The translations under genes were made by a program, and so were the position numbers. Source: Flavobacteriales bacterium (GTDB taxonomy: Bacteria; Bacteroidota; Bacteroidia; Flavobacteriales_D; Sanyastnellaceae). From it: a stretch of 57,593 nucleotides of DNA. The notes under the pieces are model-generated. The model worked only from the letters and a program-made list of their open reading frames with translations, did no database searches and was not told where the DNA came from. This document shows, one piece after another, positions 1 through 57,593 of this stretch; position 1 is the first letter of the stretch; each line of letters starts with the position of its first letter. The stretch covers positions 1-57,593 of the forward strand of contig CANHWU010000001.1 of NCBI GenBank assembly GCA_947464415.1, read 5' to 3'.

Positions 1-159
1 TATGGAAGCAAGCGCACCAATGAGAATGCGAGCATTCATTTGCACGCCAGAAAAATAAGCTTTTTACATCCTGTAAAAAAGACGCCGGTGGAGATCACTG
101 CACCTTTGCCTGAGGATGTTTTGTGGGATGAGTTTTTAAAGATTACTTATCCTACCTAA
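1..159 (+). CDS. C-terminal fragment of an RluA-family pseudouridine synthase (5' end lies outside the window)
   Basis: Frame 1 is open from the window edge to TAA at 157..159. It translates to YGSKRTNENASIHLHARKISFLHPVKKTPVEITAPLPEDVLWDEF..., and the HLHA..ISF.HP tail is typical of RluA/RluD-type synthases. Confidence 0.55.
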   Translation, partial: YGSKRTNENASIHLHARKISFLHPVKKTPVEITAPLPEDVLWDEFLKITYPT

Positions 160-186
160 GTCACATTGTAGAATCATGAAGCGGTT

Positions 187-194
187 TATATTTG
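187..194 (+). promoter_or_regulatory. Candidate Bacteroidota -7 promoter box (TATATTTG) for trxB
   Basis: Exact match to TAnnTTTG, 21 nt upstream of the trxB ATG. A TTG lies about 18 nt further upstream at 166..168. Confidence 0.35.
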
Positions 195-214
195 CGGCCT
201 AAAACAAAAACCAA

Positions 215-1159
215 ATGGAAGCGAAAGAACACATTCATTGTTTGATTATTGGGAGTGGACCTGCTGGCTACACAGCCGCTATTTACGCAGCTCGTGCGGA
301 TTTAAAGCCTGTGATGTACATGGGCAATCAGCCAGGCGGTCAGTTGATGGATACTACAGAAGTAGATAATTTCCCCGGTTATCCCAATGGAATCAAGGGT
401 CCTGAAATGATGGAGGATTTGAAAAGTCAAGCCATGCGTTTTGGAACCGATGTCAGAAATGGATGGGCTACCAAATTGGATTTCACGGGTCCCAAGCATT
501 ATGTAGAGTTTGATAATGGCAAGCATGTCGTAAGTGCAGATGCTGTGATTATTGCCACAGGTGCTAGTGCCAAATGGTTGGGATTGGAAAGTGAGTTGCG
601 ATTGAGAGATATTGGAGGAGGAGTAAGTGCTTGTGCAGTGTGTGATGGTTTTTTCTATCGCAACCAAGATGTCGCCATTGTAGGTGCGGGTGATACTGCA
701 GCAGAGGAAGCTACCTATTTGGCCAAACTCTGTAAGAAAGTGTACATGATTGTGCGTTCCGATAAAATGAGAGCAAGCAAGGCCATGCAACATCGTGTGA
801 TGAACACTCCCAATATCGAAGTGATTTGGAACGCAGTAACAGAAGAAGTGTTGGGAACGGATGGTGTGACGGGCGCAAGATTCCTTGTCAATGGTACGGA
901 AACCAGAGAAGTAGCCATCACCGGTTTCTTTGTGGCTATTGGCCACAAGCCGAATACAGATGTCTTCAAGCCATGGATCAATACAGACGAGACAGGATAT
1001 ATTATCAATGTACCCGGAACCGCCAAAACCAATATCGAAGGGGTATTTGTAGCCGGAGATGCGGCAGATAAAACCTATCGTCAGGCCATTACGGCGGCAG
1101 GTACGGGCTGTATGGCCGCATTGGATGCGGAGAGATACTTGGCCGCTAAGGGTCATTAA
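215..1159 (+). CDS. trxB: Thioredoxin-disulfide reductase
   Basis: 314 aa. FAD motif GSGPAGYTAAIYAAR, redox-active CAVCDG, NADPH motif GAGDTAAEEA, and C-terminal GVFVAGD. Confidence 0.95.
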   Translation: MEAKEHIHCLIIGSGPAGYTAAIYAARADLKPVMYMGNQPGGQLMDTTEVDNFPGYPNGIKGPEMMEDLKSQAMRFGTDVRNGWATKLDFTGPKHYVEFDNGKHVVSADAVIIATGASAKWLGLESELRLRDIGGGVSACAVCDGFFYRNQDVAIVGAGDTAAEEATYLAKLCKKVYMIVRSDKMRASKAMQHRVMNTPNIEVIWNAVTEEVLGTDGVTGARFLVNGTETREVAITGFFVAIGHKPNTDVFKPWINTDETGYIINVPGTAKTNIEGVFVAGDAADKTYRQAITAAGTGCMAALDAERYLAAKGH

Positions 1160-1210
1160 TTGACGGAAATATTTCATGAGTCAGCCAACGGAATAAATTA
1201 TCTTTGCTCC

Positions 1211-3598
1211 ATGTCTTTTTCTTTGTCCATTCATCAGCAGGGATTATCCGCTCAGCAAATTCTATTGAATGATTACCAATTGGCATGGATCAGCCGAGAG
1301 GCCTCTTTGCTAGGTCGTAAAGAGGTGCTCACAGGCAAAGCCAAGTTTGGCATTTTTGGGGATGGAAAAGAATTGGCACAAATTGCCATGGCGCGTGCCT
1401 TCAAAAAAGGAGATTGGAGATCCGGTTACTACCGCGATCAGACTTTTATGATGGCCATCGGTGCGTTAACGGTGAGGCAATATTTTGCGGCACTTTACGC
1501 CCATACGGATGTGGATCAAGAGCCCGCAAGCGGCGGAAGACAAATGGGAGGTCATTACTCCACTAGAACCATCGACGCTAACGGAAATTGGAAAAACTTG
1601 ATGGAAGAATTTAATTCTTCATCTGATATTTCTCCCACAGGCGGCCAGATGCCAAGACTCTTGGGTTTAGCACAGGCAAGTAAAATTTTTAAAAATGTAA
1701 AAGAACTCCATGATTGGGTGCAGTTCAGTGATAAGGGTAACGAGGTAGCTTTTGGTACGATTGGAGATAGTTCTACCTCGGAGGGTTTGTTCTGGGAAAC
1801 CATGAACGCGGCTACCGTTCTCAAGGTGCCCTTGTGCATGAGCGTGTGGGACAATGGTTGGGGCATCAGTGTTCCTAAAAAGCACCAAACCACAAAAGAG
1901 AGTATCTCCGATGCCTTGTCGGGTTTTGATCTGGATGATCAAGGCAACGGGATGAAAATCTTCAAAGTAAAGGGATGGAACTATCCAGAATTGGTGTTGA
2001 CCTATGCCAAGGCCGTCAAGTTTTGCCGAGAAAATCAACAACCCGTTTTGGTGCATGTGGAAGAGCTTACCCAACCGCAAGGGCACAGTACATCTGGCTC
2101 TCATGAGCGTTACAAATCCAAAGAACTTTTGGAATGGTATAAAGATTGGGATTGTTTGGAGCAAATGTCCAAGTTTATCGTGGCGCAAGGAATCGCTAAC
2201 CGTGAAGAGTTGGAGAAGATCCAAGTGGAAGCCAAGAATTTCGTCAGGGAAGAGCAAAAAGCGGCTTGGGCAGCATTCAGAAAATCTATTGATGAGGATG
2301 CAAGTGCTACCCTCGGACATTTTGAGAGCATGATGAACATCCCTGCATGCGCGGTATTGATCGATGAATTTAAAAAAATCAAAGATCCCGGCAGAAAGGA
2401 GATGATGTCCTACCTCCACAAAGTGGTGAGAGCCGCCAAGGGACAGGGCAATATCCAAGGATTGAAGAATTGGATGTTGTATTTAAAGACAAAGTTTGAA
2501 AAGTTATATAGTGCCGAATTATACAGTGAGACCAATCATGCAGCAGTAAATATTGTTTCAGAAGCTCCGGTATATGATGAGCAGTCTGAATGGGTAGATG
2601 GTCGCGTTATCCTCAGAGATTTTTGGGACATCCAATTGGCCAAGCGTCCAGAGGTATTGATTTTTGGAGAAGATGTGGGAAAGATCGGAGGAGTGAATCA
2701 GACCTGTGAAGGCTTGCAGGAGAAATACGGTGAGATCAGAGTAGCAGATACTGGAATCAGAGAGGCTACCATTTTGGGTCAAGCCATTGGTATGGCCATG
2801 AGAGGATTGAGGCCGGTGGCAGAAATTCAATATTTGGATTATATCTATTATGCTCTACAAATCATGCGAGATGATTTGGCCAGTGTGCGTTATAGAACAG
2901 CGGGTGGACAAAAAGCACCGGCTATCATCAGTACCCGGGGTCATCGTTTGGAAGGTATTTGGCACAGCGGAAGTCCCATGTCGGCTATCGTCAGCAGTGT
3001 AAGAGGGATGGTAGTAGGAGTGCCCAGAAATATGACCCATGCCGCGGGGATGTATGCCACTTTGTTGGAAAGTGATGAGCCCGCATTGATTGTAGAGTGT
3101 TTGAATGGCTACCGAACCAAAGAGCGAATGCCCAAAAATTTGAGCAGCTTCAAAATCCCTGTTGGCATCTCGGAAGTGGTGAATGAAGGTACGGATATCA
3201 CCTTGGTTTCTTATGGATCAACGCTCAATATTTGTCTTCAAGTGGTGAAGGAGTGGGAGCAAGAGGGAATATCTGTCGAAGTGGTGGATGTACGAACACT
3301 GCTGCCTTTGGATACAACCGAAATTTGTTTGAATTCACTGAAAAAAACTAATCGCTTGGTCATCATTGATGAGGATGTTCCAGGTGGAGCCAGTGCGTAT
3401 ATTTTGGATCATATTTTGAATAAACAAGGGGGCTACCAGTACTTGGATGCAGCACCCGTTACTTTGACCGCTAAGCCGCATTTACCCGCATACGGAACGG
3501 ATGGTGATTATTTCAGTAAACCATCGGCAGAAGATATTTTTGAGGTTATCTACAATGTGATGTCAGAAGCTTTTCCTGCACGATTTCCAAAAATTTAG
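1211..3598 (+). CDS. Fused alpha/beta E1 component of a 2-oxoacid dehydrogenase (TPP-dependent)
   Basis: The N-terminal half has a TPP-binding pattern (IGDSSTSEGLFWETMNAA). The C-terminal half is transketolase-like (ADTGIREATILGQAIGMA, PRNMTHAAGMY). The ORF opens at TTG 1160; the first ATG is 1211 (MSFSL...). Confidence 0.85.
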   Translation: MSFSLSIHQQGLSAQQILLNDYQLAWISREASLLGRKEVLTGKAKFGIFGDGKELAQIAMARAFKKGDWRSGYYRDQTFMMAIGALTVRQYFAALYAHTDVDQEPASGGRQMGGHYSTRTIDANGNWKNLMEEFNSSSDISPTGGQMPRLLGLAQASKIFKNVKELHDWVQFSDKGNEVAFGTIGDSSTSEGLFWETMNAATVLKVPLCMSVWDNGWGISVPKKHQTTKESISDALSGFDLDDQGNGMKIFKVKGWNYPELVLTYAKAVKFCRENQQPVLVHVEELTQPQGHSTSGSHERYKSKELLEWYKDWDCLEQMSKFIVAQGIANREELEKIQVEAKNFVREEQKAAWAAFRKSIDEDASATLGHFESMMNIPACAVLIDEFKKIKDPGRKEMMSYLHKVVRAAKGQGNIQGLKNWMLYLKTKFEKLYSAELYSETNHAAVNIVSEAPVYDEQSEWVDGRVILRDFWDIQLAKRPEVLIFGEDVGKIGGVNQTCEGLQEKYGEIRVADTGIREATILGQAIGMAMRGLRPVAEIQYLDYIYYALQIMRDDLASVRYRTAGGQKAPAIISTRGHRLEGIWHSGSPMSAIVSSVRGMVVGVPRNMTHAAGMYATLLESDEPALIVECLNGYRTKERMPKNLSSFKIPVGISEVVNEGTDITLVSYGSTLNICLQVVKEWEQEGISVEVVDVRTLLPLDTTEICLNSLKKTNRLVIIDEDVPGGASAYILDHILNKQGGYQYLDAAPVTLTAKPHLPAYGTDGDYFSKPSAEDIFEVIYNVMSEAFPARFPKI

Positions 3599-3612
3599 CG
3601 ATATTGCGGTGC

Positions 3613-6444
3613 ATGAACCGTAATCTAGTTTTCTTTTTTATCTTCTTTTTATTGAATGCATGGGCACAAGCTCAGACTGTCTCTGGTGTGGTATTGGATA
3701 AAGACACCCAGCAACCGATGATCGGTGTGGCAGTAGGTGAGAAAGGCACAGGCAATGGAGTTTCTACCGATGCGCAGGGTAAATTCAAAATCACCCCTTC
3801 TCAATTTCCTTGTGTTTTGCAATTCTTCTTTGTGGGAAGTCAATCGGTGGAATTAACATTCAAGAAAGCTATTGATGGAGTAAAAGTAGAGATGTTGAGC
3901 GATGAGCAAATGAAAGTTTTGGATATCCAAGGAGAGAAGATTGCGGAAAAAATAAAGCAAGGTCCCTTGACCATCGAAAGCATGGACTTGACTGCCATCA
4001 AGCAAGCGGCCACCGGTAATTTTTATGAGAGTCTGGGCTCATTGAAAGGGGTGGATTTGACTACGGCTTCTTTGGGCTTCAGAATTATCAATACCAGAGG
4101 TTTCAATTCTACTTCGCCTGTAAGGACACTCCAGATCATTGATGGGGTGGACAATCAATCACCAGGTCTCAATTTCTCTTTAGGGAATTTCTTGGGAGCG
4201 CCGGACTTGGATGTCAAAGGAGTGGAAATAATCCAAGGAGCCAGCAGCGCGTATTATGGCCCCGGTGCTTTCAACGGAGTAGTGGCAATGGAAACCAAGA
4301 ATCCCTTTTTGTTCAAAGGTTTTTCGTTTCAGCGTCGGGTGGGTGAAAGAAATTTAGATGAGTTCGCTGTGCGCTGGGCAGATGCTATTCAAAATAAGAA
4401 AGAGGAAGATGTTTTGGCATTTAAGTTTAATTTCTACGGTCTTCGCGCGTATGATTGGGAGGCGGACAATTACGATCCTGCCGATATCTCACCGGACAAG
4501 GCCAACAATCCCGGTAGATGGGATGCGGTGAATATGTATGGTGATGAGTATTTCCCTGCCAATGATTTTTCTACCTCCTCTCCATGGAATTATAAGGGAC
4601 TCGGTACTTTTTACAGAACGGGTTATAAAGAAATTGATTTGGTGGATTATAACACGAAGAATTATAAGGCCAATGGAGCGGTGCATTGGCGATTGAATCC
4701 TTCCTTGATGGAACAAAGTCCGGAGTTGATGATTGGAGGGAATGTTGGAGGAGGTACTACCGTTTATCAAGGAGATAATCGATTTAGCTTGAGGGACATT
4801 TTGTTTTATCAGGGAAAAGTGGAGTTGAGTAAGAAAGATAAATACTTCATCAGAATCTACGGTACAGGAGAGAATGCAGGAAAGAGTTTTGATCCTTATT
4901 TCACCGCCATGAAGTTGTTGAATGAAGCGCGCAGCAATGAAGATTGGGCAAAAGTATATACCAAGTATTGGAATCAATATGTCAATCCCAAGATCAACGC
5001 CTTGGGCTATCCAGATTTGGAAATCAATCCCAATTGGCCAGGTCCGGTGGCGGATCCCACTTATTCCCAGTTTTATTTGCCTTATGATTATGAAGGGCTG
5101 GAAAATTGGAATGCACAGTATCAAGATTCTTTGGTAGCATGGCACAATACTGTGGCGGAAATGACCAATAATGGCACGGCAGGAATCCCTATGGAAAATA
5201 CTTTGGGTTACTACGCACCGGGTACCTCTCAATTTGACGAGGCCTTTCAGCGCATTACCAGTGCAAAAAATAATGCTGAGGAGCAAGGGACACGCTTTTC
5301 CGATCGATCGGCTTTATACAATGGGCAGGCACAATACCAATGGGATTGGAGTGGCTGGATGATGAAGGCAGGGGCAAGTGGTAGATTGTATCGTCCCTAT
5401 AGTTTAGGTACTATTTTTTCTGATACTACAGAGCGAATCACTACCTACGAATTTGGATTTTATCAAGGAGTGGAGAAACATTGGTGGGAGGATAAAATCA
5501 TCACCACCGCTACATTGCGTGTAGATAAAAATAAGAATTTCAATTGGATTTGGAGTCCAGCCGCCTCCGTGGTTTTCAAGCCGATAAAAGACCATTACTG
5601 GCGTCTTTCTTTTTCATCAGCATTGAGAAATCCAACTCTAACAGATCAATATTTGTTTTTGAATGTAGGACCCGCCATACTGAGCGGAAATTTAGAGGGT
5701 GCGGATTCATTGATTACTTTAGATTCGTTTTTGGATTATCGGAATAGTTTGGATACGGATAAACTCACCTATTTTTCCATTGATCCGCTGCGTCCGGAGA
5801 GAGTGAAGTCTATCGAGTTGGGATACCGTGGAGCTTTTTTTAATAAGCTCTTTGTCGACTGGAGTGGTTATTACAGTATTTATGATGACTTCATTGGATA
5901 CAATATTGGTATCACTTCAGATTTTGATCCACTTACAGGTTTGCCATCCAATATCCAAGTTTATCGCTACGCGGCGAATTCCAAAAATCAAGTGACTACT
6001 ACTGGATTAAGTTTGGGTTTGCATTATTATCTGAACGATCATCACACTTTGAATTTTAATTATTCATTTAATCAGTTATTGAAAGAATCAGAGGTATTTG
6101 ATCCTATCATTCCGGCCTTCAATACCCCTAAACATAAATTTAATATTGGGATCAATGGAGAGCATTTGATGGAACAAACCAATGGAAATGATTGGGGCTA
6201 TAGTTTAAACTACAAATGGATTGAAGGATTCCTCTTTGAAGGTTCACCGCAGTTTACAGGAATGATTCCAACGTATGATTTAGTAGATGCACAAGTAAAT
6301 TATCAGATAAGAAAAGCCAACTTAAATGTTAAGTTGGGAGCATCCAATTTGATGAACAATATGCAATTCCAAACTTATGGTGGTCCACGTATTGGAAGAT
6401 TGGCTTATATTAGCCTTCGTTATGAATTTCAAAAAACAAAATAA
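3613..6444 (+). CDS. TonB-dependent receptor with N-terminal carboxypeptidase-regulatory-like domain
   Basis: Signal peptide MNRNLVFFFIFFLLNAWAQAQ, CarbopepD_reg-like VSGVVLDKDTQQPMIGVAV, plug motifs (IIDGV, GVEIIQGASSAYYGPGAFNGVV), and a C-terminal beta-barrel ending in an aromatic-rich strand. Confidence 0.85.
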   Translation: MNRNLVFFFIFFLLNAWAQAQTVSGVVLDKDTQQPMIGVAVGEKGTGNGVSTDAQGKFKITPSQFPCVLQFFFVGSQSVELTFKKAIDGVKVEMLSDEQMKVLDIQGEKIAEKIKQGPLTIESMDLTAIKQAATGNFYESLGSLKGVDLTTASLGFRIINTRGFNSTSPVRTLQIIDGVDNQSPGLNFSLGNFLGAPDLDVKGVEIIQGASSAYYGPGAFNGVVAMETKNPFLFKGFSFQRRVGERNLDEFAVRWADAIQNKKEEDVLAFKFNFYGLRAYDWEADNYDPADISPDKANNPGRWDAVNMYGDEYFPANDFSTSSPWNYKGLGTFYRTGYKEIDLVDYNTKNYKANGAVHWRLNPSLMEQSPELMIGGNVGGGTTVYQGDNRFSLRDILFYQGKVELSKKDKYFIRIYGTGENAGKSFDPYFTAMKLLNEARSNEDWAKVYTKYWNQYVNPKINALGYPDLEINPNWPGPVADPTYSQFYLPYDYEGLENWNAQYQDSLVAWHNTVAEMTNNGTAGIPMENTLGYYAPGTSQFDEAFQRITSAKNNAEEQGTRFSDRSALYNGQAQYQWDWSGWMMKAGASGRLYRPYSLGTIFSDTTERITTYEFGFYQGVEKHWWEDKIITTATLRVDKNKNFNWIWSPAASVVFKPIKDHYWRLSFSSALRNPTLTDQYLFLNVGPAILSGNLEGADSLITLDSFLDYRNSLDTDKLTYFSIDPLRPERVKSIELGYRGAFFNKLFVDWSGYYSIYDDFIGYNIGITSDFDPLTGLPSNIQVYRYAANSKNQVTTTGLSLGLHYYLNDHHTLNFNYSFNQLLKESEVFDPIIPAFNTPKHKFNIGINGEHLMEQTNGNDWGYSLNYKWIEGFLFEGSPQFTGMIPTYDLVDAQVNYQIRKANLNVKLGASNLMNNMQFQTYGGPRIGRLAYISLRYEFQKTK

Positions 6445-6448
6445 ACCA

Positions 6449-7987
6449 ATGATTATGAGAAAAATCTACTCAATTTTCTTTTTATTGCTTGCCTTGAGTA
6501 TTCAGCAAATGCAAGCGCAAACGAGGTATTTGAATCCCGTATTTACTGATGTGGACGTGGAAACGGATGTTATGTACGGAATGAACGCGACGGTTTTATA
6601 TTACAGCGTAATTGGACAAGCCGTTCCAGAGCCTTTGATGATGGATGTTTATACCCCAGCGGGAGACGTTGAAACGTCTCGTCCTTTGATGATCTATTTA
6701 CATTCAGGAAATTTCTTGCCTGCTAGCTATACTACAGGTGGCACTAGAAAAGATTCTGCGACAGTGGAGATTTGTACTCGTTTCGCTCAGATGGGATATG
6801 TGGTGGCTTCATGTGACTATCGTTTGGGATGGAATCCTATTGCAGAAACGCAAGATGAGCGTGTTACTACCTTGATCAATGCGGCGTATCGCGGAGTGCA
6901 AGATGTGAGAACCGCTGTAAGATATTTCAGAAAATCTTATCAAGATGCAGGAAATCCTTATGGAATTGATACTTCTAGAATTGTTGTTACGGGACAAGGA
7001 ACAGGTGGTTATATTGCTTTGGCAAACGGTACATTGGATGCTTATGCCGATGTGGTATTACCTAAGTTTACTCATGAAGTGCAAACTCCAGGTGGACCTG
7101 TGACTTTGCCCATGGTTATTGAGTCGGTGAACGGAAATTTGGATGGAACCGCATACGGAACTACACTTGGGTTCGTTGCTCCGGGAACAGAAGATACTCT
7201 TTGCTATCCAAATCATGTGGGTTTTGATTCTCATGTACATGCTACGGTCAATATGGGCGGTGCATTGGGAGATTCCTCTTGGTTTGATGCCGGTGATGGT
7301 CCTTTCATTTCCTTCCAGGTTCCTTCAGATCCTTTCGCTCCCTATGGAGATGGAATGGTGATTGTACCCGGTTTTAACTTGAATGTAGTGGAGGTGAGTG
7401 GAAGTTTGACGGTGCAAGAAATGGCCTATCAGTTTGGTAACAATGATGTATTCTATCCTATGGAATCTTCGAGCATCAACGCGGCTTATACTGCGGGTGC
7501 TAATTTGCACAACAATGGTTTGTATGGTTTGTATCCTTTTGTTCGTCCAGTAACTCAACCCGCTGATAGCGCACCTTGGGACTGGTGGGATTTGACAGAC
7601 GAATCTAGTGCCAATGCGTTACAAGCCAATCCAGATATGTCCGCGACCAAAGGAAGAGCATTTTGTGATACGATTGTGAATTATTCAGCTCCACGTTTGA
7701 TGTGTGCTTTGAATTTGCCCAACTCACCCTGCTTGCAGTCTGTTTCTGAGTTAGCGAGCAAAGGATTCAATGTGTATCCTAATCCTAGCAATGGACAGTT
7801 CATGGTATCTGCTCAAGAGGGCATCGAGTCTGTTGTGATGTACAATGGCTTTGGACAAATCATTCACCAAGCAATGGGTTTGAATACTCGTCAATGGATC
7901 AATACTGAAGACTTGGCGGCTGGTGTATATTTGATAGAAGTTCAATCAAAGGGAAGAAAATCCACCCAGCGATTAATTGTTCAATAG
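6449..7987 (+). CDS. Secreted alpha/beta-hydrolase-fold (fold-3/esterase-like) protein with T9SS C-terminal sorting domain; nucleophile motif non-canonical
   Basis: Signal peptide MIMRKIYSIFFLLLALSIQQMQAQ. Core motifs LHSGNF ... CDYRLGW ... VVTGQGTGGY resemble HGGGF/DYRL/GDSAGG. The last ~72 aa (YPNPSNGQFMV...GVYLIEVQSKGRKSTQRLIVQ) form a type-A T9SS CTD. The start was chosen 4 nt after the upstream stop; the ORF track start 6377 overlaps the receptor gene. Confidence 0.7.
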   Translation: MIMRKIYSIFFLLLALSIQQMQAQTRYLNPVFTDVDVETDVMYGMNATVLYYSVIGQAVPEPLMMDVYTPAGDVETSRPLMIYLHSGNFLPASYTTGGTRKDSATVEICTRFAQMGYVVASCDYRLGWNPIAETQDERVTTLINAAYRGVQDVRTAVRYFRKSYQDAGNPYGIDTSRIVVTGQGTGGYIALANGTLDAYADVVLPKFTHEVQTPGGPVTLPMVIESVNGNLDGTAYGTTLGFVAPGTEDTLCYPNHVGFDSHVHATVNMGGALGDSSWFDAGDGPFISFQVPSDPFAPYGDGMVIVPGFNLNVVEVSGSLTVQEMAYQFGNNDVFYPMESSSINAAYTAGANLHNNGLYGLYPFVRPVTQPADSAPWDWWDLTDESSANALQANPDMSATKGRAFCDTIVNYSAPRLMCALNLPNSPCLQSVSELASKGFNVYPNPSNGQFMVSAQEGIESVVMYNGFGQIIHQAMGLNTRQWINTEDLAAGVYLIEVQSKGRKSTQRLIVQ

Positions 7988-8007
7988 TGGTCTTAACGGT
8001 TAATTTT

Positions 8008-8033
8008 AAAGGGGAGCAACGCTCCCCTTTTTT
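8008..8033 (+). terminator. Rho-independent terminator after the hydrolase-like gene
   Basis: GGGGAGC (8011..8017), AAC loop, GCTCCCC (8021..8027), then T6. Confidence 0.7.
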
Positions 8034-8282
8034 CATTGTAATGTTTATGTCTTTTGAGAATAGATTATGCAAATTGACCTATCGATAGCTTGGATCATCA
8101 ATGGTTCTACTTGCATAGCATATACTTTTCTCTGAGAATAGGGGGGCAGCTAAAAAGGTTGTGATTCTTCTGAGGTCTTCAGAACCTATCGTTGATTTGG
8201 TGTATGGCTGGCTGGATTATATTCAAACCTCAACTCCGCTGTTCGCATTTGGAATGTAAAGGAGTGTTCATTATTGTACAAC

Positions 8283-8310
8283 AAAAAAGGGTTTCACTAT
8301 GAAACCCTTT
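8283..8310 (-). terminator. Rho-independent terminator for the DUF1573 gene pair / giant adhesin operon
   Basis: AAAGGGTTTC (8286..8295), ACTAT loop, GAAACCCTTT (8301..8310). On the minus strand it is followed by a T6 run, 22 nt past the stop at 8332. Confidence 0.65.
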
Positions 8311-8331
8311 AAGAAAAAACTGAATGATTTT

Positions 8332-8793
8332 TTAGTTGTGCGGAGCGCCACCTTGATCTTTTACAGGCATTCCTCCAGGGGCTGGCGCGTTAGGATCAGG
8401 TTCTACAGTTCCTTTGATTCTCACTACCATCACGGGTTCATTTACCGCATTAGAGTGAATGGAAACCGATTTATCGATAGGTCCAGGACGCTTGGTGTCA
8501 TATTTCACAGAAATACTAGTGGATGCTCCTGGAGCAATGGGATTCGGCTCACAAGTTGGAACGGTGCATCCGCAAGAGCCTTTGCATTTTGATAATATTA
8601 AGGGTTCAGTTCCAGTATTGGTAACTTTGAATTCACACGTTCCATTTCCACCGTATGGAACTGTACCGTAATTGTGCACTTCCTTGTCTACTGAGATGGC
8701 GGGGCCAGTTACCACTGGAGTTTGTGCAGTGACTACATTGCTGAACATCAAACTCGATGCGGCGATGCTAAAAGTAATTAATAATTTTTTCAT
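8332..8793 (-). CDS. DUF1573 domain protein (secreted)
   Basis: 153 aa with a signal peptide. Hallmark is F.V.NTG..PL.L..CKGSCGCTVPTCEPNPIAPG. It has a Pro/Gly-rich C-terminal tail and is a paralogue of 8851..9258. Confidence 0.8.
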   Translation of the reverse strand: MKKLLITFSIAASSLMFSNVVTAQTPVVTGPAISVDKEVHNYGTVPYGGNGTCEFKVTNTGTEPLILSKCKGSCGCTVPTCEPNPIAPGASTSISVKYDTKRPGPIDKSVSIHSNAVNEPVMVVRIKGTVEPDPNAPAPGGMPVKDQGGAPHN

Positions 8794-8850
8794 GTGATTA
8801 AATTCCTATTGAGTTTTAGATTATAAAATGAATGTATTGAATGTGGTAAT

Positions 8851-9258
8851 TTATTCAACCACCTCACCTTTGATGGTAAGCACGGTAGACTTAACATCGG
8901 TACCATTCCACATTACTGTTACAGTTTTGGTAAAGGGTCCCATTCTCATGGTGTCGTAATGTACTTTGATTTCTGTAAAGGCACCGGGAGCAATAGGATT
9001 CTTGTCACAGCTAGGAGTGGTGCATCCACAAGATCCTTGGCAATTGCTGATTTCAAGAGGCTGATCTCCGGTGTTGTAAATAGTGAACACACAATTGCCA
9101 TCAGAAGCTTTCTTGATGGTTCCAAAATTATGCTCTGTTTTATCCGGAGTGAGCATCGGGGCTCCAACGGTAGTGATTTTGGGGGCTTTGGTCTGTTGTG
9201 CAAAACTAGCAGTGGTAGCTGCGGCCATGATAGCAATGGCAAGAATAACTTTTTTCAT
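8851..9258 (-). CDS. DUF1573 domain protein (secreted)
   Basis: 135 aa. Signal peptide MKKVILAIAIMAAATTASFAQ and motif CQGSCGCTTPSCDKNPIAPG. It starts 23 nt after the stop of the giant gene. Confidence 0.8.
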   Translation of the reverse strand: MKKVILAIAIMAAATTASFAQQTKAPKITTVGAPMLTPDKTEHNFGTIKKASDGNCVFTIYNTGDQPLEISNCQGSCGCTTPSCDKNPIAPGAFTEIKVHYDTMRMGPFTKTVTVMWNGTDVKSTVLTIKGEVVE

Positions 9259-9281
9259 ATATCTATTTATTTAATTTCTAT

Positions 9282-12200
9282 TTACCGGCCAATCAGAAAT
9301 TGTGCCGTTTTTGTTACAGTGTTATTTTGTATCACGATTGTATATAAACCATTAGACCAGTTGGATAGTTCAATTCGTTGATTCGGTTGGTCATTTACAA
9401 GGCTGGATAGGAGTTTACTGTTTGCATCATAGATGAGAATTCTTGCTGGAAGGTGGGTGTTTTCAATGATCAAGTAATCTTGCACTGGATTGGGAAAAAT
9501 AAGAACATTACTTTCCAGCTCCAGCAAGCCGGGGGCTATATAATCTGTCGTAATGGTGGCCTGACCTTGGCAGCCAAATTCGGTAATGGCTATCATTTGG
9601 TATTGAATGCCCAGATCTGCAGATAGACTCAAGGTATTATCAAATAATGGCTGATCCGTGTTATCAATGCTCCATTGGGTAATCCATTGACTTATTCCAT
9701 TATTGCATGAGACAATATTATTGGTCTCTGAAAGAACAGGTTGCGGAGTAGGATGAATGGTTACTGCAGTATTCATTGTTCCTTGTGTGGAGGTAGTGTT
9801 GGAGGTACATACCATCGAAATTTGCTGATTACCTTCTGTTCCATAAATATGTTCCGTTGGATTGCTCACCCAGTTATCATTTGTGCCATCTCCCCAATTT
9901 ATTTGGCAACCCATCCAATCTAGGCCATCCGTGAGATTGTGGAGAGTGATCGTATCAAATTGACAGATAGAGTCATTTTCGATTTCAAAATAAGGTTGTA
10001 TAATCCAAAGTGAATCAGAGCTACTTGTGCAACCGTTTTGAGCCATGACATTCAATTGATATACTCCGTTAGAATAATTGTTGCCGTTCCAAATGTTCCA
10101 ATGGTAATTGACTGCATCCACGATGTCGTTATTGTATAGATTCCAGTCAAAGCTCAGAGAGTTGGAACAGTTTGTACAGATTACTTCTGGGAAAGTATAA
10201 GTAATTTCAGGAATTATGGGAGATTGAAGAATCAAAATGGAATCAGTGAAGTAACCGGTGGAATATTCGTTGTAACAAATCATGGAAAGTGAATATTGGC
10301 TCTCCAGGCCATACAAATGGGTAAGAAGGTTGGTATTGGCCGTTTGATTAGATCCATCTCCCCAAAGCATAGAGCAGTTAAAATCATTATAGTTTTGGGT
10401 GATGTTCTCTAGTAAGACGGAATCTGCAGAACAAGAGGCGTCATTCATCAGAATGAACAAAGGTTGAATCACAAAAATGGAGTCACTGAAGACGGTGCAA
10501 TTGAAGTTGTTCGTGGAAGATATTTGATACCAACCATTATCATAATTGAACCCGTTGAAATTGTAATGAGTAGCACCATTAGACGAGCTTATCGGGGTAT
10601 TTTCAAGATACCATTGATAAGTATTCATGCCATTATAATTGTCACATTGCACCTCGCCGATTTCATAATGAACCAATGGTTTTTCTGGAATGGGATTCAT
10701 TTCAATTTCCAATGAAAAAGAACCTTGAGTATAAGGGTTGGTACAACTGAGTTCAATGTTATAATTCAGGGTGTCACCAAATACATGGTAATTGTTCACG
10801 CTCATTAATGTTTCAGAGGTTCCGTCTCCCCAATTGATATTGCAGTTGCTCAGCCAATGGGAGGTTTCATCCAGCAACCAAGTGGTGTCTCCTGGACAGA
10901 CGGTAGGATCGATGATATTGAAATAAGGCTGCAGAATTGGAAGTGAATCTGAATGCTGAGTACAACCTTCAATATTGGTGGTAGACAATGAATACCACCC
11001 ATTTTGGTAGGATCCATTGAAAAGAGTATAAAGTTGAGAATTATTCTCATTAGGCAATGGAGTATTGTTGTATAACCATTGGTATTGTTGCAGAATATTG
11101 AAATTTTGACAATCCAATTGTCCAAAAGTGTAAGTAATGACTGGAACGTCTGGAATAGGATCAGTGGCTATCGTCACAAAGTAGGAGCCGCTGGTGAACA
11201 TATTCTGGCAGAAAAGTTCAATTTCATAGGTGCCGCTATCAGCGAAAATATGATAATTGAACTCATTAGAGATCACTTCTGAATACCCATCACCCCAAAT
11301 TATTTCACATGTGTTCTCCCAGAATTGTGTTGTGTTTTGAAGAGTTGTACTATCTCCGGGACAAACATGGATGTCAGCAATTACAAATGAAGGCTGAAGG
11401 ATGGGTAATGAGTCAGAAAGAGTAGTACAATTGTCGGGGTTGGTAGCCGCTGCCATGTACCAGCCATTGTTGAAAGCGCCGTTGGAGCTTATATTGATTA
11501 CCGGGCTATTTTGATCGAAGAGTAGGTCTTGATTCAGATACCATTGGTAAGTATTTTGATTTTCAAAATTGCTTATTTCCAGATCAGGCATAGTGTAGAT
11601 AAGTGAGGGAGCTGCTGGAGCTACAAAAACAAATATAGAGTCCTCTAGTGAGTAGCTTTGGCCAAACCCGGAGCATTCCATCAAAATAATGTATTGGCCG
11701 CTCATCGAGTAAGCGTGATTGACATCATAGTTTGAAGTACCGTCCCCCCAATGAATCAAGCAATTCATGCCGGGTTCTTGGTCCGTGTAATCCGTAAATC
11801 CAATATTGATATTAGGACAGATGCTATCCACTGAGATTTGAAAATAGGGTTCTGCGACAAAGATGGAATCGGATTGCACCAGACACCCTACACCATTACT
11901 TGCGATGACATTGTACCAGCCATTGGAGTACGAAGCTCCATTCCAAATATCGATACTAAGATCTTGCTCGTTCAGAATATTCAAGTGGTTATTTTCCCAC
12001 TGATAATTGATGTTTGCTTCCGGATTGTTGATTGTGATTATCCCGGAATCATAGTCAAGGATGGGAATTAATGGTATTTCATTGACAAGGATATTGGAGA
12101 TGTATTGTCCAGTATCTAAATTATTGAAACAAACTAATTCAATATCATAGCTACCAGGAATAAGGTAGGAATGATCCAAGGCGACTGGAGTTATTACTGA

Positions 12201-15200
12201 CTCTATGCTACCATCTCCCCAATTGATAGAGCAACTGATTCCGGATAGATTGATGGAGTTGATATTCGCTTGAGCTGATTCATTCTGGCAGATGGTGTTG
12301 GATTGCAAACTGAAAAAGGGTTGAACGACAAATTCAGTATTGGAGATTGAAGAGCATCCTAGATCAGAGGAGGAGGTCAATTGGAAATCTCCAGAAAGAA
12401 ATTGACCTGTTTGAAGGTTGTTGAAACTGGTGTTGTTTGCGTTTTGGATATTGGCATTGTTCAATGTCCATTGATAGTTTACCCCTCCCGTGCAATTGGC
12501 GCAAGAAAGTACTCCATTGTTTTCTGTAATTATTGGCGTCAAAGGCGTAGCATTGACAATGATGTTATTTAATTGTGCAGAGGAGGGAAATCCATCAAAA
12601 TAATAATTGTAAGTGATACTAAAGTTTCCGGGTTCTGAAAAAGTGTAATTGAAAGATGATCCACAATTATAAATGGTGTCACCCGAAGAAAAAATGAATT
12701 CACAGACAGACTCGGGGTATGCAACCGTTTGATTGATAACATTGATGGTCAAGGGGTCACATCCCTCAGTGGTAGCGACGAACAAAGAGGCCTCTAAGTA
12801 CATGCAGCTTCCATCGTTGAAATTGGTCGTAGGATCAAAGTTAATAGCGGCTACATCAGTACAACCGTAATACAGACACGATCCATCATCTTGATTGGCC
12901 AAACTGGAGAAATTATTTGCAATGGTATCTGTGCATCCCAGATAAATACAACTTCCGTCGTTAACGGTTGCAGTGGAATCATAATTCGCTGCCACAGTAT
13001 CCGTGCATCCCAAATAAAAACAAGATCCATCATCAATGGTGGCTGAGCTGTTGTAATTACCCGCCAATGTATCCGTGCACCCTTCGATTTGGCAGGAACC
13101 GTCATTCACCGTGGCGGTTGGGTCGAAATTGACCGCGGTAGAATCAGTACATCCGAGGTAAAAACATGAGCTGTCACTGATATTGGCATTGCTATCGAAA
13201 TTATCCGCGTTGGGATCAATACATCCTGGATAGAGACACGATCCATCAGGGATACTGGCAATAGGATTAAAATTTTGCGCTAGCGAATCAGTGCAGCCCT
13301 CATAAACGCATGTTCCATCATCTTGATTGGCAATATTACTGAAGTTGAAAGCGGTTGTGTCAGTGCAACCTAGGTATATGCATGTGCTATCCTCTTGATT
13401 AGCGTTTGGATTAAAGTTGTCAGCTATAACATCGGTACATCCAAGAATTATGCATGACGAATCAGGAGTGTTGGCCGTAGGATCGAAGTTGATGGCGATA
13501 GGATTGGTACAACCTAAGAAAATACAGGGTACAATTTGAGTGGCCAAGGGGTTGTAATTATCGGCGAGTGGATCTAAACAACCAATGTATACACAAGAAC
13601 CATCATCCCAATTCCATACGGAGCTATAATTGTCATATTGTTCTTGAGTACAACCAGGAAAATCACATGACCCGTCATTAACATTTGCCAGAGGGTTGTA
13701 ATTCATAGCAGAGTCAACGGTACAACCGGGTATTTGGTTTTGATTGAAAGTTTGCACTCGAACTTGAGGAATCCTCAGTAAATAATACAAGTCTGATTCG
13801 TCGGGAAAATTCAGATAAGTAGTATTTTCGGGGGCTGCTCCGCTTCTCGCTACATAAAATGGCTGGCCTAAAGATATATTTCTAACCATGGCGGCAACAC
13901 AACCGTCAAAGGGATTGATTTCTGCATCTCCGGTTTCGGGATTAGTGTCGTCAGGATAATTAAGTGTGGCTTGATTGGTATAAACAGGATTGATGAGGGG
14001 AAGGGTAATCATTTTTTCTTCTCCTAGCCCATTGATGTCAGCTAAATTCACTGTGTAGGTTTCCGTGGAGGCTAATATAGAATCCATCGTAGGGATATAG
14101 ATATGACCTTGAATAACTGTACCAGGTAGGGTTCCTTCTGCAATTCCTACTTGAATATTGGCTATCCTCTTTCCATTGCCATATGTAAAGCAATATATAT
14201 TTCCGATCTCGGTGGTGGTTGTATTGGGATAAATGGAATTAGCATTGTAAAGATTATCGGCGGGCCCTTCGTCACGCGCGTAGGTGTATGGGGTAATATC
14301 AAAGTCTAAAGTATCGAAATTATTAGTGAGGTCTTCGTCTGTCTCTGCTTGTGAAATTTCGAAAGTGACCTCATAATTGCCTACACCGTCATTGATGATA
14401 TCGGATGCATTCGTTAAAGTGGTATTTTGTCCAAACCCTAGAGTATTTTGAGATATGGACTGATCATAGATGGGTACTCCATTTTTTAATATTTTGTTTT
14501 GAAGTACAATATTATTTTGGGAGTTAGTGCCGAGGTTGGAAATGGCACAATTGGGCACGGCGGTAGGAAGAAAATTAAGAGGATACTGGTCATACATCAT
14601 ATTAGATACAAAATTGACCGTTGGATCGTATGCGGTGAATTGCGCATTGGAGATGGCAATGTTATTGGCAGAAGGAGAGTATAAAGAAATGTCATCAATG
14701 CTCCATGAATAGTAAAAGCCGTCGAATAAAAATTTGAATTGAACATTGGATTGACCGGCAGCTAGAGCAGTTATGTAGGCACTTTTCCACTCACTGTTGG
14801 GGCCTGTGTACCCATTGCTTTGAGTGAGTGAACTTATTTCTTGCCAAGTACCCCCCCCATTCGTGGAGATTGGAACATACATGGTACCTACATAATTTCT
14901 AAGCTGTTGGTTGAAGGTGATGTATACTTCTGAAACTGAACTTAGGTCTATACTATTGGTGATCATCCATGCTGAATGGGGTCCAGGATCTGGCCCACTT
15001 CCGATGTTTCCGCAAGTTGTGCTTGGATCATCCCAAAAATTAGAATCGAAAATCATAAAACCATTGCTAGAGGAGGGAGATTGAAGAGCAACGGTTCCTG
15101 CGCTGCATGAACCTCTTGATCCGATATTGTTATCAGGAATGGTGTTAGGTCCCCTGTATTCCCATTGTCCGATCCCAGAGGTACTTCCAGTTGTCCATCC

Positions 15201-15347
15201 TGAAGGTAATCCATTTGCAAAGTCCCAAGAGGTTATAGGAGTGCCTAGCACTTGGCTGAAAATGTTTTCTGCCAATAGACACAAGGAAATAAATACAATG
15301 AGTCTTTTCAAAGGTTCTGCTTTTTCCAAAAATACATTTTTTTTCAT
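9282..15347 (-). CDS. Giant (2021 aa) modular cell-surface/adhesin-like T9SS cargo protein
   Basis: Signal peptide, then an N-terminal MAM/choice-of-anchor-J-like region (SWDFANGLPSGWTT...). This is followed by 13 x 24-aa GCTD..A.NF....A..DDGSC.Y repeats and 7 modules carrying PKD-like WGDG and YQW...NGWY...GC motifs. The C-terminal type-A T9SS CTD reads IFPNPVQDYLII...GLYTIVIQNNTVTKTAQFLIGR. Confidence 0.85.
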   Translation of the reverse strand: MKKNVFLEKAEPLKRLIVFISLCLLAENIFSQVLGTPITSWDFANGLPSGWTTGSTSGIGQWEYRGPNTIPDNNIGSRGSCSAGTVALQSPSSSNGFMIFDSNFWDDPSTTCGNIGSGPDPGPHSAWMITNSIDLSSVSEVYITFNQQLRNYVGTMYVPISTNGGGTWQEISSLTQSNGYTGPNSEWKSAYITALAAGQSNVQFKFLFDGFYYSWSIDDISLYSPSANNIAISNAQFTAYDPTVNFVSNMMYDQYPLNFLPTAVPNCAISNLGTNSQNNIVLQNKILKNGVPIYDQSISQNTLGFGQNTTLTNASDIINDGVGNYEVTFEISQAETDEDLTNNFDTLDFDITPYTYARDEGPADNLYNANSIYPNTTTTEIGNIYCFTYGNGKRIANIQVGIAEGTLPGTVIQGHIYIPTMDSILASTETYTVNLADINGLGEEKMITLPLINPVYTNQATLNYPDDTNPETGDAEINPFDGCVAAMVRNISLGQPFYVARSGAAPENTTYLNFPDESDLYYLLRIPQVRVQTFNQNQIPGCTVDSAMNYNPLANVNDGSCDFPGCTQEQYDNYSSVWNWDDGSCVYIGCLDPLADNYNPLATQIVPCIFLGCTNPIAINFDPTANTPDSSCIILGCTDVIADNFNPNANQEDSTCIYLGCTDTTAFNFSNIANQDDGTCVYEGCTDSLAQNFNPIASIPDGSCLYPGCIDPNADNFDSNANISDSSCFYLGCTDSTAVNFDPTATVNDGSCQIEGCTDTLAGNYNSSATIDDGSCFYLGCTDTVAANYDSTATVNDGSCIYLGCTDTIANNFSSLANQDDGSCLYYGCTDVAAINFDPTTNFNDGSCMYLEASLFVATTEGCDPLTINVINQTVAYPESVCEFIFSSGDTIYNCGSSFNYTFSEPGNFSITYNYYFDGFPSSAQLNNIIVNATPLTPIITENNGVLSCANCTGGVNYQWTLNNANIQNANNTSFNNLQTGQFLSGDFQLTSSSDLGCSSISNTEFVVQPFFSLQSNTICQNESAQANINSINLSGISCSINWGDGSIESVITPVALDHSYLIPGSYDIELVCFNNLDTGQYISNILVNEIPLIPILDYDSGIITINNPEANINYQWENNHLNILNEQDLSIDIWNGASYSNGWYNVIASNGVGCLVQSDSIFVAEPYFQISVDSICPNINIGFTDYTDQEPGMNCLIHWGDGTSNYDVNHAYSMSGQYIILMECSGFGQSYSLEDSIFVFVAPAAPSLIYTMPDLEISNFENQNTYQWYLNQDLLFDQNSPVINISSNGAFNNGWYMAAATNPDNCTTLSDSLPILQPSFVIADIHVCPGDSTTLQNTTQFWENTCEIIWGDGYSEVISNEFNYHIFADSGTYEIELFCQNMFTSGSYFVTIATDPIPDVPVITYTFGQLDCQNFNILQQYQWLYNNTPLPNENNSQLYTLFNGSYQNGWYSLSTTNIEGCTQHSDSLPILQPYFNIIDPTVCPGDTTWLLDETSHWLSNCNINWGDGTSETLMSVNNYHVFGDTLNYNIELSCTNPYTQGSFSLEIEMNPIPEKPLVHYEIGEVQCDNYNGMNTYQWYLENTPISSSNGATHYNFNGFNYDNGWYQISSTNNFNCTVFSDSIFVIQPLFILMNDASCSADSVLLENITQNYNDFNCSMLWGDGSNQTANTNLLTHLYGLESQYSLSMICYNEYSTGYFTDSILILQSPIIPEITYTFPEVICTNCSNSLSFDWNLYNNDIVDAVNYHWNIWNGNNYSNGVYQLNVMAQNGCTSSSDSLWIIQPYFEIENDSICQFDTITLHNLTDGLDWMGCQINWGDGTNDNWVSNPTEHIYGTEGNQQISMVCTSNTTSTQGTMNTAVTIHPTPQPVLSETNNIVSCNNGISQWITQWSIDNTDQPLFDNTLSLSADLGIQYQMIAITEFGCQGQATITTDYIAPGLLELESNVLIFPNPVQDYLIIENTHLPARILIYDANSKLLSSLVNDQPNQRIELSNWSNGLYTIVIQNNTVTKTAQFLIGR
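9528..12791 (-). repeat. Coding tandem repeat: 7 bipartite modules of ~151-157 aa (PKD-like + Ig-like)
   Basis: The W of WGDG falls at aa 1043, 1200, 1351, 1506, 1662 and 1818, with a degenerate first copy near aa 887. YQW-type motifs alternate with these at aa ~958, 1115, 1267, 1422, 1577, 1734 and 1890. Confidence 0.75.
12798..13730 (-). repeat. Coding tandem repeat: 13 units of 72 nt (24 aa; one unit is 23 aa), two Cys per unit
   Basis: Covers aa 540..850 of the giant protein. The GC dipeptide recurs at residues 541, 565, 589, 612, 636, 660, 684, 708, 732, 756, 780, 804 and 828. Unit consensus is (L/P)GCTDxxAxNFdpxAxxxDGSCxY. Confidence 0.85.
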
Positions 15348-15453
15348 GAGAATAAGCTCCTATTTGTGTTAATATTCAAATCGAAGCGTTAATAAAATCC
15401 TAACCAAAAGCAATATTTTTGGTGGTTCAGATTGTCCCAAGTAACGAAGATAT

Positions 15454-15461
15454 TACCTTTG
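15454..15461 (+). promoter_or_regulatory. Candidate -7 promoter box (TACCTTTG) for kup
   Basis: Exact TAnnTTTG match 17 nt upstream of the kup ATG. A TTG lies ~20 nt upstream at 15432..15434. Confidence 0.35.
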
Positions 15462-15477
15462 TTTTGATAATTTATCC

Positions 15478-17406
15478 ATGGCCACTACCAATCACAAACT
15501 TTCTGCCGCCGGAGTACTTGTTACTTTAGGCATCATTTTCGGAGATATCGGCACGTCTCCGCTCTATGTTTTAAGGTCTATTATTCAGGATCGACCCGTA
15601 ACGGAAGTTCTCGTATATGGAGGAGTTTCCTGTATTTTTTGGACACTGACTATCCAAACGACGATTAAATATATTTTTCTAACATTACGTGCGGATAACA
15701 ACGGTGAGGGTGGAATTTTCTCTTTATTCTCTCTGGTAAAAAGAAAGGGTAAATGGTTGTTTTGGCCTGCCATGATCGGAGCAGCTACGCTGCTTTGTGA
15801 TGGAATTATTACCCCTCCGATTTCGGTATCATCGGCCGTAGAGGGATTATCTCGTTATAATGATTCCATTCCTGTATTGCCCATTGTCTTGGCGATATTA
15901 ACGCTGATATTTGTGATACAGCGATATGGAACCAAACTGGTAGGCGCCGCATTTGGGCCCATCATGTTAGTATGGTTCAGTATGTTGGCCATTTTAGGTT
16001 TATCGGAGATCATTTCACATCCCCAAGTATTTAATGCGATCAATCCTAAATATGCGATTCAACTTCTCACTGAATATCCCGGCGGGTTTTGGTTGTTGGG
16101 TGCCGTCTTCCTTTGCACCACTGGAGCGGAGGCATTGTACAGCGACTTGGGACACTGTGGACGGGAGAACATTCGGATATCTTGGATTTTCGTAAAGATT
16201 TCCTTGATATTAAATTATATGGGGCAGGCCTCTTGGATCATGGATCATGGCAGCATTGAGGGCATTAACCCATTTTATGCGATTATGCCAGATTGGTTTT
16301 TGTTACCGGGAATTATCATTGCTACCATGGCAGCGATTATTGCCAGTCAAGCGCTGATCAGTGGATCCTTCACTCTGGTGAGTGAAGCGATGAACTTAAA
16401 TTTTTGGCCTCGAGTAGGAGTTAAATTTCCCACGGAGCTCAAAGGGCAGTTATACATACCGAGTGTCAATTGGTTGTTATGGGGGGGGTGCATTGGGGTG
16501 ATGCTGTACTTCCAAGAGTCTGCGCACATGGAAGCGGCATATGGTTTTTTCATTACCATTGCCATGATGATGACCACATTATTATTGGGGTATTTTTTAT
16601 TGTTCAAGCGAAAATGGCCTTTTGTTTTAGTGCTATTGACCATTGGTTGTTTTTTCACAGTTGAAGTTTCTTTTTTCATTGCTAATATTCTCAAATTGAA
16701 GGAAGCTTGGATGATGTTGATTTTGTATGTCATCATTTTGCATGTTATGTGGATTACCTATATGTACAGAAGGCTCAGCAATTCGTTCCTTCAATTTTTT
16801 GATTTAGATAATCATGTGGAAATTTTAAAAAAGTTGTCTTCTGATACAAGAATTCCAAAGTATGCCACCCATTTGGTATTCCTTACAAAAGCCAATCATC
16901 GACATCAGATTGAGAATAAAATCATGGATAGTATTTTGTCTAAAACTCCTAAGAGAGCAGATGTATATTGGTTTGTACATGTGGATCGCACCAATGAGCC
17001 ATACACAAAGGAGTATGAAGTGGAAGAGGTGGAGAATGATTTAATCATGAAGGTGAATATTAAGTTAGGGTTTCGTGTCCCTGCACGTGTCAATCATTTT
17101 TTCAAATGTATTTTAGATGATATGGTGAAAAGAAATGAGTACGATTTGAGTAAAAAGCCGGAGCCTTATCAGGACTATAATCATAATGTGGATGTGAAGT
17201 TTGTTGTTTTAGAAAAGTATCTTTCGGTGGACAATGATTTGAGTGTAAAAGAAAATTTCATTACCTCTGCTTATGAGTGGTTAAAAGAGCAAGGTTTAAG
17301 TGATATTGATGCCTGGGGATTAGAGGAGGCGGATACGGTGTTGGAGAAAGTTCCTCTGGTGGTGAAGCCATCAAAGAAAGTGGAGTTGGTATGTAGAACA
17401 AAATAG
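15478..17406 (+). CDS. kup: KUP/HAK/KT family potassium transporter
   Basis: 642 aa. N-terminal GIIFGDIGTSPLYV signature, ~12 hydrophobic segments, and a hydrophilic C-terminal domain. Confidence 0.95.
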   Translation: MATTNHKLSAAGVLVTLGIIFGDIGTSPLYVLRSIIQDRPVTEVLVYGGVSCIFWTLTIQTTIKYIFLTLRADNNGEGGIFSLFSLVKRKGKWLFWPAMIGAATLLCDGIITPPISVSSAVEGLSRYNDSIPVLPIVLAILTLIFVIQRYGTKLVGAAFGPIMLVWFSMLAILGLSEIISHPQVFNAINPKYAIQLLTEYPGGFWLLGAVFLCTTGAEALYSDLGHCGRENIRISWIFVKISLILNYMGQASWIMDHGSIEGINPFYAIMPDWFLLPGIIIATMAAIIASQALISGSFTLVSEAMNLNFWPRVGVKFPTELKGQLYIPSVNWLLWGGCIGVMLYFQESAHMEAAYGFFITIAMMMTTLLLGYFLLFKRKWPFVLVLLTIGCFFTVEVSFFIANILKLKEAWMMLILYVIILHVMWITYMYRRLSNSFLQFFDLDNHVEILKKLSSDTRIPKYATHLVFLTKANHRHQIENKIMDSILSKTPKRADVYWFVHVDRTNEPYTKEYEVEEVENDLIMKVNIKLGFRVPARVNHFFKCILDDMVKRNEYDLSKKPEPYQDYNHNVDVKFVVLEKYLSVDNDLSVKENFITSAYEWLKEQGLSDIDAWGLEEADTVLEKVPLVVKPSKKVELVCRTK

Positions 17407-17408
17407 AA

Positions 17409-17437
17409 AGAGGGGCTCCAAGGCCCCTCTCTTTTTT
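17409..17437. terminator. Shared (bidirectional) terminator hairpin between convergent kup and the DUF349 gene
   Basis: AGAGGGGC (17409..17416), 6-nt loop, GCCCCTCT (17423..17430), then CTTTTTT. An A-rich run on the other side gives a weaker U-tract for the minus strand. Confidence 0.7.
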
Positions 17438-17451
17438 CTGCAATTGTCCAA

Positions 17452-19143
17452 TTATTCTGAATCGAGCATTTTCATTTTAGCACGAATTTCTGCAATTTCC
17501 TGTTGATTGAGTTTGATTTTTTTCTCGATTTCCTTTTTCAAGGCCTCTGCTCCTTTTCCGGTGAATATTCCCATGTTATTTTCATATTGCTTGATTTGAA
17601 TATTCAATCGATCTATTTTATCTTGTAGAATACTCTTTTCGCGCTTGATACCGGTAGTTCCCCCTTGCGTTTTAAGAGATTCTACGCGATTTTTGTAATG
17701 ACTCATCTCTTTTTCTTGTCTGGAGGCGTTCAGACCACCGTACAACCTATCCAATGCATCATTATACCTTTTGCTTGTTGGGGCAATATGATCTTTGGGA
17801 ACATGACCAACCCCCCTCCATCGATCAGAGAAGTCTTTTAAGAATGCCAAGTCAGCGCCTTTATTGCCAGATAATTGGTATTGTTCTACTTCTTCTAAAA
17901 GCGTATTTTTCAATCTCAAATTTTCTTCCTGCTGTCCAGCTAAATCTCCGAAGTGCTCTTTTTTACGAGCAAAGAAATGATCGCAAGCGGATCTGAATCT
18001 TTGCCATAGTTTATTCTCATCTTTCGGTTCTGCTGCTCCAATGCCTTTCCATTGCTCTTGCAATTTTTTTAATTCCTCCGTAGTTTTTTTCCATTCCTCA
18101 CTGTCCTGAATAGCTTTGGCCTTATTGATGATGTCTTCTTTCTTCTTCCTATTTTCTGTTTGAACCGATTTTCTTTCATCAAAATAGCTCTTTCTTTTTG
18201 CAAAAAAAGCATCGCACAATCCACGGAATTCTACCCATGTCTCCTCATTTTCCTTTTTTCGTGTCCAACCGATGGTACGCCATTCTTCTTGCAATTTTAT
18301 CACCTCATCTGTCCATTTATTCCAAGCATTGGGTTGCGTAAAATCCATAGAAAGGATTTCTCTGGTTTTGTCAATCAATGCTTTTTTCGCGGAAAGATTT
18401 TGGTCTGCCTCTGCTTGCAGTGCATCGTAATGTGCTTGGATTTTGTTTTGAGATTCTCTTAGGATAGCAAAGAATTGATCTCCCGTTTCTTTATACACCT
18501 CTCGAGGTGAGGGACCAATATTGACAAATTCGCGCTGTAACTTTTTCACCATTACTTCCAACTCATTGATGCTTTCAATGTTATCGAGTAATTTGGCTTC
18601 TTCTATTAATTCTTCTTTTCTTTTCTGATTGATTTTAAGATCGTGCGCTTGTAGCTCCTTGTAAATATTGATATTGTAGAAGAACGCATGGTTTAGACGT
18701 TGCCAATGGTCTTGAATATCATGATATTTATCTCCAGGAACATCCCCAATAGCATCCCAGCGCTCTCTGATTTCCTTGTGCCAAACAAAGGCCTTTCCTA
18801 CGTTTTCTTCCTCTTGGATGAGTTTTTGAAAATCAGCAAGTACATTTTGTTTAAGCTCGAGATTAGCTTGCCTTTCTGCGGCTAATTTTTTTCCAGCTTC
18901 TTCTATTTTGTCCTCATACACTTTACAGAGCTCTTGAAATTTTCCTTCTAGCTCATGGGGTGTATAAATGAACTCAGTGCTTTTGTCGGGTTCGGAAGCT
19001 TTGAATGCTTCCAGTTGCAATTGGCGTTCTTTTACCGTTTCGGATTTCCACTGGTTGCGAATGCCACGAACAGTATCACGCATAGACATAATTTCTTCTG
19101 CTTGCAATGCTGTCGTTAGTTGTTCAATCAATTCTGCTTTCAT
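17452..19143 (-). CDS. DUF349 domain-containing protein
   Basis: 563 aa, highly charged and helical. About five repeats of the DUF349 pattern, e.g. LQEEWRTIGW...WVEFRGLCDAFFAKRK and LQEQWKGIGA...LWQRFRSACDHFFARKK. Confidence 0.8.
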   Translation of the reverse strand: MKAELIEQLTTALQAEEIMSMRDTVRGIRNQWKSETVKERQLQLEAFKASEPDKSTEFIYTPHELEGKFQELCKVYEDKIEEAGKKLAAERQANLELKQNVLADFQKLIQEEENVGKAFVWHKEIRERWDAIGDVPGDKYHDIQDHWQRLNHAFFYNINIYKELQAHDLKINQKRKEELIEEAKLLDNIESINELEVMVKKLQREFVNIGPSPREVYKETGDQFFAILRESQNKIQAHYDALQAEADQNLSAKKALIDKTREILSMDFTQPNAWNKWTDEVIKLQEEWRTIGWTRKKENEETWVEFRGLCDAFFAKRKSYFDERKSVQTENRKKKEDIINKAKAIQDSEEWKKTTEELKKLQEQWKGIGAAEPKDENKLWQRFRSACDHFFARKKEHFGDLAGQQEENLRLKNTLLEEVEQYQLSGNKGADLAFLKDFSDRWRGVGHVPKDHIAPTSKRYNDALDRLYGGLNASRQEKEMSHYKNRVESLKTQGGTTGIKREKSILQDKIDRLNIQIKQYENNMGIFTGKGAEALKKEIEKKIKLNQQEIAEIRAKMKMLDSE

Positions 19144-19164
19144 TCTACTTTTTAGTAAGTTTCA

Positions 19165-19172
19165 CAAAAATA
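19165..19172 (-). promoter_or_regulatory. Candidate -7 promoter box (TATTTTTG on the minus strand) for the DUF349 gene
   Basis: Plus strand reads CAAAAATA. The motif lies ~22 nt upstream of the ATG at 19143. Confidence 0.35.
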
Positions 19173-19206
19173 GGAAAGACAAGGATTAATTGGGTTATTT
19201 TGTTGT

Positions 19207-19680
19207 ATGGAAAATTATACCCTCTTCAAGGCCAAAATAAAGGCCTATTGCGATAAGGCAGAACGATGTCATCATGATGTTAGAAATAAATTATTTCTTT
19301 GGAAAGTTCCTGCTGAGAGGCATGGCGAGATTATAGCGGATTTAATCACTCAGAATTTGCTGAATGAAGAGCGGTACGCTCTCGCATTTGTGCATGATCA
19401 CCATGCATTCAGGAGGTGGGGAAAAGAAAAAATTAGACAAGGTTTGAAGAAAAAGCAAGTTTCCTCTTTCTTGATTGAGTTTGCTCTCAAAAGTGTACAA
19501 TTTGAGAGTGAAGAGGAGAATTTACGCACCTGCGCTGAAAAAAAATGGACGAGTTTGAAAGATGAAAATCAACATAAAAGAAGAGCTAAATTAATTCGTT
19601 ATCTCTACGGAAGAGGATTTGATATGGAGGCTATTCAAAAGGCAGTGAGGAGGGTAACGGGAGATGCTGAATTTGAATAA
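19207..19680 (+). CDS. recX: Regulatory protein RecX
   Basis: 157 aa. YCDKAERCHHDVRNKL start and repeated three-helix pattern (LNEERYALAFVHD..., LIRYLYGRGF) typical of RecX. Confidence 0.8.
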   Translation: MENYTLFKAKIKAYCDKAERCHHDVRNKLFLWKVPAERHGEIIADLITQNLLNEERYALAFVHDHHAFRRWGKEKIRQGLKKKQVSSFLIEFALKSVQFESEEENLRTCAEKKWTSLKDENQHKRRAKLIRYLYGRGFDMEAIQKAVRRVTGDAEFE

Positions 19681-20968
19681 TACTTTCCGTAGTTTCTGTT
19701 ATTTTTACTGATTGCGCAATTCCTAAACCGAGTACTCCAATTATTTTATTTTGATCGGCAATCACTGGAAATTTATTTCGGATAGAGGTGTGGATTTTTT
19801 TGTGTGTGTAATAGTCGGATAAAAGCATTGTTCCCGACATTCCTAGTGGTTGGATTTTATCGCCATTGTTCCAGATTCTTAGGGTGAGTGGAAATTGAAT
19901 TTTTGAAATGTCCATTTGTAGAAAGTTGGCTTTTTTCACCACTTCAAATGGGGAAGATTTTTGGAAAGATCTACATTCAACTTTTATTCCGTCCCAGTTC
20001 ACGGTGCAGTTAGGCTCGTCAATTCGAATGGAGCTTGGTATGTTGGTATGGATTATAGAGAGTGACCATCCCATGTCTGTTTTGGTTACCACGGCTTGTG
20101 GTGACCTTCTCAGACTTCCGTTTTGACTATGCTTGATTTCGAGGATTGCTTCAATGTCTTTTGAACTAAATCCGTATGGTGAAAGCCAGTGATATAGGAT
20201 TGTTGAGGCCGATAAATGCGCTGGAATGGAATGAAAAGGAAGGGTAGTAGAGAATGGTTCATGAATAAGGTTTTCATCGATCCAATTTTTCAAAAAGAAG
20301 TTCCACCAATCTTGATGCTCTTGCAATTTTTCCGAGTGGTCCTTGATTTGTTCATCGGATATCTCGAACCTTTCTTTGACGTTGGGTAGTATTTGATGGC
20401 GAAGGTAATTTCTGGAATAGTCGTCTTTGGCATTGCTGCTATCTTCTCGCCAGGTGAGGGATCGTTGTTGAGCATATTGCTCTATTTCTTTTTTGGGAAT
20501 GTCTAACAAAGGACGGCAATAGGGAACGTCTATTTTCTTGATCCCCCCCAATCCATTTACGCTGCCACGCAACCATTGTAGCCATTGGGTTTCCCATTGG
20601 TCGTTGAGATGTTGAGCCAGTAGAATACACTTGGCATTTTGTTCTTTAAGACAATTTTCAAAGTGTTCTCTTCTTATTTTTCTCGCCCAATTTTGTGTGT
20701 TTTCTGGTATTGATTCTTTTTGGACTTTTAAAACATGGCTGTGAATTTGGTTTTGTTTGGCCCATTGAACAACGAAGTCTTCATCTCCGTTACTTTCCTC
20801 ACCTCGCAATTGATAATTGACATGCGCAATGGAGAAAGAAAATGGCAATTGCAAGAGGATATCGGCGAGCACCATGCTGTCCATTCCACCGCTCACTCCT
20901 ACAACAAATCGATCCGACGCATCAAATTGTTCTGTAAGAAAATCATGGATTTCTTTAAGCAATGACAT
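19631..20968 (-). CDS. tilS: tRNA(Ile)-lysidine synthetase
   Basis: 445 aa. PP-loop VGVSGGMDSMVL, HLNDQWET motif, and a TilS-type C-terminal domain. Confidence 0.9.
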   Translation of the reverse strand: MSLLKEIHDFLTEQFDASDRFVVGVSGGMDSMVLADILLQLPFSFSIAHVNYQLRGEESNGDEDFVVQWAKQNQIHSHVLKVQKESIPENTQNWARKIRREHFENCLKEQNAKCILLAQHLNDQWETQWLQWLRGSVNGLGGIKKIDVPYCRPLLDIPKKEIEQYAQQRSLTWREDSSNAKDDYSRNYLRHQILPNVKERFEISDEQIKDHSEKLQEHQDWWNFFLKNWIDENLIHEPFSTTLPFHSIPAHLSASTILYHWLSPYGFSSKDIEAILEIKHSQNGSLRRSPQAVVTKTDMGWSLSIIHTNIPSSIRIDEPNCTVNWDGIKVECRSFQKSSPFEVVKKANFLQMDISKIQFPLTLRIWNNGDKIQPLGMSGTMLLSDYYTHKKIHTSIRNKFPVIADQNKIIGVLGLGIAQSVKITETTESIIQIQHLPLPSSLPFE

Positions 20969-22112
20969 TCTTTTTATTTTTAGCGAGCAGTGATTGGGCT
21001 TTTAACCAACACTCTTCCCATTCAGATTGAAAGTTGGATTGGAGGGTGATGGCGGAACCGATGCCAATTTTCCCTTTTTTTTCTTGATCATCGTAAATAA
21101 TACTTCTGATGATGACATTGAAATCAAAATCCCCATTGGGTTGAATCCAGCCGCAAGTTCCGCTGTACCAACCTCGTGAGTGCTTTTCTAATGCATGCGT
21201 TATGGAAACAGCGCTTTTTTTGGGAACTCCGGTCATTGATCCCATCGGAAATAGGGATTGGAAAATGGATTCAATGGAGGTAGAGGAGGCGATTTCACAT
21301 TCGACGGTGCTGATGAGATGATGTAGCGTAGAAAAAGAATGGATCCCGCAAAGCTCAGATACATGTACGCTTTTAGGCAATGCGATTTTGCTCATGTCAT
21401 TGCGAACTAAATCCACAATCATGGTATTCTCGCTTCTTTCTTTTTTACTATTGATCAAATTTTCTATGGCTTTTTGATTTTCTTCTGGGTCATTTTGGCG
21501 AGCGATAGTGCCTTTGATGGGTTGTGATATCAACCGGTTGTCTTTTTTTAAAATAAAGCGCTCAGGTGAAAGGCACATCAAATGAAATTGATTCCACTGG
21601 AAATAGGCCGCATGGGGAGCAGGATGGTTTTCGTACAGCTTAAGCCAGTGTTGATAGGGTTGAAGACAATCCATATTGGCTTGAAGCTGCATGCAATAAT
21701 TGGTTTCATACAAATCACCTCTTAGCAGATGATGTCTGAGTTGTAATAAGTTTTGTTGATATTGTTCTTTGCTTTCGGTTTCGATAAAATCAAATGTCTC
21801 TATTGCCTCTATCGATCTAAACTCCTCTTGTTTTTCTAAAATCTCAAATTCCTCTGGGATCACCCAAATCAGAGAAGGTGTTGGAATTAGATCTTTTTTT
21901 TGCACTTTGATTGGTAACCAATCGAATCCAGTCTCAAAAGCGGATACGGCAATAACGGGAAGGCCGGGATGTTGATTCAACCAGTTTTGTAGTCTGCTCC
22001 AATCTCGAGCATTGGCGCCATCAGGAACACAAAAGTATTCCTTCACACCTCTTGCGATGATGCCTTTTTCTCTTTCGCTGGTAGCGGGAAGATGTGCAAA
22101 AAAACGATTCAT
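20955..22112 (-). CDS. pabB: Aminodeoxychorismate synthase component I / chorismate-binding enzyme (short N-terminus)
   Basis: 385 aa. Motifs SPERF, PIKGTIAR, DLVRNDMS, FPMGSMTGVPK and RGWYSGTCGW. The last 14 nt overlap the tilS start. Confidence 0.8.
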   Translation of the reverse strand: MNRFFAHLPATSEREKGIIARGVKEYFCVPDGANARDWSRLQNWLNQHPGLPVIAVSAFETGFDWLPIKVQKKDLIPTPSLIWVIPEEFEILEKQEEFRSIEAIETFDFIETESKEQYQQNLLQLRHHLLRGDLYETNYCMQLQANMDCLQPYQHWLKLYENHPAPHAAYFQWNQFHLMCLSPERFILKKDNRLISQPIKGTIARQNDPEENQKAIENLINSKKERSENTMIVDLVRNDMSKIALPKSVHVSELCGIHSFSTLHHLISTVECEIASSTSIESIFQSLFPMGSMTGVPKKSAVSITHALEKHSRGWYSGTCGWIQPNGDFDFNVIIRSIIYDDQEKKGKIGIGSAITLQSNFQSEWEECWLKAQSLLAKNKKNVIA

Positions 22113-22118
22113 AGATAG

Positions 22119-22143
22119 TAAAAACCCGCCACGAGGGCGGGTT
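22119..22143 (-). terminator. Rho-independent terminator after the BI-1 family gene
   Basis: ACCCGCC (22124..22130) pairs with GGCGGGT (22136..22142). On the minus strand the hairpin is followed by TTTT. Confidence 0.6.
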
Positions 22144-22163
22144 GTTATACATTACAAAGTGGT

Positions 22164-22886
22164 TTAGTCTCTGTTATTGCCACCAAAAATTCTGAGCAAG
22201 AACATGAATAAATTGATAAAATCTAAATACAAATTCAATGCGCCCATGGTAGCCAATTTCATGGAGTTGGCATCACCGTATTCAACGCCCATTCCAATGC
22301 GCTTGAGTTTTTGTACATCATAGGCAGTAAGACCGGTAAATACCAATACTCCAACGCAACTGATGATGTAGTCCAATTGAGCGCTGTTCATGAACCAATT
22401 CACCACAGAGGCGATGACCATTCCAAAAACAGCCATCATCAAAATCGCTCCCATCTTCGATAAATCGGTGGAAGTGGTGAATCCCAAGAAGGCCATGAAA
22501 CCAAATAATCCTGCCGTAATGAAGAATACTTTGGTGATGGTACCAAAATCATAAACCAAAAAGATGCTGCTCATGCTTAATCCCATCACTGCAGCGAATC
22601 CAACAAAAACTAAATTCAATGCTGTGGGACTTAATTTATTGATACCAAAGTTCATTACTAGGATGAAGGCTAGAGGAGACAACATCACTAACCATCCCAA
22701 ACCTGTCATGCCCGTAGGGCCAATCAGGTAAGAAATCATTTCGGGAGTTCCCATTTTATATGCTACCACGCCGGAGATAACCAAAGCAAGTGACATCATT
22801 CCAAAAACGCGATTCATGAACGCTCTTAAACTAGAGCTGGATACTTCATCTACCGTGAAGTTTCTTTGAAAATCTGGTGTATTCAT
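22164..22886 (-). CDS. Bax inhibitor-1/YccA family membrane protein
   Basis: 240 aa with seven hydrophobic segments. N-terminus ...LRAFMNRVFGMMSLALVISG and C-terminal LYLDFINLFMFLLRIFG are typical of the BI-1 family. Confidence 0.85.
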   Translation of the reverse strand: MNTPDFQRNFTVDEVSSSSLRAFMNRVFGMMSLALVISGVVAYKMGTPEMISYLIGPTGMTGLGWLVMLSPLAFILVMNFGINKLSPTALNLVFVGFAAVMGLSMSSIFLVYDFGTITKVFFITAGLFGFMAFLGFTTSTDLSKMGAILMMAVFGMVIASVVNWFMNSAQLDYIISCVGVLVFTGLTAYDVQKLKRIGMGVEYGDANSMKLATMGALNLYLDFINLFMFLLRIFGGNNRD

Positions 22887-22893
22887 AGTTGTG

Positions 22894-23463
22894 TTATTTT
22901 AATTTATTTCCTATCAAATGTATAAATTCTTTTCGAGTTTTGTCATTATCCAAAAATTCTCCGCTAAAGGCCGAGGTGGTGGTGAGTGAATTTTGTTTGC
23001 TTACACCTCTCATTTGCATGCACAAGTGCTGGCATTCAATGACAACAGCCACCCCTAAAGGTTGAAGGGTTTCTTGGATACAATCTCTGATCTCAATGGT
23101 CAATCTCTCTTGCACTTGCAGTCTCCTTGCAAAAACATCCACCACTCTTGGAATTTTGCTCAATCCTACGATGGTTCCATTGGGAATGTACGCGATATGG
23201 GCTTTGCCAAAAAAAGGCAGTAGGTGATGTTCACACAAGCTGTACACCTCGATGTCTTTTACCAATACCATTTCCTGGTAGGACTCTGAGAACATGGCGG
23301 ACTTCAATACCTCTGCGGCATTTTGCTGATATCCTTGGGTTAAGAAGCCATACGCCTTGGCCACGCGTTCAGGAGTTTTTTGTAGCCCCTCACGATTCGC
23401 ATCCTCCCCGATGTTTTGAAGAATGCTCTTGACGGCAATTTCTATGGGATTATTTTCCGCCAT
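22894..23463 (-). CDS. folE: GTP cyclohydrolase I
   Basis: 189 aa. Motifs [34 protein letters not shown] and CMQMRGV. Confidence 0.95.
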
Positions 23464-23875
23464 AGTATTCTACAAAGTTATTTTCTGTTTCATACAGCTT
23501 GATAGCATGCAATTGGCAACCGCAAGCATTGATATCCTGCTCAATTTGTTCCCAAATGGCAATGGCTACATTTTCAGTGGAGGATTTGATTCCTTCCAAA
23601 AAATCAACATCCATATTGAGGTTTTTATGATCTAATTTATCAATCACTTTGGAATTGATGATTTTGCTGAGATCTTTGAGGTCCATGCAAAATCCTGTAA
23701 TGGGATCTGGAACCCCCTTGATGGTAACAAACAAATCGTAATTATGACCATGCCAGTTGGGATTGGAACACTTTCCAAAAGTGTCAAAGTTTTTCTGCTC
23801 ACTCCACTCCTCATGCCACAATTTGTGAGCGGCATTGAATCTTTCTTTTCTTGTAACGTACACCGTTTTTGACAT
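23450..23875 (-). CDS. queD: 6-carboxytetrahydropterin synthase / 6-pyruvoyl-tetrahydropterin synthase family
   Basis: 141 aa. FNAAHKL and [11 protein letters not shown] (Cys/His catalytic and Zn ligands). Overlaps the folE start by 14 nt. Confidence 0.88.
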
Positions 23876-23876
23876 T

Positions 23877-24845
23877 TCAATATATTTTTTTATTCATGTT
23901 TAAATATTGTCCCACGTAATCTTCCACTCCTTCTTCCAATGTATGGAAAGGCTCGATATAACCCGCGTTGATGAGCTTAGACATATTGGCCTCTGTAAAG
24001 TATTGGTATTTATCTCTGATATCTTCCGGAGTATCAATGAATGAAATTTTTTCTGGAATTTGCATATTGCGAAAAGTATTTTTCACCAAATCCAAAAAAG
24101 TCCGGGCTTTGCCACTGCCTAAATTAAAAATACCAGATTGTTTTCTTTTTTCCATCAGCCAAATACAAACGGAAGCAACATCTTTGACATATACAAAATC
24201 ACGCATTTGCCCTCCATCTGGAAACTGAGGATGGTGGGAACGAAACAATTTCATTTCTCCGGTATTTTGAATCTGATTGAAGGCGTGCCAAATGACGGAG
24301 GCCATTCTTCCCTTATGGTATTCATTGGGTCCATATACATTGAAAAATTTCAATCCTGCCCAAAAAAATGGAGTTGTATTTTGTTGCAACACCCATTTAT
24401 CAAATTCATTCTTTGATTCCCCATAAGGATTCAAAGGTTGCAGGGAAGGGATGATGTCATGTCGATCTTCATAGCCAAACTCCCCATTGCCATAAGTAGC
24501 CGCGGAAGACGCATATACCAAGGGAATAGCGTATTGTGTGCACAGCTCCCATACTTTTTTAGAGTAACCCACATTCCATTGCTCGAAGATGGCCGCATTG
24601 AATTCGGTGGTATCGGTTCTGGCTCCTAAATGGAAAATAAAGTCAATTTGATTTTCATTTTTCTCGATGAAATCCAATAGAAGATTTCTATCCAACAATT
24701 GTCTGAATTGCTTAGACTGATAATTGACCTTTCTATCTTCTCGGGAAAAATCATCCACCAATACCAGATCAAAGTATCTTAGTTCATTCAGTTTCGCTAC
24801 CAATGCAGAGGCGATGAATCCTGCTGCACCTGTTACAATAATCAT
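23877..24845 (-). CDS. hldD: ADP-L-glycero-D-manno-heptose 6-epimerase
   Basis: Collinear by eye with E. coli RfaD/HldD: MIIVTGAAGFI, YASSAATYG, YGESK, FFNVYGPNEYHKGRMASV, RDFVYVKDVA, GIFNLGSGKA, YQYFTEA. I prefer ATG 24845 over the TTG at 24866 in the ORF track because a -7 box overlaps 24866. Confidence 0.85.
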   Translation of the reverse strand: MIIVTGAAGFIASALVAKLNELRYFDLVLVDDFSREDRKVNYQSKQFRQLLDRNLLLDFIEKNENQIDFIFHLGARTDTTEFNAAIFEQWNVGYSKKVWELCTQYAIPLVYASSAATYGNGEFGYEDRHDIIPSLQPLNPYGESKNEFDKWVLQQNTTPFFWAGLKFFNVYGPNEYHKGRMASVIWHAFNQIQNTGEMKLFRSHHPQFPDGGQMRDFVYVKDVASVCIWLMEKRKQSGIFNLGSGKARTFLDLVKNTFRNMQIPEKISFIDTPEDIRDKYQYFTEANMSKLINAGYIEPFHTLEEGVEDYVGQYLNMNKKIY

Positions 24846-24863
24846 TCTCTTGTAATGTTTCCA

Positions 24864-24871
24864 CAAAGTTA
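24864..24871 (-). promoter_or_regulatory. Candidate -7 promoter box (TAACTTTG on the minus strand) for the hldD-queD-folE operon
   Basis: Plus strand reads CAAAGTTA. The motif is 19 nt upstream of ATG 24845. Confidence 0.35.
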
Positions 24872-24959
24872 GGGGTTATTGGGAGAAAAAAATGGCTAAT
24901 TAGCGTTAATCCTCCACAGTCTATTTTGGAAAAGCACTGTTCGAAAATAAATTTTGGCT

Positions 24960-24976
24960 TTGTAAATCCATTACAA
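24960..24976. promoter_or_regulatory. Perfect inverted repeat TTGTAA-N5-TTACAA upstream of the SRAP/polymerase operon (candidate operator)
   Basis: TTGTAA (24960..24965), ATCCA spacer, TTACAA (24971..24976). It ends 23 nt before the SRAP ATG. Confidence 0.25.
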
Positions 24977-24998
24977 TCATAAAGTATTACTTTGCAAT

Positions 24999-25811
24999 AT
25001 GTGCGGACGCTACATTGTCGTTACTAAAATCAAGGAAATCGAGAAGAAATGGGGGTTAAAGGCCCCGAGTGGTTTTTCTTTTGAACCTTCAGCGAATTTA
25101 TCGCCGGGTCAAAAGGGAATGGTCGTCACTCAGCAAGCTCCCAAGGAAATTCAGTTAATGCGATTTGGTATGACACCGCACTGGTCGAAGGACGGTAAAA
25201 TGTTCATCAATGCTCGAAGTGAAGGCGATCATAATTCTGATAATGATGCTCAATATCGCGGAGCCAAGGGGATATTGGAGAAGCCAAGTTTCAGAAAGCC
25301 GATTCGCTCCCAGCGATGCTGGGTGATTGCGGATGGATTTATTGAGGGGCCAGAAAAAGTTGGGTTGAACCAGCCGTTTTGCGTTTATCCTAGAAAGGGC
25401 GATGGACCGATGATTTTTGGGGGTATTTGGGATACTTATCAAAAGGGGGAGACGGTAGTGGAGTCCTTTGCTATAGTGACCACCGCGGCCAATGAGGTCT
25501 TAAGACAAATTGGTCATCATCGTTGTCCGTTGATTTTAGACAAGGAATCGGCGATGGTGTGGATCGATGAGCAATCTACTTTGAGCGATGTGACGGCATG
25601 TATGAAAGTGCCTAAGGCGGAATGGTTAAACGCATATCCCATTGACTCCGCCATCAAGTCTTCTCAAATGAATGGAAAAGATTTGCTCAAACCCATTGGT
25701 GATAGGGTAATCAAGGAGTTTGAATACGAGGTCTACCAAGATATTGAGATGTTTGGAATGGGAGAAACAAGAGGGAGAAAGAGAAGGGATGATCAATTGA
25801 GTTTGTTCTAA
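24999..25811 (+). CDS. SOS-response-associated peptidase (SRAP / YedK / HMCES family) with C-terminal extension ending QLSLF
   Basis: 270 aa. MCGRY start (Cys2), FINARSE, CWVIADGF, TTAAN and GHHRCPLIL motifs. A ~45-aa basic/acidic tail ends in RKRRDDQLSLF. Confidence 0.9.
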   Translation: MCGRYIVVTKIKEIEKKWGLKAPSGFSFEPSANLSPGQKGMVVTQQAPKEIQLMRFGMTPHWSKDGKMFINARSEGDHNSDNDAQYRGAKGILEKPSFRKPIRSQRCWVIADGFIEGPEKVGLNQPFCVYPRKGDGPMIFGGIWDTYQKGETVVESFAIVTTAANEVLRQIGHHRCPLILDKESAMVWIDEQSTLSDVTACMKVPKAEWLNAYPIDSAIKSSQMNGKDLLKPIGDRVIKEFEYEVYQDIEMFGMGETRGRKRRDDQLSLF

Positions 25812-25817
25812 AGTGTC

Positions 25818-28817
25818 ATGATTGGACATAGTTATTTCTCTTTGCGATATGGGGTGTTGGCACCCAAGGCAGTATGCGAAACTTTCCGAGAGTTGGGTTT
25901 CCCGGTGGGAATGTTGGCAGATGTAAATGCTACTTCCGCTATTTGGGATGTTTGGCGATGGTCTAAAAAAGAGGAGTATCCTGTGTTGACGGGAGTGGAT
26001 GTAAAAAATGGAGTGCGAACCGTCTATGTGGCCATTCCTCATGGAGAAGCTGGTTGGTTGGAAGTGAATGAGTGGTTGAGTTATCATTTGCAATCCCAAC
26101 GGCCATTTCCGGAACGGGCGCCGGAATGGAGGCAAGTGACGGTGATATATCCCATAGAAACCATACGGGATTGGCCCATGGAAGTGATGAAGGAACATGA
26201 ATGGGTGGGAATAGGGCACTTGGATATTCATAAATGGCGCATTTCAAGATGGAATAAATATCCGCGCTGCATGGCTTGTCCCGTTTTTAGTTTTCGACAT
26301 CAAAGAGATTTTAATATTCACCGATTGCTGAGGGCAGTGGATAGCAATGCTCTGTTGAGTAAACTGTCTGTTTTGGATCATGCTGGAATGAATGAAAAAT
26401 TTATCTCATTTTCAGATCTGCAATTGGCATTTTCCGAGTATCCTGAGTTGTTAGAAAATACAACAAGAATTTTTCAAGAAAATTTCTTGCTTCAGCAGCA
26501 AACGGATTTGTCCAGTATGAAAAATCAGCAAGTGTATGGAACAGATGGGGAGACTGATTTTGCTTTGTTGAAGGATTTGTGCTGGGAGGGAATGTCCTAT
26601 CGATATCCCCATGAAGATTTGCAAAAAAAAGACTCGGTTATTGTCAGCCGGTTGCAAAAGGAATTGGAGTTGATCCGGGAGAAGTCATTCGTGGCTTATT
26701 TCCTGATCAATTGGGACATTACTTCCTACGCCAGAAGCAAAGGTTATTTTTATGTAGGAAGGGGCAGTGGAGCCAATAGCATTGTAGCCTATTTACTCAG
26801 AATTACAGATGTGGATCCCATTGAGTTGGATTTATATTTCGAAAGATTTATCAATCTATATCGCCAGAATCCTCCTGATTTTGATATAGATTTTTCTTGG
26901 ACTGACAGGGAGGATATGACTCAATACATATTTTCTCGATTTCGAAATGTAACTTTATTGGGCGCCTATAATACTTTTCAATATCGCGCTGCGGTGAGGG
27001 AAATTGGGAAGGTATTTGGTCTTCCAAAGGAGGACATTGATATGTTATCCGATGGAAAGTATCAGGTGAATCAGTTAGATGAGTTGCAGCAATTGACTTT
27101 GCGGTATGCAGGATTGATTCAAGATTTTCCCAATGCGCTGGCCATTCATGCCGCTGGAATTTTGATTACACAAAAATCCATTCATCATTATACAGCCACT
27201 TTTTTACCTCCCAAGGGATTTCCGACCACGCAATTTGATATGCTCGTGGCGGAGGATATTGGGATTTACAAGTTTGATATTTTGTCCCAACGAGGATTGG
27301 GTAAAATCAAAGAATGCATGGAGATTATCGGTTATAATCAGCCTCATCGATTGACTTTTGATATTCATCATATTGCTTTGTTTAAAAGGGATGAAGCCGT
27401 GAAAAACTTGATCCGATCGGCGCAGGCCATCGGATGTTTTTATGTGGAATCACCGGCCATGCGTATGTTATTAACGAAGCTGCAGGTGGATGATTATTTG
27501 GGATTAGTAGCAGCGAGTTCTGTTATTCGACCCGGTGTTTCAAAAAGTGGCATGATGCGGGAGTTTATCTTGCGTCAACGCTTTCCTGAAAGAAGAAAAA
27601 CCGCTCATCCCGTTTTATTGGAGATCATGCCAGAGACCTATGGGGTGATGGTGTATCAAGAGGATGTGATCAAAGTAGCGCACTTTTTTGGTGGTTTGAG
27701 TTTGGCAGAGGCCGATGCTTTGAGAAGAGGCATGAGTGGGAAGTTTAGAGGAAGGGAGGAGTTTGAAAAAGCCAGGGATTCATTTATTGAGAATGCATTG
27801 TCCAAAGGAAATGAACTGTCGGATATTATTGAGATTTGGCGCCAGATCGAGAGTTTTGCTGGCTATGCATTTGCAAAAGGTCATTCTGCTTCCTATGCCG
27901 TGGAGAGTTTTCAAAGTTTGTATCTCAAAGCTTATTTTCCGTTGGAATATATGGTGGCCACCATCAATAACGGAGGAGGATTTTATTCCGTGGAATTTTA
28001 TGTACAAGAGGCCAGAAGAAATGGTGGAATCATTGAAGCACCTTGTTTACAGAATAGCAGCGCAGAAACTGTTATTCGCGATAAGGTGATTTATTTGGGA
28101 TTAGGAATGATACGAGACTTGGAGCATCCTGTCATTGAAAGGATTCTTCAGTCCAAGAGGCAGGAAGGTGATTTTACAGATTGGGATGATTTTTTGGAGC
28201 GCGTGAGCATTGGTTTAGAGCAATGCGTTTTGTTGATCAGAATCGGTGCTTTTCGATTTACAGGGTTCAATAAAAAGGAATTATTATGGAAAGCGCAGTT
28301 GCATTTTATGCAAACTCGGAACGCCATTTCTTCCTCTCTTTTTGGAGTGGAGAAGAAGCATTTTCAGATTCCAGATTTACCGCATTATGCATTGGAGGAC
28401 GCCTATGACGAGATGGAGATTTTGGGATTTCCTCTGTGTTCTCCTTTTGATTTGATAGAAGAGGCTCAGAGGAATTTCATTGATGCAGAAATGTTGCCAC
28501 AGCAATTGGGAAAGGTGGTACAAGGTATTGTGTATTTTATTACATGTAAACCCACGCGCACAAGCAAAGGGGAGCGTATGTATTTTGGAAATTTTTTAGA
28601 TGTCAAAGGAGGGTTTGTGGATACGGCTCATTTTCCGATTCCTCAAAAACGAAACATGGATTGGCGAGGACAAGGGGTATATTGGATCAAGGGAAAGGTA
28701 ATGGAGGAATTTGGAGCCTGGAGCATAGAGGTGGACGAGATGAGAAAATTGGCCTATATGGACGATCCGCGATACAGTGAATTAAGAGCTGCAGAAAAAT
28801 CGAGATTGAAAAAGTGA
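25818..28817 (+). CDS. dnaE2: Error-prone DnaE2-type DNA polymerase III alpha-subunit homologue
   Basis: 999 aa. Degenerate PHP N-terminus (MIGHSYFSLRYGV; LADVN). Palm motifs GRGSGANSIVAYLLRITDVDP and PDFDIDF. Finger region AIGCFYVESPAMR and VIRPGV. YQEDV, HhH-like LSLAEADALRRGMSGK, and an OB-like C-terminus. Confidence 0.85.
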   Translation: MIGHSYFSLRYGVLAPKAVCETFRELGFPVGMLADVNATSAIWDVWRWSKKEEYPVLTGVDVKNGVRTVYVAIPHGEAGWLEVNEWLSYHLQSQRPFPERAPEWRQVTVIYPIETIRDWPMEVMKEHEWVGIGHLDIHKWRISRWNKYPRCMACPVFSFRHQRDFNIHRLLRAVDSNALLSKLSVLDHAGMNEKFISFSDLQLAFSEYPELLENTTRIFQENFLLQQQTDLSSMKNQQVYGTDGETDFALLKDLCWEGMSYRYPHEDLQKKDSVIVSRLQKELELIREKSFVAYFLINWDITSYARSKGYFYVGRGSGANSIVAYLLRITDVDPIELDLYFERFINLYRQNPPDFDIDFSWTDREDMTQYIFSRFRNVTLLGAYNTFQYRAAVREIGKVFGLPKEDIDMLSDGKYQVNQLDELQQLTLRYAGLIQDFPNALAIHAAGILITQKSIHHYTATFLPPKGFPTTQFDMLVAEDIGIYKFDILSQRGLGKIKECMEIIGYNQPHRLTFDIHHIALFKRDEAVKNLIRSAQAIGCFYVESPAMRMLLTKLQVDDYLGLVAASSVIRPGVSKSGMMREFILRQRFPERRKTAHPVLLEIMPETYGVMVYQEDVIKVAHFFGGLSLAEADALRRGMSGKFRGREEFEKARDSFIENALSKGNELSDIIEIWRQIESFAGYAFAKGHSASYAVESFQSLYLKAYFPLEYMVATINNGGGFYSVEFYVQEARRNGGIIEAPCLQNSSAETVIRDKVIYLGLGMIRDLEHPVIERILQSKRQEGDFTDWDDFLERVSIGLEQCVLLIRIGAFRFTGFNKKELLWKAQLHFMQTRNAISSSLFGVEKKHFQIPDLPHYALEDAYDEMEILGFPLCSPFDLIEEAQRNFIDAEMLPQQLGKVVQGIVYFITCKPTRTSKGERMYFGNFLDVKGGFVDTAHFPIPQKRNMDWRGQGVYWIKGKVMEEFGAWSIEVDEMRKLAYMDDPRYSELRAAEKSRLKK

Positions 28818-28836
28818 TTTTATTTATCTTGCCGCT

Positions 28837-31167
28837 ATGAATGTGAAGCGGAGAGGTATTGTTTGGGTCCTTTTGATGTTTGTATGTGCTCCTTTTATTG
28901 CGCAAGAGTCTGCTCGGCTTTGTGTAATAGACGAGGAGCGTTTGTCGGCTCTTCCAGGTGTACTCATTTACTGCAATGATAAGCCTGTGGGAGTGTCAAA
29001 TGTGGAAGGGTGTTGGAATAAAAGTATGGGACAACCACAAGATCAATGGCGATTGAAGATGATGGGATTTGTGGATACGGTATTTTTTTGGAAAGAGGCT
29101 GTGGATTTGACAATTAAAATGCGACCTCGGGATTTGGAATCCTCCACACTTACCATCAGTACCCATTTATACGGGAGGCCATTGCAGGAAAATACGCAGT
29201 CCATTGAAAGCATTGATGGTAGGGATATTATCCGAAAGCGAAATGTGGATGCAGCTGCGGCACTAGAGCGTGTTCCAGGTGTTACCATCATCGATGGTCA
29301 GGCGAGTTTTAGAGGGGGTAGTGGTTATTCTTACGGTGCGGGATCGCGAGTGATGTTGGTGATTGATGACATGCCTTTATTGACGGCAGACAGAAATGAT
29401 ATCAAGTGGAATTATGTAGCCACAGAAATGATTGATAAGATGGAGGTGGTAAAGGGAGCCTCTTCCGTGCAATATGGATCCTCTGCGCTCAATGGGGTAG
29501 TGCATGTCAGAACCATGGCGCCTCGTGAGAAGCCGCATCTGATGTTTCAAACTTATACTACCAGTTTTTCAAAGCCTTCCGTAGAGGGTGCTACTTGGTG
29601 GAATCAAGAAGATACCCCTAATCCGCGACAAGGGGGGATGTTGCTTCCTACTCAAAGTAATTTTCCTTATCAAGCAGGTTATTTGATTCGATATGGCCAG
29701 CGCACGGGCAATATTCTATGGATTGTGGGAGGTAGTTTGCATCAATCACGGGGTTGGATCAAAAAGGAAAAGGAGAATCGGATGCGGTGGACACTCAAGA
29801 CTACTTATGTTTTTCCAAAAAATTCCCGGTGGAGGTTGGGCTTGAATGCGCAAGTGATGCGTCAAAATCAAAGCTCTGTATTGTTTTGGGCCAATGATAC
29901 TACGGGTGCATTTTTGCCCAATGGGGATGGCGTTGTAGTAAATTACAACGACTTATGGATGAATATCGATCCTTGGACTTCCTATTACGATAAGTTTGGC
30001 AATCATCACCAACTCAAAACACGCTTTTATGCCTCGTATTTTCCAAGTACCAGGAGTTTCAGACCGGGCCTTCATTTGCGTCACGGAACCTATTCATTTC
30101 ACAGGAAAACGAGTTTTGGTTTAGATTGGATTACGGGTGTAAATGCCAATTATTTTGCCTTTGGAGATGCTGCTTTTGGAGGACGGCATGTGGGGAATTT
30201 TATTGGTGCGTTCACACAAGCGGATTGGTCATGGCGCAATTGGCACTTCTCAGGTGGAGCCCGTATGGAGTCGTTTCAGGTGGATAGTATCAAAGTAAAA
30301 GCCATTCCAGTGGGTAGGTTGGGATTGACCTATTCTATCAATGAGCATCATATTTTAAGAGCATCTTATGTGGAGGGATTCAGATTTCCTTCTCCTGCGG
30401 AGCGTTATGTTAGATACACCATTGATCAGATAAATATTTACGCCAATCCTGATGTAGCTCCAGAGCGGGGATGGAATGTGGATCTCGGTTATAAGGGCAT
30501 TTATGAAAAAGATCAGTTCCAGGCTACCTGGGATGCGGTATTGTTCTTGACTCGATACCGTGATTTGATTGAATTTACTTTTGGTAGATGGGGATTGCCA
30601 ACAGATCCGATGTTTGGTTTAGGATACAAAAGTGTGAATGTCAGTAACGCTCAAGTGGGAGGAGTAGAACTCAGTGGTAATGCCAATGGTAAAATTCATG
30701 GTTGGGAAATTCATGGATTGATGGGGTACACCTATTTACTTCCTGTTGATTTGGGAGTATATCCAGGAGGAAATAATCTCCTTCATTACGCAAGTGATTT
30801 GGTAACGGAATTTAGCAGCAAAGATTCTGCGGATTATTTGTTGCGATACCGCTTCAAGCATATGGTCAAGGCCAATGTGGATATTCAAAAGGGGAAATGG
30901 GGAGTGGGAGTGGGGTATCGATATTACAGTTTCATGCAAAAAATAGATCCTGTACTAGAGTGGTTTGTTGACGGATTGGCTCATTATCGTCAGACACAGA
31001 CACATGGAACGAATATTTGGGATGCTCGTTTTTTTTATCAGGCTACAGACAAGATGAGTGCTAGTGTGCAGGTACAAAATGTGTTTAATGCCTTTTATGC
31101 AACCAGGCCCGCCAAACCAGATGCCCCGCGAAATATATCGTTGCAATTGACTTGGAGAATAGACTAG
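28837..31167 (+). CDS. TonB-dependent receptor
   Basis: 776 aa with a signal peptide. Plug motifs ALERVPGVTIIDG, GGSGYSYGAGSRVMLVIDDMPL and VVKGASSVQYGSSALNGVVHVRT, then a beta-barrel. Paralogue of 39735..42155. Confidence 0.85.
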   Translation: MNVKRRGIVWVLLMFVCAPFIAQESARLCVIDEERLSALPGVLIYCNDKPVGVSNVEGCWNKSMGQPQDQWRLKMMGFVDTVFFWKEAVDLTIKMRPRDLESSTLTISTHLYGRPLQENTQSIESIDGRDIIRKRNVDAAAALERVPGVTIIDGQASFRGGSGYSYGAGSRVMLVIDDMPLLTADRNDIKWNYVATEMIDKMEVVKGASSVQYGSSALNGVVHVRTMAPREKPHLMFQTYTTSFSKPSVEGATWWNQEDTPNPRQGGMLLPTQSNFPYQAGYLIRYGQRTGNILWIVGGSLHQSRGWIKKEKENRMRWTLKTTYVFPKNSRWRLGLNAQVMRQNQSSVLFWANDTTGAFLPNGDGVVVNYNDLWMNIDPWTSYYDKFGNHHQLKTRFYASYFPSTRSFRPGLHLRHGTYSFHRKTSFGLDWITGVNANYFAFGDAAFGGRHVGNFIGAFTQADWSWRNWHFSGGARMESFQVDSIKVKAIPVGRLGLTYSINEHHILRASYVEGFRFPSPAERYVRYTIDQINIYANPDVAPERGWNVDLGYKGIYEKDQFQATWDAVLFLTRYRDLIEFTFGRWGLPTDPMFGLGYKSVNVSNAQVGGVELSGNANGKIHGWEIHGLMGYTYLLPVDLGVYPGGNNLLHYASDLVTEFSSKDSADYLLRYRFKHMVKANVDIQKGKWGVGVGYRYYSFMQKIDPVLEWFVDGLAHYRQTQTHGTNIWDARFFYQATDKMSASVQVQNVFNAFYATRPAKPDAPRNISLQLTWRID

Positions 31168-31733
31168 GTTGATTGGGTATTGGCAAAATTCATAGCGCGT
31201 TCGATGCCCATAAAAGTGAAGTTGAGACAAGCTTCTTCTGCTTTTTTTAAGTGATTAAAGATATCTTTTAGTTCTTCCTCGCTCCATTGTCCCAGCACAT
31301 AGTCTACTTGCTTTCCTTTTGCAAATTGATTGCCCACACCAAACCTTAGGCGAGGATAGCCATCTGATTGCAAAATGTACTGAATATGCTTTAACCCATT
31401 GTGTCCACCATCGCTTCCTTTTGGACGTAAACGAATTTTGCCAAAGGGCAATGCCAAATCATCTGTGATCACCAATATATTTTCAATAGACACCTTTTCT
31501 TCTTGCATCCAATATCGCACCGCATTTCCGCTGAGATTCATGAAAGTGGAAGGTTTTATTAAAATGATGGTTTTACCTTTCACTTTAATTTCTGCACGAT
31601 CGGCATATCGTGAAGTTTGCCAAACTCCATTGTAGTGATCAGCCAATTGATTGACCACCTCAAACCCAATGTTGTGACGAGTATTGTTGTATTCCCATCC
31701 CACATTGCCCAAGCCAAAAAAAATAAACTTCAT
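31164..31733 (-). CDS. pth: Peptidyl-tRNA hydrolase
   Basis: 189 aa. Motifs GLGNVGWEYNNTRHNIGF, MNLSGNAV and GGHNGLK. Confidence 0.95.
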   Translation of the reverse strand: MKFIFFGLGNVGWEYNNTRHNIGFEVVNQLADHYNGVWQTSRYADRAEIKVKGKTIILIKPSTFMNLSGNAVRYWMQEEKVSIENILVITDDLALPFGKIRLRPKGSDGGHNGLKHIQYILQSDGYPRLRFGVGNQFAKGKQVDYVLGQWSEEELKDIFNHLKKAEEACLNFTFMGIERAMNFANTQST

Positions 31734-31764
31734 TTTATAAAGAGAATACCCGATTTCCCTCTTT

Positions 31765-34530
31765 TTATCTTACCACAAAACGGGTGATATCTGTTTTGTT
31801 TTCTGAATGGTTTACGCGCACTGTATAAATTCCAGCGGGAAGGGTTGCTGTTGGTATTTCACAGATAACGTTGTTGATGACAGTATTCAATACTGATTGT
31901 CCCGCATTATTAAAAATTTGAATGCGTTGCATGGTATTCCCCTCTGCAGATATGATCACAGAGTGAGGATGGTGTTGGACATTGAGTGAAAATGGAATTT
32001 CATCTTTTAGTATTTCTGGATCTGGACATTGTCCATTTGTACAATTTTGTAAAAGAAATGCGGTGCCGTGGAAGCTACCATTGAAGGGGATTCTTACTAG
32101 GTCACCGTTTTCAATTTTTTGATGATACCCAGGATTAACAAGGATATGTTCTTGTTCTCTTATGATATACACAGGCTGAGAGACAAGATAGTTGAGTAAT
32201 GTCCATTGATGATCTTCATCTAAATGATTAATTTTTACATAAGCATATTCAAAAGTCTCTTGATCATTGGATAAGTCCAGGTACACGGGAATCACGTTTT
32301 CATTTTCCAAGGATATGGAGGTTGACATCAACATGATTTTTTCTTCAGATAGAAGAGACAGATTGAATTTATTATTGGTGAGATCATACAAATCAATTAC
32401 ATCCATTCCTGCATCGAAATTGGGGCTGGAGGAAAGGTCATTCGAAATGGTAGAAACATCACGAAGTGAAAGTTGATTATCTAAAAGCTGGAGGTCTACG
32501 GCAGGTGCATACGATGATCGCTCAAATAATTTTGGATTACATCTATTGACTTTGGCATTTTCCGTAAAGGTTAAACTTTGATTGGTGGTAGAGGCATGTA
32601 CAAAAAAGCTTTGGCTGTGAGGAATGAATTTTCCAATACCATCCGGGTAGGACGTTGTACTATTGAATGCTCCATTGTTGGGGTTGTAAAAAAGATAATT
32701 GTTAGTTGCATAGTCAAAAACATAATACGCCCCAATATCCGAACTAGCCGCTTCAACGATATCCCAATTGATTTCGCTGGGATAAGGGTTGGCCAATAAA
32801 TTTCTTCCAAAAGATTCGATTTCACCAGAAGGAGTGTAAGTCATGGGGATATTTACGGTTCCTTTCATGAAAAATCCAGAAGGGTTGACCGTAAGAGCAG
32901 GTGAATTGGCATATACATTAAGCCCCAATTGAGGATTGATGACTCCTGTGCTCGGATTGATTACGGTAAATCCAACATTTGACCCTCCCACTAATGTTTC
33001 GTTATACCATTTAATGCTGTTAGAAGTCATGGTAATAGTGGGGTAGGTAATTCCATTGACAGTTGCTGATGACCAAGCAGCGTTGGGGCTAAGACCTGTT
33101 GTCAGAGCAGCATTGGAATACAAAGGACAAGATAAAAATAACCAGCTTGCTCGTGACTCTGAAGGGATGTATCGCTGCAGGGTAATGGGCCCCACGACAT
33201 CAGAGTTTGCACCAATACTTTGTATGGAACCAGAGCAGCTCGCATTCGATAACAGGGCTAAACTTCCTCCTGTTCCATTGGTAGTGAGGGTGCCCGCTGT
33301 GGGTATAACGGCAGCTGTGACAAAGACTGGAGCGTTGAGGGTAACACCAGCAGCATTGTTGATTTGAAGTTCCATGAACCGTGTTCCTGAAGAGCCTCCG
33401 ATTGTTTGAGCGTTCGTTCCACCCATGATGACACGACAACCTGCCGTACAACAAGTGGGGTCAAAATTACCATTGAAAGAAGCGGAGTTGTTGTTGTTGG
33501 TCCAATTTCCAGTGAGGGTGAGGGTTTGAGCAGTACTGCCTGCTGTGAGGGTCCCACCAGCATTTAAAGTTACATTAGCCAAGGCAAAGCTTCCGTCAAT
33601 AGTGATGTTGTGAGAAATTACTAACGAACTTGAGGAATTGAATATGGGAGTGGTGGGCGAACCGCCGTTGGTCAATGACCAAGTGTTGGCTCCGTTCAAA
33701 TTCCCGTTGTTGATGCTGTAATAGGTGGCGGCGGCCGCCACTTGGTTGAAACTAAAATTATCGAGGTACATGTTTCCTGCTAGCGTAGAAGATGCGGTAG
33801 CATTGGTGGGCCAACGGAGTGAAGCTCCCACAAACGAGCAGTTCGTATGAGTGTTATCGGTGACTGGATTGGTAATGACCTCATAGGTTCCATCATTATT
33901 GAAATCGGCATAAACCGTCCAAGCAGCGCTGGCGTTTCTGATGACTTTTATTCCAATGGTGTTATAGCCAGCTGTACTATTCCCATAATTGCCACCGTAA
34001 GAAGGGCCGGGAACGGTCACTAAATCCGAGGCTGCACTATTGGTAATCCGCATCAATTTGAGTGGTCGAGCAGAGGCGGTGCTTGAAACAGGATTAACAC
34101 CAATGGCATATCCATTGATTCCGTTGAGGCTGGGGACGGATATATCCACCACGTTCGATGTATTAGGCATTCTCATATTGGTACCATTGGCGGCAAGAAC
34201 AATCCAAAATTTTTGGCTAGCACTCACCCCTTTTCCAGAGGTTTTAAGCTTAAACTCCCATGTCGTAGTGGCACCGGAAAGGTTAGAAGTGGCGGCGGGT
34301 ATGGCTCTTGATACATTGGAGAAATTTGTACTCCCAGAAGTAGTCCCCGTGCCATTATGTTTCAATGACTTTGTTCCTTCTATGGGCGTTGTAGTGGAAG
34401 CGGTCCACTCCCCATTCACCCCGGCAGTCCAAGCGTTTACACTTTCAAAATCATCCAATATTTGTCCAAATGTCAATGTGGAAATTAATACTGTACAGAT
34501 CAAGGAAATCAATTGAGGTAATGCTCTCAT
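31765..34530 (-). CDS. Large secreted T9SS cargo protein of unknown function
   Basis: 921 aa with a signal peptide. Thr/Asn/Ser/Gly-rich beta-type sequence and an N-terminal concanavalin/LamG-like feel (ILDDFESVNAWTAG...). C-terminal CTD is IQIFNNAGQSVL...AGIYTVRVNHSENKTDITRFVVR. Confidence 0.7.
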   Translation of the reverse strand: MRALPQLISLICTVLISTLTFGQILDDFESVNAWTAGVNGEWTASTTTPIEGTKSLKHNGTGTTSGSTNFSNVSRAIPAATSNLSGATTTWEFKLKTSGKGVSASQKFWIVLAANGTNMRMPNTSNVVDISVPSLNGINGYAIGVNPVSSTASARPLKLMRITNSAASDLVTVPGPSYGGNYGNSTAGYNTIGIKVIRNASAAWTVYADFNNDGTYEVITNPVTDNTHTNCSFVGASLRWPTNATASSTLAGNMYLDNFSFNQVAAAATYYSINNGNLNGANTWSLTNGGSPTTPIFNSSSSLVISHNITIDGSFALANVTLNAGGTLTAGSTAQTLTLTGNWTNNNNSASFNGNFDPTCCTAGCRVIMGGTNAQTIGGSSGTRFMELQINNAAGVTLNAPVFVTAAVIPTAGTLTTNGTGGSLALLSNASCSGSIQSIGANSDVVGPITLQRYIPSESRASWLFLSCPLYSNAALTTGLSPNAAWSSATVNGITYPTITMTSNSIKWYNETLVGGSNVGFTVINPSTGVINPQLGLNVYANSPALTVNPSGFFMKGTVNIPMTYTPSGEIESFGRNLLANPYPSEINWDIVEAASSDIGAYYVFDYATNNYLFYNPNNGAFNSTTSYPDGIGKFIPHSQSFFVHASTTNQSLTFTENAKVNRCNPKLFERSSYAPAVDLQLLDNQLSLRDVSTISNDLSSSPNFDAGMDVIDLYDLTNNKFNLSLLSEEKIMLMSTSISLENENVIPVYLDLSNDQETFEYAYVKINHLDEDHQWTLLNYLVSQPVYIIREQEHILVNPGYHQKIENGDLVRIPFNGSFHGTAFLLQNCTNGQCPDPEILKDEIPFSLNVQHHPHSVIISAEGNTMQRIQIFNNAGQSVLNTVINNVICEIPTATLPAGIYTVRVNHSENKTDITRFVVR

Positions 34531-34535
34531 AAAGA

Positions 34536-34543
34536 TACTTTTG
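34536..34543 (+). promoter_or_regulatory. Candidate -7 promoter box (TACTTTTG) for ispD
   Basis: Exact TAnnTTTG match 74 nt upstream of ATG 34617, in a divergent intergenic region. Confidence 0.3.
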
Positions 34544-34616
34544 CGCTAATATACGGGAAAAAACGTAAAGTGTTTCAGTCAAATTTGATGGTAATTTAGT
34601 TTCCTTTGTGGAAAGA

Positions 34617-35288
34617 ATGGTTGGAGTAAAAAAGTTAGCGGTCATTGTGGCGGCGGGAAAAGGTTCAAGGCTCGGAGAATCTTTGCCGAAGCAATTCCTA
34701 ATGCTTTCGGGTAAACCTGTGTTGCATTGGACAATTCAACGCTTTTATGAGGCAGGGTCAGAGGTGACCGTTGTGCTGCATTCGTCCATGTTGGAGTTTT
34801 GGCAACAATTGGCCGTGCAAAATGATACACCCCCTCACAAGTGCATTGTTGGCGGAGAAGAGCGATTTCATTCTGTTAAAAATGCAGTAAATGCGATAGA
34901 AGACCAATTGGGAGTGGTGGCCATTCACGATGCCGCTCGTCCCAATATTTCTTCGGCGCTAATTGATCTTTTATTTGAAAATGCACAGCAATATCAATCA
35001 GCTATACCATACACTTTGCCCGCGGATACTGTCCGAATAAGGAGAGAGGAAGATACTCAATTGTTGGAGCGATCGGAAGTGATGATGATCCAGACTCCAC
35101 AATGTTTTTGGCTGGCTGATTTGAAAGAGGCCTATCAACAAGATTATCGGAAATCCTTTACGGATGACGCAACTGTTATGGAGGACTATTTAACTGCTCC
35201 CCTGCATTTTGTGGAAGGGGAAAAACTGAATTTTAAAATTACCCATCCATCGGATTGGGAAATCATGCAAAAAATATTTAAGCCTTAG
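34617..35288 (+). CDS. ispD: 2-C-methyl-D-erythritol 4-phosphate cytidylyltransferase
   Basis: Motifs VIVAAGKGSRLG, HDAARP and QTPQ.F. The first ATG is 34617; the ORF opens at GTG 34608. Confidence 0.9.
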   Translation: MVGVKKLAVIVAAGKGSRLGESLPKQFLMLSGKPVLHWTIQRFYEAGSEVTVVLHSSMLEFWQQLAVQNDTPPHKCIVGGEERFHSVKNAVNAIEDQLGVVAIHDAARPNISSALIDLLFENAQQYQSAIPYTLPADTVRIRREEDTQLLERSEVMMIQTPQCFWLADLKEAYQQDYRKSFTDDATVMEDYLTAPLHFVEGEKLNFKITHPSDWEIMQKIFKP

Positions 35289-35291
35289 ATT

Positions 35292-37370
35292 ATGTCGGAA
35301 ACGCCTATAGCTGCTCAAAAAGAGCATTCCATTACTGTCCATGGAGATGTAAGAAACGACCCCTATTATTGGATGCGATTGTCGGATGAGCAAAAAAACG
35401 CGGTTGAAAAAGACGATCAAACGCGCAGCGTATTGGCCTATCTCGATCAAGAAAATGCGTTCACCAAAAAGTCCTTGGCTCACACCCAAGATTTTCAGGA
35501 AAAGCTATTCCTTGAAATGAAGGGGCGCATCAAAGAGACGGATCAGAGTGTTCCGGTTAAAGATAATGGTTATTGGTATTATACGAGATTTGAAGAGGGT
35601 AAGGACTATGCTTACTATTGTCGTAAAAAAGAAACTTTGGAAGCGGCAGAGGAAGTATTGATCGATGGCCCTAAGTTAGCTGATGGTAAAGCTTATTGGG
35701 CATTAGGAGGTATGACCATCAGTGAGGACAATCAATGGATGGCTTACGGGGTGGATGAAGTGAGCCGACGGGTGTATCAAATTCAGTTTGAAAATTTAAA
35801 CGATCCATTATTTCATTCAGAAGTTTTGGAAGGTACTTCCGGCAGGGCCACTTGGGCAGCGGATAATAAAACCGTTTTTTACACAAAAAAGGATCCTCAG
35901 ACCTTGCGCGATTTTCAAATTTGGAGACATGTTGTTGGAACGCCACAAGCGGAAGATGTTTTGGTTTTTCAAGAGGATGATGAAGAGTTTTCTTGCTATG
36001 TTTTTAAAACAAAAAGCGAGGCTTATATTATCATAGGAAGTTCTCAAACATTGATTAAAGAGTATCGTTATATCAAGGCCAATGAGCCGTTGAGTGAGTT
36101 CAAAGTTTTTTTAGAAAGGCAGGATGATCATGAGTATGGGATTGACCATTATGGTGATCATTTTTTCATTACTACGAACTGGGAAGCCAAAAATTTTCGT
36201 TTGATGAAATGTCCTTTGGAGGATACAAGGCAGTCTCAATGGCAAGAGGTGCTTCCGCATCGAGAAGAGGTATTATTGGAAGGTGTGGAGATCTTTAGAG
36301 ACTACATGGTAGTGGATGAGAGGATCAACGGGTTGACCTGTTTAAGAATCATGCGTTGGGATAATACGGTGGATTATTACTTACCCTTTGCCGATGCTGC
36401 TTATGCTGCGGGAGTGGGCGCTAATCCTGATTTTAATACAGAGATATTACGATATGGTTATTCTTCCATGGTAACCCCTGCCTCTACTTTTGATTTCAAC
36501 ATGAGGACTCAAGAGAGTTGTCTTTTAAAGCAACAAGAGGTGGTGGGCGGTTATGATCGCAATCAATATTATTGTGAAAGAGTGATGGTGACGGCTCGTG
36601 ATGGAGTGCAGGTGCCAATGTCTATTGTGTATAGAAAAGATTTTAAAAAGAATGGCGAACAGCCGGTATTATTGTATGCCTATGGAAGTTATGGTCATAG
36701 TATTGATGCAGGTTTTAGTTCGGGCAGATTGTCGCTGTTAGACAGGGGATTTGCATTTGCTATTGCCCACATCAGAGGGGGGCAAGAGATGGGAAGACAA
36801 TGGTATGAAGATGGGAAGTTGCTAAAAAAAATGAATACTTTTCACGATTTCATTGATTGTGGGCAATTTTTAGTGAATGAGCAATACACCTCAGAAAATG
36901 GACTTTTTGCTATGGGGGGGAGCGCAGGGGGCTTACTCATGGGAGTAGTCGCTAATCAAGCTCCGAGTTTATTCAAGGGGATTATTTCAGCTGTACCCTT
37001 TGTTGATGTTGTTACTACTATGTTGGATGAAACGATTCCCCTCACCACTTTTGAATTTGATGAATGGGGAAATCCGCAGCACGAAGAGTATTATTGGTAT
37101 ATGAAATCCTACTCTCCCTATGATAACATTGTTAAACAAGATTATCCTAATATATTGGTCACCACGGGCTATTGGGACAGTCAAGTGCAGTATTGGGAGC
37201 CGGCAAAGTACATTGCTAAATTGCGAACCCATAACACAGGAAAAAATCCAATTCTATTTTGGTGTAACATGGATGCGGGTCATGGTGGGAAGTCGGGACG
37301 ATTTGAGGCCTTGAAAGAAGTGGCGATGGAATACGCCTTTATGCTGGATTTGGTGGGAATTACAGAGTAG
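35292..37370 (+). CDS. ptrB: Oligopeptidase B / S9A prolyl oligopeptidase family serine protease
   Basis: 692 aa. N-terminal DPYYWMR, a beta-propeller region, catalytic GGSAGGLLMG, and C-terminal D...GHGG. Confidence 0.9.
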   Translation: MSETPIAAQKEHSITVHGDVRNDPYYWMRLSDEQKNAVEKDDQTRSVLAYLDQENAFTKKSLAHTQDFQEKLFLEMKGRIKETDQSVPVKDNGYWYYTRFEEGKDYAYYCRKKETLEAAEEVLIDGPKLADGKAYWALGGMTISEDNQWMAYGVDEVSRRVYQIQFENLNDPLFHSEVLEGTSGRATWAADNKTVFYTKKDPQTLRDFQIWRHVVGTPQAEDVLVFQEDDEEFSCYVFKTKSEAYIIIGSSQTLIKEYRYIKANEPLSEFKVFLERQDDHEYGIDHYGDHFFITTNWEAKNFRLMKCPLEDTRQSQWQEVLPHREEVLLEGVEIFRDYMVVDERINGLTCLRIMRWDNTVDYYLPFADAAYAAGVGANPDFNTEILRYGYSSMVTPASTFDFNMRTQESCLLKQQEVVGGYDRNQYYCERVMVTARDGVQVPMSIVYRKDFKKNGEQPVLLYAYGSYGHSIDAGFSSGRLSLLDRGFAFAIAHIRGGQEMGRQWYEDGKLLKKMNTFHDFIDCGQFLVNEQYTSENGLFAMGGSAGGLLMGVVANQAPSLFKGIISAVPFVDVVTTMLDETIPLTTFEFDEWGNPQHEEYYWYMKSYSPYDNIVKQDYPNILVTTGYWDSQVQYWEPAKYIAKLRTHNTGKNPILFWCNMDAGHGGKSGRFEALKEVAMEYAFMLDLVGITE

Positions 37371-37992
37371 TTTTTACTCCTACAGAAGCGAGCAACTCAA
37401 ACAAATCCATACCGGGTGTTAAGTGAAGACCAATAAGCCCTGCCTTCTGAGCGCCTTTGACATGCTGTATAGAGTCGTCTACAAAAACAGTTTCTGATGG
37501 ATGTAAAGCATGAAGTTGGCACACATGAAGAAAGGTTTCAGGATGTGGTTTCCTTTTTCCAAGAACTTGACTATAGTGAATAGCTTCTAATGCATTTTCC
37601 ATCATTGCCCACTCTCCATTTTGTTGCATCATCTCTTCAAAAGCAGGAGCATGAATGGCATTGGTATTACTCAGTAGGAAGGTACGGTAGTTTTTTTTAA
37701 GTAATGGCAATTGTGCTATTCGATGGGAAATAGGATTTAAAAGGATACTATTCCAAGCGGCTGCAATTTGAGATCGGGTAGCCGTCGGCATACGAGAGGA
37801 GAGATAATTCCAAAATTCTGCCACTTCAATTTTCCCTGTTTCAAGTAAATCATATATCTCATTCTGAGAAGCTTGAGAGTAATCTTCGTTGAAATTTTCC
37901 CATCCTAATTTTGCAAACTCTCTGTGAGGGGCGTGGTAGTCAATGTCAAAAAGTACCCCTCCGAAATCAAGAATGACATTTTTTACAGACAT
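37360..37992 (-). CDS. HAD-IA family hydrolase
   Basis: 210 aa. Motif I variant ILDFGGVLFDID, LLSNTN (motif II), and KPHPE...VFVDD (motifs III/IV). Confidence 0.8.
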   Translation of the reverse strand: MSVKNVILDFGGVLFDIDYHAPHREFAKLGWENFNEDYSQASQNEIYDLLETGKIEVAEFWNYLSSRMPTATRSQIAAAWNSILLNPISHRIAQLPLLKKNYRTFLLSNTNAIHAPAFEEMMQQNGEWAMMENALEAIHYSQVLGKRKPHPETFLHVCQLHALHPSETVFVDDSIQHVKGAQKAGLIGLHLTPGMDLFELLASVGVKTTL

Positions 37993-37995
37993 GAA

Positions 37996-39009
37996 TTATC
38001 TTTTTGTCCAAGCAAAAGGATCTACTTGAGCTACCTTTTTTCTCAAATTGATCTCTTCTTCTTCTCCGAAGGCCTCTCCGTAGCAGGCATAATATCTTCC
38101 ATCAAAATCAATCACTTTTGCTCCTGTGAAGCCAATGCTCTGAAAAAGATTTACCTTTTTTACAGCGTTGTCTTTTATTACAAACACACCTCCTACAACC
38201 CAAGTAGTTCCAATGTTTACTGTGGTTTTATTATTCTTGTAGCTGTTGCTTTTAGCTTTTGACTTATCAGATGCTGTTGATTCAACGGCCTTTTTGTTAT
38301 TCGTGTTATGGGTATAATCTGGAATTGTGAGCAAACGCAAACTTTCTGGGCTGGGTAATACTGAATTGTTTTCAGGTAGCTGCGGGGTGGTGGGTAGATA
38401 ATTAGATGGGATCTCTTGAGTATTCCAATTCCATCCTGCTGTATCCGTATGGTGAAGTGATTGTTTCGTTGCAAAAATCCCTAGACCTAATGCTAATGCA
38501 AGACCCGCCGCTACTAGCCATTTTTTGGTGTGTGGATAGGGAGACTTTTCGGTGGATTGAATCAATTTGTGCGGTTGGGTTACCTGTAGTTGAATGGTAG
38601 GTAAACCAAATGAGGACTTTAAAAAAGTATTATGCTCACTGGGAATAAATTGGATTTGTCCATTTACATCTTGGGCAAAAACGCCAATTTGAGCAAGGAG
38701 AATTTTTTCTCCATTCATTAATTTTTGATGATGCTCTTTCACCCAATTTTGGATGTGCTGCTGAGCCTCTTGAATACTGATAAATAATTTTTTGGCAATA
38801 TGACTTTGCAGCAGTCCGTCTTGTTGAGTCAGATGCTTGTTAAAGCTTAATTGTCTTGAGGGTGGAAATAACTCATGGGTAATAGGATTTTTTTTGGCGG
38901 ATTGATAATTGGCTATAAAACCACCCCAACCGGGTAATATGACACAGTCATGTTCCCACAATAATTCTTCTATGAAAAGGGCCAAATTCATCCCCACAAA
39001 GATAACCAA
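37996..39009 (-). CDS. HU-CCDC81-like N-terminal domain protein with C-terminal SPOR domain
   Basis: LLWEHDCVILPGWGGFIANYQSA...FPPSRQLSFNKHLTQQDGLL is the bacterial HU_CCDC81 pattern. There is a mid TM segment (WLVAAGLALALGLGIFA). The C-terminus VGGVFVIKDNAVKKVNLFQSIGFTGAKVID.DGRYYACYG is SPOR-like. An alternative ATG lies at 38991. Confidence 0.65.
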   Translation of the reverse strand: MVIFVGMNLALFIEELLWEHDCVILPGWGGFIANYQSAKKNPITHELFPPSRQLSFNKHLTQQDGLLQSHIAKKLFISIQEAQQHIQNWVKEHHQKLMNGEKILLAQIGVFAQDVNGQIQFIPSEHNTFLKSSFGLPTIQLQVTQPHKLIQSTEKSPYPHTKKWLVAAGLALALGLGIFATKQSLHHTDTAGWNWNTQEIPSNYLPTTPQLPENNSVLPSPESLRLLTIPDYTHNTNNKKAVESTASDKSKAKSNSYKNNKTTVNIGTTWVVGGVFVIKDNAVKKVNLFQSIGFTGAKVIDFDGRYYACYGEAFGEEEEINLRKKVAQVDPFAWTKR

Positions 39010-39012
39010 AAA

Positions 39013-39738
39013 TCAACGGTGGATGTGTTTCAAAATTTCGGATATGTCAGAAGGAATGTCTACACTGGGTGTTTCTATTTCAGTTTCAGTGGTTTGAATG
39101 GCTATGCCGCTTTCTAACCAGCGTAATTGTTCTAAAGATTCGATTTTTTCAAGACCTGAAGTTGAAAGTTGTTTGATTTTTGGCAATATCTCAGCTGAAA
39201 ATCCATACATCCCAATGTGTTTCCAAAAGAATGAAAAATTTTCTGGTTCTTGAAATGGAATTCCGGATCGAGAAAAATATAAGGCCTTACCATTGGAATC
39301 CATTACCACTTTGACTCGATTTTTGTTTTGAAAATCCTCCCAAGAATAATTTTTTTTCACCAAGGTTGCGATGGTAGCTTTTTTTTCCGTCAAGCTCTTG
39401 ACCAAGGTATCGATTTGTTGGGCTGCAATCAGCGGCTCATCTCCTTGAACATTGATCAAATGGCTAAAGTCGCCTTCCCTTTTTTCGAAGGCCTCGATAC
39501 ATCTATCGGTCCCGCTTGGATGGTGGAGTTGAGTCATTATGGCTTTTCCCCCAAATGCAATTACTGCTTGGTAAATATGCTCATGGTCGGTGGCTACTTT
39601 CCATTCATTGACCAATTGAGATTGTTGGCAATTTTCCCAGACCCATTGAATCATGGGCTTGTTTTGAATCATCGCCAATGGTTTTCCCGGGAAACGAGTG
39701 CTTCCCATCCGTGCGGGGATGATGCCTAAGATCTTCAT
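39013..39738 (-). CDS. kdsB: 3-deoxy-manno-octulosonate cytidylyltransferase (CMP-KDO synthetase)
   Basis: 241 aa. Motifs IIPARMGSTRFPGKPL, VATD, NVQGDEP and EQLRWLE. Its start overlaps the upstream TonB receptor stop by 4 nt. Confidence 0.92.
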   Translation of the reverse strand: MKILGIIPARMGSTRFPGKPLAMIQNKPMIQWVWENCQQSQLVNEWKVATDHEHIYQAVIAFGGKAIMTQLHHPSGTDRCIEAFEKREGDFSHLINVQGDEPLIAAQQIDTLVKSLTEKKATIATLVKKNYSWEDFQNKNRVKVVMDSNGKALYFSRSGIPFQEPENFSFFWKHIGMYGFSAEILPKIKQLSTSGLEKIESLEQLRWLESGIAIQTTETEIETPSVDIPSDISEILKHIHR

Positions 39739-42155
39739 AGGTTGATACTGTATTGAACGGCGAAATTTCGGGTATCTTCCAAGGCGAGTGGTCGCATGGA
39801 GTAAATTCGATTTAAAACATTATTCACTACCAAAGAAAGTGAGGAGTTTTTAAATTGTCTACCCAAACGCAAGTCAAATACATAATCTCCCGTTGTATGT
39901 GTATCGCGCCACTCCTGGATGCCGGGGTTGAATAAACTGGGAAATTGCCTTTCCAATTCTTGAAACGCGATGTCAATATTTTGCATGTGACTGTTGTATC
40001 TGAAGCTGATTCCTGTATTCCATTTTTTCCATCTAGCCGCAATGTCCCAACGGAATAAATGTTGCATGCGATATTTTAAAATATTGTTTTGTGATTGGGA
40101 GGATGTGCTTAAATAACTGGGTTTGGCTAAAAGCGGAATGTAATAAATGTTGACGCTGTCTTGCTGCGCATATTGCATAGAGGGTGTAAGTGAAATGGGT
40201 TGTGTATAAGTATATCCTCCCAAAACGTCTATCGAGAATTGTTCATTGATTTTTCCAGTACCCATGATACTGCATTCTGCACCACGCACTCTGGCCTTGC
40301 CAGTGTTAAGACTTTTGAATCCAAAGCCGAGCATGTTGTCAATATTGGGATCAGGTCCCCATTGTCCGAAAGTGAACTCTATAAAATTTTCAAAGCGTTG
40401 TTGAAATAATGCGACATCTAAGAAACCCATGAATTCGCCCAACTTAAATCCTTGCTTGATACCGATTTCCATGTTGTCGGAAGTTTCTGCTTTGATATCA
40501 GGGTTAGCAAATATTTTAATTGCTCCCAAGGAGGTGACCACAAATTTTTCGGCAATACTCGGAAATCGATATCCTTGGCCATAGGAGGCCCTCAGAAAAG
40601 TAGCTTTGGCGAGCACATAGTTAAGGCCAGTGCGGAAAACGGGTCTTCCTTGTTGTTCCGCATTGACAGTGAATTGCTCATAGCGGCAGCCCGCAGAGTA
40701 GCTGAGTTTCTTTTTTAGTTTACCGTCGATTTGCAAATAAGCAGCACGATTTTGAGCAGTATTCTCTCCATTGGCATTGCCCCCCGTGAATATTTGTCCT
40801 CTTGCGTCGGTGTAGCTATTCACTATCCCCAATGTTGAAGTAATGTTGGGGATTCCCCAATTTTCCCAGTCTTGTTGATATTGATATTCCGTATAAAATA
40901 CATCACTGAAATTTCCTTGTTGGTTATTGTTGTGGTTGTCAAGAGACTGCCATCTGGATTTGAAAGTGTGCTTATTTCCTCTGCTCCCAAAGTATTCCAA
41001 GTAAGGATCAACCGTGGAAAGCAATTGAACGGTGTGAGTAGTACTACCTTGATAGGAGCCGTACAAACCTTCTTGTAAGTTTTCCCAAATCATGGTTGCG
41101 TTGTATTCACTCTGAGCGATGATGGTATTGATCCCCCAAGAGAGACCTTTGATCTTTTTAAATCGGTTGCGCAGTTGAAAATTGAGACGGGCTCTGTTTT
41201 CAGCGTCATAGCGATCAATGGTGAAGGGATTTTGATCATAACTGGTGAGATTTCCCAAAGAATCCTTTACAGGACCTAGTGATCCATCGTCTCCTTGGAC
41301 AGTAGTGGCGATCAGCCAATCCCATTGCCCTTTTTTTTCGGAGTGTGAGAAATAAAAACCCGCTTTTTTCCCGTTTCCCTTCCAATATTTTTGTTTTCCT
41401 TTTGGCGTCTCATAAGCACCAAACCAAGATTGAAATTTGGTGATGGGTTGGTTGGTAGCGTATGCAGTTCTGAAATGGATCACTCCACTCAATGCAGAAC
41501 TTCCGTATAAAACACTGCTTGCTCCTTTGATGATTTCTACTTGTGCAATATTCTCCAATGGTAAGAAGGCCCACGAGGCTTTTCCTGCGTCACCGCTGAG
41601 AATAGGAATGTCATCGATCAAAACTTGGACTCTGGACCCAGCGCCAAAACTATAGCCGCTTCCGCTCCTGATTTGAGGTTCATTATCTACAATGGCCACC
41701 CCAGGTGCTTGTTGCAAACCTTCGTCAATCGATGTGATATTTTTGTCTTGAAATAATTTGGGTTGAATGACCTCCATACTCACTGTTACTTCTTCCAGGC
41801 GTTGCTCGTGTTTTGAAGCAGAAACTACTAAAAAACCGAGTTGAATGTCCTTGTTGGTAAGGATAATATTCCCGAGATCAATATTCTTTTGAACATCTAT
41901 TTCAATTTTCCGATTGAAAAAACCCATCAATTCCAATTGTATGATGTTTTTCCCTTTGGGTAAGCTCAAAACGAAATTCCCATTTTGTTGGGTTTTTGTT
42001 CCAATGCTTCCCGAAAAAGCCAGTACATCGGGTATGGTTTTGTTGGAAGTGCTATCGACAACGGTGCCGGTTACAGTATAAACTTGAGCACTCAGACTCA
42101 TGGACAAAATACAAAAAATAAAAAGGAACAAATGGTTTTTGATCAGCAGTCTCAT
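39735..42155 (-). CDS. TonB-dependent receptor with carboxypeptidase-regulatory-like domain
   Basis: Signal peptide MRLLIKNHLFLFIFCILSMSLSAQ and CarbopepD_reg YTVTGTVVDSTSNKTIPDV. Plug motifs are SGSGYSFGAGSRVQVLIDDIPIL and IIKGASSVLYGSSALSGVIHFRT. The ORF opens at TTG 42185; ATG 42155 gives a canonical signal peptide. Confidence 0.85.
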   Translation of the reverse strand: MRLLIKNHLFLFIFCILSMSLSAQVYTVTGTVVDSTSNKTIPDVLAFSGSIGTKTQQNGNFVLSLPKGKNIIQLELMGFFNRKIEIDVQKNIDLGNIILTNKDIQLGFLVVSASKHEQRLEEVTVSMEVIQPKLFQDKNITSIDEGLQQAPGVAIVDNEPQIRSGSGYSFGAGSRVQVLIDDIPILSGDAGKASWAFLPLENIAQVEIIKGASSVLYGSSALSGVIHFRTAYATNQPITKFQSWFGAYETPKGKQKYWKGNGKKAGFYFSHSEKKGQWDWLIATTVQGDDGSLGPVKDSLGNLTSYDQNPFTIDRYDAENRARLNFQLRNRFKKIKGLSWGINTIIAQSEYNATMIWENLQEGLYGSYQGSTTHTVQLLSTVDPYLEYFGSRGNKHTFKSRWQSLDNHNNNQQGNFSDVFYTEYQYQQDWENWGIPNITSTLGIVNSYTDARGQIFTGGNANGENTAQNRAAYLQIDGKLKKKLSYSAGCRYEQFTVNAEQQGRPVFRTGLNYVLAKATFLRASYGQGYRFPSIAEKFVVTSLGAIKIFANPDIKAETSDNMEIGIKQGFKLGEFMGFLDVALFQQRFENFIEFTFGQWGPDPNIDNMLGFGFKSLNTGKARVRGAECSIMGTGKINEQFSIDVLGGYTYTQPISLTPSMQYAQQDSVNIYYIPLLAKPSYLSTSSQSQNNILKYRMQHLFRWDIAARWKKWNTGISFRYNSHMQNIDIAFQELERQFPSLFNPGIQEWRDTHTTGDYVFDLRLGRQFKNSSLSLVVNNVLNRIYSMRPLALEDTRNFAVQYSINL

Positions 42156-42290
42156 ATACATGACGTCTTGAATTAACATCGGCAAGATAATAATTTGAGT
42201 GTTTTTTAACCGATAATTTCAGTTTTTTTCTTTAATTATGCAACAAATATGGATTCCTTGGCGTAGACCACGTATCTTATAGATTTGCTT

Positions 42291-45200
42291 ATGAAACAAA
42301 GTATATTATTAATCATTGCGTGTCTCTCATTTTTTGGAGTGTCGTACGCTTATGACCTGAAACAAGGATTCGTTGAAAATAGAGGTCAGTGGATGACCTC
42401 TGATCGAGAAGTTTATTTTGAAAATCATGATCACCAGGTTTCGTTCCGGATTACCAGTTTGGGATTGGAATATGAATGGGCAAAACCCAATGGAGCGTCT
42501 TTGGATTTAAATAGAGTTTATCTTGAACCTTTGGGGGGCAAATTAGGCGCCTTTCAAAAAATGGAGGCGGTGAATGATAATTTCTATTACACCTCTGGTC
42601 GTGAAGTAGTAGCCAAAGCGTACAAAAAAATAGTACTCAAAGATCTTTATCCGCTCATAGACTGGGTGATCTATGATACTGAATGGGGGATAAAATATGA
42701 TTTCATTGTGCACCCGGGTGGAGATCCTCGGGATATTCAATTGAATTGGAGAAATGCAGAGGGTGTAAAGATTACCGGAGATGGCGGTATGACAGTGGAT
42801 GGTAAACTAGGAGAAATTTCGGATAAGGCTCCGATCGCATTTCAAGGAGATCAAAAAGTGTGGGTACAATATGTTTTGAAAGGAAAGAGATTTGGGTTTG
42901 ATCTTGGTGATTTTGACCCCAAACAAGATTTGATTATCGATCCAGAAGTTATTTGGTCTTCTTATTACGGGGGAGAAGTTTTTGATGATATCACTGGAAT
43001 CACTTCTGATGTGGATAATAATATTTATATCACAGGAACCACCACGAGCACAACGGTTATTTCTGGGAATGCAGTCGGAGGGAATATACATCAAGCCAAT
43101 ATGAATGGAAGTCGAGATGCGTTTATTGCCAAGTTCAATGCGCAAGGCCAAAGATTATGGGCTACCTATTATGGTGGAGAGGGTCAAGATGAAGGGAATA
43201 CGATTGCCATAGATCAAAATGGATTTGTTTATATGGGGGGCACTACTACATCCACTATGTTGGTGGCATCATTTGGTTTCCAGCCCACCTTGAGCGGAAT
43301 ACGAGATGGTTTTATCGTGAAGTTCAATGGGAATGGTCAACGGGTTTGGGGAAGTTATTTGGGAGGTTCTGGCTCTGAATATGTATTGGGAATTACGGTA
43401 GATAATGAGGGACGAGTGCTTGTTTTGGGTGAAACTACTTCCAGTGATTATCCGGTGTTTGGAGGAGGTGATAATGTTTATGGCGGTCAAGGTGATGTTT
43501 TCATTACTTGTATCAATGGCATGGCTTCTTTGTATTGGAGTACGTTTTTTGGAGGAGAGAATATCGAAACCGCAGGAGGAATTGGCTATGACGCGCTGAA
43601 CGATAGAATTTATATAACCGGCAGCACAGCTTCTGTGACGGGAATAGCAAGTTCTGGGCAACAAACTACCTATGGTGGCGGTTTGAAGGATGGATATATT
43701 GCGGCTTTCAATGAGTTGGGGGTGATGTCTTGGGCCACCTATGTGGGAGGCGTGGGAACAGATATCGCTGAGCAGTGCAGTTCTGATATTTATGGTAATA
43801 TTTATTTGGTGGGGACCACCTCTTCCAACGGTTTTGCAACGGTTGGTGCCTTTCAACCTTCCTTTGCCGGTGGGGTATCGGATGCGTTTATGGCAAAGTA
43901 TTCCAGCACGGGAATACTCAATTGGAGAAGCTACTTTGGTGGCCCAGGGGCAGATGTAGGATCGTCTATGGTGGCCGATGCAGTGGGAAATATATATTTT
44001 GGTGGACAGACCAACTCTGCAGGTTTAGCGATCAATGGATTTCAAACTTCGGTGCAAGGGGGTACCGATCTATTCCTTACTAAGTTTACTGTAGAAGGAA
44101 CACCACAATGGGCCACCTATTATGGAGGAGCAGGAAATGAGGAGTTGAGATTTTTAAGCATTGATCCTATGCAGAAAATATTGTTTGCGGGATCTGCGGC
44201 ATCTCCGCTTTTGGCCTCTAATGGCTGGCAATCTACCCTGAATGGAGGACAAGATGGAATTTTTGGAAGAATAGAAGATTGTCCTAATCCCTATGTAACC
44301 ATTGCCATAGATGGTGAATTGGAGTTCTGTGAGGGTGAAATCGTCACCATGGCGGCAGGGGGAGCCGATAGCTATGTTTGGAGTACAGGGGATACCACAG
44401 AATTCATCGAAGTGGAGGAGACGCAGTGGATTACAGTTCGAGGTTTAATGGACGGTTGTCAAGGAATTTCGGCTCCATTATATGTGGACGCGAAGCCGCT
44501 TCCGGAAGTTTCGATATTCTTTGTGGGTGAAACCGTTTATTGCACTCCTGACATTTATCTGGAATTATTTCCTACTGTTACTCCTGATTCGTTGGTGGCT
44601 TTTTGGGAGTGGACACATGATAACTCTCAATCGGATCCTCTCATTGTTACGGAGGAGGGTTCATATACGGTCAGTGTAATGGCGATCAATGAATGTGAGG
44701 CTTCTTCTGGCGTGAGTATTTCTTTAGCGGAAACGCCTGATGTGGTAATGGCATTGGCTACGGACTCTATTTGTGTGTCGGCGCAGCCGCTTAATTTGGT
44801 TGGTTTACCCTTGGGAGGAACCTTTGTTTCTGATGGAGGGGGAATCCAAGGCAGCACATTTAATCCAGGTTTGGCCGGAGGTGGGGCTCATTATATCCAT
44901 TATGAAATCAATGATCCTGTTTCGGGCTGCACAGTCAGTACGCCTGAAGAATTCATCGATGTGTTATTTGCGCCTACTGAGCTTTTCCTCCCCACAGATA
45001 CTATTTGTTTTAATGGATTTCCCGTTCTTATGACGGGGGTTCCCGCGGGTGGATTTTATACTGGTATTGGAGTGTCCGGAAATCAATTTTATCCCAATAT
45101 TGCGGGTTCAGGATGGCATGCCATCACCTATAATTATGTCGACCCGCAAGGTTGTACCAACAGAGCCGTCAGAAATATATATGTTGATCCGTGCGGTGTT

Positions 45201-45452
45201 GGAGTGGAGGAAACGGAACTTTTCCATTGGACGATCTATCCCAATCCTGCACAAGGGGTGTTATATGTGCAATCTGATTTCTCTCAGAAATGTACATTTC
45301 GGATTGTGAATGGCTTGGGTCAAATTGTGCATGTTGGTCAGTTGGGTGTTTTTAATACATTGTCCATAGATGATTTGGCTTCAGGAATTTATACCTTTGT
45401 TGTTGAAACGGAGGAACACAATATTCAGGCAAGGCACTTTGAAAAACAATAG
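42291..45452 (+). CDS. SBBP beta-propeller-repeat protein with Ig-like region and T9SS C-terminal sorting domain
   Basis: There are about 8 repeats of the pattern G...DAFI(A/V)KF...G...W(A/S)TY(Y/F)GG. A Cys-containing Ig-like stretch follows. The CTD reads WTIYPNPAQGVLYVQS...GIYTFVVETEEHNIQARHFEKQ. Confidence 0.75.
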   Translation: MKQSILLIIACLSFFGVSYAYDLKQGFVENRGQWMTSDREVYFENHDHQVSFRITSLGLEYEWAKPNGASLDLNRVYLEPLGGKLGAFQKMEAVNDNFYYTSGREVVAKAYKKIVLKDLYPLIDWVIYDTEWGIKYDFIVHPGGDPRDIQLNWRNAEGVKITGDGGMTVDGKLGEISDKAPIAFQGDQKVWVQYVLKGKRFGFDLGDFDPKQDLIIDPEVIWSSYYGGEVFDDITGITSDVDNNIYITGTTTSTTVISGNAVGGNIHQANMNGSRDAFIAKFNAQGQRLWATYYGGEGQDEGNTIAIDQNGFVYMGGTTTSTMLVASFGFQPTLSGIRDGFIVKFNGNGQRVWGSYLGGSGSEYVLGITVDNEGRVLVLGETTSSDYPVFGGGDNVYGGQGDVFITCINGMASLYWSTFFGGENIETAGGIGYDALNDRIYITGSTASVTGIASSGQQTTYGGGLKDGYIAAFNELGVMSWATYVGGVGTDIAEQCSSDIYGNIYLVGTTSSNGFATVGAFQPSFAGGVSDAFMAKYSSTGILNWRSYFGGPGADVGSSMVADAVGNIYFGGQTNSAGLAINGFQTSVQGGTDLFLTKFTVEGTPQWATYYGGAGNEELRFLSIDPMQKILFAGSAASPLLASNGWQSTLNGGQDGIFGRIEDCPNPYVTIAIDGELEFCEGEIVTMAAGGADSYVWSTGDTTEFIEVEETQWITVRGLMDGCQGISAPLYVDAKPLPEVSIFFVGETVYCTPDIYLELFPTVTPDSLVAFWEWTHDNSQSDPLIVTEEGSYTVSVMAINECEASSGVSISLAETPDVVMALATDSICVSAQPLNLVGLPLGGTFVSDGGGIQGSTFNPGLAGGGAHYIHYEINDPVSGCTVSTPEEFIDVLFAPTELFLPTDTICFNGFPVLMTGVPAGGFYTGIGVSGNQFYPNIAGSGWHAITYNYVDPQGCTNRAVRNIYVDPCGVGVEETELFHWTIYPNPAQGVLYVQSDFSQKCTFRIVNGLGQIVHVGQLGVFNTLSIDDLASGIYTFVVETEEHNIQARHFEKQ

Positions 45453-45477
45453 GCATCTCATAATATTCGGTTTCATC

Positions 45478-45915
45478 ATGTCAGTCATGATGATGTCTTT
45501 TTCCTGTACAAAAGGAGGTGAGCAGGACCCAGATGATTCCAACTCATCGGATTCCACCTACATTCCACCAGTCGTTACTTCCAATAGAGCTCAAATGAAT
45601 TTCATTTGGATGGCCACACCAGATTCTTCCCTTCAATCCATGATTGGTGCGAGTTTAGAAATCAGGAAAAGCAATGGACCCACGCTGTTCTTTGCTCAAG
45701 ATGTCCGATCTCTCACCGATGTTGTGTTCGATTGGTATCCTGATTTATCTTGTTCGGTAGATACTTTATATGAGTTCCGATTGATGGATCCGGGTGGAAA
45801 TCAAGTGGACATGGTGGCTTTTAATCCGGCTACAGCAGTAGATCAAGATGAATTTGTTATTACTTCGCCGAAGTGTACTTATTTTCTTCAATTGACGTGG
45901 TCTGTTGAGCAATAA
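45478..45915 (+). CDS. Small hypothetical lipoprotein (start uncertain)
   Basis: MSVMMMSFSC-TKGG has a lipobox-like Cys followed by an Asp/Ser-rich linker. I recognise no family. An upstream ATG at 45370 would give a longer signal peptide but overlaps the preceding gene by 83 nt. Confidence 0.45.
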   Translation: MSVMMMSFSCTKGGEQDPDDSNSSDSTYIPPVVTSNRAQMNFIWMATPDSSLQSMIGASLEIRKSNGPTLFFAQDVRSLTDVVFDWYPDLSCSVDTLYEFRLMDPGGNQVDMVAFNPATAVDQDEFVITSPKCTYFLQLTWSVEQ

Positions 45916-45943
45916 AAGTTCGAGCATCAGAGAACTTTCATCG

Positions 45944-45951
45944 TATTTTTG
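45944..45951 (+). promoter_or_regulatory. Candidate -7 promoter box (TATTTTTG) for dxs
   Basis: Exact TAnnTTTG match 25 nt upstream of ATG 45976. Confidence 0.35.
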
Positions 45952-45975
45952 TGTTATTAGTTGAATTCGTCCATC

Positions 45976-47913
45976 ATGAATAATCCATATATACCCGGTC
46001 AGAAATTGGCCAACATCAATACTCCTGATGATCTCCGTAAACTTTTCCAAGACAAGGATCTAAAGGATATTTGTGCAGAGTTGAGACAGTATATCGTGGA
46101 TGTAGTATCAGAGAAGGGAGGTCATTTTGGCGCGAGTTTGGGTGTGGTGGAATTGACCGTAGCCCTCCATTATGTTTTCCAAACTCCCTACGATCAATTG
46201 GTTTGGGATGTGGGTCATCAAGCGTATGGACATAAAATTCTTACAGGTAGGAGAGATTTATTTTACACCAATAGAAAGTATAAGGGTATCAGCGGGTTTC
46301 CCAAGAGAAGTGAAAGTGAGTTTGATACTTTTGGTGTCGGCCATAGTTCTACCTCCATCAGTGCTGCAGTGGGTATGGCGGTGGCCTCTAAGTTGAAGAA
46401 AGAGAAAGATCGTCATGTGGTTGCGGTGATTGGAGATGGAGCAATGACGGCAGGGTTGGCATTTGAAGGCTTGAATCATGGCGGTATCACGGACTCCAAT
46501 ATTTTAGTAGTTTTAAATGACAACTGCATGAGCATTGATCCGAATGTAGGGGCATTGAAAGAGTACTTAACGGACATTACAACGAGCCATACTTACAATA
46601 AAGTAAAGGATGATGTTTGGCAGTTGCTGGGCAAAGTGAGTAAGTTTGGACCAAATGCTCAAGCGGTAGCGCATAAAATTTCTGAGGCCTTAAAAGGTTC
46701 TTTGATCAAAGAAAGCAATTTATTTGAGTCATTAAAATGGAGATATTTTGGCCCGATTGATGGTCACGATGTAGACCATTTGGTGAGAGTAATGAGGGAT
46801 TTGAGAGATATTCCGGGTCCAAAAATTTTGCACTGTGTTACCAAAAAAGGAAAGGGTTATGAGCCTGCTGAAAAGGGTTCACCCACTACTTGGCACGCCC
46901 CAGGGATTTTCAATAAGGACACGGGTGAAATTGTGAAAGTAGTCCCTAAGGCCCCACAGCCCCCGCTATATCAGGACGTTTTTGGACATACCATTATTGA
47001 GCTTGCCGAGAAAAATGATAAGATTGTAGGGGTAACCCCTGCAATGCCTTCAGGAAGTTCATTGAAGTTTATGATGGAGGCGATGCCACACAGAGCTTTT
47101 GATGTGGGCATTGCGGAGCAACACGCCGTGACGTTCAGTGCAGGGATGGCCACCCAAGGATTGATTCCGTACTGTAATATTTACAGTTCATTCATGCAAA
47201 GAGCTTTTGATCAGGTGTTGCACGATGTGGCCTTGCAGAAGTTAAATGTGGTGTTTTGTTTAGATCGTGGAGGATTGGTGGGGGCGGATGGCCCCACTCA
47301 CCATGGTGCCTATGATATTGCTTATATGCGTTGCATCCCTCACATGGTGGTGTCTTCTCCCATGAATGAGAGTGAGTTGAGAAATTTGATGTATTCAGCA
47401 CAAGCCAATCCTCAGGGTGCCTATACCATTCGATATCCGAGAGGTAATGGGGTGTTGATTGACTGGAAAACCCCTATGGAGGAAATTAAGGTAGGAACAG
47501 GAAGGCGTTTGGTCAATGGAGGTGATATTGCCTTTTTAACATTGGGCCCCATAGGAAATTACACCACGAAGGCAGTGCAATTATTATCAGAACAAGGTGT
47601 TGATGCCGCCCATTATGATATGCGTTTTGCCAAGCCGTTGGATGAAGTAATGTTGCATGAAGTATTTGGAAAATTCAAATATGTCATCACGGTAGAAGAT
47701 GGTTGTATTCAAGGCGGAATGGGATCTGCAGTATTGGAGTTTATGGCAGACCACGGTTATCAGTGTAAGGTGAAGCGTCTCGGTATTCCGGATGCTTATA
47801 TCGAACACGGTACACAGGATGAGTTGTATAAGGAATGTGGTTTTGATACTGCCGCTATGGTGAATGAAGCTTTGGAAATGTTGGGTCAGGCAGTGCAGAC
47901 TCAAACAGCATGA
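45976..47913 (+). CDS. dxs: 1-deoxy-D-xylulose-5-phosphate synthase
   Basis: Motifs GGHFGASLGVVELTVALHYVF, WDVGHQAY.HK, IGDGAMTAGLAFEGLN, AFDVGIAEQHAV and DGPTHHG. Confidence 0.95.
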   Translation: MNNPYIPGQKLANINTPDDLRKLFQDKDLKDICAELRQYIVDVVSEKGGHFGASLGVVELTVALHYVFQTPYDQLVWDVGHQAYGHKILTGRRDLFYTNRKYKGISGFPKRSESEFDTFGVGHSSTSISAAVGMAVASKLKKEKDRHVVAVIGDGAMTAGLAFEGLNHGGITDSNILVVLNDNCMSIDPNVGALKEYLTDITTSHTYNKVKDDVWQLLGKVSKFGPNAQAVAHKISEALKGSLIKESNLFESLKWRYFGPIDGHDVDHLVRVMRDLRDIPGPKILHCVTKKGKGYEPAEKGSPTTWHAPGIFNKDTGEIVKVVPKAPQPPLYQDVFGHTIIELAEKNDKIVGVTPAMPSGSSLKFMMEAMPHRAFDVGIAEQHAVTFSAGMATQGLIPYCNIYSSFMQRAFDQVLHDVALQKLNVVFCLDRGGLVGADGPTHHGAYDIAYMRCIPHMVVSSPMNESELRNLMYSAQANPQGAYTIRYPRGNGVLIDWKTPMEEIKVGTGRRLVNGGDIAFLTLGPIGNYTTKAVQLLSEQGVDAAHYDMRFAKPLDEVMLHEVFGKFKYVITVEDGCIQGGMGSAVLEFMADHGYQCKVKRLGIPDAYIEHGTQDELYKECGFDTAAMVNEALEMLGQAVQTQTA

Positions 47914-48413
47914 GTGATGTCATCATCAATAAAGTAGCCAACAGCGGACTCATTACTGTCGATTTAGAAGAATGGGTGAAGGATGTGCATTTTGAATGTT
48001 TCGATTTAACCCCTTTGCTTTGGCAAGGGTTGGCGCTTCGAGAGGCAGATCTAAGAGATTTTTTGAAGAAAACACCCGTTGATTTTTATAACAACCAATG
48101 GGTATATGTGCTCATACCTCGGGATATAATTATTCCCCAGTGGGCTCATTTGTTGATAGGGTCGCATTTTGGTAATCATGCCAAGGGCATTTTTGTAGGA
48201 AATTTGGACAGCGCAAAAGAGCAATGGCTTCATCAACGGATTCAAGCATTGGATGTTGCGGACTATGATGGAGCTCGGGTGATTATCAAGGGTTGCACAA
48301 GTCCGTTTGTTACTCGACAAATACAAATGAGTTTTATGTTGAAAGTGCTGCCAGTAGTGAAGTCGTTGATGTTTGGTGAGCCGTGTTCTACGGTGCCACT
48401 TTTTAAAAGATAA
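47910..48413 (+). CDS. DUF2480 family protein
   Basis: 167 aa. IINKVANSGLITVDLEEW...LREADLRDFLKK...IIPQWAHLL matches my recollection of the Bacteroidota DUF2480 pattern. ATGA start/stop overlap with dxs. Confidence 0.6.
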   Translation: MSDVIINKVANSGLITVDLEEWVKDVHFECFDLTPLLWQGLALREADLRDFLKKTPVDFYNNQWVYVLIPRDIIIPQWAHLLIGSHFGNHAKGIFVGNLDSAKEQWLHQRIQALDVADYDGARVIIKGCTSPFVTRQIQMSFMLKVLPVVKSLMFGEPCSTVPLFKR

Positions 48414-48453
48414 TTGTTCAATACAACTTCGTCTGATACAACTAAAAGGTAAG

Positions 48454-48461
48454 TATATTTG
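48454..48461 (+). promoter_or_regulatory. Candidate -7 promoter box (TATATTTG) for the lipocalin-like lipoprotein gene
   Basis: Exact TAnnTTTG match 16 nt upstream of ATG 48477. Confidence 0.35.
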
Positions 48462-48476
48462 AAAAAAACTAATTAT

Positions 48477-48911
48477 ATGAAAAAATTTAAATTGGCATTA
48501 GTGGCGATGACATTGGTAATGTTGTGGTCATGTGGAAAGTATGAAGACGGACCCGCTATTTCATTGCGTTCAAAAACAGGACGCCTAGCAGGAACTTGGG
48601 TCTATGACAAAGTGTTACAGAATGGTGTTGATGTAACAGCCCAATCTACAGAAGGAGAAACCTTTGAATTTACCATTGAAAGAGACGGTACCTATAGTAC
48701 CGTTTTTTCTTATACATTTTTAGGTCAAGTGATCAGTGGGGAGGATAATGGAACTTGGGAGTTTGGTGATGATGAGACATTCACAACGAAGAGTAATAAC
48801 TCTAACTTCTCTCAAACGGTTACCATAACAAGATTGACCAATAGCGAATTTTGGACGAAGTCTAAAGATTCCAATGGGGATGTAACAGAAGTTCATTATA
48901 AATCGAAGTAA
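48477..48911 (+). CDS. Lipocalin-like small lipoprotein
   Basis: Lipoprotein signal MKKFKLALVAMTLVMLWSC-GK. GTWVYDKVLQNGVDVT...GTWEF...LT..EFW is typical of lipocalin-like beta-barrel lipoproteins. Confidence 0.6.
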   Translation: MKKFKLALVAMTLVMLWSCGKYEDGPAISLRSKTGRLAGTWVYDKVLQNGVDVTAQSTEGETFEFTIERDGTYSTVFSYTFLGQVISGEDNGTWEFGDDETFTTKSNNSNFSQTVTITRLTNSEFWTKSKDSNGDVTEVHYKSK

Positions 48912-48930
48912 TAGTAATAAATACAAAATG

Positions 48931-48953
48931 AACCCGCTACGGCGGGTTTTTTT
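48931..48953 (+). terminator. Rho-independent terminator
   Basis: AACCCGC (48931..48937), 4-nt loop, GCGGGTT (48942..48948), running into a T7 tract. Confidence 0.7.
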
Positions 48954-49081
48954 ATGCGTATAATAATAGAATATCATCTACCTTGGAATATCTGTGTTGA
49001 TTGAAAATGGTGGCGTATGATGGAATATGCCTTGCTTAGAGGTTACTTGTCACCAAGTGAGGAGCTTCGCAAGTTTGCACC

Positions 49082-49582
49082 ATGAAAAATCCAATAGCTT
49101 TTTTCCCCTTTACTGAATATCGATTATCTCTCAGCTTATCGGTCAGTCATTCGTTTAATGGAGGTGCACTGACTTATCAGGAGTTTATTGATCATGTGAA
49201 TTATTGGTTGTGTCAAGATTTTTTGGTGTTGGCTTACGTTGTATTGCCCAATCAATGTCATTTTATTGTGCAATCTCGTGCGATGCACTCAGAGGAGACC
49301 GTGCGGGATTTCTCAAGTTCCTTGCGCAGATCTATTTATCAAACCTTTGGGTATTTTCAATTGGATGAATCCTCTGTTCAACCTATTGTTTTACCCATTC
49401 CTCAAGAGGGAATTGATCGGGTGCGAATTTTGAAATCGAGCATTGAGCATTTTCATTCGTTACCCATGCGGATGGGCTTGATTGATGAAAATGAAACATG
49501 GCCTTATTCGAGTTGTACTTGGATACAAAACGGGAAGGTGATTCATCCCTTGTCAAAGTGGTTGCATGATTTTTTGTGTTGA
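49082..49582 (+). CDS. HUH/Y1 (IS200-like, REP-associated-type) transposase homologue with degenerate catalytic motifs
   Basis: 166 aa. LAYVVLPNQCHFIVQS aligns with the (A/C)LMPNHxHLL HUH strand, and HSLPMRMGLIDENETWPYSS aligns with the YIHxNPVxAGLV....WxxSS C-terminal pattern. The first His and the Tyr appear substituted. Confidence 0.5.
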   Translation: MKNPIAFFPFTEYRLSLSLSVSHSFNGGALTYQEFIDHVNYWLCQDFLVLAYVVLPNQCHFIVQSRAMHSEETVRDFSSSLRRSIYQTFGYFQLDESSVQPIVLPIPQEGIDRVRILKSSIEHFHSLPMRMGLIDENETWPYSSCTWIQNGKVIHPLSKWLHDFLC

Positions 49583-49625
49583 AGTAATGGCTCAGTTTTT
49601 CAAGTTGATGTATCTTTATGCGACC

Positions 49626-51125
49626 ATGGTTAAACTCAATATTTATCAAAGCAAGCAACGCTGGAAGTGGGTGTTGGTGGGATTTGCAACTTTATTGGTG
49701 TTTTTGACTTTGGCCTACACCCAGATCATCATTGATCGTATCAGGGCGGATGAAAAAAATAAGGCTGAATTATGGGCCCAAACCATAGTGCGTAGCGCCA
49801 AGTCAACGCAGTATATCGATTCATTGCTCACCCTTTTGCGTTTGGAGGAAGAGGCCAAGGGAAGGTTGATGGGCAAAGCGTTATCTGTTATTTCCAATGG
49901 TGATCCCAATTTAGATTATACTTTTCCTGTCGAATATCTAAAAGACAATTCCACAATACCTATTCTATTATACGATAAGAATGGTCAGTTTCAGCAAGGT
50001 AGAAACCTACCAAGAGGACGAGAACTGGATGTTCAGTTTGCGGATTCACTGAAAAATGAAATTATTAAAAAGTATCAGCCTATCAGTATTCCGGAGTTAG
50101 GGATGAAATTGTATTTTGACGATAGTCAATTGTACAAACAAACTGAAAAAACACTGAATGAATTGAATCGGGCTTTCATTGATGATAAGATTGTTGCTTC
50201 CACGTCGGTTCCCATTGTTATCATCAATGATAAGACGCAAGAGATCATCAGTTATGCACGATTGTCACCTGAGGAGGTAGCCAATGTGGAGCGATTGGAA
50301 TCTATAAAATCAGCCAATCCAGCCATTAAGATTGAAAAGCCCGATGGAGTGCCCGTTAGTATTTACTACGAGGATTCTTTGGTGTTGCAACAGTTGAGGT
50401 ATTTTCCGATTGGGCAATTATTGTTGGTGACGGTGTTTTTATTCATCAGTTATTTAATTTTCTCTACTTATCGAAAGGCAGAGCAAAATCAAGTGTGGGT
50501 GGGCATGGCCAAGGAGACGGCGCATCAATTGGGAACGCCTTTGAGCTCATTGATGGGATGGGGTGCCCTCTTGGAAACGCAAAATGTTTCTCCTGCATAT
50601 ATCGCTGAGTTAAATAAGGATGTTCAGAGATTGCAAATCATTACGGAGCGGTTTTCAAAAATTGGTTCTGAAGCGGAATTGAAAAATGTGGATATCAGGA
50701 AAACCATAGATGAATCTTTGGATTATGTGAAAAAGAGAATTTCTTCAAAGATTCAGGTGACCTTGCAACTTCCTTCAAGAACCACAACTGTGGCAATCAA
50801 TGAAGCTTTGTTTGGATGGGTGATTGAAAATTTGGTGCGGAATGCTGCTGATGCCCTTGAGGAGAATGGCTCGATAGAGGTACTCGTAGGAAGTGAGCTT
50901 AGTAAAGTGATCATTGAAGTAAAAGATTCGGGAAAGGGAATCCCCAAGAATAAATGGAAAACCGTTTTTAAACCAGGTTATACTACCAAAGCACGCGGTT
51001 GGGGATTGGGATTATCACTGGTTAAACGAATCGTTGAGGAGTATCACAAGGGAAGCATTTTTGTGAAAGAATCTGAATTGGGAAAGGGAACTACCTTCAG
51101 AATAGAACTGAAATCAAAGGAGTGA
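49626..51125 (+). CDS. Sensor histidine kinase (two TM segments, periplasmic sensor domain)
   Basis: H-box AKETAHQLGTPLSSLMGW, N-box ENLVRNAADA, G-boxes VKDSGKGIP and GWGLGLSLVKRIV. TM segments lie at ~aa 15-35 and ~270-290 of this start. Alternative starts are 49566 and 49587. Confidence 0.85.
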   Translation: MVKLNIYQSKQRWKWVLVGFATLLVFLTLAYTQIIIDRIRADEKNKAELWAQTIVRSAKSTQYIDSLLTLLRLEEEAKGRLMGKALSVISNGDPNLDYTFPVEYLKDNSTIPILLYDKNGQFQQGRNLPRGRELDVQFADSLKNEIIKKYQPISIPELGMKLYFDDSQLYKQTEKTLNELNRAFIDDKIVASTSVPIVIINDKTQEIISYARLSPEEVANVERLESIKSANPAIKIEKPDGVPVSIYYEDSLVLQQLRYFPIGQLLLVTVFLFISYLIFSTYRKAEQNQVWVGMAKETAHQLGTPLSSLMGWGALLETQNVSPAYIAELNKDVQRLQIITERFSKIGSEAELKNVDIRKTIDESLDYVKKRISSKIQVTLQLPSRTTTVAINEALFGWVIENLVRNAADALEENGSIEVLVGSELSKVIIEVKDSGKGIPKNKWKTVFKPGYTTKARGWGLGLSLVKRIVEEYHKGSIFVKESELGKGTTFRIELKSKE

Positions 51126-51605
51126 TCGGTGCATGATGTAGTCGTTCATTTCAAACCCTTCTCCAATAGAGATATCTACTGACCTCATGATTTGAAATCC
51201 ATTTGCAATATAAAATGCTAAACTTTTATTGTTCCGATTGACATTTAAAGTGACACTCGTTTGATCATGGGAGCGACAGTACTCTAAAACGAAGTTCAGC
51301 ATTTTTTTTCCTAATCCCTTATGATGTTCTTGTTTTTTAAGATACAATTTATGCAATTGGGTATTTCCTTCTTTACCTTTTTCAAATGAAGCAAATCCAA
51401 CGGGCGTTTGATGGTCATATAGAACAATGAACTGATGACCGTTTTGCCATTGTTCTTCCAATGATTGTAGGCTATACATTTTGTTGAGCATGTACTGAAT
51501 TTGTTCAGTACTGATCATGTAATCATATACTTCTGGCCAAATTTCATTGGCTAAAATCTGAATCAGAGGTAGTTGTTCTTTATTACAAATTTCAATTTCA
51601 ACCAT
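51114..51605 (-). CDS. GNAT family N-acetyltransferase
   Basis: 163 aa. Acetyl-CoA pocket pattern LYLKKQEHHKGLGKKMLNFVLEY and ...A..FY...GF. Confidence 0.8.
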   Translation of the reverse strand: MVEIEICNKEQLPLIQILANEIWPEVYDYMISTEQIQYMLNKMYSLQSLEEQWQNGHQFIVLYDHQTPVGFASFEKGKEGNTQLHKLYLKKQEHHKGLGKKMLNFVLEYCRSHDQTSVTLNVNRNNKSLAFYIANGFQIMRSVDISIGEGFEMNDYIMHRSLL

Positions 51606-52197
51606 GAATCGTCTCTTTTTTGCCGTATTTCTCCATGAGTGAAGCTTCGAAATTTAGGAAATCTTGCCAGCGTTGATCAACATTTATTTTTCCTGCATAC
51701 TTTCTGGCAAATCCGATGAAGGTGGTGTAATGTTCTGCTTCACTGATCATCAGTTCGTAATAGAATTGCCTTAACTCGGAATCGGCGATTTCTTGGGAAA
51801 GTAATTTAAACCTCTCACAACTTCTCGCTTCAACCATTGCGGCAAAGAGCATTCTATCTACAAATTGTTGTTCCTTGCTACCGCCGCCACTTCTGATATA
51901 ATCTGCTAAATCTTGGACATATTCGTCTTTTCTCTCTCTTCCAAGACAAAGACCTCTTTTAAGTAGTTCTTGATGTACTTGCCCAAAATGGTCCATTTCC
52001 TCTCTTGCAATTCGCACCATTTCTGTCACAACATCAGGGTATTCCGGAAATCTGATTATACATGAAATAGCGTTAGATGCGGCCTTTTGCTCGCAATAAG
52101 CGTGATCAGTGAGAATTTCTTGGATATTCATTTCTACGATATTCACCCATCTGGGATCAGTGGGCAGTTTTAGACCGAGCATTACTTTTTCAGACAT
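51598..52197 (-). CDS. miaE: tRNA-(ms2io6A37)-hydroxylase, diiron
   Basis: 199 aa. The four helix motifs shared with Salmonella MiaE are present: TDHAYCEQKAA, REEMDHF, VEARSCERF and SEAEHY. Confidence 0.85.
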   Translation of the reverse strand: MSEKVMLGLKLPTDPRWVNIVEMNIQEILTDHAYCEQKAASNAISCIIRFPEYPDVVTEMVRIAREEMDHFGQVHQELLKRGLCLGRERKDEYVQDLADYIRSGGGSKEQQFVDRMLFAAMVEARSCERFKLLSQEIADSELRQFYYELMISEAEHYTTFIGFARKYAGKINVDQRWQDFLNFEASLMEKYGKKETIHG

Positions 52198-52221
52198 AGC
52201 GCAAAATTATCATTTTTGGTC

Positions 52222-52248
52222 AAAAAAAAAGACCGACGAATCGGTCTT
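52222..52248 (-). terminator. Rho-independent terminator after the 268-aa T9SS cargo gene
   Basis: AAGACCGA (52229..52236), CGAA loop, TCGGTCTT (52241..52248). On the minus strand it is followed by a T9 run. Confidence 0.7.
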
Positions 52249-52269
52249 TTCTCGAAAAAATAATTTCCT

Positions 52270-53076
52270 TTAGTGAGCAACAACAAAACGCTGTTGGAAT
52301 TGACTTCCGTTGTTGTCAACATTCATGAAGTATACTCCATTGGGAAGTTGAGTAACATCTAAAGTGAAAGTTTTGCTCGTGATTTGGTTTACTTGATCAC
52401 GGTTTACCAAGCTTCCAGTTGCATCAAAAATGCTGATAGTTGCGCTACCTGAAACGGCTTGATTGAATTGTACATTGATATTGTCATTGGCTGGACTTGG
52501 ATACACTACCACTTCTTTTTCTCTGTTGACCATATCATTGATATTGGTTTGAGATTGTCCGTTGACAGTCAAATTCAAGGCATCCAACAAAAAGTTAGTT
52601 CCACCATTTTGGTATGAGGCAAATGCGAAATAGTGTACACCACCATTTGCGTATTGCGAAATATCAATGGTAACTGGTGTATACAAAGGATAGGCAGCAG
52701 TATCAGCGCCAGTAACGCTGAAAATAGGATTGCCATCGATACTCATGATAAATGTATCATCGGTGGAACCATCACCACCTACATTACCAAATTGGAATTC
52801 AATGGTAGCAGAGTTTCCAGCTGGAATGGTCATTTGCTGAGCCATTAAAGTTTCTTCCAAGTCACCTGCTGTTGTACCTCCCCAATAATACCATACCCCA
52901 TCATAGGCTAAGGTTTGTCCGCCAAGACATGCGGCATCACAAAGGGGAGTTCCATAAACTGCTGAAAACTCTGTCCAATAGGCTCCAGGCCCTGATTCAA
53001 AGCTAGGATCCACCAATTGAGCGGAAGCCATACCTATGCTGCCGCAAGCTAAAATAGAAAGTAAAGTTTTTTTCAT
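52270..53076 (-). CDS. Small secreted jelly-roll/CBM-like protein with T9SS C-terminal sorting domain
   Basis: 268 aa with a signal peptide. A ~170-aa beta-rich domain (LVDPSFESGPGAYWTEF...) is followed by the CTD VVVYPSPANDNINVQF...GVYFMNVDNNGSQFQQRFVVAH. Confidence 0.7.
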   Translation of the reverse strand: MKKTLLSILACGSIGMASAQLVDPSFESGPGAYWTEFSAVYGTPLCDAACLGGQTLAYDGVWYYWGGTTAGDLEETLMAQQMTIPAGNSATIEFQFGNVGGDGSTDDTFIMSIDGNPIFSVTGADTAAYPLYTPVTIDISQYANGGVHYFAFASYQNGGTNFLLDALNLTVNGQSQTNINDMVNREKEVVVYPSPANDNINVQFNQAVSGSATISIFDATGSLVNRDQVNQITSKTFTLDVTQLPNGVYFMNVDNNGSQFQQRFVVAH

Positions 53077-53093
53077 ATAATTATTGTTTGGCT

Positions 53094-53101
53094 CAAATAT
53101 A
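53094..53101 (-). promoter_or_regulatory. Candidate -7 promoter box (TATATTTG on the minus strand) for the 268-aa cargo gene
   Basis: Plus strand reads CAAATATA. The motif is 18 nt upstream of the ATG at 53076. Confidence 0.35.
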
Positions 53102-53185
53102 TCAAAGAGATTTTGAAGATGAACAGAATTGTTATATAAATATCAATCTTTCATTTCTCATAATTTGTGCTGTACCTTCGTTGTT

Positions 53186-55315
53186 ATGATGAGTAGAAAG
53201 AAAAAAAAGTCCTCTGGCGGATTCAAAGCGCGTCTTGCCGAGGAGGTGTGGAAGGTGTTAGAGGCCAAACCCACACAGGGTTTGAATTACAAACAAATTG
53301 GCGCTGCCTTGGGAATCAAGGATTCGGGTGATCGTGTGTTGTTGATGGAAATTTTGCACCGTGGGGTTGCAGATGGAAAACTCAAAGAAACGGAGAGAGG
53401 GAAGTTTATATTGAAGGAAGTAAAACAAGTTACCCTCATCGGGGTGATTGATGTCAGTAAATTTGGGAAGGCCTATGTTGCTGTACCTGGTGTGGAAGAA
53501 GATTTTGTGTTGGAAAAAGCTACGTTCGGAACGGCACTTTCAGGAGATAAGGTGGAGATTCAAGTGCAAAATTTGGGTCGTCGTTCACGGGCCAAATTTA
53601 TCAGGATTGTGGAGCGTTTTCGTTCACAATATGTCGGTGTATTTCACGATAAAGGGGGATATGCGGAGGTTATTCCAGTAACCAAAAATTTGGGAATTGT
53701 ATTTATTGTAAAAGGTCCTCAAAAAGGAACGGCAAAGGAAGGGGATAAAGTTTCGGTAAGAATTACAGAATGGACGGACCCTAAGCGAATGCCATTGGCA
53801 GAGGTAGTGCAAGTTTTTGGGCAACAAGGTGTTCATGATGTTGAGATGCATGCTATTATGGCGGAATTTGAGCTACCCTATGAGTTTCCTGAAGAGGTTT
53901 TACATTTTGCAAATGAAATCAAAGACGGTTTTACAGATGATGAGATCAACAAGCGAAGAGATTTTAGAACTATAACCACATTTACCATTGATCCTTTTGA
54001 CGCGAAAGATTTTGATGATGCGTTGTCTTTTAGAGCATTGGAGAATGGAAATGTAGAAGTGGGGGTGCACATTGCGGATGTGTCTTTTTATGTCCAGCCC
54101 GATTCTATCGTCGATAAAGAGGCACAAAGAAGAGCTACCAGTGTTTATTTGGTGGATCGTACCATTCCGATGCTGCCAGAGAGGCTTTCCAATGAGTTGT
54201 GTTCATTGCGACCAAATGAGGATAAAATGACTTTTTCTGCGGTTTTTGAAATGGATGTATCGGGTAATATTCAAAATGAATGGTTTGGAAGAACCATCAT
54301 TCATTCCGACAGAAGGTTTACTTATGAGGAAGCTCAAGCCATCATTGAAGGAGGAGAGGGCGATTTTAAGAATGAAGTTTTGACTTTGAATGGTCTTGCG
54401 CGAAAATTGCGCAAGAAGAGATTTGATGAAGGGAGCATTGATTTCAGCAGTGAGGAGGTGAAATTCAAATTGGATGATAAGGGCAAACCGGAGGGTGTTT
54501 ACATCAAGGTGATGAAGGAATCCAATCAGTTGATTGAGGAGTTTATGTTGTTAGCGAATCAACGTGTAGCAAAGTTTGTCGGAAAAAATGCGCAAGGTCA
54601 ATCGCGACCTTGTGTATATCGGGTGCATGATTTGCCGAGTCCTGAAAAGATTCAATCTTTGCATAATTTTCTGAAGCATTTAGGGTACAAGCTTCCCAAA
54701 GCTACGGACAGCGTTGGTGGAAAGGTGATCAAAGAATTATTAGCACGTGTAGAGGGTCAGCCGGAGGAAAGCATGGTGCAGATCATGGCGATTCGCTCGA
54801 TGGCCAAAGCGGAATATTCTACCAAAAATATTGGTCATTATGGATTGGCCTTTTCTGATTATTCTCATTTTACTTCACCGATACGACGATATCCCGATGT
54901 GTTGATACATCGATTGTTACAACGTTATTTAGACAATGAGGGGCCTGCCAATGAAACCTTTTTGGAGCTACATTGTAAGCATGACTCCATCATGGAGAAG
55001 AAGGCAGCGGAGGCGGAGCGAGCCAGCATTAAATACAAGCAAGTGGAATATCTCTTGATGCACAAAGGTCAAATATTAGAGGGGATGATTTCCGGTTTTT
55101 CCTCCAATGGTCTTTTTGTGGAAATCAAAGGAAATAAATGTGAGGGATTTGTTCCTATTGATTCGCTGGATTTTGGTAATTTTCATTTCGATAAGCAATC
55201 GTATATCATGGTCAATAATAGAGGAGAAGAAATTCATTTGGGTGACGAGGTCATGGTGAAAGTGAAGTCAGGAAATTTATTGGAAAGACAGATAATTTTT
55301 GAAGTGGTTCAGTAA
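53186..55315 (+). CDS. rnr: Ribonuclease R
   Basis: Basic N-terminus MMSRKKKKSSGG, cold-shock/OB region, RNB domain (IDPFDAKDFDDALS, VHIADVS, HYGLAFSDYSHFTSPIRRYPDVLIHR) and a C-terminal S1 domain. The ORF opens at TTG 53129. Confidence 0.92.
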   Translation: MMSRKKKKSSGGFKARLAEEVWKVLEAKPTQGLNYKQIGAALGIKDSGDRVLLMEILHRGVADGKLKETERGKFILKEVKQVTLIGVIDVSKFGKAYVAVPGVEEDFVLEKATFGTALSGDKVEIQVQNLGRRSRAKFIRIVERFRSQYVGVFHDKGGYAEVIPVTKNLGIVFIVKGPQKGTAKEGDKVSVRITEWTDPKRMPLAEVVQVFGQQGVHDVEMHAIMAEFELPYEFPEEVLHFANEIKDGFTDDEINKRRDFRTITTFTIDPFDAKDFDDALSFRALENGNVEVGVHIADVSFYVQPDSIVDKEAQRRATSVYLVDRTIPMLPERLSNELCSLRPNEDKMTFSAVFEMDVSGNIQNEWFGRTIIHSDRRFTYEEAQAIIEGGEGDFKNEVLTLNGLARKLRKKRFDEGSIDFSSEEVKFKLDDKGKPEGVYIKVMKESNQLIEEFMLLANQRVAKFVGKNAQGQSRPCVYRVHDLPSPEKIQSLHNFLKHLGYKLPKATDSVGGKVIKELLARVEGQPEESMVQIMAIRSMAKAEYSTKNIGHYGLAFSDYSHFTSPIRRYPDVLIHRLLQRYLDNEGPANETFLELHCKHDSIMEKKAAEAERASIKYKQVEYLLMHKGQILEGMISGFSSNGLFVEIKGNKCEGFVPIDSLDFGNFHFDKQSYIMVNNRGEEIHLGDEVMVKVKSGNLLERQIIFEVVQ

Positions 55316-55317
55316 AC

Positions 55318-56094
55318 ATGGAACATTCAGAATTATCGGTAGTGATTATTACCTTCAATGAAGAAAGAAACATCCAGCGATGTATAGAATCTGCATTGAA
55401 GGTGACAAATGATATCGTCATTTGGGATTCTTTTTCTACTGATAAAACAAGGGAGATTTGTGAGCGATATCCTGTGCAGTTTTTTCAACATCAATGGGAG
55501 GGATATTCTATTTCAAAGAATAAAGCCAATAGCAAAGCGAGTTATAATTGGATCTTATCTTTGGATGCAGATGAAGCTTTGAGTGAGGAATTAGTAAAGT
55601 CTATAAACGATTTAAAGATGAGGGGATTGGTTCCAGCGCAATTTGCTCGTCTCACGAATTACTGTGGAAGTTGGATCAGACATTGTGGGTGGTATCCTGA
55701 TCAAAAATGGAGAATTTTTGATAGACGAGAAGTGGAATGGAGAGGAGTGATTCATGAGGCACTCACATGGAAATCTGCCGGTGAAACCAAGAGAATTGAA
55801 TGGATAGTGGGTGATTGCTTACATTATAGCTACTACACGCCAGAGGATCACTACAGGCAAGCGGATAAGTTTGTAAGAATCATGGCAGAGGAAAAGGTGA
55901 AGGAGGGAAAAAGAACTTTCTGGTGGATGAGAGGGTTGTCTCCTATTTTTAAGTTCATTCAAATGTATTTTTTAAAGGGAGGTGTTTTGGATGGTTGGTC
56001 AGGATGGAAAGTATGCTCACGTTCCGCATGGGCAGCGTATAAAAAGTACCAATATTGGTATGAATTGCAACATCTAAAGCATTCCAATCAATGA
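55318..56094 (+). CDS. Family 2 glycosyltransferase (LPS core type)
   Basis: 258 aa. LSVVIITFNEERNIQRCIES, a DSFSTD motif and LDADE (DxD). Confidence 0.8.
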   Translation: MEHSELSVVIITFNEERNIQRCIESALKVTNDIVIWDSFSTDKTREICERYPVQFFQHQWEGYSISKNKANSKASYNWILSLDADEALSEELVKSINDLKMRGLVPAQFARLTNYCGSWIRHCGWYPDQKWRIFDRREVEWRGVIHEALTWKSAGETKRIEWIVGDCLHYSYYTPEDHYRQADKFVRIMAEEKVKEGKRTFWWMRGLSPIFKFIQMYFLKGGVLDGWSGWKVCSRSAWAAYKKYQYWYELQHLKHSNQ

Positions 56095-57047
56095 GAATTT
56101 TGATAGCCAGGACAGATAGTATAGGAGATGTGATGTTGACATTGCCCATGGCGTATTATCTGAAAAAATTGTTTCCTTCCTCTTGCGTTTTCTTTTTGGG
56201 TAAATCCTACACAAAGGATATCATAGAAAGATGTTTGTGGGTGGATGAGTTTCTCAATGCTGATAATGCCTATTTATTGGAAGATCAAGTGCGATGGCTC
56301 CAGCAATTAAAATTGGATTTGATCATATTTGCCCTGCCCGATCCGCGCTGGATGAGGGCGGCGCATTGTGCCGGTGTACCAAAGCGAATTGCGACAGGTC
56401 ATCGGTTTTCTTCTTGGAGGTGGGCCAATCAAAGGCCGATGTTTGGTCGGAAGAATTCGCCTTTGCATGAAGCCCAATTGAATTTAAAATTATTAACCGG
56501 TCTTGGATTCCATTCCATACCCTCTATAGTGGAGTTAAATACTCTTCCCTTGTTGCGATTTAATACAACCCATTCTAAAAAGAGAATTATTATTCATCCC
56601 TTTTCACAGGGAAGTGCACTCAATTGGACGCTGGATCAATATGATGAATTGGTGGGTTTATTACATCACCAGGAATACGAAATTGTGATATCCGGAACGA
56701 AGAAGGATCAAGAGGTATTATCCATGTACCAAGGCTCTCATCTACAACATATTGAGTCTGTGTGTGGGAAATTTTCATTGAGTGAGTTGATTGATTTTAT
56801 TGCAGAGAGCACGGCACTCATTGCTTGTAGCACAGGTCCTTTGCATTTGGCCGCTCAAGCTGGGATCCACGCGGTGGGCTTGTATGTGAATCGAATCCCT
56901 ATTCATCCCGGCCGATGGCAACCACTGGGAAGGAAGGTTCATATTTTAGCAGAGGAGGATAGTGGTCAAGAAAAAATTACAACGAGCCCAGCTTCGGTCG
57001 CCACTTTTCTGAGGTCCATAATGGAGCACCCAACCACCAAGCGCTGA
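56091..57047 (+). CDS. Family 9 glycosyltransferase (heptosyltransferase-like)
   Basis: 318 aa. MRILIARTDSIGDVMLTLP start and C-terminal ...CSTGPLHLAAQAGIH.VGLY typical of GT9. ATGA overlap with the GT2 gene. Confidence 0.8.
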   Translation: MRILIARTDSIGDVMLTLPMAYYLKKLFPSSCVFFLGKSYTKDIIERCLWVDEFLNADNAYLLEDQVRWLQQLKLDLIIFALPDPRWMRAAHCAGVPKRIATGHRFSSWRWANQRPMFGRKNSPLHEAQLNLKLLTGLGFHSIPSIVELNTLPLLRFNTTHSKKRIIIHPFSQGSALNWTLDQYDELVGLLHHQEYEIVISGTKKDQEVLSMYQGSHLQHIESVCGKFSLSELIDFIAESTALIACSTGPLHLAAQAGIHAVGLYVNRIPIHPGRWQPLGRKVHILAEEDSGQEKITTSPASVATFLRSIMEHPTTKR

Positions 57048-57593
57048 AGAAAGCGGCAAATGTTACACCCGCTTGAGTCTCAAGCGTATCCTCAGAAAGA
57101 AAGGAGAGCAGTAGAATCAAGGTGAAGATAAGTGCCATCAGAGAATAGCGTTTCGATGTTTTTATTAAAGTGAAAATCATGTAAGGGATCAATAACCAAG
57201 CGATAAGGCCAAAAGTGAGAATCAGGGTCAGGTATTGGTTGTGTGTTCTGAGTTGATAGGTACTTTCCAGTCCATCATTTTGCTTTTGGTATTGCTCATT
57301 GAATGCGGTTTGAATATCCCCGGTTCCTACTCCCAGCACCCAGTGCTCTTTTATGATGAGAAGCGCATTTTTCCAATAGATGAAACGCTGGAAGAGAGAA
57401 TGGCCATTAGGGGGATATCCTAATTGCATCATTTGAAATTCAAAAAAAATCCGATCTAACCTTCGTCTAATGCCATTCATCTCTGGATAAAGGAAATTGG
57501 GAATACCCCATTCAATGTTTTGGATATCGGTTTGATTCAGTGAGGCAATTCCAATACTGTCCTTTGTCACTCCTTTTGAAGTTAGATAACGAA
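56977..57593 (-). CDS. O-antigen ligase (Wzy_C) family membrane protein, C-terminal part (5' end lies outside the window)
   Basis: The frame stays open to the window edge. RFIYWKNALLIIKEHWVLGVGTGD...THNQYLTLILTFGLIAWL, followed by TM segments, is the O-antigen ligase loop/helix pattern. Confidence 0.7.
   Translation of the reverse strand, partial: RYLTSKGVTKDSIGIASLNQTDIQNIEWGIPNFLYPEMNGIRRRLDRIFFEFQMMQLGYPPNGHSLFQRFIYWKNALLIIKEHWVLGVGTGDIQTAFNEQYQKQNDGLESTYQLRTHNQYLTLILTFGLIAWLLIPYMIFTLIKTSKRYSLMALIFTLILLLSFLSEDTLETQAGVTFAAFFSAWWLGAPLWTSEKWRPKLGSL

Follow-up and report, generated by a model that had tools for sequence, protein, structure and literature searches.

Why should a gene for an SRAP protein lie directly in front of a gene for a C-family DNA polymerase, and does its product take over the role that ImuB plays in the ImuABC mutasome? 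This question is raised by a two-gene locus in the 57.6-kb window (the whole stretch of DNA analysed, 57,593 nt, from an uncultured member of the Bacteroidota), which an earlier note had read as an abasic-site sensor wired to an error-prone replicase. The features of the locus are as follows.

24960..24976: perfect palindrome TTGTAA-ATCCA-TTACAA, candidate operator, overlapping the SRAP promoter
24987..24994, + strand: TTACTTTG, TTTG-containing box, candidate Bacteroidota -7 element (conserved block in relatives)
24999..25811, + strand: SRAP (YedK/HMCES-type) gene, 270 aa (PF02586 match, AF2 model, Foldseek)
25719..25808, + strand: C-terminal extension of SRAP past the YedK core, aa 241-270 (low pLDDT; GMG invariance)
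25794..25808, + strand: QLSLF at the extreme SRAP C-terminus, candidate beta-clamp-binding pentapeptide (canonical QL[SD]LF)
25818..28817, + strand: DnaE2B-group accessory C-family DNA polymerase gene, 999 aa (Pfam/NCBIfam, AF2, Foldseek)
26877..26885, + strand: polymerase catalytic D354/D356 (PDFDIDF), by alignment to E. coli D401/D403
27276-27278: third catalytic aspartate of the polymerase, D487 (KFDIL), aligned to E. coli D555
28338..28343, + strand: polymerase L841-F842 (SSSLFG), weak, non-canonical candidate clamp-binding motif (family conservation)
28837..31167, + strand: TonB-dependent receptor gene, 19 nt past the polymerase gene on the same strand

Both reading frames were found where the earlier note had placed them, with the SRAP stop codon ending at 25811 and the polymerase ATG at 25818 (a spacer of 6 nt), and its account of the flanks was borne out: a divergent ADP-heptose epimerase gene (hldD; TIGR02197, 372 bits, cut-off 275) lies upstream and the TonB-dependent receptor gene downstream. 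Neither the window nor the additional 10 kb of the source contig holds a Y-family, ImuA/ImuB-like or S24/LexA-like gene, so that the reported lack of imuA, imuB, Y-family and lexA genes holds over a total of about 68 kb. The GC content of the operon is native. No terminator-like site was found between the polymerase and receptor genes, and the latter is probably co-transcribed with the operon; a TonB receptor gene also follows the polymerase gene in the related loci L001, L002, L091 and L092, is missing from this position in the other SRAP-polymerase loci, and is not considered a functional part of the module.

The SRAP protein and its C-terminal tail

To judge by its sequence, the first gene encodes a complete YedK/HMCES-type enzyme with all of the residues for a thiazolidine crosslink to an abasic (AP) site in single-stranded DNA. 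The protein matches Pfam PF02586 from end to end (E 7e-44, profile positions 1-213 of 214), in agreement with its earlier identification from the MCGRY (Cys2), NARSE and HHRCP motifs, and its catalytic set (Met-Cys2, N71 in INARSE, E116 in GFIEG and H173/H174 in GHHRCP) aligns with the active-site motifs of HMCES and YedK in a profile alignment to HMCES and is invariant or nearly invariant in 61 homologues. The AF2 model (pLDDT 88.7 overall, above 90 in the core) retrieves HMCES and YedK structures in Foldseek with E values of about 1e-15. E. coli YedK (222 aa) shares the SRAP core and the residues of the active site; it stops where the core of the window SRAP ends, at about residue 235, has neither a tail nor a clamp motif, and is not known to be encoded beside a polymerase.

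Beyond the core, residues 241-270 have a pLDDT of about 50 in the AF2 model and are predicted to be disordered. This extension holds a subfamily motif, EMFGMGE, of which G253-M254-G255 is invariant in the 61 homologues, as well as a basic patch (RGRKRR), and it terminates in RKRRDDQLSLF, in which a canonical clamp-binding pentapeptide ends the disordered tail, suggesting that the tail binds the beta clamp. All 120 of the closest SRAP homologues possess a C-terminal tail, with a Qxx[LMIV]F terminus in 42 of them. Of the 1163 ORFs with 150 aa or more in all loci, only the SRAPs of the six loci that form the clade of the window contain the strict motif, the remaining members ending in QMSLF or QMTLF, and the SRAPs of L003 and L024 have no clamp motif. 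Because tail and clamp motif belong to the subfamily as a whole and are found also in stand-alone SRAP genes (L084, L089), the tail is not an adaptation to loss of the Y-family polymerase PolY. A RecA-NT motif was not significantly matched in the SRAP tail (hhalign E about 0.4, versus 1.3e-4 for PolY).

Human and Xenopus HMCES share with the window protein the SRAP fold, the catalytic Cys2/Glu/His and a disordered C-terminal tail with a sliding-clamp motif, which in HMCES is a PIP box for PCNA (bioRxiv 10.1101/2021.07.29.454365) and here is QLSLF for beta. The window SRAP differs in the bacterial type of its clamp motif, in the conserved FGMG motif and basic patch that its tail adds, and in being linked genetically to one particular polymerase. 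No description of an SRAP with a C-terminal clamp-binding tail was returned by such literature searches as could be run, and we regard the tail as a newly noticed detail that parallels the PIP box of HMCES.

The polymerase

From its domains and relatives, the second gene product is a member of the Bacteroidota DnaE2B group, that is, an accessory, proofreading-dead C-family polymerase. The Pfam domains DNA_pol3_alpha, finger and HHH_6 are matched and PHP is not, and the layout runs from a reduced, inactive PHP through palm, thumb and fingers to (HhH)2 and OB, with no tau-binding CTD. The metal ligands of the PHP are mostly substituted throughout the family, which upholds the degenerate N-terminus described earlier, as does the alignment of D354/D356 and D487 with E. 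coli D401/D403/D555 the reading of the 999-aa protein as a Pol III alpha homologue with an intact catalytic triad; these aspartates are invariant in 63 homologues. The AF2 model (pLDDT 82.5) retrieves Pol III alpha structures in Foldseek with E values of 1e-39 to 1e-44. The GRGSGANS motif, previously taken for a DnaE2-type signature, loses that meaning, since E. coli DnaE1 carries GRGSGAGS at the same position. The polymerase does not pass the NCBIfam 'error-prone DNA polymerase' model (388 bits, cut-off 939), and scores slightly higher with the DnaE1 model (455 bits), both values being far below the equivalog cut-offs. It is, however, 50-56% identical to PolY-linked DnaE2B proteins of Flavobacteriales, and agrees at its N-terminus with ADV50501, the exemplar published for DnaE2B.

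The polymerase also retains a near-invariant LF of its own where E. coli alpha has its internal clamp motif, L841-F842 corresponding to QADMF 920-924 by alignment and residue counting. It lies in a loop between HhH and OB (residues 832-857) that has no secondary structure in the AF2 model, with pLDDT below 50 at residues 835-839. The motif positions hold L in 112 and F in 116 of 118 homologues and the Q position is unconserved; DnaE2 proteins typically have a weak motif of this kind (PMC3919608).

Gene neighbourhoods and promoter

The DnaE2B of Bacteroidetes pairs with an active PolY and RecA in genomes without imuA and imuB (Timinskas et al., 2026, NAR; PMC12926913; exemplar Cellulophaga algicola ADV50500/ADV50501) and never with ImuA/ImuB, so that the ImuA/ImuB baseline of the earlier note does not apply to this polymerase. 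In a survey of 80 species-level relatives, with 75 determinable loci, PolY was adjacent in 68; PolY only was found in 62 loci, PolY-SRAP-polymerase in 6, SRAP-polymerase only in 2-3 and neither in 4. SRAP lies directly upstream of the polymerase in nine of the 80, six of which are PolY-SRAP-DnaE2B. A gene for a Y-family PolY is routinely present in the relatives (68/75 loci), where its product bears a QxxLF clamp motif and, behind it, a RecA-NT motif.

In the polymerase tree the six loci of the window clade, 68-76% identical, form a monophyletic group. They have SRAP-DnaE2B only, an arrangement preserved in all six as the upstream neighbours vary; no PolY lies within 8-10 kb of the operons in L001, L002, L004, L091 and L092. 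The adjacency of SRAP and polymerase recurs in 17 independent loci with a spacer of 2-60 nt and is for this reason more than chance, and the order SRAP>polymerase is fixed in all 17 of these same-strand loci despite changing flanks. Both genes are under strong purifying selection, synonymous divergence (dS) being saturated while dN/dS is 0.06-0.09 (about 0.06 for SRAP, 0.07-0.09 for the polymerase). The operonic link suggested by the earlier note is real, conserved and selected, and its polymerase is an accessory, proofreading-dead enzyme. The distances of the two proteins correlate (r = 0.87), a value equally explained by joint vertical descent. The coupling is nevertheless facultative, since the SRAP subfamily also occurs alone and most DnaE2B cassettes are without SRAP.

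A full five-gene cassette, S24>PolY>SRAP>DnaE2B>radical SAM, is found in L087/L088, L033 and L039; it encodes a LexA-like repressor of the S24 type, a PolY that is active and bears clamp and RecA-NT motifs, the SRAP protein, DnaE2B and an SplB-like radical-SAM enzyme. The make-up of the cassettes is fluid, with PolY on either side of the polymerase, the S24 repressor divergent or co-directional, and abhydrolase, radical SAM and 23S-IVP genes variably present; in L003 and L024 a divergent S24 repressor adjoins abhydrolase-SRAP-polymerase. Within the sub-tree of L067, L012, L003 and the window clade, SRAP and PolY are mutually exclusive beside the polymerase. In several related loci another dnaE homologue, with 27-30% identity, lies within 10 kb. 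The SOS regulon of Bacteroidetes is predicted to include SRAP (COG2135) and dinB-dnaE operons (PMC8565304).

Both window genes are predicted to be served by one promoter, overlapped 23 nt before the ATG by a clade-conserved dyad, TTGTA-N7-TACAA. The palindrome has a single exact match in the whole window. The arms of the dyad are identical and its spacer variable in the window, L001, L092, L002 and L091, whereas in L004 and L067 the arms are degenerate. Of five exact matches in 1.66 Mb of related loci, four lie at SRAP promoters. The box TTACTTTG, a candidate -7 element by its resemblance to that of Bacteroidota promoters, falls in a block, T(T/A)A(C/A)TTTG, kept in 7/7 aligned promoters, and it ends 4 nt before the ATG, so that the leader would be very short or missing altogether. 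Neither of the two LexA boxes published for Bacteroidetes (GGA-N5-TCC, CTAA-N5-TTAG) occurs upstream of the operon and, as the surrounding 68 kb or so contain no repressor gene, damage induction is suggested only by the conserved dyad.

Function of the pair and its place among known systems

Compared with ImuABC of Proteobacteria and Actinobacteria, the window operon likewise combines an accessory, proofreading-deficient, CTD-less C-family polymerase with a co-encoded factor that supplies a strong beta-clamp motif. It differs in having no imuA or imuB, in a polymerase that is DnaE2B rather than DnaE2A and falls short of the error-prone equivalog cut-off, and in an accessory that, where ImuABC has an inactive scaffold of the Y family, is predicted to be an enzyme active in crosslinking to AP sites, and is without a RecA-NT or ImuB-C element. 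With the DnaE2B-PolY-RecA module it shares the polymerase family, polymerase length, reduced inactive PHP, lack of ImuA/ImuB and, in relatives of the window, the SOS-type neighbourhood (S24 repressor), but the window clade has no PolY in or near the operon and has SRAP directly upstream of the polymerase; the SRAP-DnaE2B type is missing from the 11 module types of PMC12926913. The remark in the earlier note that SRAP genes sit near SOS/TLS genes is correct, such neighbourhoods having been described in 2013 (Aravind, Anand and Iyer, 2013; PMC3765255). Those neighbourhoods, and the predicted UmuC-SRAP-like-RecA complex (PMC12926913), also place SRAP in an operon with a mutagenic polymerase; the window operon is pared down to SRAP and a C-family polymerase, and its SRAP bears a predicted clamp-binding tail. 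An operon of these two genes alone was not found described in the literature searches that could be run.

We consider it probable, with some reserve, that the pair is a trimmed Bacteroidota damage-inducible mutagenesis cassette, in which SRAP is a clamp-tethered accessory of the same pathway. The operon of an AP-site-crosslinking SRAP and a proofreading-dead polymerase is real, conserved and selected, and on this reading it is a damage-tolerance cassette of a known type reduced to two genes, not a novel class of system. The palindrome would serve as operator for a damage-responsive repressor encoded elsewhere; after derepression, the beta clamp would bring SRAP to stalled primer termini or single-stranded gaps, where it would cap abasic sites and so prevent strand breakage and uncontrolled bypass, and DnaE2B, sharing the same clamp, would then carry out error-prone extension or gap filling, either alone or following insertion by a PolY encoded elsewhere. 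HMCES shows a comparable interplay with TLS at AP sites, its DNA-protein crosslink suppressing breaks and modulating TLS past them; in vertebrates the crosslink slows TLS (bioRxiv 10.1101/2021.07.29.454365), and SRAP and DnaE2B could by analogy be antagonists, not sequential partners.

It is improbable, by our assessment, that SRAP belongs instead, as a genuine subunit, to a minimal mutasome that does without PolY, recognising the lesion by covalent capture, binding the clamp through its tail and docking DnaE2B in place of PolY or ImuB. Such a role would suit the absence of PolY (within about 68 kb here and 8-10 kb in the five loci named above), its mutual exclusion with SRAP in the sub-tree, and the window-clade tails, whose clamp motifs (QLSLF, QMSLF, QMTLF) are the most canonical. 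The PHP region, the docking site of ImuB-C in DnaE2A models (PMC12926913), is moreover where the window-clade polymerase has diverged most, residues 51-250 containing 5 of 9 clade-specific replacements and showing 30% identity versus 37% for a PolY-linked sister. The same study found no partner for 'a few DnaE2Bs', and its AlphaFold-predicted UmuC-SRAP-like-RecA complex in Planctomycetes gives an SRAP-type TLS polymerase subunit a precedent. However, six to eight cassettes hold SRAP together with PolY, the tail with its clamp motif is subfamily-wide and extends to stand-alone SRAPs, the clamp motif is lacking in L003 and L024, which are also PolY-less in cis, the RecA-NT motif is missing from the tail, joint descent accounts equally for the correlated distances, and PolY may be encoded elsewhere in the genome. 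The clamp-adaptor part of the earlier proposal is unexpectedly supported by the QLSLF tail; SRAP is probably not a structural replacement for ImuB and, since it accompanies PolY in six loci, is an add-on and not a general substitute.

The trimmed-cassette reading must also be set against simple co-regulation, in which SRAP, shielding AP sites alone, and DnaE2B, partnered by a PolY elsewhere, would be independent damage-response genes behind one promoter with no coupling of pathways, their order a remnant of cassette reshuffling. This is unlikely, though it accords with the fluid cassettes, the SRAPs that occur alone, the unrelated TonB receptor gene apparently in the same transcription unit, and the placing of SRAP beside unrelated TLS polymerases (Pol V, DinB, ImuABC and PolB2; PMC3765255; PMC11791011); yet recurrence beside four such families favours a functional over a historical link, and the 2-60 nt spacing and 17/17 order persist despite saturated dS. 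It is scarcely credible that the 999-aa gene is a replicative DnaE or a decaying orphan, which would make SRAP adjacency uninformative on translesion synthesis. The higher DnaE1 score and the single dnaE of the window point that way, but both scores are far under the cut-offs, the tau-binding CTD and PHP ligands are missing, polymerases with 50-56% identity to it stand in S24/PolY SOS cassettes, several related loci hold a second dnaE homologue, and DnaE2-type enzymes are never the sole dnaE (PMC3919608). Decay is excluded by the dN/dS of 0.07-0.09 together with the invariant catalytic residues.

The two proteins of the operon

The operon consists of two genes with ATG starts in the ORF list, separated by the 6-nt gap that the earlier note had counted (the SRAP stop codon ends at 25811 and the polymerase ATG lies at 25818):

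24999..25811 (+), SRAP gene, 270 aa
25818..28817 (+), polymerase gene, 999 aa

The reading of the first gene as an SRAP protein with a Cys2 nucleophile and the motifs NARSE and HHRCP is borne out by a full-length match to Pfam PF02586 (150.4 bits against a cut-off of 27.1, E 7e-44, profile positions 1-213 of 214), by its conserved residues (the MCGRY start, N71, E116 and H173/H174 are invariant or at least 90% conserved among 61 homologues) and by its predicted fold. ADGFYEW and HHRMP of HMCES are the aligned counterparts of E116 and H173-174. The AF2 model, based on 61 homologues, has a mean pLDDT of 88.7 (above 90 in the core), and its top 21 Foldseek matches are all SRAP structures (E 4.5e-16 to 1.7e-08), with HMCES and YedK structures matched at E ~1e-15. 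[quoted passage not shown] The two genes lie in one reading frame, with one stop codon and two codons between them; the frame is shared in the related loci L001, L002 and L091 and not in L092, L004 or L003 (L numbers denote loci in genomes or metagenome contigs). An SRAP-polymerase fusion by stop-codon read-through is conceivable, the sharing of the frame not being a conserved feature.

The second product had been described as a 999-aa Pol III alpha homologue with a catalytic PDFDIDF and a degenerate PHP, and this description holds: D354/D356 (PDFDIDF) and D487 (KFDIL) align to E. coli D401/D403/D555, and the PHP metal-ligand positions are replaced throughout the polymerase family. Of the Pol III alpha domains, Pfam recognizes palm/NTPase, finger and HhH and gives no match to a PHP domain. 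The AF2 model (pLDDT 82.5, pTM 0.76) finds full-length Pol III alpha structures in Foldseek (E 1e-39 to 1e-44), and its last domain is the OB fold (strands 900-977), the tau-binding CTD being missing; the alignment to the DnaE1 NCBIfam model stops at position 1063 of 1146. In the loop between the HhH and OB domains, which is without secondary structure (pLDDT <50 at 835-839), L841 and F842 are kept in 112 and 116 of 118 homologues, respectively, and the Q position is unconserved; E. coli alpha has QADMF at the equivalent place. Residues and model together point to an enzyme that is catalytically intact, without proofreading and without the CTD, features that fit the published account of DnaE2 as always lacking the tau-binding CTD; by the same account, no genome has a DnaE2 as its only dnaE (Timinskas et al., 2014, PMC3919608).

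As to class, the protein scores 388 bits with the NCBIfam model NF004225 'error-prone DNA polymerase', below the cut-off of 939, and slightly higher, 455 bits, with the DnaE1 model. The motif GRGSGANS, previously taken as a DnaE2-type signature, is not specific to DnaE2 because E. coli DnaE1 carries GRGSGAGS. A protein search retrieves a large Bacteroidota family of roughly 975-1070 aa, several members of which are named 'error-prone DNA polymerase' by JGI. The N-terminus of Cellulophaga algicola ADV50501, the exemplar of DnaE2B (a Bacteroidota group of accessory C-family polymerases), aligns with the window polymerase without gaps (31% identity over 129 aa, E 9e-21) and corresponds to the consensus of the window polymerase's family. 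To judge from these alignments, the window polymerase is a member of the Bacteroidetes DnaE2B group. DnaE2 has been split into DnaE2A, DnaE2B and DnaE2X, with the ImuA/ImuB link found only in DnaE2A (Timinskas et al., 2026, PMC12926913); the ImuA/ImuB mutasome, against which the earlier note had set this polymerase, is therefore the wrong baseline, and the expected partner is an active Y-family polymerase (PolY), with which its relatives pair. A second, distant dnaE homologue, sharing 27-30% identity with the window polymerase, is found 8-10 kb from DnaE2B in four Flavobacteriaceae loci:

L029, 20757-22712 (-)
L037, 22031-22942
L038, 21861-22934
L044, 20792-22918

Cassette types, inheritance and selection

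Genes for SRAP, PolY and S24 (LexA-like) repressors were mapped around the polymerase in the best 80 of at least 587 polymerase loci found in a scan of one genome per species.

Table. Gene content beside the polymerase (best 80 of at least 587 species-level loci).
PolY adjacent (before or after), without SRAP: 62 loci
PolY-SRAP-polymerase: 6 loci
SRAP-polymerase, without PolY in a flank of at least 2.5 kb: 2 loci
SRAP-polymerase, flank too short for a PolY call: 1 locus
Neither SRAP nor PolY by the polymerase: 4 loci
Flanks too short: 5 loci

PolY adjoins the polymerase in 68 of the 75 determinable loci among these best 80 of at least 587; the window and the loci of its clade are without it. 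Metagenome contigs add four loci to this clade (L001, L002, L091 and L092, 68-76% identity), all of them SRAP-polymerase-TonB receptor without PolY in 8-10 kb. In a further clade, at 60%, L003 and L024 carry a divergent HTH_3+S24 repressor, an alpha/beta-hydrolase, SRAP and the polymerase. Cassettes with the full order S24>PolY>SRAP>DnaE2B>radical SAM are present in L087 and L088, with the identical order in L033 and L039, and L009 has PolY>SRAP>DnaE2B>radical SAM, S24 not being detected. SRAP-polymerase adjacency is conserved in the window-clade loci, in L003/L024 and in the PolY-SRAP-polymerase cassettes. SRAP beside mutagenic polymerase genes has been known since 2013 (Aravind et al., PMC3765255), and the regulon predicted in a study of the Bacteroidetes SOS response includes dinB-dnaE operons as well as an SRAP gene, COG2135 (PMC8565304).

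Three kinds of additional gene recur in these loci. One is the alpha/beta-hydrolase gene (roughly 230 aa), which immediately precedes SRAP-polymerase in three loci without PolY and, in L003 and L024, has the divergent S24 repressor gene on its other side. In five loci the gene next after the polymerase encodes a radical-SAM (SplB-like) protein, and small four-helix-bundle '23S rRNA intervening sequence protein' genes lie between or beside PolY and DnaE2B in several loci.

Alpha/beta-hydrolase: L003 6472-7167
Alpha/beta-hydrolase: L024 8225-8914
Alpha/beta-hydrolase: L067 1469-2146
Radical SAM (SplB-like): L087 9836-10873
Radical SAM (SplB-like): L033 12988-14022
Radical SAM (SplB-like): L039 12982-14016
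Radical SAM (SplB-like): L009 13042-14085
Radical SAM (SplB-like): L088
23S intervening-protein type: L046, L047, L052 and L054, ~120-aa ORFs between PolY and polymerase
23S intervening-protein type: L086 6876-7337 (PF05635)

The window polymerase is 50-56% identical to the PolY-linked polymerases of Flavobacteriales and Cytophagales and is nested among them in an NJ tree. The window clade and L003 are monophyletic in this tree and the PolY-SRAP-polymerase cassettes occupy several deeper branches, which suggests that SRAP was already part of the older cassette and that PolY was dropped in the window lineage; we infer this direction, since the tree is an NJ tree only. Relative to L092 and L002, dN of the SRAP and polymerase genes is 0.16-0.34 and dN/dS is 0.06-0.09 for both, with dS saturated (>2.5) where estimable. 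A horizontally transferred island was rejected, as the GC content of the operon (0.41-0.46) is like that of its flanks and its divergence from L001 (76% amino-acid identity) is close to that of the neighbouring housekeeping genes (79% for hldD, the divergent ADP-heptose epimerase gene, and 80% for the TonB receptor). Decay of the polymerase under relaxed selection after PolY loss is likewise dismissed, its catalytic domains being conserved and dN/dS below 0.1; these domains are 66-68% similar to those of PolY-linked relatives, equal to the value for a PolY-linked sister lineage. The PHP region of the window polymerase alone is more diverged (30% versus 37% in the sister lineage), and residues 51-250 hold five of the nine replacements by which the clade departs from otherwise conserved positions. 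Distances of SRAP and polymerase are correlated (r = 0.87 over 17 loci with both genes): the two are inherited jointly, and contact is not implied by correlated distances. Taken together, they form one conserved, selected SRAP-DnaE2B operon, derived from an SOS-type cassette.

The promoter region and the SRAP C-terminal tail

Upstream of the SRAP gene, at 24960-24976, lies the perfect palindrome TTGTAA-ATCCA-TTACAA, with no second exact copy in the window. The window, L001, L092, L002 and L091 share the arms TTGTA/TACAA unchanged around a variable 7-nt spacer, and in L004 and L067 the arms are degenerate; related loci totalling 1.66 Mb contain five exact copies, four of them at SRAP promoters. 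The dyad is followed by a conserved T(T/A)A(C/A)TTTG box a few nt before the SRAP ATG. Conserved arms, a free spacer and promoter overlap are what operators look like, which makes the dyad a candidate operator. [quoted passage not shown] The palindromes between divergent S24 and polymerase genes of Flavobacteriaceae, CTAC(A)...GTAG, differ from the window dyad, and S24 repressors flank related cassettes, with none seen by the window operon. A second dyad beside hldD, at 24850-24866 (TTGTAATGTTTCCACAA), has one mismatch, is unconserved in L001 and L092 and was treated as chance. The mechanical hldD ORF starts at TTG 24866 and the Rossmann N-terminus MIIVTGAAGF begins at ATG 24845, so that the intergenic region is probably 24846-24998. 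Counts in a sigma-70 promoter and terminator scan equalled those in shuffled sequence.

By profile, E. coli YedK (222 aa) matches the window SRAP as far as about residue 235 of the latter; the window protein extends further and, beyond the YedK-like core, reads ...EFEYEVYQDIEMFGMGETRGRKRRDDQLSLF*. Such an extension is found in all 120 of the closest SRAP homologues, with an invariant GMG motif, and in 42 of these 120 Qxx[LMIV]F lies at most 3 residues from the C-terminus. The window-clade SRAPs end in QLSLF, QMSLF or QMTLF, and a search of the 1163 ORFs that reach 150 aa in all loci finds the strict C-terminal Q[LM][SDT]LF in these six proteins alone. With the tail predicted to be disordered (AF2 pLDDT ~50), its end is the signature of a short linear motif for the beta clamp, and clamp binding is predicted; the parallel is HMCES, whose conserved C-terminal PIP box binds PCNA. 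The searchable literature yielded no account of clamp motifs in bacterial SRAPs, and the motif in this subfamily is a directly testable prediction.

The clamp motif is not an adaptation to PolY loss, because SRAPs of three-gene cassettes (ending in QGSLF, QQSLF or QQTLF) and stand-alone SRAPs (QRRLFED in L089) bear it too; it is wholly missing from the SRAPs of L003 and L024. The PolY proteins themselves end in a QxxLF clamp motif, YQINLF(D/E)D, and, after it, the RecA-NT motif, which hhalign matches to the RecA N-terminus (E 1.3e-4). A RecA-NT motif in the SRAP tail, suggested by the likeness of IEMFGMGE to RecA IEKQFGKGS, was not supported by hhalign, in which 100 SRAP tails compared with the E. 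coli RecA N-terminus and with PolY C-termini gave E ~0.4 over 5-8 columns. At least two other conserved ends, ...DFLEFEL and ...YDPEWPWG, follow the invariant GMG in the homologues P0161-P0238, L084 and L086 and may be alternative partner-binding motifs. The subfamily is also found away from polymerases, adjoining an AP endonuclease or a DNA-alkylation repair gene.

Possible modes of action and surroundings of the operon

A mode of action consistent with these features would begin with derepression of the operon upon damage. The clamp would bring SRAP to stalled primer termini or gaps, where it would cap abasic sites in the manner of YedK and HMCES and so prevent breakage, and DnaE2B, using the same clamp, would carry out extension or gap filling, whether by itself or together with a PolY from another part of the genome. 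Double-strand breaks in Xenopus extracts are suppressed by the HMCES crosslink, which also slows translesion synthesis and biases the inserted nucleotide (bioRxiv 10.1101/2021.07.29.454365), and by analogy with these effects protection followed by controlled bypass would be the most economical model. If SRAP and DnaE2B do cooperate on the clamp, the operon would be a genetically hard-wired bacterial counterpart of the vertebrate HMCES-PCNA-TLS interplay, and, with its two genes, a simple system in which to ask if translesion synthesis is blocked, directed or primed by an SRAP crosslink; SRAP would also be a candidate partner for the 'orphan' DnaE2B polymerases left partnerless in the 2026 survey (PMC12926913).

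The two proteins could also stand in an antagonistic relation, and if they are only co-regulated the operon is one more case of SRAP genes riding with damage-inducible polymerase cassettes, as known since 2013. The proposal that SRAP is the lesion-recognition and clamp-adaptor subunit that replaces ImuB/PolY in the window clade appears improbable, given that SRAP and PolY occur together in related cassettes, that the tail is subfamily-wide and lacks a RecA-NT motif by hhalign, and that the PolY search spans only ~68 kb of the genome. Its fullest form, in which PolY is wholly lost from the lineage and SRAP, beta clamp and DnaE2B make up a minimal two-protein mutasome, is likewise unlikely; SRAP would covalently mark the abasic site, hold the clamp by its QLSLF tail and pass the primer terminus to DnaE2B, possibly via the FGMG/basic tail segment or the diverged PHP domain. 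Were it true, a C-family translesion polymerase would have a DNA-protein crosslinking enzyme as the subunit that recognizes lesions and serves as clamp adaptor. Besides the 2013 gene association, it is already known that DnaE2B works without ImuA/ImuB (2026) and that in Planctomycetes SRAP-like proteins have been predicted as subunits of PolY (2026); in the searchable literature, no description was found of the conserved PolY-less SRAP-DnaE2B operon or of PolY-SRAP-DnaE2B(-SplB) as a recurrent cassette type.

The flanks are as the earlier note described them, with the divergent ADP-heptose 6-epimerase gene (hldD) upstream and a TonB-dependent receptor gene downstream. Their lack of imuA, imuB, Y-family and lexA genes was confirmed by Pfam annotation and by tblastn with PolY and S24 queries, which revealed no Y-family, RecA-like or LexA-like gene in the 57.6-kb window or in a further 10 kb of the source contig, a metagenome scaffold of 71.9 kb. 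The receptor gene (28837-31167) starts 19 nt past the polymerase stop on the same strand, and the order SRAP-polymerase-TonB receptor-(pth) is kept throughout the window clade (also L001, L002, L091 and L092). The scan found no terminator between the SRAP, polymerase and receptor genes; with so short a gap on the same strand, a DNA-damage operon may therefore share its transcript with the gene of an outer-membrane receptor. Apart from the operon, the window's one gene for DNA metabolism is recX, a RecA regulator (19207-19680), ~5 kb upstream of the operon and with the same layout in L001. No structured RNAs or tRNAs were found in the window. T9SS C-terminal sorting domains occur in five window proteins, one of them 2021 aa long:

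9282-15347 (-), T9SS sorting-domain protein
31765-34530 (-), T9SS sorting-domain protein
42285-45452 (+), T9SS sorting-domain protein
6377-7987 (+), T9SS sorting-domain protein
52270-53076 (-), T9SS sorting-domain protein

The source organism is a T9SS-bearing member of the Bacteroidota seen solely in metagenomes, and the polymerase of its closest species-level genome relative, among the best 80 of at least 587 loci, is only 69% identical.

Follow-up and report, generated by a model that had tools for sequence, protein, structure and literature searches.

Abasic sites are universally guarded by SRAP proteins, whose Cys2 reacts with such sites in single-stranded DNA to give a thiazolidine crosslink. 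To our knowledge, a clamp link has been described for the human SRAP protein only. The locus analyzed here, in which a SRAP gene ends on the codons of a short peptide of the clamp-binding type and is followed at once by a polymerase gene, raises the question whether bacterial SRAPs are anchored on the replication clamp in the way that human HMCES is on PCNA. Our sequence comparisons indicate that they probably are. By the window we mean the whole stretch of 57,593 nucleotides of Flavobacteriales DNA in which the locus lies; the related SRAP loci used for comparison (numbered from L001) are all metagenome-assembled sequences.

The SRAP gene and its C-terminal tail

The features of the SRAP gene are:

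24999..25811, + strand: SRAP gene (SOS-response-associated peptidase / abasic-site crosslinking protein), 270 aa, Pfam PF02586
25737..25763, + strand: QDIEMF-GMG in the predicted disordered tail, SRAP residues 247-255; a Phi-x-Phi-F segment, then an invariant Gly-Met-Gly
25770..25787, + strand: basic patch RGRKRR, then acidic DD; SRAP residues 258-263
25794..25808, + strand: QLSLF-COOH, predicted beta-clamp (DnaN) binding motif, SRAP residues 266-270, at the extreme C-terminus

The translated product starts with MCGRY and ends in ...GMGETRGRKRRDDQLSLF*. Residues 1-221 match profile positions 1-213 of 214 of the Pfam SRAP family (PF02586) with an E-value of 6.9e-44 and a score of 150.4 bits, far above the cut-off of 27.1. 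The active-site set Cys2, Asn71, Glu116 and His173 is complete, and these residues are invariant or present in homologue alignments A1 and A2. By its sequence, the gene product is catalytically intact, and its conserved catalytic residues point to abasic-site crosslinking. An antisense ORF overlapping the junction between the SRAP and polymerase genes (25626..26231, - strand) has no Pfam match and was treated as spurious.

The AlphaFold2 model has a mean pLDDT of 86.7 and a confident core at residues 1-240, with most 10-residue blocks of the core at 88-96. The relatives in the PDB are YedK, HMCES and 2F20, and phmmer aligns residues 103-234 to the YedK structures with an E-value of about 3e-11. 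E. coli YedK shares the fold and the catalytic residues but lacks the tail formed by GMG, basic patch and QLSLF, since the NCBIfam YedK model (222 positions), which stops at about SRAP residue 233, and the solved YedK chains (226-246 aa) match the protein only up to residue 233-234. As far as we know, the yedK gene does not adjoin a polymerase gene either.

The first-pass annotation had described an extension of about 45 residues past the SRAP core. The extension is present, and its size ranges from about 30 to 49 residues with the yardstick applied, the core ending at residue 221 by Pfam, at 233 by the YedK model and at about 240 by the ordered part of the AlphaFold2 model. The last ~30 residues are predicted to be disordered, with pLDDT values below 50 at residues 244-253 and 261-270.

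The final codons read as originally reported: CAA TTG AGT TTG TTC (25794-25808) encode QLSLF and are followed by the stop codon TAA (25809-25811), and the linker ETRGRKRRDD directly precedes the pentapeptide. Canonical beta-clamp motifs have the form Q-phi-x-[LM]-[FL], with QLxLF as the best binder, and in Pol II and Pol IV the motif is C-terminal and its free carboxylate is used (PMC11139829). QLSLF fits both the general pattern and the class of highest affinity. Given the composition of the 40 window proteins (18,507 aa), QL[SD]LF is expected 0.036 times anywhere in them and was observed once, at the SRAP C-terminus; at an exact C-terminus the expectation is 7.7e-5. The genes of the window include no DnaN sequence.

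Upstream of QLSLF, the tail contains a second conserved element. Among 120 homologues, no substitution occurs at G253 or M254, and G255 is conserved in at least 90%. An [RK]-rich patch follows in most tails of the GMG family, and beyond it the linker varies in length and sequence. The segment DIEMF could possibly be a second, Gln-less clamp-like motif; the Phe before GMG tracks dnaE2 adjacency (38/43 vs 3/35), with few independent transitions behind these counts. Two further relationships for GMG were rejected. A comparison of 103 tails with RecA N-termini, motivated by the resemblance of FGMG to RecA FGKG, gave an hhalign probability of 0.1%, as against an E-value of 6e-4 over 27 columns for the positive control, in which C-termini of Y-family polymerases (PolY) were aligned to RecA N-termini. 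The GMG in the PolY peptide AAGMGARTIG is a coincidence, as PolY proteins also have AAGMEAR, AAGINAR and AATLGAR at this site and hhalign again returned a probability of 0.1%. Four SRAP tail peptides searched against Pfam had no match at E-values up to 10.

Recurrence of the terminal motif among SRAPs

The proposal that this SRAP is tethered to DnaN, in analogy to HMCES and PCNA, is well supported in silico, the terminal motif being conserved in close orthologues and recurrent elsewhere. All orthologues at 64-99% identity end in Q[LM][STK]LF, to which some add an Asp. Qxx[LMI]F occurs within the last 11 residues of 76 out of 186 distinct subfamily tails and the hexapeptide form Q-x-x-L-E-F in 16 more; a pair such as QTSLF in P0095 and QTSLEF in P0068 and P0100 illustrates the two forms. 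In a neighbor-joining tree, the terminal motif persists in clades A2, B and C despite linkers that differ in length and sequence.

The motif also extends beyond the subfamily. After clustering SRAPs at 50% identity, a terminal clamp motif was found in 15 of the 108 full-length representatives, compared to 0.17 expected from shuffling the last 30 residues of each. Ten of these 15 do not belong to the GMG subfamily. Nine of the 15 end on the Phe itself, and six have one or two residues after it. The control consisted of 667 other ORFs (at least 150 aa long) from the related loci, where endings of this type were confined to seven radical-SAM genes and one truncated SRAP; the seven radical-SAM genes adjoin dnaE2 in its cassette, directly downstream in the loci inspected. 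The phylogeny enters these motif counts solely through a Fitch reconstruction, which yields 6-7 state changes.

A point against clamp binding is that many distant variants carry a Gly or an Arg as the second residue (QGELF, QRRLF), which is rated less favorable in clamp motifs (PMC11139829). The motif is also absent from the sister clade A1 (L012-L020/L024), which keeps the SRAP-dnaE2 operon, and from L026, L027 and L030 in the clade with three-gene operons. It has been lost in some lineages and is therefore dispensable in some genomes. Such losses would be expected if QLSLF were a chance or neutral ending without function. Against this stand the expectation of 7.7e-5 at a C-terminus in the window, the excess of motif-bearing representatives over shuffled tails, the survival of the motif through linker turnover, and the control ORFs, in which the matches are members of the cassette only and no unrelated ORF has the ending. 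We consider a functionless ending highly implausible. The comparisons support the view that selection maintains QLSLF as a short linear motif of the kind that binds clamps.

A functional motif need not have DnaN as its partner. The tail could instead fit into a hydrophobic groove of another protein (the polymerase, RecA, SSB or a protease adaptor) or serve as a C-terminal degron that limits SRAP levels. Its second invariant motif, GMG, would then mark it as a multi-partner region, and other SRAP clades do end in different conserved peptides, e.g. ...YDPEWPWG and ...LEFEL. Yet QLSLF exactly matches the best-binding clamp consensus as well as the motif of the neighboring Y-family polymerases (see below), the hexapeptide clamp form QxxLxF still accommodates the LEFEL class, and the hhalign comparisons relate the tail neither to the RecA N-terminal motif nor to the PolY C-terminus. 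A partner other than DnaN therefore seems improbable to us.

The neighboring polymerase and its cassette

The features that surround the SRAP gene are:

24962..24974, palindromic: GTAA-N5-TTAC, candidate operator; extended form TTGTAAatccaTTACAA, 24960..24976
25818..28817, + strand: DnaE-type C-family DNA polymerase of the accessory 'DnaE2' kind, 999 aa, beginning after a gap of 6 nt from the SRAP stop codon
28329..28343, + strand: SSSLF, then Gly; degenerate internal clamp motif of the polymerase, residues 838-842

The polymerase matches the Pfam families DNA_pol3_alpha, finger and HHH_6, and its degenerate PHP domain reaches an E-value of only 0.051. It has the catalytic motifs PDFDIDF (353-359) and KFD (485-487) and is without a tau-binding end. 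Its scores stay below the cut-offs of both the NCBIfam error-prone model NF004225 (388 bits vs 939) and the DnaE model NF004226 (455 vs 1002). By these sequence criteria it is a divergent accessory DnaE and not a canonical ImuC, and the 57.6-kb window contains no RecA-like or Y-family gene that could represent imuA or imuB. Of the 79 related loci in which SRAP is complete, 41 have a homologue of the polymerase as the next gene downstream, on the SRAP strand and no more than 300 nt away.

The first-pass annotation had seen no QLxLF-like motif in this polymerase by eye and had inferred that SRAP would supply the clamp contact that the polymerase appeared to lack. The first statement is wrong. 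In the phmmer alignment to E. coli alpha structures, where residue 817 of the window polymerase corresponds to E. coli residue 893, the segment ISSSLFG (residues 837-843, bases 28326..28346; polymerase peptide NAISSSLFGVEK) is aligned with the internal motif QADMF-G, so that SSSLF occupies the canonical internal clamp site. Nearly all of the 42 polymerase homologues compared have [LM]F in this column, and few of them have Gln at the first position (e.g. QATLF, QASLF, QRSLF, QPTLF). SSSLF has neither the Gln nor an aliphatic residue at position 2 and is therefore a predicted weak clamp motif, which still allows a helper role for SRAP. The second statement, that SRAP makes up for an absent contact, finds no support: stand-alone SRAPs also have the tail, the A1 operon exists without it, and the polymerase keeps SSSLF.

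In more distant loci, SRAP is part of three-gene operons, in which the Y-family polymerase immediately upstream carries QINLF, QMDLF, QLDLF or QLNMF (Q[ILMV][NDSG][LM]F) just before a RecA-NT-like helix. Each of three proteins in these operons, PolY, SRAP and the radical-SAM protein, has a clamp-type motif of its own. Polymerase homologues at 42-62% identity adjoin PolY in L026-L086, which makes membership in the Bacteroidetes DnaE2B (PolY-linked) group a possibility for the polymerase. In the clade of the window (L001-L025), the PolY gene is gone from the operon and SRAP and DnaE2 remain.

The first-pass annotation had asked whether the terminal motif is conserved solely where dnaE2 is adjacent. 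It is enriched there, with dnaE2 adjoining 27 of 36 loci with the motif and 14 of 42 without it (Fisher p = 3e-4, uncorrected), but not restricted to this setting, as stand-alone SRAPs in L081, L087, L088 and clade B carry it as well. An adaptor resembling ImuB would have its clamp motif mainly or only in the presence of a polymerase partner, and this is not what we find.

These observations also bear on a more specific possibility, namely that SRAP is the clamp-anchoring subunit of a SRAP-DnaE2 translesion complex, QLSLF chiefly serving to load a polymerase whose own motif is weak. SRAP would then play the part of ImuB for mycobacterial DnaE2, which is a described precedent (PMC10421592, PMC12926913), or that of the Y-family polymerase in other Bacteroidota. 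The spacing of the two genes, 6 nt apart on one strand, agrees with such a complex, as does the enrichment of the motif in operonic SRAPs; the loss in L001-L025 of the Y-family gene that precedes SRAP elsewhere leaves the polymerase without another operon partner, and Gln is mostly absent at position 1 of the internal motif in the polymerase's clade. However, the same ending occurs on SRAPs without a nearby polymerase, two thirds of the motif-bearing representatives (the 10 of 15 above) belong to other SRAP subfamilies, and clade A1 combines the operon with a motif-less SRAP. [LM]F is close to invariant in the polymerase's clamp site, and the separate motifs on PolY, SRAP and radical-SAM proteins in the three-gene operons resemble a set of independent clamp clients more than a single adaptor. 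We regard an adaptor role as rather unlikely.

An evolutionary version of this idea, which we think doubtful as a whole, is that a Flavobacteriales clade dropped PolY from an ancestral PolY-SRAP-DnaE2 cassette and now uses SRAP as the clamp-anchored partner of the DnaE2-type polymerase. In the resulting two-protein system, a DnaN-held crosslinker (through QLSLF, perhaps also DIEMF-GMG) would mark the lesion and hand the primer end to a polymerase with a vestigial motif. If so, lesion shielding and translesion synthesis would be coupled on one clamp.

We also considered whether the motif could be a by-product of constraints on downstream translation initiation, and rejected this, as stand-alone genes keep the motif and so do operons whose SRAP-dnaE2 gap is anywhere between about 10 and about 500 nt.

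Upstream of the operon, GTAA-N5-TTAC lies 25-37 nt before the SRAP start and just before a TAnnTTTG-like -7 box (TACTTTG). It shares its 4-N5-4 architecture with the LexA-like site CTAA-N5-TTAG of Bacteroidetes (PMC8565304), which itself does not occur in the window. GTAA-N5-TTAC was found once in the window against 0.61 expected, a count that is not significant by itself. L001 and L010 have imperfect copies of the palindrome, and its right half alone is kept in L002-L011. Scans for sigma-70 promoters and intrinsic terminators around the operon, which are ill-suited to Bacteroidota, gave counts no higher or lower than shuffled sequences do.

A probable clamp-tethered SRAP and its relation to known systems

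In our preferred interpretation, which we hold to be likely, the window encodes an intact SRAP whose disordered tail ends in the clamp-binding peptide QLSLF and docks on DnaN beside a co-made DnaE2-type polymerase. QLSLF would dock in the hydrophobic cleft of a DnaN clamp left on duplex DNA at a stalled primer end. This would hold SRAP at the junction of single- and double-stranded DNA, where an abasic site in the template would block synthesis, and would allow SRAP to cap the lesion ahead of its cleavage. A polymerase would still have the other cleft of the DnaN dimer open to it. The 6-nt gap implies translational coupling and thus that SRAP and the polymerase are made together, probably after DNA damage, so that both might act at the same clamp. 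Binding to DnaN, induction by damage and the order of these events at the fork are what we infer from the locus and its relatives.

Human HMCES has the same layout of a SRAP core followed by a disordered tail with a peptide that docks on the sliding clamp, and its C-terminal PIP motifs are needed for function at replication forks (PMC9067407). The difference lies in the clamp and the peptide, which are PCNA and a PIP box in HMCES and, by prediction, DnaN and QLxLF here. The tails of HMCES and the bacterial SRAPs are not homologous, and the resemblance would therefore be convergent.

A functional parallel in bacteria is ImuB, which brings the DnaE2 complex to the clamp via its own clamp-binding motif (PMC10421592; PMC12926913). 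Like SRAP, it is a non-polymerizing partner that is encoded with a DnaE2-type polymerase and bears a clamp-binding motif. However, ImuB, with its RecA-NT and ImuB-C modules, belongs to the Y-family polymerases as an inactive member, and SRAP is unrelated to it in fold; SRAP is moreover predicted to be active on DNA itself, and its motif also occurs where there is no polymerase neighbor.

Among established clamp clients, Pol II (QLGLF) and Pol IV (QLVLGL) have C-terminal motifs and UmuC an internal one (QLNLF), all binding in the clamp cleft (PMC11139829). The SRAP peptide belongs to the same class of short linear motifs, but these clients are polymerases, whereas SRAP is predicted to be a lesion shield that crosslinks protein to DNA.

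SRAP genes have been described beside UmuCD, ImuA-ImuB-DnaE2, DinB or 'a DnaE paralog', and linked to the SOS response, by Aravind, Anand and Iyer 2013 (PMC3765255). The word 'clamp' is absent from the main text of their article, which describes neither the C-terminal motif nor the GMG tail. Likewise, the published main text on the PolY-linked DnaE2 module of Bacteroidota does not list SRAP as a part of it. A full-text literature search turned up no paper on a link between the beta clamp and YedK or bacterial SRAPs in general.

If the tethering of SRAP to DnaN is correct, SRAPs would be a client class of a new type among the few beta-clamp partners on record, and clamp tethering of SRAP would have evolved convergently in bacteria and eukaryotes. 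Deletion of five residues would then offer a simple handle on where and when the shielding of abasic sites acts relative to translesion synthesis. The clamp peptides on PolY, SRAP and radical-SAM proteins also refine the picture of the Bacteroidota damage-tolerance cassette: because each of the three has a peptide of the Qxx[LM]F type and the DnaE2-type polymerase a degenerate one, they suggest that the cassette is a set of tools taking turns on one clamp.

The SRAP gene and its surroundings

Bases 25794-25808 read CAA TTG AGT TTG TTC and are directly followed by TAA, so that the C-terminal QLSLF claimed in the first-pass annotation is indeed encoded here. The gene closed by these codons encodes a SRAP protein, a member of the abasic-site crosslinking family of E. 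coli YedK and human HMCES: it begins with MCGRY and ends in ...YQDIEMFGMGETRGRKRRDDQLSLF, its residues 1-221 match Pfam PF02586 (E 6.9e-44), 120 homologues conserve its catalytic Cys2 and the positions of Asn71, Glu116 and His173, and among solved structures Bacteroides 2F20, HMCES and YedK come closest.

Features discussed in the text
24960..24976: perfect palindrome TTGTAA-N5-TTACAA, TTGTAAatccaTTACAA, 23-39 nt upstream of the SRAP ATG
24999..25811, + strand: SRAP ORF, 270 codons, closed by the QLSLF codons and TAA
25737..25787, + strand: GMG element and basic patch, SRAP residues 247-263, in the predicted disordered tail
From 6 nt past the SRAP stop, + strand: DnaE-type C-family polymerase gene, 999 codons
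28326..28346, + strand: polymerase ISSSLFG, residues 837-843, at the position of the internal clamp motif
28837..31167, + strand: TonB-dependent receptor gene, 19 nt (28818..28836) past the polymerase stop
9282..15347 (-), 31765..34530 (-), 42285..45452 (+), 6377..7987 (+), 52270..53076 (-): type IX sorting-domain proteins

The gene upstream of SRAP is divergent and encodes an ADP-heptose epimerase. Since no terminator-like hairpin lies between the polymerase stop and the receptor start (28818..28836), read-through into the receptor gene is possible. The remaining genes of the window are Bacteroidota housekeeping genes (T9SS-tailed proteins, TonB receptors, RecX, DXS, RNase R); the window contains no Y-family polymerase (PolY), recA, lexA or dnaN. 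The gene for RecX, a RecA regulator, is located 5 kb upstream of the SRAP operon (19207..19680, + strand). Among the five proteins with a C-terminal sorting domain for type IX secretion are a PKD-domain protein of 2021 aa and a protein of 920 aa without other Pfam match. An antisense ORF of 201 codons across the SRAP/polymerase junction (25626..26231, - strand) has no Pfam match and was taken as spurious.

Canonical β-clamp motifs follow the patterns Q-phi-x-[LM]-[FL] or Q-phi-x-[LM]-x-[FL]; the strongest binder is QLxLF, and Gln matters without being essential (PMC11139829). Judged by its sequence, QLSLF belongs to this best-binding class. From the amino-acid composition of the 40 window proteins (18,507 residues), the expected count of QL[SD]LF is 0.036 over all positions and 7.7e-5 for an exact C-terminal match; it is seen once, at the end of SRAP. 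AlphaFold2 modelled the SRAP core confidently up to about residue 240 (mean pLDDT 86.7, 120-sequence alignment), with pLDDT <50 at residues 244-253 and 261-270. QLSLF thus ends a predicted disordered tail, the usual setting of clamp-binding peptides.

Conservation of the SRAP tail

All of the 120 nearest homologues in the database come from Bacteroidota; they are about 270 aa long and have the C-terminal extension in common. Orthologues at 64-99% identity all end in Q[LM][STK]LF, some with one extra Asp. A census of database hits and 80 genome loci yielded 186 distinct tails.

Tail classes among the 186 distinct SRAP tails
Qxx[LMI]F within the last 11 residues: 76
Hexapeptide Q-x-x-L-E-F: 16 (homologues P0068 and P0100 end in QTSLEF, versus QTSLF in P0095)
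LEFEL-type ending without Gln: 16
xxLF without Gln: 7
Canonical QL[DE]LF only directly before the GMG motif: 8
...PWG: 18
None of these types: 45

In a neighbor-joining tree of SRAP cores, the terminal motif occurs in three clades, A2 (the window's), B (stand-alone genes) and C (three-gene operons), with 6-7 state changes by Fitch parsimony and with linkers that vary in length and sequence (e.g. RRDD, RRTPPQ, KNDQGK). As a control, the remaining ORFs of 150 aa or more in these loci, 667 in all, were screened for a Qxx[LMI]F ending, which eight of them have; as these are one truncated SRAP and seven radical-SAM proteins of the polymerase cassette, the ending is specific to the cassette.

Bacteroidales SRAPs have two other conserved endings in place of QxxLF (loci L032, L038, L047, L052, L064-L066, L082 and L033, L042, L061, L086): ...Q-D-[FYL]-L-E-F-E-L, found in stand-alone genes and consistent with the hexapeptide clamp form QxxLxF, and ...F-x-Y-D-P-E-x-P-W-G, found in SRAP genes convergent to PolY-DnaE2.

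Searched exhaustively with HMMER, 1.84 billion cluster representatives gave 150 SRAPs, the most distant at ~31% identity. The Qxx[LMI]F ending was present in 15 of 108 full-length representatives, against 0.17 expected after shuffling the last 30 residues of each; Phe is the last residue in nine and is followed by one or two residues in six. Ten of the 15 lack any GMG (Gly-Met-Gly) tail and are short YedK-like proteins (e.g. ...VQLNLFE, ...GGQISLF, ...NQMNLFDE). The two examined, L087 and L088, stand alone, without a polymerase gene in the vicinity. The terminal clamp-type motif has thus arisen repeatedly among bacterial SRAPs.

The GMG element is more strongly conserved than the terminal motif and present in every ~270-aa Bacteroidota SRAP, stand-alone and operonic alike: Gly253 and Met254 are invariant and Gly255 is at least 90% conserved in 120 homologues, with Phi-x-Phi-[F/Q/E] before the triplet and a basic patch after it. 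It has no Pfam match and proved unrelated to the RecA-NT motif and to the PolY C-terminus. Phe before GMG tracks dnaE2 adjacency (38/43 versus 3/35), albeit with only two or three independent transitions. At this position clade A1, the sister clade without the terminal motif, reads QQLDLF or QQLELF, which is a canonical type of clamp peptide, and the window SRAP has QDIEMF; a second, internal clamp-like site in the tail is possible.

The terminal motif and the neighboring polymerases

The window polymerase matches the Pfam polymerase core, finger and HhH domains and has the catalytic PDFDIDF and KFD. Because its score stays under the curated cut-off of the replicative DnaE model and of the error-prone DnaE2 model alike, and the PHP domain gives no more than a marginal match (E 0.051), we label it an accessory polymerase of 'DnaE2 type' rather than a canonical ImuC. 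In a phmmer search against solved structures, its residues 163-817 align to residues 208-893 of E. coli Pol III alpha, whose clamp motif QADMF-G is located 27 residues past the aligned end; ISSSLFG is located 21 past. Almost all of 42 locus homologues have [LM]F at this column, with varying preceding residues (QATLF, EQSLF, DQGMF, QASLF, PTLF). The polymerase thus keeps a motif at the canonical internal site, overlooked when it was first described as lacking a QLxLF-like motif. Having neither Gln nor an aliphatic second residue, this motif is predicted to be weak.

Among 79 loci with a complete SRAP, a dnaE2 homologue lies directly downstream on the same strand for 27 of 36 SRAPs with terminal Qxx[LMI]F and 14 of 42 with other endings (Fisher p = 3e-4, not corrected for phylogeny). 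Despite this enrichment, the ending is not confined to dnaE2 neighborhoods: twelve loci, including clade B and L081, carry it without a dnaE2 gene in reach (one form being QRRLF followed by a few acidic residues), and clade A1 (L012-L020/L024) keeps the two-gene operon with SRAPs ending in RKRKEEE or RKRKNKE. Both observations count against the view that the motif is there for the polymerase. They favor the other part of the first-pass proposal, a general SRAP-clamp link like that of HMCES and PCNA (PMC9067407). That QLSLF provides the polymerase's clamp contact in the window's clade, in the manner of an ImuB-like adaptor, would fit the loss of PolY from this clade and the weak polymerase motif, but given the motif-bearing loci without dnaE2 (clade B, L081) and the motif-free A1 operon we consider it unlikely.

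In 19 more distant loci, a PolY gene is found immediately upstream of SRAP, in the order PolY, SRAP, DnaE2 and often then a radical-SAM gene (e.g. L084); in Bacteroidales L086, the PolY-DnaE2 pair is convergent to SRAP and adjoins an HTH_3-S24 LexA-like gene. These PolY proteins have QINLF, QMDLF, QLDLF or QLNMF directly ahead of a RecA-NT-like helix (C-termini versus RecA N-terminus, hhalign E 6e-4), indicating that bona fide clamp clients of this lineage use the same peptide type as SRAP. PolY looks active (e.g. L084 6714..7928); its gene is immediately upstream of SRAP in the more distant Flavobacteriales loci (L026-L084), whereas the operons of the window's clade (L001-L025) lack it. After QxxLF and the helix, its C-terminus continues into a conserved ...ARTIGxxNPFNGxxPxLLANR tail.

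The radical-SAM protein (L084 11917..12987; also L021, L026, L029, L030, L051, L067) is about 350 aa long, with CxxxCxxC and an SplB/PA0069-like N-terminus, RGAQSNPxNRF. Its gene adjoins dnaE2 in the cassette, directly downstream in the loci inspected, and is absent from the window. These proteins end in GQLSLF, EQLTLF or QYPLFV and are the sole non-SRAP class among the 667 ORFs with such an ending. Several contigs with Bacteroidota-type SRAP-DnaE2 (L020, L026, L040, L051, L071) are labelled Comamonadaceae, Gammaproteobacteria or Luminiphilus in MAG records, probably owing to mis-binned contigs or mislabelled bins.

A possible role of SRAP at the clamp

Direct support exists for the SRAP identity, the predicted disordered tail, the motif fit, its recurrent, non-random conservation, the operon and the degenerate polymerase motif. 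On this basis, QLSLF would dock in the DnaN cleft and thereby bring SRAP to the primer-template junction at which synthesis is stalled by an abasic site in the template; a ss/ds junction of this kind is also the reported substrate of HMCES (bioRxiv 10.1101/519595). SRAP would then cap the lesion, while the co-expressed polymerase could occupy the other cleft of the same clamp.

The operon may be damage-induced. COG2135 (SRAP) has been reported in the LexA-like regulon of several Bacteroidetes species (PMC8565304), and LexA-like genes occur near homologous operons. In the window, the palindrome at 24960..24976 overlaps the likely promoter and adjoins a -7 box similar to TAnnTTTG. Like CTAA-N5-TTAG, the LexA-like box of Bacteroidetes, this palindrome has a 4-N5-4 layout, with a different outer base, and the single GTAA-N5-TTAC in the window, versus 0.61 expected, is not statistically significant.

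The location of SRAP beside DnaE2, ImuAB, DinB or UmuCD is known (PMC3765255), as is the Bacteroidetes DnaE2B-PolY-RecA module (PMC12926913); the main text of these two papers does not mention a clamp motif on SRAP, and a full-text literature search gave no paper that connects YedK or other bacterial SRAPs with the β-clamp.
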